Positions 1 through 64,000 of a stretch of 64,000 bases of DNA are shown piece by piece. Source of the DNA: Octopus vulgaris (lineage: Eukaryota); NCBI GenBank assembly GCA_951406725.2, contig OX597835.1, positions 32,054,001 through 32,118,000 on the forward strand, read 5' to 3'. A program made the position numbers and the translations under genes. A model generated the notes under the pieces. That model searched no databases, was not told the DNA's origin, and saw nothing but the letters and a program-made list of their open reading frames with translations. How positions within the stretch are numbered: the stretch's first letter is position 1; every line of letters begins with the position of its first letter.

Positions 1-99
1 GCTCTCCAAATTCCTGGCCTTTGGGCCAAAATTTGAATTCTATGTTATAATTATTATTTTTAATTTGTTATGAATTTATTTAATTTATTAATTTGGCCA

Positions 100-320
100 A
101 TGGCTGCGAGATGGTAGAATCGTTAGCGCATCGAACAATATGATTACCGGCATATGCTCCAGCTGTTTACGTTCTGATTTCAAATACGGCCAAGTTCAAA
201 TTTACTTATTATTTTGAAGGGTTCGATACAATAAGTATTAGTTGAGCACTGGGGTCGATGTAATCGACTACTCCCTCCCAGATAATCTTTACTCTTTGTG
301 CCTCTCGTAGAAAGAATTAT
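100..320 (+). mobile_element. SINE family A, degenerate
   Basis: tRNA-like head plus a diverged TTTCATCC..GGTCGATAAA..AAGTACCAG..CACTGGGGTCGAT core. Confidence 0.6.
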
Positions 321-1244
321 CGTTGATTTAATTTGTACGTTAAACATAAATTTTATTTTTAAAATATGGTCTTAAATTAAAGGTTATCATTAATGTGTCC
401 ACGAAGACTAGGTTTTCCGATTGCCATGTGTTGTATGCCATGAGTATCAATAAAATTATTAATTATTACCCTCAAATAATTTCTTTAGCTGCAGTAAAGT
501 GTAGTAGTGAAAAAAGTTTTTCGTTGTTATTCTCATTATTTTTTGTTTTTTTCAGATAATATTTTAGTATCTTTATAACGTTTACAGATGATTTTAAATG
601 TGTATATTCTGTAAACTTTCATCTTCATTCTTTGATTTAAATTTCAAAGTTCCAAATCCGCCTCATCTTAATTTAATCTCGAAAGGATGGTCTCCCCTAT
701 AATAGTTGACAACAAACAATATAACGTGTTTGTTGATTTTTAGTTCTAGAACATAATTCTGATTTATATTTGTTTCAGAAGTGATAGCACTTGCTTTGTG
801 GTGTGTAATGTTTGTTTTTTAAATGGCTAATATGAATCTCCCACGATGCAATTAAAACTCTGATTGTTCTTTGAAGTTGATGTTAATGGTTGAAAAGCTA
901 TCATCCTCCTTACATGCTAACATTTGCACTTTATTATCCAATAACACAGTTTTTGCAAGATGTTTCTTCTCTACCGTTAGGATAGAAAGAAAGAAGCAAT
1001 GTCCCTTCATATTCTGTCTAATGCTTTTAGATAGATAATGATTGATGTAACATAAATACTCGTCGGTTGACTTTCAATGCGATCGGATTAAGTGATGACA
1101 TCATAACAGTAAATATAATTAGTTTTCCAAACTGTAGTCACAATTTCAGTACATGTACAGGTAAGAATTTAAACTGCGTCCGTTAATAAGATTATAGTTC
1201 AAAAGTTCCAAGGTTTTGATGACTGTGAAACTGTGAAAAATAAG

Positions 1245-1517
1245 TGTAACTGTCACTTAGTTTTCGACCCTGAAAGAATGAAAAGTAAGGTCGACCTCGG
1301 CGGAATTTGAACTCAGAACGTAAAGACAGACGAAATACCGGTGTACTAGCGTTTCTTATTTCTCTATTGCCCACAAGGGGCAAAACATAGAGGGGGCAAA
1401 CACGGACAGACAAAGGGATTAAGTCGACTACATCGGCCCCAGTGCGTGACTGGTACTTAATTTATCGACCCCGAAAGGATGAAAGGCAAAGTCAACCTCG
1501 GTGGAATTTGAACTCAC
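1245..1517 (-). mobile_element. SINE family A, two partial units
   Basis: GAAAGGATGAAAGGCAAAGTC(G/A)ACCTCGG core on the minus strand. Confidence 0.8.
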
Positions 1518-2057
1518 TATTGTTCCCAAGTCAACTATGACCCAAACTAGTTGCACCTGCTAGGATCCCAGCTATAGGTTAATAAGCATATTAGTGCTTG
1601 CCTCCCTCTGGTTAAAAATACTGGATCCTGCGGCCTCTGCAAGAGAAATCTTGATAGTTCAACGGAGCGTAGGGTAACTTCAACAACACATTGTGGGTTG
1701 CAGTGAACACAATAAGGTAAGACATCTTGGAAATCCACTGCATCCGTCAATAACTTCAATCGTCTTGATTTGATCTTGCTATTGAATTGAAGATGGTTAC
1801 TCACGAGAGACTGATACTAACAGTGAGCATCTCTTCACTTTAAAGAATGTTACAATGCCGTCTTTAGTCATCCTTCAGGATGACTAGACGGTCATCACGA
1901 TTCCGACAGACGAACATTGATAAGTACAAAACATAAGCAAAGTTGTCTCCCTTTTTTGTTAAGATAATGTAATATTAGTCACAGTTTATGCTGACTTTTC
2001 TTCACTGCACAAGTATTTATCCATAGATTCTTTTTATGATGAGTACATTGTATAAGT

Positions 2058-2407
2058 GGAGGCGCAATATACTTGCGGTCGTGGGATCGCGGTTTCGATT
2101 CCTAGACCGGGCGTTGTGAGTGTGTATTGAGCAAAACCATCCAAAGTTCCACGAGGCTCCAGCAGGGGTGGGGGTGGCGAAACCTACTGTACTCTTTCAC
2201 CACAATTTTCTCTCAGTCTTTGTTTCTGTTGTACCTGCACTTCAAAAAGCCAGCCTTGTCACACTCTGTGTCACGCTGAATCTCCCCGAGAACTACGCTA
2301 AGGATTGTTTGTGGAGTGCTCAGCCACTTGCACGTTAATTTCACGAGCAGGCAGTTCCAGTGATCGGATCAACTAGAACCCTCGTCGTCGCAACCGACGG
2401 AGTGCCA
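2058..2407 (+). mobile_element. SINE family C (tRNA-derived), tail type 1
   Basis: GGAGGCGCAAT..GGTTTCGATTCC head; tail ending CCCTCGTCGTCG(C/T)AACCGACGGAGTGC. Confidence 0.82.
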
Positions 2408-2428
2408 CGACATTATATATGTGTATAC

Positions 2429-2459
<31 letters not shown>

Positions 2460-2589
2460 TGTATGTATGTATGTATGTATGTATTGGTTTCAAATTTTGG
2501 CAAAAGGCCAGCAAGTTCGTGTGGATGGATAAGTCGATTACATCGACTGGGAGTTATATTATCGACTCCGCCTTAATAATCATCTCTAC

Positions 2590-2785
2590 TATAGGCACAA
2601 GGCCTGAAATTGGAGGGGGATAGTCAATATAAATTGACCCCAGTGTGTAACTGGTACTTATTTCATCGATCCCGAAACGATAAAAGACAGAGTCGATCTC
2701 TAGAATTTGAACCCAGAATGTAAAAATGGATGACATGTCAAGCATTTTACCCGACTTGCTAACAATTCTGCCAGCTCGCCGCCTT
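2590..2785 (-). mobile_element. SINE family A
   Basis: Ends with TTCTGCCAGCTCGCCGCC (tRNA-like head) and carries the family core. Confidence 0.7.
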
Positions 2786-2908
2786 CACTGCATTAATTAT
2801 ATTAACACTGAGTTGATGATTGCTTATTTGTTTTTCCTAAGTAGCTTCTCTGTGTATTTAGTTTCAATGGTTTATTGTGCCTAATTTTCGGAAATTATTC
2901 AATATTCC

Positions 2909-3318
2909 GGAACTTTTCGGTTTGAACGGCAGTTTTTAACATAATTTCTAGGTAACTAAAAAAATTTAAACTTCGTATTCTGGTAGAATGTGTTTATAAA
3001 ACATCCTTTTCGCTTGGATTTATTAAGAAAATTCTATAGTTTGTAAGATATTTGCTGGTTTTTTTCTTCAATTTCTGCAATTTCAACCAATCGATGACGT
3101 CCATTGAGTTAAAAAACATTCTGTGCCGTATGAATATGTCCCTCGTTTAAGAAACAAATTGGGTTTATTTACATTTATGAAGAAAAAAAGATACCCTTCC
3201 CCCACCCCTAACCCTAAAACAGATTGAAATGCAATAGATCGATACTAAGGTTATAATTATGGGTGACAATTTCATATGGCACCGCTAGAAAAAACTGCCG
3301 TTCAAACCGAAAAGATCC
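2909..3318 (+). mobile_element. MITE with about 29-bp GG-ended TIRs and 8-bp TSD (copy 1)
   Basis: TIR GGA(A/T)CTTTTCGGTTTGAACGGCAGTTTTT; TSD AATATTCC at 2901-2908 and 3319-3326; internal CCCTAA repeats. Confidence 0.93.
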
Positions 3319-5276
3319 AATATTCCAAAAGGAGTCCAATGAATTATGTATCAATTAAAAAGTTATGAGGTTTCTACTTCAGCTCTAGGAAGGACCAAAA
3401 CCATCTTCCTATTCTCATTTGAATCAAATTTTGCTTTCTTACGGTGAGGGTTGTGAGCTGACAGACCTTTAGACACAATATTTCTATGACGTCAGGCGTA
3501 GAAGAAATATTTTAACAATACCGATCAATATTCGCAGAGATCAAATTTGAAAATGTTCGACTAGGCAACTTCTGTTTTATATTCTTATGTTTGCTCAATA
3601 ATCATTTAGAAATTATGAAATGGCACGCACAAGTAAGACATCTGTCGAAACACGCACAAAAACAAGTACGAAATTCTACTACAGGACATTTGTGCATTCT
3701 TGAAAGACATTCAAAGCACGTAATCAATATGTAACCACGTATAACCAGAGATGAAAACATTATTCGTTTGCAAAAATATTACCTTTTGCTGTAAATGCTT
3801 AGCAATTAATAAACAATTAATTATTCTTTATAATTTTAGCACAAGCCCATCATTTTAAAAGGAAGGTGGATAAGCATTTGAAGCCGCGCTAGTATTTAAC
3901 TGGTTTAACGATCCCGGAGGACTGGAAGACAAAGTTGACCTCTGGTTAAATTTGAACTCAGAATGTAGACAACTCGAAGGAATTCTACATCTTTTTGTCC
4001 AACGCTCTATCGACTCTGCCAGCTCGCCGCCTTGCCGTGAATACGCTCTTAATAATGGTTAGAGAGCGATAAAATCGATTTCATCGAAGGTTATAAAGAC
4101 AGTGCTCCCGTAAGATGAACTGGGGGTTTTCCAAATTTATTTCGATTTCTTAGGATTTCCTTATCTTTATAAATTGCTTCAAAATTGATTTGTGAAATAA
4201 GTTCTGTAGGATAATATATAACCAATTTATTTTGAGTGGATATTAGTAGACATTTTGTAATGGTATATTGAGCCAAACCATAAACCTACCGGTCTTCCAA
4301 ATAACCAATTTAGGTAAATAGCTTTATTTTTCGTAAACGATATGTTGTTTTTCTGTGTCCGTTTAGAGGTCAACTATCATTTTATACGGCCAGGGCTTAA
4401 TAATCTATATAAGCTTAATCTAACCAACTTGAATACACGTATATATCCTGATTTATTTTATCAACAAGGGCTGAATGAATTTAAAGATTAATCTTGGCGG
4501 GATTTGAGCTTAAAATGTTTGGGTTTGAGAAAAATAAAAGCTGCAAAGTATTTAGTCAAATTCTTCACAAAGACCCAATATTGTCAACGATTATACAAAA
4601 ATACGTTATTGCTATTATGTAGCCACAGGTGGGCCTTAATCAGAGACCTATGATGAGATGTGACTCGCGGTGGGCCTAACTCTCTTTTATCACATACATT
4701 ATTTACTGTGTTCCCCCTTCCATTTTTGAGACTGCAGAATGTGGTTTTGTCGGTTATTATGGTTGTTATTTCTAGCTAGATGTTCGACCGCATTGTGGCT
4801 TCTTTTTCCCCGAGATTAGAAACGAAAAGAGGCAGTATATAGTTTCCACATCGACCGTTGATATTTCACTGTTATCTCTTTTATGGACTACAGATATACC
4901 AGACCAATAGGTCTAATCGTAGGGGTTTTAATCCGGAATGTAAGGGATCCTATTAAAGACATCTAGTCATATAGTCCGGTATGCTACTGGCACTACAAAA
5001 GTCCGGCTGATTTCACCATTTTTTCACAACGAAATAATAACACAGAAAAAAAATTAAACAAAATAAATGATTAAAAAATTAATAAGTTCGGAATTAAGTT
5101 GAAATTTGCAAGAATACAATTCAAATATTTTTATTGAATTAATTATCTCATAATTATAATTATAATATTTCATTTTAAATTTCATTATTTTTATTGATAT
5201 TTTTTATGTTCATTTTTCGTTTCTATTACAATAGGTAAATTAACATATCGGTCACAAGTATTTATTTAGCATTGTA

Positions 5277-5297
5277 TTTTATTTATTATTATTTATT
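5277..5297 (-). promoter_or_regulatory. Candidate polyadenylation signals (clustered AATAAA)
   Basis: Several TTTATT on + (for example 5282-5287 and 5292-5297), about 80-100 nt past the stop codon, in an AT-rich 3'UTR. Confidence 0.5.
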
Positions 5298-5374
5298 TAT
5301 AATTTTCCAAATACAGTCTAGAATCTCTCACATTGCCATCAGATATATGCTCTCTGGGACGTGGGGAAGGGTCT

Positions 5375-5478
5375 TTAATTTTTGTCCCTATACATTTTGT
5401 TTAGAATCAAGAGTAAGTCTTTCAAGGTTTTACTACGTCCTCCACTGGTGTTACAGCGAGCGTTCGACGAGCAGGCAG
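5375..5478 (-). CDS. Oxytocin/vasopressin-family precursor, terminal coding exon ('exon 3'): neurophysin C-terminus plus extension
   Basis: Strong acceptor ttgtttctctttcttttcctAG|CT at 5480-5479. In phase 1 with exon 2 it reads (S)ACSSNARCNTSGGRSKTLKDLLLILNKMYRDKN-TAA. It supplies Cys 13 and 14 of the 14-Cys neurophysin, and AATAAA signals follow. Too short for the ORF track. Confidence 0.9.
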
Positions 5479-5632
5479 CTAGGAAAAGAAAGAGAAACAA
5501 TGAACAAAAAATATAGAGATATGAAGTAAAGTAAAATTTTTAAAAAAAAGTATTTAATGAAACATTATTTTAAAAGTATCAGTTCCTAAGTGTATATCAA
5601 ATTTTGTAAGTATGTGAGTGTATATGTGTCAC

Positions 5633-5673
<41 letters not shown>

Positions 5674-5913
5674 ATATATATATATGTATATATGTATATA
5701 TATGTAAAGTATATTCTTCCCTTGATTAATGAGAACAACGAAAAACTTATTCAATCCGACGAAAGAGAAATATCATTTACTATGCTCGGGGTTTAAATAT
5801 TGCCCAATCATACATGGCACGCAATACGAGCACGCCCGATACTATTGTTATCATGAAATTTACAAGAGCTCAGTTGTGTGAATTAAATTATATATATATA
5901 CATGTGTGTCTAT

Positions 5914-6016
<103 letters not shown>

Positions 6017-6431
6017 TAGATATAGATATATTCATATATGTATATATGTATATGTACGTATGTATGTATGTATATATTTTGGATTAGATGGCCCAGAATA
6101 AGTCCGCTGCTGACGAGGGCCTCAGTATGTTCTTCCTACCAATCACGGTCTGATGCGCAGGCTGTGAATTTAAGCTTGAGTTCATACTAGTTTTGGTGAG
6201 CCTACTCTGCCACACAGGCTCGAGACGTCTTGGTAGAAGGATGCAGTTTTTATACGCATACACGGGAGTAGTTGAGTCGATTACATCTTTGTTGGTACCT
6301 ATTTCATCAACGCTGAAAGGGTGAAAGGCAAAGTCGGCCTCAGCGGAATAAGAGCTAAGAATGCGTAGGAACGGACGAAATACAGCAATGTATTTCGCCC
6401 GGTGTGGTAGCGATTCTACCAGCTCCCGAAA

Positions 6432-6670
6432 AGCCTGCTTTGAGGCCCAACATTCCGAGTTCTTTGACAAGGCTTAAAAAAACTGAAGGACTGCTGCAAT
6501 AAGAGTGTGCATCTGAGAGGGGAATATCTTTATATATAAAAGAGAAGTTGTGTGTCTGTCTCCTACGATTTAGAGCAACGCCGGGCGATACTGCTAGTAT
6601 TAAATAAAATCATAATTAACTGATCCTTTTGTATTTTCTTTTACCCAAAGCCAGGAACTTTGAGCACCCT
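6432..6670. mobile_element. Small DNA-transposon-derived (mariner-like) remnant, interrupted by the mini-Helitron
   Basis: Aligns by eye with 27380-27580 (GAGGCCCAA..TTCCGAG..AACTGAAGGAC..TGCAATAAG..AAAATCATAATTAACTGAT). Confidence 0.55.
6527..6597 (+). mobile_element. 71-bp mini-Helitron-like element
   Basis: 5' TC(TTTATATATAAA) and 3' CTAG preceded by GC-rich GCAACGCCGGGCGATACTGC. Inserted between A and T with no TSD, inside a repeat whose uninterrupted version is at about 27515-27540. Confidence 0.8.
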
Positions 6671-6802
6671 CTCTTATATATTTATGTATGTATGTATGTA
6701 TAGTAGTACTAATTTATTACAACAAACACATACTCTTATACACATCTACACACGTAAAGGAATGATGAACTGTGTAAATAAATAAAACACGAAAATATAA
6801 TA

Positions 6803-7034
6803 TATTTCTTTACTACCCACAAGGGGCTAAACACAGAAGGGACAAACAAGGACAGACAAAGGGATTAAGTCGATTATATCGACCCCAGTGCGTAACTGGT
6901 ACTTAATTTATCGACCCCGAAAGGATGAAAGGTAAAGTCGACCTCGGCGGAATTTGAACTCACAACGTAGCGGCAGACGAAATACGGCTACGCATTTCGC
7001 CCGGCGTGCTAACGCTTCAGCCAGCTCACCGCCT
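6803..7034 (-). mobile_element. SINE family A, young near-complete copy
   Basis: GGCGGTGAGCTGGC head, B-box-like GAGTTCAAATTCC, family core and ...GTGGGTAGTAAAGAAAT tail. Confidence 0.88.
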
Positions 7035-7392
7035 TGCGAAAATATAATAATGAAAGAAATCTATGAACGAAGTAAATCAAAGAGAAAAAAGGAAAGAGAG
7101 ACAAAGAGTGAGAAAGAGAGAGAAAGAAGCAGAAAGAAAAATAAGAGAAATTAATCAAAAATGCTTCCGTAAAAATCCGAAGAGAAGTAATGTATATCTC
7201 TTGACTCCATGATTAAGAGTATGTGAGTGGATGCGTGTGCCCACGTGTGCGAGTGGTGGTGGTGGTGGGGGCGTGTGTATGCAGTTATATCTATCGTTTT
7301 TATTTCTATCTATCCATCTATCTACCTGTCTACTTATCTATCTGTGTGTGTGTGTGTGTGTGAGCTTATTTATCTATGTACGTATATGTGTC

Positions 7393-7719
7393 TGTGTGTC
7401 TGTGTGTCTATGGTGGTTGCATTTGTATGTCTATTTGTATTTCTATGGCAGAAAATTTAATCAGTGGCGTATGCTTTTCTCTTAAACTACAGAAATAATA
7501 TACACGCTTGCTGATAGATAATCTCTGATAATCTCATGCATGTGTACAGCAATGTGAAGAATCAGGAATTGGTAATATGCAAAAGTCTGGGAAACATAAT
7601 TGAATGCTGGAATCGGAATTATAAAAGACGAAGGATATTTATTACGACACAAAACTTACGAATCAATCTGAATCCGAAAACTTCGAAGTTGCAAAAGTAA
7701 CAATATTTTATCAAAATAT
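7393..7719 (+). repeat. Left arm of a 327-bp inverted duplication
   Basis: Reverse complement of 12668-12994; 5 mismatches counted by eye. Confidence 0.95.
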
Positions 7720-8133
7720 CTATTCGATGTCTCCATATATTTCGATATATGGTAGAATTCTAGACATATTTTTTGCGAAGAATTCCTTATAATTTACATT
7801 TATCTTAATTGTCCTTTTGCAATTTGCAGTTTTATTGTTTGCAATTTGGCTGCATATCATAAAGGATAAAGGTAGCTTGCGTGGGCGATAGATTCATGGC
7901 CGGTCAAACTATATTTCTTAGGACGGTGGTAATCGTAAAGAACAATCTTAATGGATGTATATACCTATACATATGCAGTCACACAAAGACACATACACAA
8001 ACATATATATTATTATCTGCGAACACATGTATTTATATGATGATACTAATATGTTAGTCATTACCTGGGACAATTCTGGTTAAAACATATCTAAGTAAAT
8101 ATGGGCATCATCAAATTCCACCATTCACTAAAT

Positions 8134-8503
8134 CTCTTTTACTCTTTTACTTGTTTCAGTCATTTGACTGAGGCCATGCCGGAACACCGCCTTTAGTCGA
8201 GCAAATCGACCCCAGAACTTATTCGTTGTAAGCCTGGTGCTTATTTTATCTATCTCTTTTGCCGAACCGCTAAGTTACGGGGACGTAAACCCACCAGCAT
8301 CGGTTGGGGGGACAAACACAGACATACAAACATATATATACACACACACACACACATATATATAAATATATACGACGGGCTTCTTTCAGTTTCTGTCTAA
8401 CAAATACACTCACAAGGCTTTGGTCGGCCCGAGGCTATAGAAGAAGGCACTTGCCCGAACCCGGAACCATGTGGTCGGTAAGCAAGCTACTTACCACACA
8501 GCC
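8134..8503 (-). mobile_element. SINE family B (tRNA-derived, internal TA/TG microsatellite)
   Basis: Reverse complement of the 23514-23900 consensus, with an internal deletion. Confidence 0.85.
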
Positions 8504-8557
8504 ATTTCAAAAGGTTTTCAAGTAATGAATGTATAAATATGCATGTATGTATGCATG

Positions 8558-8594
<37 letters not shown>

Positions 8595-8955
8595 TAATAG
8601 ACACAATATATGTTTTTGTGGCTACTATTAGTTTCATGCGTGGAGAATAAGCTTGTAAATGCCATGCCGGCATTGCCTGAAGATTGCAATAAGGATCCAG
8701 GCGTGTTAAAAATTACTGTCCTAGATGCTTTCATCGCATGAAACTAATAGTGACCCATAAAATCATCTGTTTATTAAATAATATTTATCTCTCACTGCAT
8801 GGAACACATTTTTTTCTTCACGGGACAGAACACTATATGTGTGTGTATGTATATGCATGTATATATGTATGTATGTAAGTATTATGTAGATAGATGGATG
8901 AATATACGTATATATACATATATATTCATACATATATATATGTACGTATATATAC

Positions 8956-9012
<57 letters not shown>

Positions 9013-9135
9013 CCTGCCCGTTTAGCCAGCGGGGTGGCGTCATTTGAAGGCTAAAACAACGCGAAGCGTATTGTGATCAGCGATGTGTAGGAACATCTGA
9101 TAGCCTGGTCGGTCAGGATGATCACGGTGACATAC

Positions 9136-9231
<96 letters not shown>

Positions 9232-9906
9232 TAATATGTATGTCCTTCTGGACTATTCGTGGGTCAAAGGGGCATGCAATATCAATTATATAGCATTATG
9301 TGGATCACAGTTATCAACATCATCACCACCATCGTCACCATCATCCTCATCATCATCAACATCATAACCATCATCACCATCCTCCTCCTCTTCTTCATCA
9401 TCATCATCATAATTTGCAACTTCTGAGAATTGTCCCATTTTGGCATTAATATGACATGTAGTTCTCTAAGCATTTATGAATACTTGTCTCCATACTTCTC
9501 ATCGCCACACTCCCCTCCAACTACGAGAGTGAATAAGCATATGGCTGCCTTCCACTACATACCTGTGTGTCTAATATGCTATTCTCCAAGTACGATGTGT
9601 TTAAGAGTGTATGTCTTTCAATGGATATTTTATTTTCGTAATATTTCGTAGCTTTATTTTGGTTACGTTTTTTTCAATTCAATTCAAACATTGTTTCCTA
9701 ATCTTTATTGAGGCTTCTAAGTAAATTGCAATTTTTCTTTCTTTCTGAATTTAATCAGTAAATTACAATCACACGCATACACATACACAGGTAAATGCAC
9801 ACACATATACGTACATATGTGTTACTGAATATGTATATATTTTATAGCTTTTCATTTATATAATATAATATATATATATATATATACATAATATCTATAT
9901 ATGGCC

Positions 9907-9962
<56 letters not shown>

Positions 9963-10500
9963 TTTACATATATTTATATACATATATACATACATACATA
10001 CATACATAAATACGTTGGTACATATACACACACACGCACATGCACAGGCACACACATACATATATATTGTATTTCTTTAGAATTATATATTTGATCGTAC
10101 GTATTAGCGATCTTAGCATGTTAAAAAATAAAAATTTATTCCTGGGAGGTGGGGGGTGCTGGACTGAAAGTAATTTAAATCAATAAGTAGCAGAATCAGG
10201 ATAAACAAAAAATAAAATGTAATTGTAATTAAGAGAAACCTTCTTTATTTTCTGCTGGCAAAAATAAATGTTTAAGCTGTTGATTAAGAAATAACAAAAA
10301 ATAACGACATTAACAGAACTGATAGCGATATTAACATCAAGAATGTAGCAACTGCAAGGGTAGTACCAACAACGTTTCGAACAGTAACGTTAGCAACACC
10401 AGTTACACGAGGGACAAAAGCATCTTAAGAGCATCATAATGGGTTTTCAACAGCAACAATATTATATGTGTACATATGCATGTATGTACATTATACATGT

Positions 10501-10550
<50 letters not shown>

Positions 10551-10559
10551 ATGTGTATG

Positions 10560-10610
<51 letters not shown>

Positions 10611-10620
10611 GTTTATACAT

Positions 10621-10741
<121 letters not shown>

Positions 10742-10777
10742 CAAGAAGAGAGGAAGGGTTTAGGTCACTAAGCGTAT

Positions 10778-11030
10778 ATATATATATAATATAAAATCCG
10801 TTCTGTCTGTCTGTCTGTCTGTGTATGTGTCTTCTAGGTTCTCGGGCATCCTCCATCCGATTGCGCTCAAATTTGATATGTAGATGCCGACGGTATCTGG
10901 GCGTGAATAAGTCTTGAAAAACTACCAAAAATCGATTCCAGGAGAGGATGCAATCAATAAAACCGTTTTTGTCCTGCTTTTTTTCCGTCAACCTGTTCAT
11001 AACTGCACCTTTTTTTTGCAGTTTTTATAC
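10778..11030 (+). mobile_element. 5' portion of a Helitron-like element
   Basis: ATATAATATAAAA..(CTGT)n..CCGATTGCGCTCAAATTTG layout, typical of invertebrate non-autonomous Helitron 5' ends. The 3' end was not located. Confidence 0.5.
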
Positions 11031-11879
11031 TGCTTAAAGGCACGTTTCTTTCCTGCCAAGCTTACTGTTTAAGGTATGCTTGTGTTCTCCCAGTCAACAG
11101 CCTTATCATTACTGGTACTTTAAACTCTTCGGTTGCATATTTATGTGAATAAAATCGTTTTTCTTTGGAATAGAAAAAAGTCTATCTTTATTTCTTCTTT
11201 TGCTGGTGTCTCAAATTTAGGTTAAATCAGTGTTTCTCTTTTAATGCACTGGCGCGGAGAAAATATTAAAAACTACAGATGAACTTGCTTTAATCCTTTG
11301 CCTGTCTAAAGTACGTTCATAAGCTAGTCCTAAACGCCTATTATTGTTTTCAGACTTAGTTCGCCCTCATTTCATATGTTCTGAGAAATACAAAACTTTC
11401 TTTTCAGAAGATCCAAGTTACTCTGGCGGTTGACAAGCAAATCGGATATGTGCATCATATATGATAAACGGACACTAGGGAGTATGTGACAAATAATTCA
11501 GAGGACATGCAAAGAGTATGTTTTATCAATTGCTGCTATAATACCTGCTGAGCCGAATGTCATGTCAGCGAGATTATGCTGTGGAGTTCAACAGAGAAAC
11601 AACAGGAAAATCTCACCGGCAGCCACAAGTGAATGAACAGAATGCACAAGGGTGCAATTTGAAAAATTGTAGGAGTTAAACCGATCAAAATTTGTTTGGA
11701 AAATCTAACAAGACAAGCAATCTCTACTTGATAAATCAAACTTCTTACCATTGTCTCTTTTTTAAGTCGATCTTTAAGACATAAAAATTCTGTGTGTGTA
11801 TATACATGTGTACACACACACACATACATACATACATACATACACACTTAAACACACATATATTACTAACTGGTACTCA

Positions 11880-12165
11880 GTCGGTTGCGACAACAAGGTG
11901 GAGCCGATCAATGGAACAACCTGCTCGTGAAATTAATGTGCAAGTGGCTGAGTACTCCACAGACACGACTACCCTCAACATAGTTCTCAGGGAGATTGAG
12001 CGTGACACAGACTGTGCCAAAGCTGGCCCTTTTGAAATACAAGTACAACTGATTTTTGCCAGCTGAAGGAACTGAAACAATGTAAAATAAAGCGTCACTG
12101 GTAATCGATCTAACGAACTAACGATCGAGTACCCAGTACCTATAACCACTAAGCCACGTGCCTTC
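11880..12165 (-). mobile_element. C-related SINE, tail type 1
   Basis: CTGCTCGTGAAATTAA..CAAGTGGCTGAG..CTCCACAGACACG domain. Related pieces at about 27920-28088, 36403-36710 and 54573-55010. Confidence 0.72.
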
Positions 12166-12236
12166 ACATACATACATATATGTATGTATGTATATATGTG
12201 TCTGTGTATATGTATACATATATGTATACATCTGTG

Positions 12237-12666
12237 GGATCTTTTCGGTTTGAACGGCAGTTTTTCTAACGGTGTCATATGAAATTGTCACCCATAATTA
12301 AGACACTAGTATCGATCTATTGCATTTCAATCTAATTTAGGGTTAGGGTTGGAGTTAGGGTTAGGTTTGAGGGTGGAGGAAGGGTATCTTTTTTTCCTCA
12401 GAAATGTAAATAAACCCAATCTGTTACTTAAACGAGGGACATATTCATACGGCACAGAATGTTTTCACCTCAATAGACGTAATTGATTGGTTGAAATTGC
12501 AGAAATTGAAGAAACAAAACCACAAATATCCTACAAACTATAGAATTTTCTCAATAAAGCGAAGAAGAAAAAGATGTTTTATAAACACATTCTACCAGTA
12601 TACGAAGTTTAAAATTTTTTAGTTACCTAGAAATTATGTTAAAAACTGCCGTTCAAACCGAAAAGA
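12237..12666 (-). mobile_element. Same MITE family (copy 2, reverse orientation, right TIR clipped)
   Basis: Left TIR intact. Right TIR lacks the terminal TCC and there is no matching TSD. Internal TTAGGG-like repeats at about 12337-12372. Confidence 0.9.
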
Positions 12667-12667
12667 A

Positions 12668-12994
12668 ATATTTTGATAAAATATTGGCACTTTTGCAACT
12701 TCGAAGTTTGCGGATTGAGATTGATTCGTAAGTTTTGTGTCGTAATAAATATCCTTCGTCTTTTATAATTCCGATTCCAGCATTCAATTATGTTTCCCAG
12801 ACTTTTGCATATTACCAATTCCTGATTCTTCACATTGCTGTACACGTGCATGAGATTATCAGAGATTATCTATCAGCAAGCGTGTATATTATTTCTGTAG
12901 TTTAAGAGAAAAGCATACGCCACTGATTAAATTTTCTGCCATAGAAATACAAATAGACATACAAATGCAACCACCATAGACACACAGACACACA
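12668..12994 (-). repeat. Right arm of a 327-bp inverted duplication
   Basis: Reverse complement of 7393-7719. Confidence 0.95.
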
Positions 12995-14030
12995 TATGTG
13001 TGAGTGTGTGTGTGTGTACCTGCTGCCTATTTGGGTAGGCAGAGCCGTAGGAAATTGTTCTTAGTCATAAAAGCAACAGAGGATCACTTCAATTTCTTGT
13101 TGTCTGCTACGTTATCGCTTCTGTTATTTACTCGTACATCTCAAAATTTCTGGTTAGGAATTATAATTATTTTTTGTCTAAATACTTCGTGTTTAATATT
13201 ATCAAAAATTCAGTTCACAAGTAATTTCGTGTCGAATCAAATATACTTCGAAACATCGTGTCTTCCCCAACACCTCTCTTCATGTTATTTTTTATAATGA
13301 CAATAATTTTCAATATGGATTCTTCATGACGAAGAGAGGCTTAATATTCTCATGTTAATTCCCGTTGAAAGTTTGATTTTTATACATTTTATTAATCACT
13401 GATTGCAGTTTATAATTCAATCAATTCATCTTATTGATCATTATAAACTTTTTTTTTTCAAAAGTATCAATCGGTAATAGTAAATTGAATAAAGGTTTTC
13501 GCATTTAATCGTTTAATTCTTTTTTATTTACATCATTACCGATAAAGAGTTAGTATCATAGCATCTAAAAACCGATAGTGTACTATCAAACGGGCCGATA
13601 GATAAGTGGTTCAAATCCTAGACGGCACAAAATACGTGTAACTCAAGAATGAAGGCCACTTCTGTCAACGTAAGTGCCCCATGATGATAAATTTACAACC
13701 GCACAAATTCCCAACTTTGCTAGAAATGAGGACTATCCCTTAAGTTGCTCGTATTAGTTCGATTTGCATTTTAATTATAAAAACCAGTAGGAAGATATTG
13801 ATTCGCACGTGTAGAGTGTCGAGGTAACGAAATTACGTTTTGTGAACAATTAAGGCCTAATAGAATAAAGAAAAACTTATCAAGTAGAGATTTAATGACA
13901 CAGACTCACACCTCATTCAAACTTGCTTCATTTCAGCGCATTGTACAAATAAATTTTGCTGTGTCTGGGGATGGTCATACTGCCTTAATGCCTTAATATG
14001 TAACACATTTATCGGTTCAGTTTCCGCTCA

Positions 14031-14087
<57 letters not shown>

Positions 14088-14630
14088 GAGTGAGAGAGCA
14101 ATTCATGCCATCAAAATGACACTGGGGTAAAATATACGAAGCCCAATGACTACCCATCATGACTACCCGTCTGATAAGGGTACACCAGGTACATGCATCA
14201 CAACCATATGTACGCGACATGGTGATCTCATATCAAGATAAACAGCACATGACCTTGCAGGTGGGGCCCAGTTAGAATTTTCTTCAGGCTGAGTAGCCCA
14301 TCCCGCTCAAAGGGTCCTTGAATAAGGGTTGTTTAAGGATGTTGAAAGAACCACCCATGTTTCCAGAGGTGAATTATTCAAACCCCAAAGAATCCCTCTC
14401 AACACATGGCTATGATGCTCCCCCACTACTTCTGCTCGTGATCAGAGATGCACATATCGTCAGCCACTAAGGGACATGCTCAACTGGTTATGGTCAAACA
14501 ACTGACAAGCAAATCTGTGGTATATTGAGCAGAATATTTGCTGTAGCCCATCTTTTATACCAAGACAAAACAATGTACATGATAACACCTCCAATCAGTT
14601 AAGATCAGAAGCCATGAGAGCCACTGCCTG

Positions 14631-14632
<2 letters not shown>
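14088..14632. mobile_element. About 545-bp interspersed repeat inserted in an (ATT)n tract; possible non-LTR retroelement end
   Basis: Complex, more GC-rich block bounded by (TTA)n on both sides. Class is inferred only. Confidence 0.45.
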
Positions 14633-14682
<50 letters not shown>

Positions 14683-14683
14683 C

Positions 14684-14726
<43 letters not shown>

Positions 14727-14727
<1 letters not shown>

Positions 14728-15107
14728 AGACGGCGAACTGGCACAATCTTTAGTACGCTTAGCGGTATTTCGTCCGTCGCCACGTTCTGAGTTCAAATTC
14801 CGCCGAGGTCGACTTTGCCTTTCATCCTTTCGGGATCGATTAAATAAGTACCAGTTACGCACTGGGATCGATGTAATCGACCTAATCCGTTTGTCTGTCC
14901 TTGTTTGTCCTCTCTGTGTTTAGCCACTTGTGGGTAGTAAAGAAATAGGTATTTCGTCCGTCGCTACGTTCTGAGTTCAAATTCCGCCGAGGTCGACTTT
15001 GCCTGTCATCCCTTTCGGGGTCAATAAAATAAGAACCAGTTTAACACTGGATGGTCGATGTAATCGACTCACCCCTCCCCCAAAATGGTTGCCCTTATGG
15101 CAAAATC
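14727..15107 (+). mobile_element. SINE family A, tandem dimer
   Basis: Head followed by two successive core units. Confidence 0.85.
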
Positions 15108-15499
15108 TGAGAACATCATTTTTTTTTTCATTGTTTTTGCAACCTTATCTTTGGATGGTGACAGATACGAGAATGAAGTACAAATTAATCCTATTAATAT
15201 TCTTTCTAATGTGGATAGAAGATTAGACACTTTAATCCAATACATCAACTGTAGTGTTCGACCAGTACTTATTTTATCGAACTTAAAAAAGATGAAAGGC
15301 AAGGTCAACCTCGGAGGGATTTGAACTCAGAACTCAAATTTTGTATTACATTTGGTAATAATGCTACCAGCGCACCGAATTTATATCAATAAAAGGTGAT
15401 TTCCTTCGTTGTTCCTGTTATACGCACTGTTGTTTATATCTTTGTTATCTCATGCATGTGTATGTGCGTGACTGTATGTATGTATACACATGCAGAAAG

Positions 15500-15574
<75 letters not shown>

Positions 15575-15583
15575 TGTGTGTGT

Positions 15584-15722
15584 TAGCGGTTGAGCAAAAG
15601 AGTCCGATAAAATAAGCACCAGTTTTACAATGAATAAGTCCTGGGATCGATTTGCTCGACTAAAGGCGGTGCTCCAGCATGGCCACAGTCAAATGACTGA
15701 AACAAGTAAAATAGTAAAAGAG
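15584..15722 (+). mobile_element. SINE family B, 3' fragment
   Basis: TTAGCGGTT..GCTCGACTAAAGGCGGTGCTCCAGCATGGCC..GAAACAAGTAAAA tail. Confidence 0.75.
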
Positions 15723-15786
15723 TGTGTTTCTGTGTTTCTGTGTTTCTGTGTGTGTGTGTGTGTGTGTGTGCGTGTGTGTGTGTGTA

Positions 15787-15836
<50 letters not shown>

Positions 15837-16484
15837 AGAATGACAGATGGATAGATTGCTAGATAAACCGACCGATAAACAGACAGGTAGATTAATAGAT
15901 ATACACACACAGACTCACACTCACGTGCACACAAGCATACGCACTTATTCTAGTTTCTTAATGAAAGCTGATTAGAACATTCAGTAATGAAGATTGGATT
16001 TCGTTGAACTCATTTCTCGTCTCTATTTGCGACTCGAGTTTCAGTCACTTCGAACTTCAGACAAAATGACTTCTCGATTGAACCTCGTGTTGACGGGAAT
16101 ATTTCGTCACACACATACACACACACACACAGATATAAACACACATAAACACAGAGACACATTTATTGTGCACGTGTGTCTTGTTCGTACGTGTGTGCGA
16201 GCCCGAATGTGGGCGTGTTGTGCTAACACAAAGTAAATATCAAGAACAAAAAATATAAAAAATGTGAGCCAGAATATTAGAGGAATTGAGCAACGTTGGA
16301 ATGTGTGTTAAACTCTTTTATTTATCTATACTTGATTCAATTCAATCCAGGTCAATGCCTTTTACCACGTATCTAGTTCTTTGAATTCTACAATGAAAGT
16401 AAACAACCGCACCGTTCCCATGAGATATAGTTGCTGTTCTATATGCGTATTCTCAAAGGAACTGGATTATTTATTAACTTAGGT

Positions 16485-16885
16485 AAGGCACAAGGCGGAC
16501 AAAGTGCTAAGCAGCGTTTCGTCCGTTTTTTTCCTTCTGAGTTTAAATTCTACCAAGGTCGTCTTTGCTTTTCATCCATCTGAGGTTGATAAAATAAGTA
16601 CCAGTTGTGCAGTGGGATTGATCTAATCGATTATCACCCATCCCAAAATTGCGGGCCTTCTGCCAAAATTTTAAACCAATATCAAGTATGACAGCGAGCT
16701 GGCACAATGGTTACCGCGCCGGATAATATGCTTTGTGGCATTTTGTCCGTCTTTACCTTCTGATTCGAAATTCCACCGAGGTCTACCTTGCCTTTGACCC
16801 CTTAGGGGTCTATAAAATAATTTGAGCACTGAAGTCAATGTAATCGGCTTGCCTGCTACCCCTTGTGCCAAAATTTGAAACCAAT
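16485..16885 (+). mobile_element. SINE family A, two degenerate tandem copies
   Basis: Two diverged head-plus-core units, each ending in TGCCAAAATTT..AAACCAATAT. Confidence 0.65.
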
Positions 16886-17532
16886 ATTAATACTAACTAG
16901 TAGTCATTTTATGGTTGCTATTTACTTACGTTAATATAATCCCGGGGAGCATGGAGTCTAGGGTTACAGTCCAATATAAGTGCTATGTGATTTTATAAAT
17001 TACATGATACTTCCTTTCATTTCCTCATGTAACAGTCCGCTTCTTTAGTTTTGTCTCTATAACTTTCATGAATTACCTAACAATGTTGTTTTAATGGTGG
17101 AGTTGTGACGTTAAAAATTATCACGTCTATTGCAATTAAAGGTGTTTTCTTTTTTAATGCTACTTAACTTGTTGCAATCCATATTAAACGAAGCTTATTT
17201 ATACCATAATGAGGCTGAAAATATGTATTGCTCTCTTGTGGGTTTATTGGGTGTCATTTTGATAACCGATGGAGTAGAGGACACAATGTCTTCTGGCATT
17301 TTGTATCTTCCCTCTAATTGAAGCTGCATGGACTAGTGGTTAGGGTTCCGCACTCGCGTTTCGCAGATCATGGTTTTGGATCCAGGATCGGGCGGTGCGT
17401 GGTGTCCATCAGCAAAACACTTCGCTTCAGATTACTTCGGCTCACTCAACTGAAAATGAATTCCAGCAAAGTTTGGGGATTGACCCAACAACGGACCGGC
17501 GCTCGCTTTAGGAGCGAGTTTCTTTTTTCTTT

Positions 17533-17912
17533 TCTTTTACTTGTTTCAGTCATTTGACTACGGCCATGCTGGAGCACCGCCTTTAATCGAGCAACTCGAC
17601 CCCGGGACTTATTCTTTTGTAAGCCCAGTACTTATTCTATCGGTCTCTTTTGCAGAACCGCTAGATAACGGGGACATAAACACACCAGCATCGGTTGTCA
17701 AGCAATGCTAGGAGGACAAACACAGACACAAACACACACACGCACATATATATATATACATATATACGACGGGCTTCTTTCAGTTTCCGTCTACCAAATC
17801 CACTCACAAGGCTTTGGTCGGCCCGAGGCTATAGTAGAAGACACTTGCCCAAGGTGCCACGCAGTGGGACTGAACCCGGAACCATGTGGTTGGTAAACAA
17901 GCTACCTACCAC
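17533..17912 (-). mobile_element. SINE family B
   Basis: Near full-length reverse copy. Confidence 0.88.
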
Positions 17913-18377
17913 TAGGCCTTATTTGGGTTCCACTATCGAAAACGAATTATCACAGATCTCTCGATGTTTCCGAATTCATGTGGTCTTCAGAGTTATTTGG
18001 CGTTGTGAAATGGAAGTGGTGACATTCTAGAGGAAGCAAAATAGTTTCAATCTGGAATTGAAAATGATGAGTAGAACAACGCAGAATAACGTAAACCGAC
18101 CAGCGCCGGTTGTCGAGCGATGTGGGAGCCAAACACAAACGCACAAAGATTTATACACACATACCTACATTATATAATTATATACATATATTTATGAATG
18201 CATACATATCTACACATATGTATGTGCCAAATGTATATTATACAGTGGGCACAACAATATTCTCAGACTGTTGTAAAATGGTATAATATCCGCACACACA
18301 CAGTGGAGAAGGGCAGGCCCCAAATAATACATATAGAACATATAATACATATATATCTGTGTGGATATATTTGTAAA

Positions 18378-18409
<32 letters not shown>

Positions 18410-18699
18410 AACATAATAATTTTGCTATAATGAAGAAAGTTGCTTCTTAATTACTATAGGTATGGAGCATTTAATAAAAGAAAGCAATTATTAAATTCAA
18501 CACCACCTGGAAAGTTCTTATAAATTCCAATTTTAATAGGTCTTTTTTATAAAATGTGATTTTTAAAGTCCTTTTACGATTTCATGTCAGGATTCACGAT
18601 TCAATGACCAGGCTGATTTTTATGCACTGCCATATAGTTAACTTCCGCAGATAAAACAAATAAACCGAAGAAAGAATGATTATATGATTGTATACTTAC

Positions 18700-18901
18700 A
18701 TTCATCGCAGCAAACACCGTCGGCAACACATCGTCCTTGTCCGTCAGTTCCACACGGCACCCCTTTCACAGAACATGCTGTCGTGCTCTCGTTTTCCTCA
18801 TTGCATTCCTTTGCGAGTGTGCCTATGATGCAACCGTCTTTGTGGCAGCATATGTTGGATCCAACACACTGGCCTTCACCATTTGGTCCGCAAGACATAC
18901 A
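18700..18901 (-). CDS. Oxytocin/vasopressin-family precursor (cephalotocin/octopressin type), internal neurophysin exon ('exon 2')
   Basis: Translates to CMSCGPNGEGQCVGSNICCHKDGCIIGTLAKECNEENESTTACSVKGVPCGTDGQGRCVADGVCCDE plus 1 nt, with 12 Cys in neurophysin spacing. Acceptor is a polypyrimidine tract plus ttactAG|TGT (AG at 18903-18902). Donor is GAAT|GTAAGT at 18700/18699. Length 202 nt, phase 0 to phase 1, as in vertebrate OXT/AVP exon 2. No symbol given because the nonapeptide exon is not visible. Confidence 0.96.
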
Positions 18902-19158
18902 CTAGTAATTAAAAGAGAAAAAAAAAACAGACATTTTTTATAAAAATATATACAGACTCTTTTATATTACACATTTATGTGTACACGTCCAATCATAAAT
19001 ATGATCATGTTTGAGTTGCGTGTTCACTATAAACAAGTAGGAATAACAATTCAAAGGAAATAATCGTACTCATACAGAAGAGATCCACTGTTCCACATTT
19101 ACGTTTGTATGTCGTAAGCATGCACATACGCAAACACACACATATGCATATTTACAAG

Positions 19159-19298
<140 letters not shown>

Positions 19299-19311
19299 GT
19301 TGTTGAATTCA

Positions 19312-19480
19312 CAGAAAAACAAAAGACGAAGACAGATGTATAAACAACAAGAAGGTGTATTAGTTCGACACTCGGGAAAGTGAGAAAGTGTTTTACGTTT
19401 CGAGCCTACGCTCTTCAGCGGAAAGGAACAAGAGGAAATAAACGTAGAGGGAATTAAGAAAAAACTTGCGGTCAATCATG
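19312..19480 (-). mobile_element. Penelope-like short fragment in (TA)n
   Basis: AAAAGACGAAGACAG..GTATTAG..TTTTACGTTTCGAGCCTACGCTCTTC. Same family at 20532-20710, 24447-24519, 38323-38473, 52878-52988 and 33365-33460. Confidence 0.6.
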
Positions 19481-19501
19481 GCGATATGGATATATATATA
19501 A

Positions 19502-19553
<52 letters not shown>

Positions 19554-19574
19554 ATATATATATATATATATATG

Positions 19575-19671
<97 letters not shown>

Positions 19672-20137
19672 ATATATGCATACATATATACATACATACA
19701 TACAACTATAGATAGCTGGGGAGAAAAGGAGAAAGTGTTACAGTTAGGATTGTGTACGAGTGAATAAACAAGGAAAACATTTATTAACTCGAAGTCTTTT
19801 ATGTATTTTAATAACATTCGAAATAGCAGAATCTTTTTAATATATATGCAACTAAATCAGTCTCAATATTTAACTAACAGTACACACTACTAAGTACAAA
19901 GTTTGTGAGGTTATGTATTGTGTGGTGAGGTTATGTATTTCCTGCTGAAATAGAAGACGTATTTTCTAAATTAAAACTACTGTTCCGATTCCGTACCATT
20001 TGTGAGAATTCAACAATTTTTGGAAGGTTATATTTTGCTTTTCTCCTTTGGTTTTTTCCTCTATATTTTCGTTGTTATATTAAAGCGTACCAAAAATTGA
20101 ATTGATTTAGTTTTCTTGGTACTTGATATAATCTGCA

Positions 20138-20193
<56 letters not shown>

Positions 20194-20194
20194 T

Positions 20195-20227
<33 letters not shown>

Positions 20228-20475
20228 AAACTACTACTACTCTATAAGATTCCTTGATTGCCTCTAGTTGCAATTTCGTCTGTATCAGTGAGAATATATA
20301 AGCCATATATTCAAATACTTTGTATACAAATTGTATTAGAATCTGTCTATTTATCTTTCTATATATCTGTTTCTTTGTTTCTAACTGTCTGTCTGTTTCT
20401 TTCTCTCTCGATCTCTCTCACCTTCTCTCTCGCTCTCTCACTCTGTAAATATATATATATATACATATATATATG

Positions 20476-20531
<56 letters not shown>

Positions 20532-20534
<3 letters not shown>

Positions 20535-20710
20535 AGAGTTTAGGAAAAAACCCAAAGACGAAAACAGGTGGTGAACAAAATAAACAGATGTATTAGTATA
20601 ACGCTCAGGAATAGAAAAAGTCTTTTACGTTTCGAGCCTACGCTCTTCTACAGAACGGGACACAGAAAACAAGGAGAAAAACAAGGAGAGAAAAAATGTG
20701 TGTAGTGCCT
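20532..20710 (-). mobile_element. Penelope-like short fragment in (TA)n
   Basis: Near-identical to 38323-38473 and 52878-52988. Confidence 0.6.
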
Positions 20711-21352
20711 AATATATATATATATGTGTGTGTGTGTGTGAATATATATATAGATATACGTGTGTTATTGTGAGGGCGAATGTGTATGTATAACAAAAGT
20801 AAGAAAGGGTGATAATCACAAGAATGGGCAATTGTCCAAAAGTGAGGATCCATTTAGGATACAACAGTCCCATTATACTCATCGTATGTTGATGTTTCCA
20901 TCTCGATGGGTGTCATCAGTGTAGCATTTTATCCGACTTATCTTCAGCAGACTAGACCCTAATATATATATATATATATACATCGATATATACAGACAGG
21001 AATACAGACAAGTACACATGCACACACACACACACAGACACACATACAAGCACATACACAAGCACACACGTTTATACAAACTCATACAAACTACGCATAC
21101 ATGCACACACACATACATGCCAAAACCCTTAAAGAAATTTAACACACGTTCTAGATAACTCAACATCACACCGATAGAATGGGAGGGAAGAAAATATATA
21201 GGCAAATGTACTGAACACCCCAACTACACGCCCATTTTCCTGACTAATCTAGTGTATATTCCTTTTTCTTTCTACTACCCAATATAATAAATATCACACC
21301 CACGAAAATATTTGAATAGCTAAGAATATAATATAGAACTGAACCGCCCTAA

Positions 21353-21718
21353 AACAAAAGCACTCAGAGAGTGCAAACCTCCGTCAAGGTAACATTAACG
21401 TCTTCTCAATGATAAGCCGATAATTTTTTAAATAAGAATATCTGAAATAAACTCGACTGCTCTCACAAACGAGAATACTAAAACTGAACCCGAACGCCCT
21501 CAAAGATTAAGTAAAACAAAAAAACAAGGAAAAGTAATCCATATGCTTGTCTGGTACCGGATCGATCTCAAAATCCAATCCGTTCGTGCCAGTCACGAAG
21601 CCAAACATCCCTGAAAGTTTCATCCGCATCCATCAAGTGGTTCTTGAGATATCTTGTCCACGGATAAACAAACACGACTGGAAAACAATACCCCTGCCTT
21701 CGTTAAGTAGGAGGTAAT
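21353..21718. mobile_element. Helentron-associated (HINE/DINE-1-like) non-autonomous element
   Basis: Starts with the short hairpin GCACTCAGAGAGTGC followed by ACCTCCG..AAGG. Ends with the subterminal inverted motif ...GGAGGTAAT after (CAAA)n-like repeats. Confidence 0.6.
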
Positions 21719-22421
21719 AAAGCACGTTACAAGAGCTACACTTGAAAGTAAGCTTGTCAAGTATCCATCTTCTACGATACTCAAAGAAACCAGTCAAGAT
21801 TGTAACATGAATTTCGACCTATTTAGATAAAAATCCTGACATCGGCAAGCAACTGGTGTGAAGCCGATGTCAACTACATAAGTTTGCAAACAGATCAGAT
21901 TTCAGATACAAAACAACGTCTCCTCGCTTCTCCCAAAACCCTAACCAATAAACAACTGAATTCAGTTCACTTCGAGCCAAGCTGGTTGAAAGAACCTCTA
22001 CGAAGCTGCACATAAAATTATACCCGGTTCCATATACAACTACACATACTCTATGCAGTGGAAACACGTATGGGTCGTCGTTATGAATGTTGTGCTCACG
22101 ACCTTATGATTGTGAGTTCGATTCCAGGACCAGGAGGTACATTAAACACTTTTTTTAAAGTTTTTTTTTTTTCTGAGAGCAAACAAACCATATGTTGAAT
22201 GACGTTGTAAAATAAAAGGAAATAAATTTTGAGGATGTTCTAGTCCATATTCTCTATCGTTATAATTATTGCTAATATACAATCCAAATGTTACCATCTA
22301 GTGAGGCGAACACGGAATTACGCATCGGGGGAATTTACAGACGTTGAATATTAATCGTTGCGAATAACCGTCACCGGGAACTTAGCTAAGAGCTACCATG
22401 GTATCTGCCCGGATAATCCCC

Positions 22422-22692
22422 ATGACCGACCAGGCTAGCATATGTTGCTACACATCGCTGGTCACAATGCGCTTCGCATTGTTTTAACCTTCAAATGACG
22501 CCACTCCGCTGGCTAAGAGAGCAGGCCAACAGAAGAAAGTGTGAGAGAAAGTTTTGGCGAAAGTGTCCGGAGCCTCGTGGAGCTTTTAGGTGTTTTCGCT
22601 CAATAAACAGTCACAACGACCGGTCTGGGAATCGAAGCCGCGATCCTACGACCGCGAGTCCGCTGTCTTAACCAATGGGCCATTGCATCTCT
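22422..22692 (-). mobile_element. SINE family C head with tail type 2
   Basis: Same head; the tail also occurs alone at about 9010-9128 (+). Confidence 0.78.
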
Positions 22693-22727
22693 ACGCCCGG
22701 ATAATATATCCCTTTAAACACACACAC

Positions 22728-22812
<85 letters not shown>

Positions 22813-23478
22813 TATGTGTGCGTGTATTAAATAAATAGATATGTGATTGCGTTTCATTACATAGTAGAAAAATACACTCTGTATATTTGCTAAGCAAGTG
22901 AATAACAGTTTAAATCGTTCGGAGAAAAGGGAAGAATGAATTTTAGATTGAAGGAAATAATGACTTAAATGCAATTTCTTCAGTGGAAATTTCCATTTAT
23001 TCTTCGAGTTCATATACGACTTTCAAAGTATTGGATATTCTTGGCACTTTGTCGATTTGCATCAAGCGTGATTTCGTATTATCATGTATTATCGTCTTCA
23101 ATTCTTCATATCTAATGTTATCAAATGGAATGTAGTCAAATTGGATTTCTTCAACTCTAACAGTAATTTTGTCCTTGACTTCACACTTCCAAAATATTTT
23201 AATAATGAAAGATTTTGAATGTAAGAGACTAAAATTCAATCCAGAAAAACAGAACACCAAATAACTTCGTCTTTATTTACTTTCGCTATCGCTTTATTAA
23301 TTTTCCAAGAAATCTATCCAAGAATATGTAGAGTCAATAGGGCATGACATTATTTCCTGAAGTGTTCTCGGACTTCCCATTATATTATATACTATCTATT
23401 GATCCACTGCGATCATGGCCAAACACCTCACTCTTCAATAGACTTGATCATCGAAATTATAGTTACATATAATTTTAC

Positions 23479-23513
<35 letters not shown>

Positions 23514-23515
<2 letters not shown>

Positions 23516-23900
23516 CGCAGGAGTGACTGTGTGGTAAGTAGCTTGCTAACCAACCACATGGTTCCGGGTTCATTCCCACTGCGTGGCACCTTGGGCAAGT
23601 GTCTTCTACTATAGCTTCGGGTCGACCAAAGCCTTGTGAGTGGATTTGGTAGACGGAAACTGGAAGAAGCCCGTCGTATATATGTATATGTTTGTGTGTC
23701 TGTGTTTGTCCCCCCACCATTGCTTGACAACCGAAGGTGGTGTGTTTACGTCCCGTAACTTAGCGATTCAGCAAAAGAGACTGGTAGAATAAGTACTAGG
23801 CTTACAAAGAATAAGTCCTGGGGTCGATTTACTCAACTAGAAGGCGGTGCTCCAGTATGGCCGCAGTCAAATGGCTGAAACAAGTAAAAGAGTAAAAGAG
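23514..23900 (+). mobile_element. SINE family B, full length
   Basis: GGCGCAGGAGTG(G/A)CTGTGTGG A-box-like, GGTTC B-box-like, CCTTGGGCAAGTGTCTT core and (GTAAAAGA)n tail. Confidence 0.9.
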
Positions 23901-24311
23901 TATATATATATATACAAAAATGCATGCATACATACATGCATAAAGGTAATACCTTTATAGTATGCATTCTAAAGCTCCTCTCCCCGTATCGGCTACCAAA
24001 TGTTATCATACAATAGAACTTATCCTGATACTGGATAGACTTGTGGAAATCCGCGAATATCCACAGAGTATAAATAAGCAAGTTTTAAGAGAAGGTAGCT
24101 TAAACAGGCTTCATTAGAAATCACTATAATTGTTTCAGTGCATCATACTCAGCTGTTAATTACGGAATGTAATTAATAGCTGATAATGAGGTAGTGGTAC
24201 AATTGTAGTGGCTTGCAATAAGTCCCGTTCAAAAGATTTTCTGGCATTAACATTTATAGATACACACACACACACATACATACATATGTGTATATATATT
24301 TATATATGCAT

Positions 24312-24342
<31 letters not shown>

Positions 24343-24407
24343 CATAGATACAGATTTATATATTGCATATGTCTATATATACATACATACATACATACAT
24401 ACATACA

Positions 24408-24443
<36 letters not shown>

Positions 24444-25603
24444 TAAAGGGAAAATAAACAAAAAGACGAAGACAGTTGGTGTACAAAACAAACAGATGTA
24501 TTAGTTTAGCGCTCAGGAATATATGTGTGTGTGTGTGTGTGTGTGTATGTGTGTGTGTATGTGTGTGTACGTGTGTGTGTATTGTATATAGCTAATGAGG
24601 ACTAATCAAATTTACAATAACATCTGTATTTTTGAAAGTCCTAGACTCGGATCCTAGCTTATCAATTCTGGGTCGTCCATTTTTACGATGTTCTGCTAAG
24701 ATGTAAGACGAACTTCTTTTTTTATGTTCGCTGCCCACATACATCTTAGCAAGTATATATTTCAGTAAAGCTTTACATAGCGTCGTGTCGTTATCGGCTG
24801 CTATTTCCAACTGCATATATGAATGTATATCTACATAGATACATATATACACACACTTGTGTGTGCGCGAAAAAATGTAAATATATCACGAGAGTAAAAA
24901 AAAAACTGCATACGCAGAAGCACAAAGAATAAAATGGATGGACAATATGCTGGGAAATAATCTCATGATGGCCGTTCAAAACTTTAACAAGCTTGAATGG
25001 CCGACAGGAAGTTGTGAAACGAATAAAAAAAAATTTTTTTCAACGGAAAGTAAACAGTGATAAAGGGAATAAGCGTGACCATTGTTGCAGGAAAATAATG
25101 AAGTAATTCGTAGACTCAAGCGTTTGTTAGCTTTAAGTATATTTGTCCTTGCGGATTTGTGTGTTTCTGGAAGTAGAAGGATTATGTAGAAGTGACAAGA
25201 AGGGAATGAAATGAAATGGTATTGCCATGTTATGCAGAGGCGTTCGTTGGCTTTGTGATTGGGAAGCTCAGTTCGTAAGCACGCCAATGTCATTTTCAAT
25301 GGTTCGGTGCCAATGTGTGGCACCGTGCACAAGAGTCTCCTACTTGAGCCCCTGAACGATTGCTGACTTATGAGAAAATTTGGTAAAAGCAGGCTGGAAA
25401 TCTGTTCTGTACACAGACACACACACATATACATTTACCCACATACTTATTTGCGAGTGCACACACACACAACACCTATATATATATATATAATATCATT
25501 TACACAGAATTTCACTTTGAACTTTCTCTGATAGTGCAATAGTCGAATGTTTATATAGACTGAACCTTCATGAAGTCTTTCAGACTTCACTCATACACAC
25601 ATA

Positions 25604-26152
25604 TTAGGTCATCCCATAAATAATGATTTATTTTCGATTCCATGGGAGAAAAGTCGAAAAACGATGGGATAAACTATCTGCATCAACTTTCTATTTTACC
25701 TTGATTCTAATCTTAGTACGGGTTTTGAAGATTGCAGTTTGATTTCCATAGTTTTTGTTTCTTTCAAAGCTATAATGGAAGTAAGAAAGGAGTATATTGG
25801 GCATATTTTGCTTTATGAGTTCAATAAATGCAACAATCCAACGGAAAGTGCGAGGGACATTAATGCTGTATATGGGAACTGGACAATAAGCGTAAGCCAG
25901 TGTCAGTGTTGGTTCCAGAAATTCCGAGTCGAAAGCTACAGCCTAGAAAACGAGCCTCGAGCTGGAAGACCTGTAGAGCTCGACGGAGACATCCTGCAAA
26001 CACCGGTTGAATAAAATCCCATCGTAAGTTATGAGGAACTAACAGAGAAGCTTGGATTTGGTTATTTAACCATTCATCGACACCTGAGTGCCATCGGAAA
26101 AATCAGCAAAGTGGGTCAATGATTTCCTCACAAACTTTCCGATACTAATCGC

Positions 26153-26192
<40 letters not shown>

Positions 26193-26835
26193 TATGTACT
26201 CTTCTTTCCTGCTACGTCTCACGAATGAACCTTTTGGGGGACCAAATAGTGACTGGTGACGAGAAATTGGTTCTTTATAAAATTGTCAAGGGCCGGAGAT
26301 AGTATATAGGAAAAGAAGAAACATCGACAACCAGGTTAAAGAAGGTTTTCACCCACATAAGGTTGTGTTATCTGTCTTGTGGAATATGAAAGTTTTAGTC
26401 CACTTTCAACTTTTAAACCCAAACTAAACGATATCAATGGATATTTACTGCAAGCAGCTTGAACGGCTTAAGTCGGCTCTAGAAGAAAAACGACCATCTT
26501 TGGTTTGAAGAGGAAGGGTGTTCCTCCTCAGGAACAGCGAAGATGACATTCCAAAGGCTGGATCAGTTTGAATGGGAAACGATGCCTCCCCCACCATATT
26601 CGCCTGACATTGCCCCATCAGACTATCATTTATTGTGCAGTCTTCAATATCATTTCAATATGAATTCTGTAGATTAAATAAGAACAGTACTGGGGGAATA
26701 TTTTTCTTCGGGACAATTGGATTTTGGAAGAAGGGCCTTGCAGGTCTACCAGATAGGTGGAAGAGCATTGTTTTTTTTTCTCAATTGTGAAAGATGAAAA
26801 TGTAAAACAACCGCATTATTTATGGGATGACCCAA
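25604..26835 (+). mobile_element. Near full-length degenerate mariner (Tc1/mariner) DNA transposon
   Basis: TIRs TT(A/G)GGTCATCCCATAAATAATG at both ends, flanked by TA dinucleotides; about 1.23 kb; internal transposase remnants. Confidence 0.93.
25775..26770 (+). pseudogene. Mariner transposase pseudogene
   Basis: MEVRKEYIGHILLYEFNK...WFQKFR..SLENEPRAGRP helix-turn-helix region, IVTGDEK (first catalytic D) and PPYSPDIAPSDYHL motif. Broken by stops, frameshifts and a (GA)n expansion. Confidence 0.9.
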
Positions 26836-27379
26836 TATATACATACAATATATACATACATAAAAACGTACGTACATACATATTACATTCATACATATCA
26901 ATATGTATGTATATATATATACATGTATATATATATATTATGTATATATATATATGTGTATATAGATATATATACGTGTGTGCCACTGTGTTTCTGTGTA
27001 TGCGTACTTGTATGTATGTTACATAGACATACACTTTCCGCTTAAGAACCGCATAGCTCACTTCTCAATTTTCAAAACAAATGACTCACGTAATATCGAT
27101 TTTTTTATGGTAGATATTTTCAACTACATTTTACGTGCGACTATTTTAAAGTCTCCGTCAATTCGACATAATATCTAATGTCATAGACGATAGTGGTAAT
27201 AATAACGGTAGTGGGGGAGGAGCAAGGCAATCGTGCCAGCGGCGGTGGCGGCGGCAGCTGCGGCTGGTGGTGGTGGTGGTGGTAGCAACTTCTCAATTCA
27301 CGTTGGTAATTATTATCATACATACATACATATATGTCTGTGTGTGTTTATGTATTATATGTATATGCAGGGACTTATA

Positions 27380-27580
27380 TGTCCGGTGGGATACTGAAAA
27401 GTTACTGACTACAAGAGGATAGCGAAAGGCCTGGTTAGAGGCCCAATATTCCGAGATCTTTTACAGGACTTAGAAGAACTAAAGGACCTCTGCAATAAGT
27501 ATGTGAGTCGGAGAAGGGAATATGTTGAATAAAATCATAATTAACTGATTCTCCTGTATTTACTTTTACCCAAAAACCTT
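27380..27580. mobile_element. Uninterrupted copy of the same small remnant
   Basis: Homologous to 6432-6670 but without the 71-bp insert. Confidence 0.55.
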
Positions 27581-27593
27581 TCATTACCGTGTC

Positions 27594-27628
<35 letters not shown>

Positions 27629-28429
27629 TACATAGGGGGTGGGCTCCGAAAGGGGTGTCAGGGAGTTGCGTCCCTGCCTTCCTGAGCTAGTTCCCACCAT
27701 ATTTTTTTTAAATCGTGGTAGAGGCCTTGTCTCGAGACAACTCATATTTAGAAACTGTGTAAGCAAGGGCATGATCCCTGTAGAAACTCCAGCTCCCAAA
27801 AATCCGCATGATTGCAAAGGGGAATGGGAACCAGCCAGCCAGTCGAAAGATTGGGGTGGGCTGCACCTGCCTACTGCGGTTACTATGGCATTGAGCTAGA
27901 TCCGGTGGCAAAAATGAATTCAAAGGGCCAGCCTTGTCGCGTTATGTCACGCTTAATGTCACTAAGAACTACGTCAAAGGCACGCGTGTCCTTGGAGTGC
28001 TCAGCCATTTGCACGTAAATTTCACAAGCAGGTTGTTCTGTTGATCGGATCAACTGGAACCCTCGTCGTTGTAATCGACGGAGTGCCTGTCGAGTTAGGC
28101 GGAAAGGATAATATCCAACGAACTTTAGAGGATCTTGGAGACTCTCGACAGGGACCCTTCTTTGAAACAAATGCTTGCAGCAGACTGGGCTCCCTTAAAG
28201 CCGCCCAAGGATCACATGGTAGTTTTAAACTGAATGACGGTTTACGTCATTCAAATTAATACCCAAAAGACGGGATTTTAATTCTAAATGCAAATGGCTG
28301 AAATGGACTCTAAGTGTCTTGAACTTCATCCAAATTTCTTCAAGTTTTCCTGGTAAATTGTTCAAGACAATGGGCTTTCTCGTCTGTTTGTCATGCTTGT
28401 GAAGTTTCTAGGAAAGGTGACGTTGGCAA

Positions 28430-29070
28430 CAGTGGTAGTGGTGGGGATGCTGGGGATGGTAGTAGTGGTGGTACTGGTGGTGGTGGTGGTCGTGCTGGTG
28501 GTGCTGGTGATGATGTTAGTAGTAGTAGTAGTAATGGTGGTGGTGGTGGCGTTGGCAGCGGCAACATTTATGTCGTGATGACGGTATTAAGAATGACAAG
28601 AGTATCATTCCAAGTAATTGAGGAAAGCACTACATTTGATTACAACGACAGTGGCGTAGTAGTGGTGGCGGTAGTGGTGGGGTTGTTGTTGATGGTGGTG
28701 GTGGTGCTGGTGCTGGTGGTGCTGGTGCTGGTGATGATTTTGAACGTGTTGGTGATAATAGAGGAAGTAGTGGACGTGTGAGGGAAGGTGGTGGTGATGG
28801 TGTTGGTGTTGGTGGTGGTATGGTGGTGGTGGTGGTGGTGGTGGGTTCGGTGCTGCTGGTGCTGCTGGTGCAAGTGGTGCTGGTTTTGAACGTATTGGTG
28901 ATGATAGTGGAAGTAGTGGAGGTGTGAGGGAAGGTAGTGGTGATGGTATTGATGGTGGTGGTAGTGGTGGTGGTAGTGGTGGCATCGGCGGCGGCAACAG
29001 TAGTGTCGTGTTTGGGGGATTAAGAATGGTGTCAGTCATGAAGGTAGCCATAGTGGAACTGGCGGTAATA
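28430..29070. repeat. Degenerate (GGT/GTG/GAT)n low-complexity tract
   Basis: Trinucleotide-periodic G/T-rich sequence. Confidence 0.9.
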
Positions 29071-29280
29071 GTGATTGGATGTCGTGAGTGGTATCGATGG
29101 TGCTAATGCTAATAATGGTTATGGAAGAAGCCGTGCAAGATATGAAGATATACTTATGGTTATTTACTGTATTGTAAGGTAAAGGTTAGTGTAAGGCAGC
29201 TAGTTACACTAATGGTGTACCGTGATATATTGAATGTTTTGCTTGGCGTTGTTACCGTGACTGACCTCAGGCAATAATGG

Positions 29281-29349
<69 letters not shown>

Positions 29350-29697
29350 ATCCAAACAAGAAAGCACAAAAAAACACAACAACGCGAGGACGTGGAACAA
29401 ATATAGTATTATTGGATGCTCAGGAAAGAAGGAAAGAAGGAGGGTTTAACGTTTCGGTATGTATGTATGTATGTATGTATGTATGTATGTATGTATACAT
29501 ATGCATATGTGTGTGTGTGTGTGTGTATGTATAAAGTTAAATACACAACCGAAAGAGCAACTAATAGTGTCATGCTATTGCAACACTTGAACTGACATAT
29601 TTATGAATTACGCCATATATATACATATGTGTGTGTCTCTACCTCTCTGTATGTCTGTCTGATTGTCTATCTATCTATATATACATACATACGTATA

Positions 29698-29774
<77 letters not shown>

Positions 29775-30900
29775 GTGTATATCACAGTGTATATACGTTA
29801 TACATATATATATATATGAATATTTCAATAACTCAGTGTATATACATTTATATGTGTGCGCGTGATTAAATGTGTATGTTTGTTTATGTGCATGTATGTA
29901 TTTATGTATGTATGTATGTATGTATGTATGTATGTATTACCCATATGTAGGTGTTTGAATATGCATTTTATGAATCTGTGTGTATGAAGGTGTATGAATT
30001 TAAAGATATACATACTGAAGTGAAAGACACCGAGAGAAAAATTCTATGACAAGATGAAAGATAGACAGAAAGAGAGAGAGGGGGGGAGGTGGTTAGCTTG
30101 AGATGGTAAAGAAAGCTTGGTAAAATTCGAACGACCTCCCTAATAAATGGAATTTTCATGTCTCTTGTGGCTTACATTAAGGTACATATAGGTGTGCGTG
30201 TAGTTATGCATGTGTGTGAATATGTGTGTTTGCGTGTCTGTATGTGTTTGTTTGTCTGTGTAGGGAGGGAAAAAGTTGGGGAAAGGAATGAATGAAAGAA
30301 AGAGAGGGAGATGCGGAGGAAGAGTTAGAGACGCGTAAAATGATGATTTTTTTGTTTTTGTTTTTTTATGTCTGAAGAGAGTAAAATGAGGAAAGGATAA
30401 CTTTAATGATGAAGATTGCGATGAAGTTGAGAATGAGGTGTTGAGAAGTCGAGAAGAGAGAGAGAGAGGGGGGATGGAGAAAGTGAGAGAGTAAGAATGT
30501 GTGTAAAGACAAAAGAGGGAAGGAGAGAGGCAGTGCGATGGAGACAGGAGTGATATGGAGGAAGGTAAAGTGATGGAGATGGAGAAACGGCGAGGGAGAG
30601 AGAGCGCGGGAAAATCCGACTTACGTACAGATTGGCATACACCGAGATACATACAATGGAAGAAATACGCAAATACACACATACATACTAACACATACAC
30701 ACACACACAAACGTGCATACGCTCCCTCCATCTTATCTCATTCTCTCTCACAATACACTCTCTCTTTCTCACACATGCACACACAAATACGTGCACACAC
30801 ATACACACACATGGCCTATCGCACACACAGACACACACAGTTTTTCTCACACGCGCCCACACATACAGGTGCGCACACATGCATACGCACTCTCACACCT

Positions 30901-30931
<31 letters not shown>

Positions 30932-31069
30932 TACAGGTATACATACGCGTGCACACACATATAACCTCTCTCTTTCCCTCCACCCCTCGCTCTCACACGT
31001 ACACATGGTTAGAGTGAGATGACACTGAAGCTTTAAAAAATGCATTTCATTGTTTTTCCATTTCATTTC

Positions 31070-31615
<546 letters not shown>

Positions 31616-31742
31616 TCATCATGATCGTCATCATCGTTATTTGAAGACACCCACTACATTATTGTACAAGAATCAGCAACACGCTCATTGATTATGGAAC
31701 AAAGAAAAAAAGATAGCTAAAATTTAACCATGCAAGAATGAA

Positions 31743-31781
<39 letters not shown>

Positions 31782-32079
31782 ATATATAAATAAATATATA
31801 AATATATAAATAAATAAATAAGTTGGTGGAACCTGATTCCAATCCATCAGGAATCTGGTTGTAGAGTTCACATAATTTTTAGGATAATCGATTTAAATTT
31901 GATACCTAACTAAATGGGAGCTTCGTTGTCCTTTGCTAAAGATTTCGTTATTGCGGTGAAGAATTCTTCAAGTGAATTCTATAGCGAAAGATTTTTTTTC
32001 TTTTTCCTTTTTTAGTGTTTTTTCTTTTTCTTTATTATTATTATTATTACATATTATTACATTATTATTACATTAAATG

Positions 32080-32127
<48 letters not shown>

Positions 32128-32284
32128 GTATGTATTATTATTATGTGTGTAGTATCTGTGAATACGTGCGTATACATGCTTGTACATACATATACATATA
32201 GAAACAAACGAATGTATATAGATATATATACATGGACATATACATTTATATACACATATATATTTACACACACACACACACACA

Positions 32285-32327
<43 letters not shown>

Positions 32328-33062
32328 GTATGAATATGTATACATGCACATACATGCAAGTATGAATATGTATGTGCATATATGTATGTATGTATGTATG
32401 TATGTATATATGTACGCACGTATGTATGTATATATGTATACATGTATTGCACGTATATATGTATATATATGTACATATACATTTTATATATAAATATGTA
32501 TGTACGTATTTGTGCGTGGGTGTGTTTGTGTCTGAGTGTGCGTCTACGCGTAGGTGTATTTGTGTGTATTACACTTTTTTGTCTCCTATATATAATTTTT
32601 TATATATTTTATTTATTTTATACATTTATTTAGTTGTGGGTGGGTGGAGATCTATGTTGACTATGCATGATTCTTCTTTTTTTATTATTATTCATTGAAA
32701 TTTTATTGTTTCAGGGCATAATTACTATTTTGAGTGTATTATATTCTACTGATTGCTTTCATTTCCATCGATTTATCGATACGCTGAATCGAATTACAAT
32801 ACGGAGATGCAAGATTTGCCGGGAAACAGTTTAAAGCTATAAAATATTCAGTTTAAGAGTCAATTAAACAATTAGCTGGTTAATTAATTTAATGTAGTAT
32901 TTGCTGCATAGTTTGACTTAATAAAACATATAAAATCAGTGTTGATTATTTTTATTGCATTGATTATGTAATCCATTCAATGACATCATGAAATGTATGT
33001 CTGTGTGTGCAATAACAGGTGTGTCCCTCTATGTGACAGTGGGCGGGTTTGTCTGTATATGC

Positions 33063-33108
<46 letters not shown>

Positions 33109-33465
33109 AGTTATCGCCAAGCTAATATGGCAGTCCATAAATATAGGACGAAAGCTGCCGTTGAGTAACTCCAAGAGGCCATCGCCTCTAGCTCCTATAT
33201 GACACACGAACCTGTGTCCGTTATAATCTTCGATCAGGGGAGGTCAGCCGCTTCCCCTTGCTGGTCAGGCATCTGCAGACATGTTTCAGTGTATTTGCCC
33301 TTTATCAATGCAGAGTAGCCAAACCCAGCAGGCGTCGCTGGGTATATATATATATATATATATCTTGCCTTTTTCTCTCTCCTCCTCTATCTTAACGGAA
33401 GAAGAGCCTAGGCTCGAAACGTTAAAGACTTCTATTTTTCCTAAGTGTCAACCTAATGTACCCTG

Positions 33466-33496
<31 letters not shown>

Positions 33497-33815
33497 CCTT
33501 ATACCTAGACAGTAAGTCACTCAAAAATATGTGGTGTTGTCTTGATTCAAACATTGAAATTTCGTAATGCTGTTAATGAGCAGCTGATACAAACAAGCAC
33601 ACACACACTCACACACACTCGTATGTTAATCTATATTTTGCTCTATATTATGGAACGCATCAGATGTTTGTTAGCTAAGCCGACGATTATGTACAAATAT
33701 TTAATCAATAACAAAACGTTCAAGATCCGTAACTTGCAAGTACACTACATGTCTCTTTTATTCCCCCATTCCTCTCTCGTCCCTCTATCTTTCTGAGATG
33801 CATATGAGGAGACGT

Positions 33816-34239
33816 GGAGGCGCAATGGCCCCGGGGTTTGGGCAGCGGACTCGCGGTCGGGGGATCGCGGTTTCGATTCCCAGACCGGGCGTTGTGTGTG
33901 TCTATTGAGGGAAAACACGTAAGCTCCACGATGCTCCGGTAGGGGGTGGATAACGACCCCTGTTATACTCTTTCGCCCCAACTGTCTCTCTCTTTCTTCC
34001 TGCTTCTTGAGTAACGCTGCGATAGACTGGCGTCCCGTCCAGCTGGGGGGAACACATACGCCACAGAAACCGGGAAACCGGGCCCATGAGCCTGGCTAGG
34101 CTTGAAAAGAGCCTCGTGGAGTTAATTAGATGTATTCGCCCAATAAGCACTCCACAACGCTCACACCCACACTCTGGGAATCGAAACCGCGATCCTACGA
34201 CCGCGAGTCCGCTGCCCTAACCACTGGACCATTGCGCCT

Positions 34240-34240
<1 letters not shown>
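33816..34240. mobile_element. Two family C SINEs tail-to-tail (33816-34108 + with tail type 3; about 34110-34240 -)
   Basis: Heads face outward. Tail type 3 (GGGAAACCGGGCCC..GAGCCTGGCTAGGC) recurs at 57746-57945 (-). Confidence 0.8.
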
Positions 34241-34283
<43 letters not shown>

Positions 34284-34290
34284 GTATATA

Positions 34291-34433
34291 AGCGCAAGAG
34301 TGGTAAGTAGCTTGCTTACCAACCACATGGTTCCAGGTTCAGTTCCACTGAATGGCATTTTAAGCAAGTGTCTACGGCTATAGCCTCGGGATGACCAAAA
34401 CTGAAAGAAGCCCCTCGTATGCATATGTCTATA

Positions 34434-34470
<37 letters not shown>

Positions 34471-34642
34471 TTGTATCCACTCCCAACAAAATTGTTCTTA
34501 CGTCCTCGTAACTTAGCGGTTCGGCAAAAGGGGCCGATAGGATAAGTACTAAGCTTATAAAGAATAAGTTCTGGGGTCTATTTGTTCCACTAAAGGCGGC
34601 GCTCCAGCATGGCCGCAGTCAAATAACTGAAACAATACAAGA

Positions 34643-34643
<1 letters not shown>
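34291..34643 (+). mobile_element. SINE family B, degenerate
   Basis: Same head and tail motifs. Confidence 0.8.
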
Positions 34644-34681
<38 letters not shown>

Positions 34682-34711
34682 TATATAGAGATAGATAGAT
34701 AGATAGATAGA

Positions 34712-34810
<99 letters not shown>

Positions 34811-34853
34811 ATACATACATAGGATGGGAAATCTAGGTCAAGTTAACGTCAAG

Positions 34854-35344
34854 CAATGTGTATAGATGTGTGCTTGTTTGTGTATGTGTGTATATATATA
34901 TACACACACACATATATATATATATATGTATGTATGTATGTATGCACGAACGCATATGCCTGTATATTCTCTCATACTGTATAGATCGGTCTATTTAAGG
35001 GTTTCCTTTGGAGTCCACAGACTAAACATAGAGGGTCCACCTATAAAACTTGAATGGTATGAACAACTACATCTCTCTCTATTTCTCCTTCTCTCTCATC
35101 CAATGTGTATAGATGTGTGCTTGTTTGTGTATGTGTGTATATATATATACACACACACATATATATATATATATGTATGTATGTATGTATGCACGAACGC
35201 ATATGCCTGTATATTCTCTCATACTGTATAGATCGGTCTATTTAAGGGTTTCCTTTGGAGTCCACAGACTAAACATAGAGGGTCCACCTATAAAACCTGA
35301 ATGGTATGAACAACTACATCTCTCTCTATTTCTCCTTCTCTCTC
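34854..35344 (+). repeat. 247-bp direct tandem duplication
   Basis: Units start at 34854 and 35101; one substitution seen (AAAACTT vs AAAACCT). Confidence 0.95.
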
Positions 35345-35360
35345 TCTCACTCCCTCTTCC

Positions 35361-35391
<31 letters not shown>

Positions 35392-35656
35392 CCAATATAC
35401 TAAGTAATCAGCCGATAGTATTAGTCATTGAATAACAAAAGAGTTTGAAATGCGAACTGCTTTATGAGAAGAACTTTGAATAGTAACGGGTGGGACAACA
35501 TACTCAGCAATAATAAATTCCATCAGTAGTAATATAAATCAATTCCATATACAAATAACTGGACATGTATTACTCCAACACTTTATCTGGGTCCATACAT
35601 TATTAATAAAACTATTCCCAGAAAAGAAAAAAAAATACCAAAATCTTGCTTTAAGA

Positions 35657-36066
35657 ACTCTTTTATTTGTTTCAGTCATTTGATTGGAGCCATGCTGGAG
35701 CACCACCTTTAGTCGAGCAAATCGACCGCAGAACTTATTCTTGTAAGCCTAGTAATTATTCTATCGGTCTCTTTTTGCCGAACCGCTAAGTTACGGGGAC
35801 GTAACCACACCAGCATCGGTTGTCAAGCGATGTTGAGGGGACAAATACAGACACACAAACATATACACACACACATATATATATTATATATATATACATA
35901 TATACGACGGGCTTCTTTCAATTTCCGTCTACCAAATCTACTCACAAGCCTTTGGTCGGCCCGAGGCTATAGTAGAAGACATTTACCCAAGGTGCCATGC
36001 AGTGAGACTGAACCCAAAACCATGTTGTTGGTATGCAAGCTACTTACCACACAGCCACTTCTGCGC
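35657..36066 (-). mobile_element. SINE family B
   Basis: Full-length reverse copy. Confidence 0.88.
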
Positions 36067-37234
36067 CATGTCACATAAAAAAGAACATATTTATGTCACA
36101 TAAATAAAAAAAAGTCTTTCAAGCTTTGCTTAATATAAAGTTCACCAAATTTAGTCATGTCTACAAAGTGCTGAATCATATGTTTAGCTTTCTTTTCTAA
36201 GCCTACGAATTTTTCACACACGCATTTATTTTTCTTGAGCCTTACACCTTATAAAACCGGTTGCCCCAGATCCGTGGCGTATAAGAACGAGGCAACAACA
36301 ATTTCCCTGAAAGAGACACCAGACCCTCTGGGAGTTCAACACCAGCAATTTTGAGGGAAGGGGTAAGCCCCAATACTTGACTGGTACTTTATTTTAAATG
36401 TGAAGGAGCATGGCTTAGGTGTTAGTGTATTCGGCTATCTTGACTTCAATTCCTGGCGATGCGTTGTGTCCTTGAGCAAGACACTTTATTTCACGATGTT
36501 GCAGTCCACTCGACTGGCAAAATTGAATATCACCTGTATTTCAAAGGGCCAATCTTGTCACAGTATGTGCAACGCTGAATCTCCCACAGATCTACGTTAA
36601 GACTACACGTGTCTGTGGTGTGCTCAGCCCCTCGCACGTGAATTTCACAAGCAGGCTGTTCTAGTGGCCAGGTTAACTGTAACCCTCATCGTTGCAAGTG
36701 ACGGAGTGCCAATCAATTTATTTTATAGACCCTAAAAGGATGAAAGGCAAAACTGATCCCGGAAGGGGCTCGGCGCGCTTAAGAGCCTTCCAGCTCGTCA
36801 CCTTACAGATCCACTGATCCTGTATCAATTACATACGTTCAAACGAAAAGGCTCGATTTTAGGGATCATAGTATATATTTAAAACAAAGAAATTTTTCGT
36901 AATTTTTGCTTCTTTATCTTTAAAAAATTTAGTATAAATGAAATCAGCGCAAACGAAAATGAACGAGAAAAGGTAAAGAAAATAAACGGTGGTGCAGATG
37001 GTGGTGGTGGTGGGGTTGTAGTGGTGATAGTGGAGATGGTGTTAGTGATGGTGGTGGTGTTAGTGGTGATGGTGGTGTTAGTGGTGGTGGTGGTTGTGGT
37101 GGTGTTATTCCCTTAACTACTGTTCTTTCGGCTGCTCTTGGTATCGGCATGTTTGCTCAAAAGAGCTTTGAAGCAATTATAATGAAGTTTTGCACTAAGT
37201 GGTAGAGAAGAGAAAGGAGGGACAGAGCGATAGA

Positions 37235-37276
<42 letters not shown>

Positions 37277-37940
37277 CAAAGAGAGAAAGTGGACAGACGG
37301 GGAATAGGAGTAGGAGAAAGAAAGAAATGTGATGAAGACAGAGAAAAAAGGGAAGAGAAAATAAAATTTAAAAAAAAACAAAACTGAACAAGGTGACTAA
37401 AATTTGAAGGGACAGAAGCCAAATGTAGATTAATGAAATTTTAAAGCTTTCAAAGTGTTAATAATCTCTATCTAAAGTGATTCCTATTCGGAAGGATTAA
37501 GGATAAACGCCTATGCGCGTGCACGCACTCACACACACACACACACATGCATACACAAACATAAATACATGAAATGTGTGTGTGTGTGTGTGTATGTGTG
37601 TGTGTGTGTGTATGCATGTATGTATAGGAAAGCGAAGAAAGAGCCAAAATTTTGCTCGCTCTTTACTTGTCTCTCTCATTCAAACATATCGTGAGTAATA
37701 CTCAACGACAATTTATCAACGATATTATCAATAATAATGACAGAAACGTCACGTGGGTAGAGTATGTGTTCAGCGGCAGACATATTAGGTTCTATTTTCT
37801 ATACCGAAATAAAAAGTGTTTTTTTCATGGGCTTAGAACCAACAAGGCGCAGATAAATATTAGAGGAAAGTTGCCCACCGTATTAGTTATATAAGGGAGA
37901 AGACACAGGAAAACGCTAAAAGAGAGAATATAATGCAATG

Positions 37941-37998
<58 letters not shown>

Positions 37999-38047
37999 GG
38001 TCCCGGGTTGATTCGGGGTTAACCACAGTAAATAAGGTACTCAATAC

Positions 38048-38473
<426 letters not shown>

Positions 38474-38490
38474 ATATATATATATATATA

Positions 38491-38656
38491 GGCACAAGAG
38501 TAGGTATGTGGTAAGGAGCTTGCTTACCAACCACATGGTCCCGGGTTCAGTCCCATTGCATGGCACCTTGGGCAAGTGTCTTCTACTGTAGCCTCGGACC
38601 AACCAAAGTCTTGTGAGTGGATTTGGTAGACGGAAACTGAAAGAAGCCCGTCGTAT
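38491..38656 (+). mobile_element. SINE family B, 5' half
   Basis: Head through GAAAGAAGCCCGTCG, then (TA)n. Confidence 0.82.
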
Positions 38657-38671
38657 ATATGTATATGTAAA

Positions 38672-38726
<55 letters not shown>

Positions 38727-38761
38727 GTATGTGTGTGAGTGTGTGTATGTATGTATGTATG

Positions 38762-38807
<46 letters not shown>

Positions 38808-39306
38808 CTCTCATAACTATCTTACACACGTAACATTTGTACTTCGATGGGAAAAAATTGCAAATATAAGTTAATTATAATTTTGCGGTTTGGTTATTTC
38901 GATTTTCTTAAATGTTTTGTCTCCCATACCGAGATGGAGATAATCCAATATACGCGGCTGTATGTGTATTCGTATGTCTGTGGATACGTATGCCTAAACG
39001 CGAACATATATATAGAGAGAGAGGGGAGGAGAGAGAAAGAGAGAGAGACAGAGACTGCTATACATATATATAGACTCACACACGCATGCATTTTTTTACA
39101 AATACATATATATGTGTATGAGCGTGTGTGCGTGTGTGTGTATTAGTCGGTTTCTATGTGTATTGTGCAAATATATATATATGCATTAATATACGTATTG
39201 ATGCATAGATGTATGTATGTATATATATATATATGTATGTATATATATGTGTGTATGTATATATATATATGTGTATGTATATATATATGTGTGTGTATAT
39301 ATATGC

Positions 39307-39339
<33 letters not shown>

Positions 39340-39443
39340 CGTACATACATGCATATGTAAATATCACATTTATGGTTTGTTTTCTGTGTATATGTACATA
39401 TGTGTGTATGTGTGTATATATATATATGCATATATTTGCATGC

Positions 39444-39581
<138 letters not shown>

Positions 39582-39852
39582 ATATCTACTTACATGTTTA
39601 TGTATATTTTTTGTGGCGTGTACACGTGATTCTTACCCCACCTGTTTATTCCTATAACTGTCAAAGATACGTTGCTATTTGTCAACACACGACTCAAACC
39701 TTCCATCACATTTGACGGGCATTTATTGAAATGATTAATTGCAACCTATTCTCCGCTGCAAATGACACAGATTACAACGACGGTCACTCACACCCAGAAC
39801 CTGTAGAACTCATGGATGCTGAGGGTGGGAGTGGTGGTAGTCATGGTAATCT

Positions 39853-39919
<67 letters not shown>

Positions 39920-40023
39920 TGTTGTTGTTGTTGTAGGTTTTGTTTTTGTATTTTACTTTTTGCCACTGTCTTATGTTTTTTGTAGCAGCACACTTTTGAT
40001 TTGCATAGCACACTATCTTTCTG

Positions 40024-40060
<37 letters not shown>

Positions 40061-40349
40061 TTATCTATCTATCTAACTATCTATCTATCGATCTATCTAT
40101 ATGTATGTATGTATGTCTATCTATTTATTTATGTCTATTTACCTGCCTGTCTGCTTGCCTGCATGTCCCTCTAGCAATTTATCTATATAAATCTATTAAT
40201 CTGCCAATCTGTACATCTGTCTATCTACCTGTCTTCTTCTCTCTTTCTCTCTCTAGCTCTCTCACTATCTCTCTCCCTCCCTGTGTATATATATATACAT
40301 ATATATGTATACACACACACATATATATATATATATACATATACATATA

Positions 40350-40428
<79 letters not shown>

Positions 40429-40433
40429 ATATA

Positions 40434-40492
<59 letters not shown>

Positions 40493-40828
40493 GGCGCACG
40501 GCTCAGTGGTTAGAGCGTCGAGCTTACGATCGTGAGGTTGTGAGCTCGAATCCCGGACCGGGCTGCGTGTTGTGTTCTTGATCAAGGCACTTTATTTCAC
40601 GTTGCTCCAGTTCACTCAGCTGTAGAAATGAGTTGCGACGTCACAGGTGCCAAGCAGTATCGACCTTTGTCTTTCCCTTGGATAACACTGGTGGCGTGGA
40701 GAGGGGAGGCTGGTATGCATGGGCGACTGCTGGTCTTCCATAAACAACCTTGCCCGGACTTGTGTCTAGGAGGGTAACTTTCTAGGTGCAATCCCATGGT
40801 CATTCATGACCGAAGGGGGTCTTTACCC

Positions 40829-40830
<2 letters not shown>
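40493..40830 (+). mobile_element. tRNA-derived SINE inserted in (TA)n
   Basis: GGCTCAGTGGTTAGAGCG A-box and CTCGAATCCC B-box, followed by TTG..CAAGGCACTTTATTTC core rather than a tRNA 3' acceptor strand. Confidence 0.8.
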
Positions 40831-40864
<34 letters not shown>

Positions 40865-41154
40865 CATACATACATACATACATACATACATACATTTATA
40901 TATTTACATTTACATGCACGCGCGCACCGAATAGACAGTCACATTGACTGAAATATGGGCAGAAAGACAGTTATTGATATTGGTTTACAGAGATATAACA
41001 ACTAACATTGAATTATCTTGAAATATCGTGCTGAAGTTGGATTTTTTCAAAACTGCAATAAAAACACACTATCAACGAAGGCAACAAGGGAAAGAAACAA
41101 GACAAAACAAATCGATATTATTATTATCATACTTGTTGTTGTTGTTGTTGTTGC

Positions 41155-41222
<68 letters not shown>

Positions 41223-41416
41223 CTGTTATTGGTTTATTGCTTTACTTATTAGTGATGTCTACTTCGGCAGCATTGGTTAGATATGTAAGTCACATACAGT
41301 AAATATATATATATATATATATATCCACACTCATATATATATATGTAAATACATATATGTAATATATATATATATAACATATATATATATATTTGTATAT
41401 GCACTTATATACATAC

Positions 41417-41471
<55 letters not shown>

Positions 41472-41699
41472 TAGATAGATAGAGAGAGAGATAGTGTGTG
41501 TGTATGCACTCATATACTTGTACATAATATCTACACTCATATATACATACACACAAACCATCACATACATATATCTTCGTGATTCTTACTCCTTAAAAAA
41601 GCATCACCACCAACTCTATCATCAGGATCATAGTCGTTGTCACCATCGTCTTCCTTATCATCATCATCATCAGCAGCAGCAGCAGCAGCTGCAGCATTA

Positions 41700-41915
41700 T
41701 GACGGTGAGCTGGCAGAGTCGTTAACACGCCGGGCAAATTGCTTAGCGGTACTTCGATCGTTTATACGATCTGGGTACAAATTCCGCCAAAGTCGACTTT
41801 GCCTTTCATCCTTTCGAGGTCGATAAATTAAGTACCAGAGAATTTCTGTTTGGGGTCGATGTAAGCGACTTATCCCCCTCTCCCGCCACGCCACAAATTT
41901 CAGACCTTGTGCGTT
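41700..41915 (+). mobile_element. SINE family A
   Basis: GACGGTGAGCTGGCAGA head plus core. Confidence 0.8.
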
Positions 41916-42974
41916 TATGTTCGGAGATCAAATGTCTGAGGAAGGAGTAAAGTGACTCCACTTCGTGAAGAACAGGATTTTTATCCAATTTGCCTCGAAA
42001 GGAACACTGAAGAAGCTTTAGTCGATGAAAGGATGACCGCTTCGTCTATCAGGTGAAGGAGCTTCTTATCGAGGGCTTTTAAGGCCAGTTACCAGCCATA
42101 TATGTGACCGAAAACGTAATAATCCCCCCGGTAGGGGACGCGATTTTCTTTTTGCTACGATAGTTCAGGACTCCTGTAATGAACTCATTTGCATTCAGCC
42201 AATCAGAGCTTACTTTGATCAGGTTGTCAAGTTAACAAACACACCCTAGCAAGTAAACTCAAGACGAAGAATGGTGTTGTAAGTCGACCGATCGCTAAGT
42301 TATGCCGGATTTTAGAAGGAGACAAGTGATTGGATAGATTTGCATCTATACCTATTATCGGATTTTGTTAGGGCCCCAAAAGAGATGTGGATGGAAAAAT
42401 TGTGGGTAAAGGGTGATGTGCTAGCAACCTTCTCCCGTTAATGTTTTACAAAGTAAACAACAACACAAATAACTACGCAGAAGCAGCCATGGTTGAAACA
42501 AGAACAAGATCAAAAAGCATTATTAAAAGAGAAAAGCATGGTCATTCCCTACCCAAGTGACCTTATCTTATCGCCCATCACATGTTATGCGCTCATAAAT
42601 TAGTTTGATATTTGAGCTCTGATTGGCTATATGCAAATGAGTTCATAACTGGCTGTCGATCTGAAGAGTTGCGTTCATATTTTCGCTTTTTTTATATAAA
42701 ATGGCCGGCGTATATTGAATAAAAACTTTTCAACCTCTCGCTTGTATTCTTTCTGACGTAACACTTTACAGGTTGATGTAATATGGTCAATATGTTCTTC
42801 TCATAATACTCTGGAGCCACTCTTACGAAAAGTCAGGTACTTTCACGATCTTGGTCCCCGGGGAACTCTCTGGGTAACTGCTTTTCTTCAGTTGATTATT
42901 TCACAACTTATCATGTTTTTATAGTCTTCTTCTTCTTCTTTTTATTCTTCTTCTTCTTCTTATTATTATTATTA

Positions 42975-43094
<120 letters not shown>

Positions 43095-43139
43095 TTCATT
43101 TTATTTTTCATATTTCATTTTATTATTCATATTTTTTCC

Positions 43140-44118
43140 GTTCAAATGATTTCGATGAACGCAGAAAAAACGATAATCAGATGGAGAAACGTCCGGTGAA
43201 TATGGTAGGTGGAGCATCGTTTCCCATTCAGACTGCTCCAGCCTATGGAATGTCATCCTCGCTGTATGTGGCCGAGTATTATCCTGATGGAAGAACTCCT
43301 TTCCTCTTCAAACCAAAGATAGTCGTTTTTTTCTTTTTGCACTCACAGCTCTCAATCTGCTCGCAGTAGATCTCCTTTGTTATCGTTTGGTTTGGGTTGA
43401 AAGTGAAATAAACCTTTCATATCCCATCAAACAGATATCAAGACCTTCTTTAGCCTGGTTGCCGGTGTTTCCTCTTTCTCTACCCCCTTAGGTGCTTGAC
43501 ATTTTTATAGAGAACCCATTTTTCGTCACCAGTCTCTGTTCGATCCAAACAAAGGTTCATTCGTGAGACATGACAGCAAAGCAGGGTATACATTCACTCT
43601 CTGCGAGCGATTAGACCCGGAAAGTTTGTGAGAACTTTTCCGATGGCATGCAGGTGCTGATTAATGGTTGAATGACCAAATCCAAGCTTCTCTGTTAGTT
43701 CTTCAGTAGTTACGCTGGGATTTTTTTCCACCAGGATTTGCGGGACGTCCTCGCCGAGCTATACACATCTTTTAGAACGAGGCTCGTCTTTTAGACTGTA
43801 GTTTCGGGCTCGGAACTTGGCACTGACTTATTCTTATTGTTCGATCCCCATATAACGCATTAATATTCCTCGAACTTTCCGTTGCATTGTTGCCTTTATT
43901 GCACTCACTCATAAACCAAAATAAACCGAAAATACATCTCCGTCAATTCCATTGTAGCTTTGAACAAATAATTGTCAAAATCTAACTGCATTCTTCAAAA
44001 CTTGTTCTAAGAACAGAAACAAGGTAAAATTACTTGCTTTTATGGCAAGTTAATGCAGGTAGTTTATCCCATTCCCCTCCGACCTTTAGTTGATGCAATT
44101 ATGTATGGAATGACCCAA
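43140..44118 (-). mobile_element. Second degenerate mariner of the same family, 3'-truncated
   Basis: TIR-like ATGTATGGAATGACCCAA at about 44101-44118. Minus-strand PYSPDVSPSDY near 43200 and a TGDEKW-like stretch near 43520. Clear similarity to 25604-26835; ends near a (TTA)n tract. Confidence 0.85.
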
Positions 44119-44210
44119 TGTATTCACATACAGACACACACATGCGGTCACATATATATTGCATATACGAATATGTTGTGTATACAAGTATACACTCACA
44201 CACACGTACG

Positions 44211-44251
<41 letters not shown>

Positions 44252-44732
44252 TTAAATGCATGCGTTGTGTATATGACTATGTCAATTTTTGCATTGTTTC
44301 CTATAAAAATATTATCTTAAGCTTGCTTCTATTCCTATTTACATTCACTGCGTTTCCTTGTCGAAACAAATGAACCACATAGGATGTTTGTCGTTGGAAA
44401 TTATCTCTTTTTCACCTTCCTTCCACAAGATCCCATGTTCGTATAAGGAACCTTTTAACACACTGGCTTACAGACTGTAGACGTCGCTTTGAAACTGCAG
44501 GTAACTTGAAGCAAACATTTAGATGATTGGCAAAACGACGTCCGCACAGGGAATGCAATGTGAAGTGAAGCGTTTCGTACTAAAACACAATTGCACGTAT
44601 CGGTGTGTATTTGTATGGAGTTAAGCTTTTATATTAACACGTATGTTTTCTTCGGTGTGCTTTGATTATCATTTCATCAGGCGTCGTAGGACTTCAATAA
44701 AACGTGAAATGCAAATTATGAAAGAGAAAGAG

Positions 44733-44771
<39 letters not shown>

Positions 44772-44983
44772 GGGGAAAGATTAAAGGAGTTTTGAAAATA
44801 CGTGGAATCAGTGTGAGACTAATGGGAAATGGATCAGTAAAAAGAGAGAGACAGAGAGAATGGTGGGGCGAGAGTTAGAAGTTGGGAGGGAGTTAGAGGT
44901 GGGCAGAGAGTTAGAGGCGGAGAGAGAGTTAGAGATGTGGAGCACGATATGCTGCATATTCCCTATAATTCAGTGAAATTCCC

Positions 44984-45428
44984 GGATCTTTTCGGTTTGA
45001 ACGGCAGTTTTTAACATAATTTCTAGGTAAGTAAAAAATTTTTTACCTTCGTATACTGGTAGAATGTGTTTATAAAACATCTTTTCCTCTTGGATTTATT
45101 AAGAAAATTCTATAGTTTGTAAGATATTTGTTGTTCTTTTCTTCAATTTCTGCAATTTCAACCAATCACTGACGTCTATTGAGTTAAAAAGCATTCTTTG
45201 CCGTATGAATATGTTCCTCGTTTAAGAAACAGATTGGGTTTATTTACATTTGTGAAGAAAAAAAGATACCCTTCCCCCCGCCCCTAAACCTAACCCTAAC
45301 CCTAACACTAACTAACCCTAACCCTAAAAGAGATTGAAATGCAATAAATCGATTCTAGGGTCATAATTATGGGTGACAATTTCATATGACTCCGCTAGAA
45401 AAAACTGCCGTTCAAACCGAAAAGATCC
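44984..45428 (+). mobile_element. Same MITE family (copy 3)
   Basis: Perfect TIRs; TSD AAATTCCC at 44976-44983 and 45429-45436; longer CCCTAA array at about 45281-45327. Confidence 0.93.
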
Positions 45429-46104
45429 AAATTCCCCTACCCATCCCCGCCCGTTAGAAGTTTTATATTTTGAAAAGTTTAATTTTTTTTTTTAAACTGC
45501 GGATAGATATATGCGAGGCGGTTTCAATTCCAGACTGAGGACAGGTGAAATATATATTGGAGATGCTCTGCCCAATGCAGAAACTGTAGGATATGCTCAG
45601 GTTTTGTAGGCACTTCTTCTAAATCTATAACAATGATATCGATTACAGTGCGGTGATACAAATGTTCTTGGAAAACCGATAACCCTCTAAATTACTTCCC
45701 CTGTTCTGACTAAAATAAACGGCTTTTGTCAATGAGCTGGCATTATCGAGTGAGCAGAATATAATGACTGTTGATTCCAAAAATAGACCATTTTCGCTAT
45801 TTATTTGTGGCATTGTTCGTTCTTCACTGCATCATAGTTAGCTTGCCTGGAAGCGACGTTAGGGCATGGGATAGATGGCCTGTGGTACGTATTCCGGTTC
45901 TCGGTGCCCTGATTTCAAATATAATTGAGATAAGGACTGCCTTTCATATTTTGAGGGTTATCAATAAAGTACCAGTGAAAGACTAGGGTGTCTTTTTGTG
46001 TCTTCTACACATTATATATGTATTTGTGATTCACACACACACACATATATATATATACATATATATATATATAAATATATATGTACATATATATGTATGT
46101 GTCC

Positions 46105-46149
<45 letters not shown>

Positions 46150-46179
46150 CATGGACACACACATGTACATATATATATA

Positions 46180-46220
<41 letters not shown>

Positions 46221-46332
46221 GATAGATAGATAGATAGATAGATAGATATAAACATATATATACATATACATATATATACACATATATATATGTATATATA
46301 GAGATAGATAGATAGATACATACATACATACA

Positions 46333-46364
<32 letters not shown>

Positions 46365-46744
46365 CATGTAATTTTATATTCCGGTATATAACTTGTAGTA
46401 TGTTGTTTAAAGGCCGATCGCAGTTATCAAAAACAGTACGGAAGTATATGCCACTGGATTCACTTTAGTAATTCCTTCGTGCTCCTACAGTTCATAAAAT
46501 ATATGAGAGAAAGAATATGGAATTCACGAGACTCTTTATTCAGAACCACTATGATCGTTTCAATCTTGTATGCACCAGTACCTTGCAGGCGAGATGCTGT
46601 ACAAACTGTTGTAATGCATCGTAGGGGCAAATTCGTCTCCTCAGATGGCTTTACCTAAATATATATATGTGTGTGTGTATGTGTGTGTGTGTGTGTGTGC
46701 GTGCGCGCATGTGTGTGTGTAACTACACGTGTACCACTGATGGT

Positions 46745-47200
<456 letters not shown>

Positions 47201-47212
47201 CACATTTTTATA

Positions 47213-47658
47213 TCTACACATATAAAGCTGAAGTTGTCTGTGTGTATCTGTGGCAGGTTTGGTAGCCGTCAACTAATACTATCTCCTCCGAGACCCTGCG
47301 GCGCAAGTTGACCAAAAATACAAAGTATGATAGAAGAAGACTTGCTCTTAATTGCGTAGAAGAAAAAATTCAAATCAGACCATGTTAACACTAAAAAGGA
47401 TTTTCATCAAAATGGTGCTTTTTTTTCTATGGAAATCCTTATTTTTTACGATTTCTTGATTGCTGTTTCGCCATTTTTCGGTGTATTTCAACCAGAAAAA
47501 TATTCACCAAAAGACAATAACAAGCTACGCAATGCAAAATTTTTACTTTTCAAAAAAGATTGAAACTATGTCAAAACTTTGTTAACGAGACATAAAAGCC
47601 TGCAGTTCTAAGCGCAACTAAAAAAACAAACTCGAGCAACGCCGGGCTATACTGCTAG
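47213..47658 (+). mobile_element. Non-autonomous Helitron-like element (longer relative of 6527-6597)
   Basis: 5' TCTACACATATAAAG..GAAGTTGTCTGTG and 3' GAGCAACGCCGGGCTATACTGCTAG, at an A|T insertion site. Confidence 0.8.
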
Positions 47659-47660
47659 TA

Positions 47661-47735
<75 letters not shown>

Positions 47736-48963
47736 CTATGGGCGTGCATCTGTATAACTCAACTGGAAATCGTACTTCTGTCACAAATTCGGCATCTCAA
47801 GCGTTTTTTTTGACTTTAAAACACTTAAACTTTCTCCTCACCCCCTGTCACTTTCTAGAATGCAAGTTCGTATCTTCGTATCGGTATTGCTGTATGTTCC
47901 ATTTTAGTTTTTTCTTTTTTTTTTTTTTTTTTTTGCTAGGTGATGAAACGGAAAAAAAATTTTGAAACTTCGACAAAAATATATCTTTTTTAGATATAAA
48001 TTCGTGCATGAGGAAAACAAATAATATTTGACATTAAAGCAAAAAGAAGACAGAAACTTTCTGCTGAAGATGTATCAAACTCTAAATTGAAAAGTACCTA
48101 CATTAATAAGTTTAATGCGAACACACCTTTTACATAATGCCTGATATTGCATTAGCTACTTTACACGCATATCATGGAGTACTTTCATTGCCTACATCAG
48201 TTCTCAGAATATCATAAAAACCTATACAAATGTTAGTTAATGTAACATGTAATTCGAAAGAAAAATGTTTATCATAGAAAAAAAAGACGTTCATAAGAAT
48301 TATTGTATGTTGTGTTATAATACTGAGGCTGATGGTAATGGTGATTCTATTTAGATTTATTATTCTTTGTTTGTTATATTTATTCTTTAAATTAATAATA
48401 ATGGAGGATATGTTCTCTTCAACAAAACATATCGAAATATTTCCATCAATATTTCTATTTCTATTTACATTACTAAAACAAAATAGCTGAGCTGAGACTA
48501 CGAAACAACGATAAGGTAAGTTTACATCTATTTAGGATTTATTTATCGATACCAGATGAATGAAAACATATTTTCGTCGAGTTTCAACTCAGAATGTAAA
48601 AAAATGCAAGCTGGTATTGCAAATTACGGTACTTGGGCATTAACTGACCCTAAGCACACATACACACGCGTGAGTAGGACAAATTTTTGCCATTTCTCCG
48701 CAGATTTCCGAACCTTATTGACTTCTCATTAGAGGCGTCCACATCAATGTGACAGTCTCCAGAGAAACAAGCAGCCAAACTCTTTATATACTCAACAAAT
48801 GCAGTGGTTACTATCTGAAGAAGTGCCTAAGTTGCATACCGAAGTTGTGTAACACTCTATAAATACCAGCGGCCTGTCAACGGGGATCTTAGTACACACT
48901 GTATCAAGGTATAAGATAATAAATAAGTAACGTATGGTATAATTATAACAGGACAAATCTAAG

Positions 48964-49055
<92 letters not shown>

Positions 49056-49140
49056 ATACATGTATATATGGATACATGTATACACACACATACGTAAACA
49101 TATAAACCTAAACATTCTACACACAGACATATACCAGGTC

Positions 49141-49193
<53 letters not shown>

Positions 49194-49304
49194 AACGTAT
49201 ATGCATGTATATCATTTTATACAGTATAGATCATTTTATTTAATCCTTTCTTTTGGAGTCCTCTGATAAAACATAGAGGCACTGAAAGGGTACAAACCAC
49301 CTAC

Positions 49305-49360
<56 letters not shown>

Positions 49361-49719
49361 CTCTCCCTAACACACTCACTCACTCTGTCCCACTCACAGT
49401 CTCTCACGCTGCATATATTTAGGGCGACTTTAAAGTCTGGATGGTACAAGTCTTTAGAGAAACTCATATTCAAACTACATATACACACACAAACAGAAAC
49501 ACACACACACACATATATATATATATAATATATATGTATATACATATACATACAAAGTTAGAGGGCGTCAGTTGTAATACCAAAGATTTCCCACTCAACT
49601 TATTCTCAACGATAAACAGAAGCCATATTGGTGTGTTTTCATAAAAATGTAAATTTTTATTACGGATATTTTGACAAAGTTAACTTGGTCGTCTACTATT
49701 TGTTTGATATAACCCATAT

Positions 49720-50520
49720 ATCGGACCCAGTGCTCGACTGATACCTATTTTATCAACCCTAAAAGGATGAGAACCAAAGTAGAACTTGACGAAATTTGAA
49801 TTCTAATATAAAGACGGACAAAATAACACTAGGCATTTTCCCCCGGCATGCTAACGTTTCCGGCAGCACATTTCCTTAATAAATATTGATTTCAAAATTT
49901 GACGGAAGGACAGCAATTTCGGGGGAGTGGATCAGTCGATTACATCGACCCCCAGTGTTTTACTGGTACTTAATTTATCGACCTCGAAAGGATGCAAACG
50001 CAAAGTCGACCTCTACGGATTTTGAACTCCGTAACTAAATACGAACGAAATGCCACTAAGCATTTTATCCGGCGCGATGACGAATCTGACAGCAAGCCGC
50101 CTTATTCCAATAATAAATATTCTGTTCTACTCTAGGAACAATGCCCAAAATTTTTTGGTTAGGGTGCCAGTCGATTAGATCGATTCCAGTACGCAACTGG
50201 TACTTAATTTATCGACCCCAAAGAAAGGAAAGGCAAAGTCGACCTCGGCGGAATTTGATCTCAGAACGTAAAGATTGATCAAATATCTATTTCTTTACAA
50301 CCCACAAGTGGCTAAACACAAAGAGTACAAACAAGGACAGACAAACGGATTAAGTCGATAATATCGACTCCAGTGCGTAACTGGTACTTATTTAATCGAC
50401 CCCGAAAGGATGAATGGCAAAGTCGACCTCGGCGGAATTTGAACTCAGAACGTAGCGGCAGACAATATACTGCTAAGCATTTCGCCCGGCGTGCTAACGA
50501 TTCTGTCAGCTCACCGCCTT
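49720..50520 (-). mobile_element. Cluster of about 4 SINE family A units
   Basis: Repeated GGTACTTAATTTATCGACC..GAAAGGATG..GTCGACCTC cores. Confidence 0.85.
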
Positions 50521-50630
50521 CCAATAATAAATATTAACACTGTAAATGTATTGAATGCGTATTGATTTATATTTTTCTTAGAAGTCGTCGTACCTAGTAC
50601 ATCCAAATCATGTACGTGTGTGTGTGTGTT

Positions 50631-50686
<56 letters not shown>

Positions 50687-50932
50687 GTGCGTGTTTGTAA
50701 TTGAATATATACGAAGGAAAAACAAATAACTTTATCGGAATAAAGCGTCCACTGGTACAAATAGGCGTTATAATACTGTTTAGATTTGTTAAGTTTGGGA
50801 AGAAATATTTACTTACAGACACGCACACATAGAAGAACTTCACACATACATACACACACACACACACCACACGCATACAAACACACACACACGCACTCAT
50901 ATATACATACATACATATATATATATACATAT

Positions 50933-51033
<101 letters not shown>

Positions 51034-51060
51034 CATACATACATGCATATATATATATAT

Positions 51061-51108
<48 letters not shown>

Positions 51109-51119
51109 ATATATATATC

Positions 51120-51150
<31 letters not shown>

Positions 51151-51160
51151 GTATATAAAC

Positions 51161-51203
<43 letters not shown>

Positions 51204-51567
51204 CACAGAGGTATTAACGCAAGCATAGATTAGTAATACACAACCAAACGTAACGTATGATAATATAAACGAACCAAAACCAATCCTTTTGCATGAAACG
51301 CTATACAACAGAATTGAACACTACCAGTTTTTTTTACGTGTACTGTAGAAACGTGGAGGTGTTTGTAGTTTATGTCAATATTAATTATTCCTTCTTATGT
51401 TCAGCTTTGTGAATAAATATTTGAAAATAATATGCCAACAGCTATCGCTATGAAATTTGAAAAACACAACTGTTGACTCATATTTGTTGCCCCTGTTATT
51501 TTGGGTTTTTTTTTGTCTTTTTACCTTTACTATTTCGCTTTCAATCTGTCCACCATTTTGATGTTTC

Positions 51568-51626
<59 letters not shown>

Positions 51627-51971
51627 ATCTTTTATCATTTCTCAGTTTTGTTATATTTTTTAATCGCAATTTTTCTGATTCTCTCCCTTTTTTTCATTCG
51701 CCGTCATTTTTTTTTAGCAATTTTTCACATTTTTTTACTATTTGCTGTTTTATTTTCTTCTTGTTCCTTCTTCACTTAATTTTCAATCTCGTTCTTCATT
51801 CTTTTGTGCAGACTCAACATATGCTTATTTTCTTTTAATTATTCACCTATATAATTTTCTTTTTACTATTTTCTTCTGTTTCTTCTCCACTTTCTACTTC
51901 ATCCCTTCATTCACTTCTATTATTATTCTTCATATTTTTCCTTCATCTCTGTTTCTCTCTCTCTCTGTCTT

Positions 51972-52007
<36 letters not shown>

Positions 52008-52687
52008 ATAACCATAATCTTTGACTAAACGCCTTCCTTTTTCTCTGCACCTCATTCAATACAATGACTTTCTTTCATCATACGCTTAATCTCTCCACAA
52101 TTCTCTCACATTCCTTCGCCTTTTCTTTCTTTCATCATTCCCCTCCACTCTCCACCACCATCATTTTCATTACCACATCCACCCACCTTCTCTTTCTTTC
52201 TCTCTCTCTGTTTTCCATTGTTCACTTAACACTTCCGTCCTTTAACCTTCTTCCTGATGCTTTTTCCTGTTCAACGCGAAGTCAGTCATCATAGAACAGT
52301 CATATCATAAAAAATATTCTAACCTCGATCATTCTCTATTTTATTTCCCCAATTTAATATATCTAAAATCACACCAATAAGCGCCCTTACTTCAACAGCA
52401 TACTGAGATCAGATGGAAGGATATTTAGCAGACATTTCAATCGTATGGAATAGCTTCGTATAAGTTTCTTTGTAACGGTTCTTGGTGGAGCTTGTAGTTA
52501 CTAAATTACGTTCAGTAAAATTTTCTTCTTTTTGCAACCGTTATCGATATACTATTGTTCTCATTGTGGTGAATATTCGTTATCAATGTCTATACTATCA
52601 ACACTGATGGATTGATACGCAGACAGATAAATATATAGGGGGATAAATAGATAGATAGATTGAAAGATAGAAAGATAAATAGATAGG

Positions 52688-52740
<53 letters not shown>

Positions 52741-52752
52741 GGCTGGATAGAT

Positions 52753-52878
<126 letters not shown>

Positions 52879-53020
52879 GGAGAGTTTACGAAAAACAAAC
52901 AAAACACAGGTGGTGTACAAAACAAACAGATATATTAGTATAATGCTCAGGAATAGAAAAGGTATTTTACGTTTCGAGCCTACGCTCTATAGACAGACAG
53001 ACAGATAGATATATATATAT

Positions 53021-53068
<48 letters not shown>

Positions 53069-53229
53069 GTGGACAGACACACACATTTCGGGCAAGTTAG
53101 TCAAAGTATGTTGTTAAATCACCCGGTACCCAGCAACTATAATATGCACATAGGTATTTGTGTGTGTGTGTATGTATGTGTAAGAGAGAGAGAGAGAGAG
53201 AGAAACAGAGCGAGAGCGTGTGTGTGTGT

Positions 53230-53268
<39 letters not shown>

Positions 53269-53601
53269 CGTGTGTCTCCATATGTGTGTAACATTTCACT
53301 CTCACTACCACATACACATACACATACATGCGTGGGTGTATCTGAGCAAATCTTTCTTTAGTGTGTACGTGCGTATTTGTGTCATAAAGTTGACCTTTGA
53401 CCTGACTGTCTGTTGGACCCGGCTTTGCCCATCCCGGGTTAATGTCACCGCAAGTGCAATGAATGGCAATAACTATTTTGTAGCATAGATACAAGTCTAA
53501 CATTTGGGTGGGGACGTATAGCAAGAGTTATATCTCCTATATATATAACTAGTACTTGTCAACTTCAGCACTCGACCGTTGCATTACTTTATCAAACATG
53601 A

Positions 53602-54150
53602 AGGCGGCGAGCTGGCAGAAACGTTAACACGCCGGGCGAAATGCTTAGCGGTGTTTCGTTTGCCGCTACGTTCTGAGTTCAAATTCCGCCGAGGTCGACT
53701 TTGCCTTTCATCCTTTCGGGGTCGATTAATTAAGTACCAGTTACGCACTGGGGTCGATGTAATCGATTTAATCCATTTGTCTGTCCTTGTTTGTTCTCTC
53801 TGTGTTTAGTCCTTGTGGGTAGTAAAGAAATATGTATTTCGTCTGCCGTTACGTTCTGAGTTCAAATTCCGCCGAGGTCGACTTTGCATTTCATCCTTTC
53901 GGGGTCGATTAAATAAGTACCAGTTACGCACTGGGGTCGATATAATCAACTTAATCCGTTTGTCCCCTTTGCGTTTAGCCCCTTGTCGGTAGTAAAAGAA
54001 TAGGTATTTCACGTCGCTACGTTCTGCATTCAAATTCTGCTACGGTCGTCCTCTCGGAGTCGATAAACTAAGTACCAGTGAAACACGGGGTTCGATATGA
54101 TCGACTTCTCACCTCCCGTAAAATTTCCGGCTTTGTGCCTATAGCAGAAA
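53602..54150 (+). mobile_element. SINE family A, tandem trimer
   Basis: One head followed by three core/tail units. Confidence 0.87.
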
Positions 54151-55735
54151 GGATTATTTTATCGACCACGTACAAAATAATGGTAACGCTGATCTTATCG
54201 TGGTTTGAACTGAGAACGAAACGATGAAGGAAAAAAAGGTCTTCCCTGGAGAATATTCGAAAAGAGAATTTTAAAGTGACCTAGTTAAATATCACTATTC
54301 GTTTATGCATTTTACTCATTTTATCTTTACTCCGCACAAACCATAATTCAAAGAGCATAATGTCACACTGTTGTTCTTGTTATCGTTGTTCGTGCCGTGT
54401 GTCCTATATGAATAAATAATCGTCACAGCCAGAAGTTGGAATTGCCTAAATAATCACATGATTGTCATTCGATCTAAATATCCCAATGGATTCAATTTTT
54501 TTTTGGATCGATAATAAAATACTAAGATGACATAAATTATATTTATGTCAGTAATGCCAAAATTAGACATTAGAGGTGCGTGGCTTAGTGGTTAAGGTGT
54601 TGGACTTACGATCGAAAGTTTGTGGTTTCAATTCCTGGACCAGGCGACGCATTGTGTTCTTAGCAAAACATTTCGCTTCATTCGTGACCGAAAAGGGTCT
54701 TGTATATGTCCAAGATACTGAAACTCCGTCGGTTCGACGACGAGGGTTCCAGTTGATCCGAAACAAAACAGATTCCTTGTAAAATTAAGGCCCACATGGC
54801 TGAGAACTCCACAAACACGCGTACCACAAAATTAGTTTTCAGGGAGATTCAGCGCAACACAAAATGTGACAAAACTGTATCCTTAGGGTTACAGGCACAA
54901 GCCTTTTTTGCCAACTTTTTTGCTGAAGGACACAAGGTACTGCCAAGAATCGAACTCATGATCTTACTATAGTGAATCTAATTCTGTAATCACTAAGCCA
55001 CATGGCCTCACAACAAAAATGATAAATATATAATGATATATGGACTCCAAGCAACAGGATCGAAACCAGGGTCTTTGGTTGTAAGGTGAATCGCTTAACC
55101 ATTCGGCTGTACTTGATTCCCTTATCTGTTAGTCAGTAAATGTTAAGAGCCACGATCACTTAGAGAGAATGAATGAAGAAGAAAGAAAGAATGAGAGTGA
55201 GAGAGAAGGGAATAGAGACAGAGAGAGAGAGACACACACACACACAGACAGAGAAGATAAGAGGGAGAGAAAGGGGTGTGTTTAAGTATAGGAAAATATC
55301 GAATCCCTGCCTGAAATAGTTTAGTTGTTAAGAACGGGTAGATAAGACTAATTCAAACGCGCTTTTGTTCTTGAGTATAATAAATTAGGAAGTAAGCATG
55401 AAGTTAGGACAGAGAACTGGCAGAGACGCATACACACGCGCATGCGCTCTCTCTCTCTCACACACACACACACACAGATGCACACAAAAACGAACACACA
55501 GAATTACAAGACACACAGAACTATCGTCTCTTGCATGAAACGTTGAATACCTATGGAACACTTCGACAAAACGAGGGGACACACACTCACACACACACAC
55601 ACACACGCACCTACATACACACACACATAATGCATTTACGTATGTGTACGCATATTTATTTTCTAGACTTTTCCCAACCACATGGTTCTGGGTTCAGTTC
55701 CCCTGCGTGGCACCTTGTACAATGTCTTATACGTA

Positions 55736-55877
55736 GGCGCATGAGTGGCTGTGTGGTAAATAGCTTGCTTACCAACCACATGGTTCCGAGTTCAGTCTCA
55801 CTGCGTGACACCTTGGGCATGTGTCTTCTACTATAGCCTTGGTAGACGGAAACTGAAAGAAGCCCGTCGTATATATG

Positions 55878-55908
<31 letters not shown>

Positions 55909-56118
55909 GTATGTGTGTTTGTGTGTCTGTGTTCGTCTCCCCAACACCGCTTGACAACTGATGCTAGTGTATTTACGACCGTAACTTCGCGGTTCGGTAA
56001 ACGAGCCCGATAGAATAAGTACTAGGCTTACAAAGAATAAGTCCTGGGGTCGATTTGCTTGACTAAAGGCAGTGCTCCAGCATGGCCGCAATCAAATGAC
56101 TGAAACAAGTAAAAGAGA
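55736..56118 (+). mobile_element. SINE family B (preceded by a partial head at about 55672-55728)
   Basis: Consensus head and tail. Confidence 0.87.
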
Positions 56119-56356
56119 ATATGTGTGTGAGTATAAATGTCGTTAGCGAAGTGGGTTTGTTCCATTACCTTCCTTAAGCCACCCTTTCGTCTTACATTGC
56201 CTTTATCGCAGTCCAGTCTTTTCAAGGTATTCGGATTAGGTCACCGTCTCAAAGGCTGACTCACTCCTACGTCATGTCAGAGTAAAGAAGTATTTCTGCA
56301 ACCCTTATACACACCCACGCATTCAAGCACGCACGCGCGCAGACACACACACACAT

Positions 56357-56389
<33 letters not shown>

Positions 56390-56494
56390 CACGACGAGAG
56401 AAAAAAGCCATAGCGACGGACAAATGTAACTAACTTGGCAGCAGTATATCTGAATATCTACAGATATAGAAAGGCGAGTAAAAAGATAGGTAGC

Positions 56495-56532
<38 letters not shown>

Positions 56533-56789
56533 GGCAGGCAGACAGACAGGAAGACAGACAAACAGAAGGATAGATAGATAAGTTTCTTTATTAGCCACAC
56601 AGGGCTGCACACAGACAGGACAAATTACAAGGTAGAGCTTTTCTTTTGGGGGTAAAAAAAAGGGGGTTGGTTTCCGATCAAAAGGGATCGTAAAAGGACA
56701 GAAAGGGGACAAAAAAAGGGGGGGGAAAGGGGGGAGGAAAAAAAGTTGATCAATAGGGATCGTAATCGCAGAAATGTCAATATGAAGTG

Positions 56790-56870
<81 letters not shown>

Positions 56871-56872
<2 letters not shown>

Positions 56873-57096
56873 GAGCTGGCAGAACCGTTAGCACGCCGGG
56901 CGAAATGCTTAGTGGTATTTCGTCTGCCGCTACGTTCTGAGTTCAAATTCCGCCGAGGTCTACCTTGCCTTTCATCCTTTCGGGATCGATTAAATAAGTA
57001 CCAGTTACGCACTGGGGTCAATGTTATCGACTTAATCCATTTGTCTGTTCTTGTTTGTCCCCTCTGTGTTTAGCCCCTTGTGGGTAGTAAAGAAAT
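56871..57096 (+). mobile_element. SINE family A embedded in (GATA)n
   Basis: Near-consensus copy flanked by GATA microsatellite on both sides. Confidence 0.88.
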
Positions 57097-57110
57097 AGAT
57101 AGATAGCCAA

Positions 57111-57164
<54 letters not shown>

Positions 57165-57197
57165 TTCTTTATTGGCCACACAGGACTGCACACATAA

Positions 57198-57275
<78 letters not shown>

Positions 57276-57745
57276 GGATGGATCGATGGATGGATCGGTG
57301 GCATATTTTATTAGTTACGAGTCAATGATTACATTCCATATATTAAGAATTACAGAAATAGCAGCGAAGTTTTCCTCAAACCATGCTTTGCCGATTTTAC
57401 GCGATACGTTAGATCATGTATTTTCTACATACATATATACATAAGGGAAAGACTGTGTGGTCACATCTGTAATGTCTTTGATCATAATTTGCTTGATTTG
57501 CAACGACCCAGGGCTATACGTCTGCATAAACCACCACCCTACGGAGCCCAATTATAAATTTGCCCTTTATAGCACAATCCCACGAAATATTTGTATTGTA
57601 TGCTCTTCTCAGACTATTAGGGATTTAAGTGTAATAAAACCCCTCCTACTGGAGGCAGATATAAACTATAATCTCTACGACTTGTTATAGATTTAACCAT
57701 TCCTTCATATTGGCCTATTGCATTCATTAAAAATAATAAATGCGC

Positions 57746-57945
57746 CCTTTTAATGCCTAGCCAGGCTCACGGGCCCGGTTTCCCGGTTTCAATGGCGTAT
57801 GTGTTCCCCAGAATGGAAGGGAAGCCAGTCCATCGCGTTACTCATTTTTGCCAGCTGAGTGGACTGGAACAGCGTGAAATGAAGTGCTTTGTTCAAGAAC
57901 ACAAAGCGTCGCCCGGTCCGGGAATCGAAACCACAATCTTACGAT
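57746..57945 (-). mobile_element. C-related SINE with tail type 3
   Basis: GCCTAGCCAGGCTC..GGGCCCGGTTTCCCGG tail plus a GGGAATCGAAACC B-box. Confidence 0.72.
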
Positions 57946-58174
57946 CAATCTCATTCATTAGTCTTCCTTTATTCATCCGTCAGTACTCATGCATGAGTAC
58001 TCACTTATATTACTTCCTTGGCCATCGATGTCTCTCCCATCTCATTACATTTTGAGATCAAACTTCGTACAAGCTGACAAAGCCTATCGTTTTCTTTCGC
58101 GGTTAATAATATGCCTACAAGATGGACACTGGCGGAGTTATTATTGACAAGGACTCTTCCCCCAAATTTCAGGA

Positions 58175-58304
58175 ATCGTAGAAGGAAAGAAATATTTTCT
58201 ATCGTAGAAGGAAAGAAATATTTTCTATCGTAGAAGGAAAGAAATATTTTCTATCGTAGAAGGAAAGAAATATTTTCTATCGTAGAAGGAAAGAAATATT
58301 TTCT
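58175..58304. repeat. Minisatellite, 5 x 26 bp
   Basis: ATCGTAGAAGGAAAGAAATATTTTCT repeated five times perfectly. Confidence 0.95.
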
Positions 58305-58363
58305 TAGCTATAATAAATCAACGTTAAATTAAATCATTTTACAGTTAGTTTTAATCACATATA

Positions 58364-58525
58364 GGCACAGGAGTGGCTGTCTGGTAAGTAGCTTGCTTAC
58401 CAACCACATGGTTCCGGGTTCAGTCCCACTGCGTGGATCCTTGGGCAAGTGTCTTCTACTATATCCTAGGGCCGACCAAAATCTTGTGAGTGGATTTGGT
58501 AGACGGAAACTGAAAGAAACCCGTC

Positions 58526-58571
<46 letters not shown>

Positions 58572-58790
58572 TTTTGTGTGTCTGTGTGTGTGTCCCCCCC
58601 CCCCAACATCGCTTGACAACCGATGCTGGTGTGCTTACGGCCCCCGTAACTTAGCAGTTCGGCAAGGGAGACCGATAGAATAAGTACTAGGCCTGCAAAG
58701 AATAAGTCCTGGGGGTCGATTTGCTCGACTAAAGGCGGCGCTACTGTATGGCCGCAGTCAAATGCCTGAAACAAATAAAAGAATAAAAGA
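58364..58790 (+). mobile_element. SINE family B, full length
   Basis: Consensus head, core and tail. Confidence 0.9.
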
Positions 58791-59227
58791 ATATAAATGA
58801 TCCTGTATTTACTATTGAAATATTTGAACCCGTGGCCCGAGGAGCGCCCACGAAACGAAACGATCCACATCCGGAAACAAATCGCTAACGAGATGCATCA
58901 TTAAAATGTGTACACATAACAATAACAACAGCTACCAGCTTCCTTTATTACTTACTGAATATTTAGTTCGGAAATCTGTCCCTTGTCGATGTGGAACTTT
59001 TAATGGATGGCTATTGAACTAAGGTGAGGTCGGTGTCTAAACTTGACTATAATAATGGCCGTATAATGCAGTTACTTTTTATATGTAATTCAGTCTGAAT
59101 AACATTTGTATTCAGGTTTAAATTTTGGATTTCCCAGATGGGAATACATCTTCTAGAAATATAATACAAAGCAATATAACATAATATGATATAATATGAT
59201 ATATATGTATATATATACATGTTCATA

Positions 59228-59271
<44 letters not shown>

Positions 59272-59324
59272 GATACATATACATACATAGATATAACAAA
59301 TACATATTCACACACACACACATA

Positions 59325-59391
<67 letters not shown>

Positions 59392-59457
59392 ATAAAATTC
59401 TAGACGATTTATTCCCTTCGTGGAATCCGATATTCAAACCTGAATACGAAGCGAAGA

Positions 59458-59504
<47 letters not shown>

Positions 59505-60166
59505 CGTTGTATTTACATTTCCATACATATGCATACGCACACACACAAGCATAGAAACACACATACAAACACGCGCCCGCGCATACACACACACACACAT
59601 ATCTATGGGATTTTGTCCACATGATAACGCAGTCGTGTAGAGTAGTGCGCAGGCGTTAAAGAAGAAACGAATAACTGGTAAAGCTTTAATGGTAGTTCTA
59701 TAATTCTTCATGTTGTGCATTAGCAATCGCCAAAGAAAACAAAAAAAGATTCGTAAATAAATAGATTTATCGAAAAATTTTTGAGACATAGTTCTCAACC
59801 TCGTCAGCCTCAGATAGCTTCAGAGAGTTTCGGTAAGTTAGTCTAAGAAGCTTCCGGAACCGTTCATATAAGTGTGTATGTATGTTTATGTATGTATGAA
59901 AGTATGTCTGTAATATATGTGTATGTGTGTATATATCATGTATGTAAGTAATATGTATGTATATATATATATATATATTGGTAAAAACGGTAAGATAACA
60001 AACGAAAGAAAGAGACCTCAATATTATGTAAAGAGAGGAATTTATCTGTAAATGGTCAGATAACCGAAGAGATGGTGGTGTGGAATTCCACCGCGGCATC
60101 CGAAAATCAGAGTTTTATCTTGGGTACTGAATAATTGTCACATATTATTTTACAGATAAATTCCTC

Positions 60167-60226
<60 letters not shown>

Positions 60227-60256
60227 CATACATACATACATACATACATACATACA

Positions 60257-60287
<31 letters not shown>

Positions 60288-60470
60288 CTAGTACACAAAA
60301 CCAGGGAATTTCGATCAAATCAAACCCCTACTGTCTTAAAAAGAGGAACATTGGACCGAATAATTCTTCACTTAGGAAAAGACGTAAGACAAAATTTAAG
60401 GTAATGGAGATAAAATAATGTAAATATATAAAAATACAAGAGTATAAATATTAATAATGAATGGATGGAA

Positions 60471-60848
60471 GCACTCCGTCGGTTACGACGACGAGGGTTC
60501 CGGTTGATCCGAATCAACAGAACAGCCTGCTCGTGAAATTAACGTGTAAGTGGCTGAGCATTCCACAGACACGTGTACCCTTAACGTAGTTCTCGGGGAT
60601 ATTCAGCGTGATACAGAGAGTGAAAAGGCCGGCCCTTTGAAATACAAGTACAACAGAAACAGGAAGTAAGAGTGAGAGAAAGTTGTGGTGAAAGAGTAAA
60701 GCAGGGATCACCACCATCCCCTATCGGAGCCTCGTGGAGCTTTAGGTGTTTTCGCTCAATAAACACTCACAACGCCCGGTCTGGGAATCGAAACCGCAAT
60801 CATATGACCGCGAGTCCGCTTCCCTAACCACTGGGCCATTGCGCCTCC
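60471..60848 (-). mobile_element. SINE family C, full length, tail type 1
   Basis: Reverse complement of 2058-2407 with an intact head (GGAGGCGCAATGGCCCAGTGGTTAG). Confidence 0.88.
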
Positions 60849-62397
60849 ACTATATTAATAATAAAGTGTATGGAAACCGGAACATACATACATACATACA
60901 GTTCCGCACATAGATTTTCTTGCAAAGAATTTGCAGAGGCAAGTGCCACCAGTTGTAAGTTCCGCATTCCCTTTGCTAGCGAATTTACGCGGTCATCAGG
61001 AGGGAATGCGCGCCGTTTCGGGGCCCCCCTCTCGACGGCCACATTGCTGCACCGGCTCCACTTCACTGAAACAAGGCCCCACTTGCTAGATCAACTGGTT
61101 ATCAGGTTTTGCTCAATATTCTAGTCATTGCTCATTGACTCTTTTTAACCACTGCCTATGGCTTCCTATTTCCACTGTTGTCTGGATATCTCTCATGGTG
61201 GTATTTGCTTTACGATGAATTGGGAATAATGACAACATAGTCGCTTCACACTGTGTCCAACGAATCCTCTACATCCGATTTAGATTGGAAAAAATACATG
61301 GAAAAATAGCCCGTTGAAATTCCAATAAAAGGGCCTTGGATCTATGTTAGAAACCGACTCTTTCCTAATTCGCCCATCAGTCTCTGAGCCTAGAAAAATA
61401 GTCAAATTTGCTGCTCTTCTTTTCTTGATTAAACAATGATAAAAAAACATTATCTAAACCACTGTTTCTGAACTGCTTTTGCCTATAGACCCCTTTGCCT
61501 CTTGGTTCACTCAAATGGACCATCTTTAGCCATTCGATGTTTTAAAAATCTTATATTTATAATTAAATATAATTAGGAACACTATTAAAAAAAATAAAAT
61601 TTATTGTTCATTGTACAAGTATAAGCAATTTATTGTACATAAATTTTACATGGCCCACCAAAAGCCATAAGGACCCCGATTGACAACCACTGGTCTAAAC
61701 CAACAACACCTTCAACATTCCACTACCATGACAAACACTAACTGTCTTACCATCAGCAACATTACCTACACCCAGTAAAACAATCAACATTATCGTCGCC
61801 GTCGTCGTCATGATCAACCTCATCATCAGCCTCATTGTCAAAATCATCAGCAGCAGCAACTGTAACGACGTGTTTAACTTAAGTTCTACCCATTGTACTA
61901 ATGAAATGCAAATCTGCATTATCGATAGTCTAAGCGTATGATCTCTACATTACGGCGTTATTGATTTCGCAACAAAGATTTAAATTGGTTCGTTAACAGG
62001 ACATCGTTAGATGACAACAAAATGCTTTTATTTGTTCCTTTATTTATTAGGTAATCGATTATTAATCTGATGATTTAGCTTCTCATGCTAAGACCGGTTT
62101 CAGTCTTTTGGCTATAGTAATATCGGGTCATATCCTTTTTTTTTTTGATGTTTTAATCAGGAGAGGAGGGAAAATCAGACCCTAATGCATGCAACAGAAT
62201 AAACACCACTAAAGGCACCGAAAGACTCGATGGAATTGGATTGAGTCTATGACCTCAAAAAAAGAGGCAATCTACTGACAGGTCTTCTACTGAGTTTCCA
62301 GCGGACAGTTCTTTCGTGAATCCAAAGCTATGGTAGATAACAGCTAGCATGCCGTGCAATGGAATCGATCTCATATTAACGTTACTATGAAATAAAC

Positions 62398-62785
62398 TTC
62401 TTAATCGCAAAGCTATCTCTTAACCATGTAACCATAACTTAACCACAGCCGAGTCTTAACTTTACAGCCTTAACTACTCACTGATGTCTGAACAAGACAG
62501 CTATGTCTTAAATAAATTGTCATATCTTAACTCCACTGCAATGTCTTAAATACATAGTCATACTTTAACGACACAAACATATTAAATACACAGACATGTT
62601 TTAATCGCTCAGCCATATCTTAAACTACACAGGCTTGTCTAAACTACACTACCATATTTTAACCAGGGTCACATATCAGCTAGACAGTCATGTCATAATC
62701 GCACAGGCATAACTCACTCACGTAGCCATGTCTTAACTATACAGCCATATCGTAACAACAGAGACGTATCTTTACCATAGAGCCA
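62398..62785. repeat. Degenerate minisatellite of about 19 bp (roughly 20 units)
   Basis: Recurring CTTAAC.ACACAGCCAT(G/A)T-like units. Confidence 0.75.
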
Positions 62786-63462
62786 AACATGTATTCAAAG
62801 ACAACATCACAAACTTAATGCCTTTTGAACAGATAAACTATTAAACAGAAATCACAAATACTTTAACAATAAGACAAATACGAAGCAAACAGCCGTATGT
62901 AATTTCTAGACGGTAGACGTATTGATTATTCTTAATGAAGCACGGGACTGGTACATTAGCATTCGATCTTTAATCAATTTTACTGAAATTGCAATCAAAG
63001 TTGAAAAACAATTCTAGGACAGTACTAAAGCAAATGTGAAACATCTGTAAAACGACTCGCACAATTTCACATGAGATGCATAACAATGAGTTGAGCAACG
63101 AAAGAAATTCGGCTGTGGATCGGAAGAAGCCTTATATCAAATCCCTCTATGGGGTCGATAAAATAAAGTACCTATCAAATGCTGAAATCAATGAAATCGA
63201 TCTACTAAAATTACTGGCTTTCAGAGCAAACATCGAAGACGCAAAGAGCAACTCGTAAGTCCTCGTACGCCACAAACTCTCCCCTACGATAAATTCCCCC
63301 GTCTCTTCTATGCCACGCTTGGCATGAACAACTACTTGATGCAACGGTGCCCTTCGTACCCATAAACATGAAAGGGCTCGACCACTGCCTTCAGATCTAT
63401 TACTCGGTAGATCGCATAATCGTTAGACTGAAGGACAAAATGCCTCGTGGGATTTGTATTTA

Positions 63463-63680
63463 AGGCGGCGAGCAAGCAGATTCGTTACCACGTCAGGAGA
63501 AATGCTTAGCAGCATTTCGTCCGTCTCCAAGTTCTGGGTTCAAATTCCGCCGAGGTCCTCTTTGCGCATCACTCTTTTGGGGTGTCTATGAATTAAGTAC
63601 AATATAAATCCTGCTGAAGATGTAAATTACTAGTTCCGTCCCCGAATCTTTCAGGAATTGCGTTTATAGATAACAAGATT
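63463..63680 (+). mobile_element. SINE family A, degenerate
   Basis: GGCGGCGAGC head and GTTCAAATTCCGCCGAGGTC. Confidence 0.7.
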
Positions 63681-63745
63681 AATAATCAACTTATCCTGAC
63701 CCCGAATTTAAAATTGCGGGCCTTGAGCAAAAATCTAAACCACCT

Positions 63746-63829
<84 letters not shown>

Positions 63830-64000
63830 ATGGTGGTGATGGTGGTGGCGGTCTTGTGATAGCGGTCGCAGAAAGAATTTTGATTCCTCATTAAAAGTTT
63901 TCTGACAATTTACTGAGAAGAGACCTATATAGAATTCCTATATAGAAATAAAAAAAAAATGAATGAGACAAATAAAGGAAGACAAAAATAAAATATTTGA

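What the first reader, a model, noticed from the sequence alone, without database searches (positions are those of the whole stretch)
5375..5478. Hidden terminal exon may be an alternative C-terminus: one neurophysin exon shared by cephalotocin and octopressin?
Seen: the exon encodes SACSSNARCNTSGGRSKTLKDLLLILNKMYRDKN. As I recall, the published O. vulgaris cephalotocin and octopressin precursors share an essentially identical neurophysin core matching exon 2 here, and at least one ends differently (SSCFTTDRC...-type tail). I found no such tail in this window. Inference, two options: (a) a single exon 2 is used with alternative first exons (two hormones) and alternative last exons, making one modular two-hormone locus; or (b) two genes have exon 2 homogenised by gene conversion, as known for mammalian OXT/AVP, in which case RACE-assembled cDNAs could be chimeric.
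Basis: partly seen in the sequence, partly recalled or inferred. Interest (0 to 1): 0.8.

Follow-up and report, generated by a model that had tools for sequence, protein, structure and literature searches.

The report
One octopus gene, two oxytocin-type hormones
The octopus hormones octopressin and cephalotocin, described in reviews as products of two separate intron-free genes, most likely come from one spliced gene that joins either of two hormone-coding first exons to a single shared carrier-protein exon and then to either of two last exons, one of which is the exon flagged here.

Summary
Confirmed. 5478-5375 (minus strand) is a real last exon (3B), spliced to a 202-nt neurophysin exon 2 at 18901-18700; one transcript-type contig joins octopressin exon 1, exon 2 and 3B. 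Both 2003 cDNA proteins end in a different tail (3A) that is absent from the window. In two DNA-type runs exon 2 lies on one unbroken contig with both introns and no second contig over the exon, so a converted or intron-free second copy is not seen. In an RNA-type run exon 2 is its own contig with two upstream partners that fit the octopressin and cephalotocin first exons. The deposited 'cephalotocin-del' protein is an exact skip of exon 2 (33 of 33 positions). The exon is not hidden from databases: RefSeq already lists four isoforms in O. bimaculoides. But the review I read still says two single-exon genes, and 10 paper searches found no correction. Not seen directly: positions of the first exons and 3A.

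The parts
5375..5478 (-). Coding part of the proximal last exon (3B): phase-1 start, last two neurophysin cysteines, leucine-rich tail, stop TAA at 5377-5375
   Evidence: Translation; match to CAI9739012.1 and RefSeq isoforms; the 30-letter loose end at 18700 of a contig of run X13 equals window 5449-5478 in 30 of 30 letters
5479..5520 (-). Splice acceptor AG (5480-5479) and pyrimidine tract of exon 3B
   Evidence: Seen in sequence
5130..5374 (-). Probable 3' untranslated region with six AATAAA hexamers beginning at 5297, 5287, 5283, 5266, 5195 and 5135; true poly(A) site not determined
   Evidence: weak, because the region is very A+T-rich and no chance control was run
5479..18699 (-). Intron 2 as used for exon 3B, 13,221 nt, GT...AG
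   Evidence: junction seen in run X13
18700..18901 (-). Shared exon 2, 202 nt, neurophysin core with 12 cysteines; phase 0 start, phase 1 end
   Evidence: Pfam PF00184 E 1.1e-17; 100% protein identity to both octopressin and cephalotocin precursors; one unbroken contig in runs X1 and X4
18902..64000 (-). Intron 1, at least 45,099 nt; neither first exon lies in the window
   Evidence: tblastn of both first-exon peptides gives no credible match (best E 0.029, low-complexity); distance

Best explanation
One locus makes both hormones. Two alternative first exons, each with its own signal peptide, nonapeptide and Gly-Lys-Arg cleavage site (octopressin or cephalotocin), splice onto one shared neurophysin exon 2. 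Exon 2 then splices to one of two paralogous last exons: the proximal 3B (this finding, 13.2 kb downstream) or a distal 3A beyond the window. Both last exons supply the final two cysteines in the same register, so every combination gives a full 14-cysteine neurophysin with a different ~25-residue tail. SHOWN here: exon 2 and 3B boundaries; the exon 2-3B splice; one exon 2 copy in two DNA-type runs; two upstream partners of exon 2; the exact exon 2 skip in cephalotocin-del; 3A and 3B are homologous and 3B is the type shared with other molluscs. INFERRED: that hormone choice is made by two promoters (which would give the different tissue patterns reported for the two mRNAs); that last-exon choice is a contest between the 3B acceptor/poly(A) signals and the distal 3A acceptor; that 3A lies downstream of window position 1; that the locus arose by internal duplication of exon 1 and exon 3; and that the 2003 single-exon result came from amplifying spliced template, since the true introns are too long for ordinary PCR.
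For: (1), runs X1 and X4 (guessed DNA, two organisms): in each a single contig crosses both exon edges into both introns, and depth in the seven bins from 18730 to 18904 equals that one contig (38.9; 45.9) at 85% likeness. (2), run X9 (guessed RNA): exon 2 is a 205-nt contig of depth 1310 that stops at both exon edges; two contigs (727 and 472 nt) overlap its first 30 letters; the 11 letters by which their mixed loose end differs from the octopressin first exon all fit the cephalotocin first exon (11 of 11, compared by hand). (3), run X13: one 483-nt contig holds the octopressin first-exon end (30 of 30 letters allowed by P0012), exon 2 and exon 3B. (4): cephalotocin-del BAC82437.1 shares exactly the 52 residues before exon 2 with cephalotocin, and its tail is tail A read one base out of frame (33 of 33 positions compatible; 5000 shuffles mean 5.5, maximum 14; 0 conflicts in 102 positions). 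(5) Exon 3A starts CC and 3B starts CT, which accounts for the one extra letter of the X9 contig if the path forks there. (6): RefSeq isoforms X1-X4 of O. bimaculoides are the four combinations, all on a contig of 37,717,999 nt; O. vulgaris and O. sinensis each have a tail A / tail B pair on one contig length.
Against: The review PMC7181382 (passages) reports two genes of one coding exon each, citing Kanda et al. 2003, which I could not read. I did not see the first exons or exon 3A in genomic DNA. The run types are guesses; only about 80 in 100 of run X1 was read; 55 loose-end rows and 203 contig rows were not shown; contigs drop rare variants. The 3' fork in X9 is inferred, since no downstream contig was laid. 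Graph contigs and RefSeq models do not prove that a given first exon and last exon sit on one molecule; the cephalotocin + 3B pair rests on one predicted model (XP_014771381.1). Run X1 shows a short extra match at about 18655-18729 that I did not identify (absent in X4).
Confidence: 0.9

Rival explanations
1. Two three-exon genes whose second exons are kept identical by gene conversion, as proposed for mammalian oxytocin and vasopressin genes; mixed pairs would be RACE or assembly chimeras.
For: Near-identical second exons in separate genes are documented in cattle, human, coelacanth and elephant shark (PMC2656470 passages). Tails pair by lineage: cephalotocin type with tail A in Argonauta, octopressin type with a tail-B type in Sepia.
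Against: One unbroken contig spans exon 2 and both introns in 2 of 2 DNA-type runs, with no other contig over the exon interior. Conversion would have to cover the whole 721-nt stretch laid, including about 250 nt of intron on each side, for the graph not to fork inside it. Annotations of three Octopus assemblies treat the forms as isoforms or consecutive accessions on one contig length.
Confidence: 0.04
2. The published picture is right in part: intron-free copies (retrocopies) of both precursors exist besides this spliced locus and are the expressed genes.
For: The single-exon claim as relayed by PMC7181382; extra GenBank entries BAC84977.1 and BAC84978.1 with the same proteins, which may be the genomic clones (my inference).
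Against: An intron-free copy would fork the DNA graph at both exon edges, as seen in run X9; it does not in X1 or X4. Cephalotocin-del has lost exactly exon 2, which needs splice sites at both edges.
Confidence: 0.03
3. Exon 2 is single, but one first exon (or exon 3A) lies at another locus and is joined by trans-splicing; or 3B is a minor, non-functional terminal exon.
For: No first exon within 45 kb upstream; the O. sinensis models lack any first exon.
Against: RefSeq places all four combinations on one contig length in O. bimaculoides. 3B is the conserved type: 15 of the 16 other tails I compared are closer to tail B than to tail A, and it was the only tail on the X13 contig.
Confidence: 0.03

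Closest known systems
O. vulgaris octopressin (BAC82435.1) and cephalotocin (BAC82436.1) precursors, reviewed in PMC7181382 as two single-exon genes
   Same: Exon 2 is identical in protein to both.
   Different: The window shows introns on both sides of exon 2, and a last exon that neither 2003 protein carries; the data point to one locus, not two.
RefSeq and assembly gene models: O. bimaculoides XP_014771381.1, XP_014771389.1, XP_014771397.1, XP_014771402.1 (isoforms X1-X4); O. sinensis XP_029649633.1/634.1; O. vulgaris CAI9739011.1/012.1
   Same: They already contain this exon and, in O. bimaculoides, all four first-exon / last-exon combinations.
   Different: They are automatic models named conopressin or terepressin; they do not name the two hormones, and I found no paper drawing the conclusion.
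Three-exon vasopressin/oxytocin-neurophysin genes of other animals, including the vertebrate gene pair
   Same: Signal peptide, nonapeptide, Gly-Lys-Arg, neurophysin; three coding exons per transcript (PMC7181382, PMC2656470, PMC8557429 passages). A 202-nt second exon with these phases is also the vertebrate pattern (recalled, no call).
   Different: Vertebrates use two whole genes; here the two hormones share one physical neurophysin exon.
Calcitonin/CGRP gene; clustered protocadherin and UGT1A loci (all recalled, no call)
   Same: Works like them: one locus gives two hormones by exon choice (calcitonin/CGRP), and variable first exons splice to a constant exon (protocadherin, UGT1A).
   Different: Not related in sequence. 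In calcitonin/CGRP the hormone sits in the alternative last exons; here it sits in alternative first exons, with a second, separate choice at the 3' end.
Sepia officinalis sepiatocin precursor (AHH31546.1)
   Same: Octopressin-type first part and a tail closer to 3B than to 3A.
   Different: Whether its partner pro-sepiatocin shares exon 2 could not be tested: no such precursor was among 201 proteins held.

Membership tests
Vasopressin/oxytocin-neurophysin precursor family | Neurophysin domain (Pfam PF00184) | tested here: met
   Exon 2: E 1.1e-17, 65 bits, cut-off 27.2; full precursors cover profile 1-79 of 79
Vasopressin/oxytocin-neurophysin precursor family | 14 neurophysin cysteines | tested here: met
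   12 in exon 2 plus 2 at tail positions 3 and 9 in both tails; the number 14 as the family norm is recalled
Vasopressin/oxytocin-neurophysin precursor family | Signal peptide, Cys1-Cys6 nonapeptide and Gly-Lys-Arg ahead of the neurophysin | tested here: inconclusive
   Not in the window; present in the database precursors; only the last 30 letters of the first exons were seen joined to exon 2 in contigs
Vasopressin/oxytocin-neurophysin precursor family | Three coding exons per transcript | tested here: met
   Acceptor and donor around exon 2, acceptor of exon 3B, and spliced contigs at both edges
Single-exon octopressin / cephalotocin genes as published | No intron in the coding sequence | tested here: not met
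   Introns of 13,221 nt and at least 45,099 nt; no intron-free copy seen in 2 of 2 DNA-type runs
Duplicated gene pair with converted exon 2 | Two genomic copies of exon 2 with different flanks | tested here: not met
   One unbroken contig and flat depth over the exon in runs X1 and X4; contigs, not raw reads
Single locus with alternative first and last exons | One constant exon with two upstream and two downstream splice partners | tested here: met
   Upstream: two contigs in X9; downstream: 3B in X13, 3A in the 2003 proteins and cephalotocin-del
Single locus with alternative first and last exons | All five exons in order on one strand of one chromosome | not testable with these tools
   No whole genome held; only the shared contig lengths of annotated isoforms are known
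Single locus with alternative first and last exons | Separate promoters, and full-length molecules for each pair | not testable with these tools
   All 24 runs listed are kept as contigs; no raw or long reads
Copeptin-like tail | N-glycosylation sequon followed by a leucine-rich core after the neurophysin | tested here: inconclusive
   Tail B has a sequon at position 10 and a leucine run, tail A has no sequon; a vasopressin-type hit P0076 has both features. None of the 16 other invertebrate tails printed shows a sequon at that place (read by eye), there is no dibasic site ahead of tail B, and cleavage or glycosylation was not tested

The most novel reading that the evidence does not exclude
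The octopus 'two genes, as in vertebrates' case is really an exon-level duplication: a modular locus of more than 64 kb, shared by coleoid cephalopods, in which promoter choice is coupled to last-exon choice (cephalotocin with 3A, octopressin with 3B, a nested order 1CT-1OP-2-3B-3A), so that each hormone travels with its own carrier tail; and exon 2 skipping yields cephalotocin without any carrier. The lineage pairing of tails (Argonauta, Sepia) and my unchecked recollection that the two cuttlefish precursors have the same neurophysin fit this; the 2003 octopressin protein with tail A speaks against strict coupling.
Probability: 0.3. Interest if true: 0.8.

Novelty: new variant of a known kind. 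Interest (0 to 1): 0.68.

Why it matters
Octopus is cited as the first invertebrate with two oxytocin/vasopressin genes, a parallel to vertebrates, and as an odd case of intron loss (PMC7181382, PMC9144402 passages). If one spliced locus makes both hormones, both statements need correcting, and the parallel was reached by duplicating exons rather than genes. There is a practical result too: probes or primers in exon 2 or 3 cannot tell the hormones apart. Both 'cephalotocin' qPCR primers of PMC5736919 lie inside exon 2, which offers a direct explanation for the conflict that paper says it cannot reconcile (cephalotocin signal in the gastric ganglion, where earlier work found only octopressin mRNA). 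Gene-level counts, single-cell data and knock-outs at this locus would likewise merge the two hormones.

Tried and rejected
No whole genome is held, so exon order outside the window could not be read. tblastn of first-exon and tail-A peptides on the window gave only low-complexity or chance matches. A position-wise scan for exon 3A letters found no copy: best 50 of 102, at exon 3B itself, next best 49, mean 28.5; best 20-letter stretch 17 of 20. Pro-sepiatocin was not retrieved: the exon 2 search with the sepiatocin-type protein gave 3 of 3 candidates, none of that type, and its nonapeptide is in 0 of 201 proteins held; this is no evidence of absence. Rfam: 0 matches in the window. The Pfam match of the tail to DUF7466 (E 0.012, 16 bits, cut-off 27) is below threshold and rejected. 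Kanda 2003, Henry 2013 and Kanda 2005 are not held. The paper search was too loose (197,843 papers) and gave nothing. Earlier findings of the scan: none by place or sequence, and 8 unrelated ones by words. No structure was predicted, since the fold is not in question.

Full report
Observation. The stretch 5478-5375 on the minus strand is preceded by a pyrimidine tract and AG (5480-5479) and is open to TAA at 5377-5375. A scan of cysteine-rich frames found the neurophysin exon 13.2 kb upstream: 18901-18700, 202 nt, AG before and GT after, starting in phase 0 and ending in phase 1. It matches Pfam PF00184 at E 1.1e-17. The phases of the two exons fit. Neither first exon nor the other tail lies in the 64 kb, so intron 1 is at least 45,099 nt. 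The tail has Ala at the position where O. bimaculoides has Val, as in the O. vulgaris and O. sinensis records, so the window is probably from that species pair (inference).

What the databases hold. Exon 2 is identical in protein to both cephalotocin (BAC82436.1) and octopressin (BAC82435.1); 9 of 9 Octopus records with an exon 2 show 0 differences over 66 residues. Both 2003 proteins end in tail A. The exon flagged here (tail B) is in CAI9739012.1 (octopressin first part), XP_029649633.1, and O. bimaculoides isoforms X1 and X3. The four O. bimaculoides isoforms (153, 152, 146, 145 residues) are exactly the four combinations of two first parts and two tails, all on a contig of 37,717,999 nt. 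So the exon is known to annotation pipelines. These are predicted models and could be combinatorial, so I tested the structure separately.

One copy or two. Of 24 runs listed I laid 4 on 18430-19150 at 85% likeness. In X1 and X4 (guessed DNA, two organisms; X1 may be the window's own source and about 80 in 100 of it was read; X4 was read whole) one contig crosses both exon edges into both introns. Depth in the seven bins from 18730 to 18904 equals that contig alone (38.9 and 45.9). A second copy with other flanks, or an intron-free copy, should fork the graph at the exon edges and break the contig (inference from how such contigs are built; the fork is seen in X9). Limits: contigs, not raw reads; 55 loose-end rows and 203 piece rows were not shown; a short extra match at about 18655-18729 in X1 alone is unexplained.

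Splice partners. In X13, which has no cover in the unique parts of either intron, one 483-nt contig holds exon 2 with no differences; its loose end at 18700 equals window 5449-5478 in 30 of 30 letters, and its loose end at 18903 fits the back-translation of the octopressin first exon in 30 of 30. In X9 exon 2 is a contig of its own (205 nt, depth 1310), and two contigs (727 nt, depth 304; 472 nt, depth 115) overlap its first 30 letters; the three depths account for the bin value 1659.1. Their mixed loose end differs from the X13 end at 11 places, and all 11 letters are allowed by the cephalotocin first exon (by hand; rough chance about 1 in 100,000). At the other end the X9 contig runs one letter past 18700 and stops.

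A deposited protein shows the exon edges. 'Cephalotocin-del' (BAC82437.1, 86 residues) shares 52 residues with cephalotocin and departs at residue 53, the first residue of exon 2. Its remaining residues are tail A read one base out of frame: 33 of 33 positions compatible, against a mean of 5.5 and a maximum of 14 in 5000 shuffles; the two frames fix 97 of 102 letters with 0 conflicts. This is a skip of exactly the 202-nt exon. It puts the cephalotocin first exon and exon 3A on one pre-mRNA with splice sites at both edges of exon 2 (inference), which an intron-free gene cannot give.

Relation of the two last exons. Tails A and B are homologous: alignment z 7.2, 0 of 2000 shuffles as high; cysteines at positions 3 and 9 in both; and the best ungapped match of the 3A letters in the whole window is at 5478 itself (50 of 102, mean 28.5, sd 4.7; next best 49). 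I compared 16 other tails, chosen by me among the top hits for having a full tail and including three near-duplicate pairs: 15 score higher against tail B, and only the Argonauta model (cephalotocin type) scores higher against tail A. So the flagged exon is the ancestral type, and the published tail is the derived one. Tail B has a glycosylation sequon followed by a leucine run, like the tail of a vasopressin-type hit (P0076); this is a lead only.

How it most likely works. Two promoters give two first exons, each with signal peptide, nonapeptide and cleavage site; both splice over a long intron to exon 2; exon 2 splices to 3B (near, with AATAAA hexamers from about 78 nt after the stop) or to 3A (further than 18.7 kb from exon 2, unless missing from this assembly). 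Promoter choice would explain the reported patterns, octopressin widespread and cephalotocin largely in the ventral median vasomotor lobe (PMC7181382 passages). Pairs with support: octopressin + 3B (X13 contig, CAI9739012.1), octopressin + 3A (BAC82435.1, CAI9739011.1), cephalotocin + 3A (BAC82436.1, and the skip form), cephalotocin + 3B (one predicted model only). Promoters, poly(A) sites and phasing on single molecules are not shown.

Comparison with print. PMC7181382 (passages) states two genes, each of a single coding exon, and a cephalopod gene duplication paralleling vertebrates; PMC9144402 (passages) repeats the two genes. PMC2656470 (passages) covers near-identical second exons in vertebrate gene pairs. 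PMC5736919 (passages) gives qPCR primers for cephalotocin, both of which match exon 2 exactly (18882-18901 and 18759-18778), and says it cannot reconcile its cephalotocin signal in the gastric ganglion with earlier work that found only octopressin mRNA there. Passages of PMC5153645, PMC9303212, PMC8851675, PMC4585917, PMC3883647 and PMC8557429 do not mention a shared exon. Ten searches listed no title or abstract start that reports one locus; most listed papers were seen as listings only. Kanda 2003, Kanda 2005 and Henry 2013 are not held and I saw nothing of them; subscription papers and supplements that I did not see may already note this. I recall that Henry 2013 describes the same neurophysin in both cuttlefish precursors; this is unchecked, and pro-sepiatocin was not among 201 proteins held. 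The likeness to calcitonin/CGRP, protocadherin and UGT1A loci is recalled and is one of working principle, not of family.

Verdict. The exon is real and is one of two alternative last exons of a single octopressin/cephalotocin locus (confidence 0.9). Family membership is ordinary; the architecture is a new variant that automatic annotation already contains but that contradicts the account in the reviews I could read and explains a published discrepancy. Interest 0.68.

Noticed in passing
window 18759-18901: Both primers used as 'cephalotocin' qPCR primers in PMC5736919 lie inside shared exon 2 (143 nt by my coordinates, 142 in the paper), so they would also detect octopressin transcripts.
   Followed up: yes
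protein P0030 (BAC82437.1): Cephalotocin-del keeps signal peptide, nonapeptide and cleavage site but has no neurophysin (0 Pfam families); its stop lies in the last exon. Whether it yields hormone is unknown. The same skip into exon 3B would read an 18-residue tail; not seen in data.
   Followed up: partly
window 25673-26011 (+): Remnant of a mariner-type transposase (Pfam HTH_48, E 1.9e-16) inside intron 1.
   Followed up: partly
window 18655-18729 and 18905-18954: Short extra matches raise depth next to the exon edges (the first only in run X1, the second in X1 and X4); probably chance matches to A+T-rich intron sequence at 85% likeness, not identified.
   Followed up: no
window 18515-18687: A 173-nt contig of depth 2.3 in run X9 covers intron 2 just past the donor; unspliced RNA or DNA carry-over.
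   Followed up: no
proteins P0008, P0014: The O. sinensis RefSeq models start at the methionine in exon 2 and lack both first exons, so that annotation encodes neither hormone.
   Followed up: no
window about 1270-1520, 2620-2790, 3880-4030, 6850-7040: Copies of a dispersed repeat family with a shared core recur through both introns (seen); probably SINE-type elements, not tested.
   Followed up: no
proteins P0040, P0186: Lingula anatina conopressin/neurophysin is annotated with isoforms of 155 and 162 residues; where they differ was not examined.
   Followed up: no
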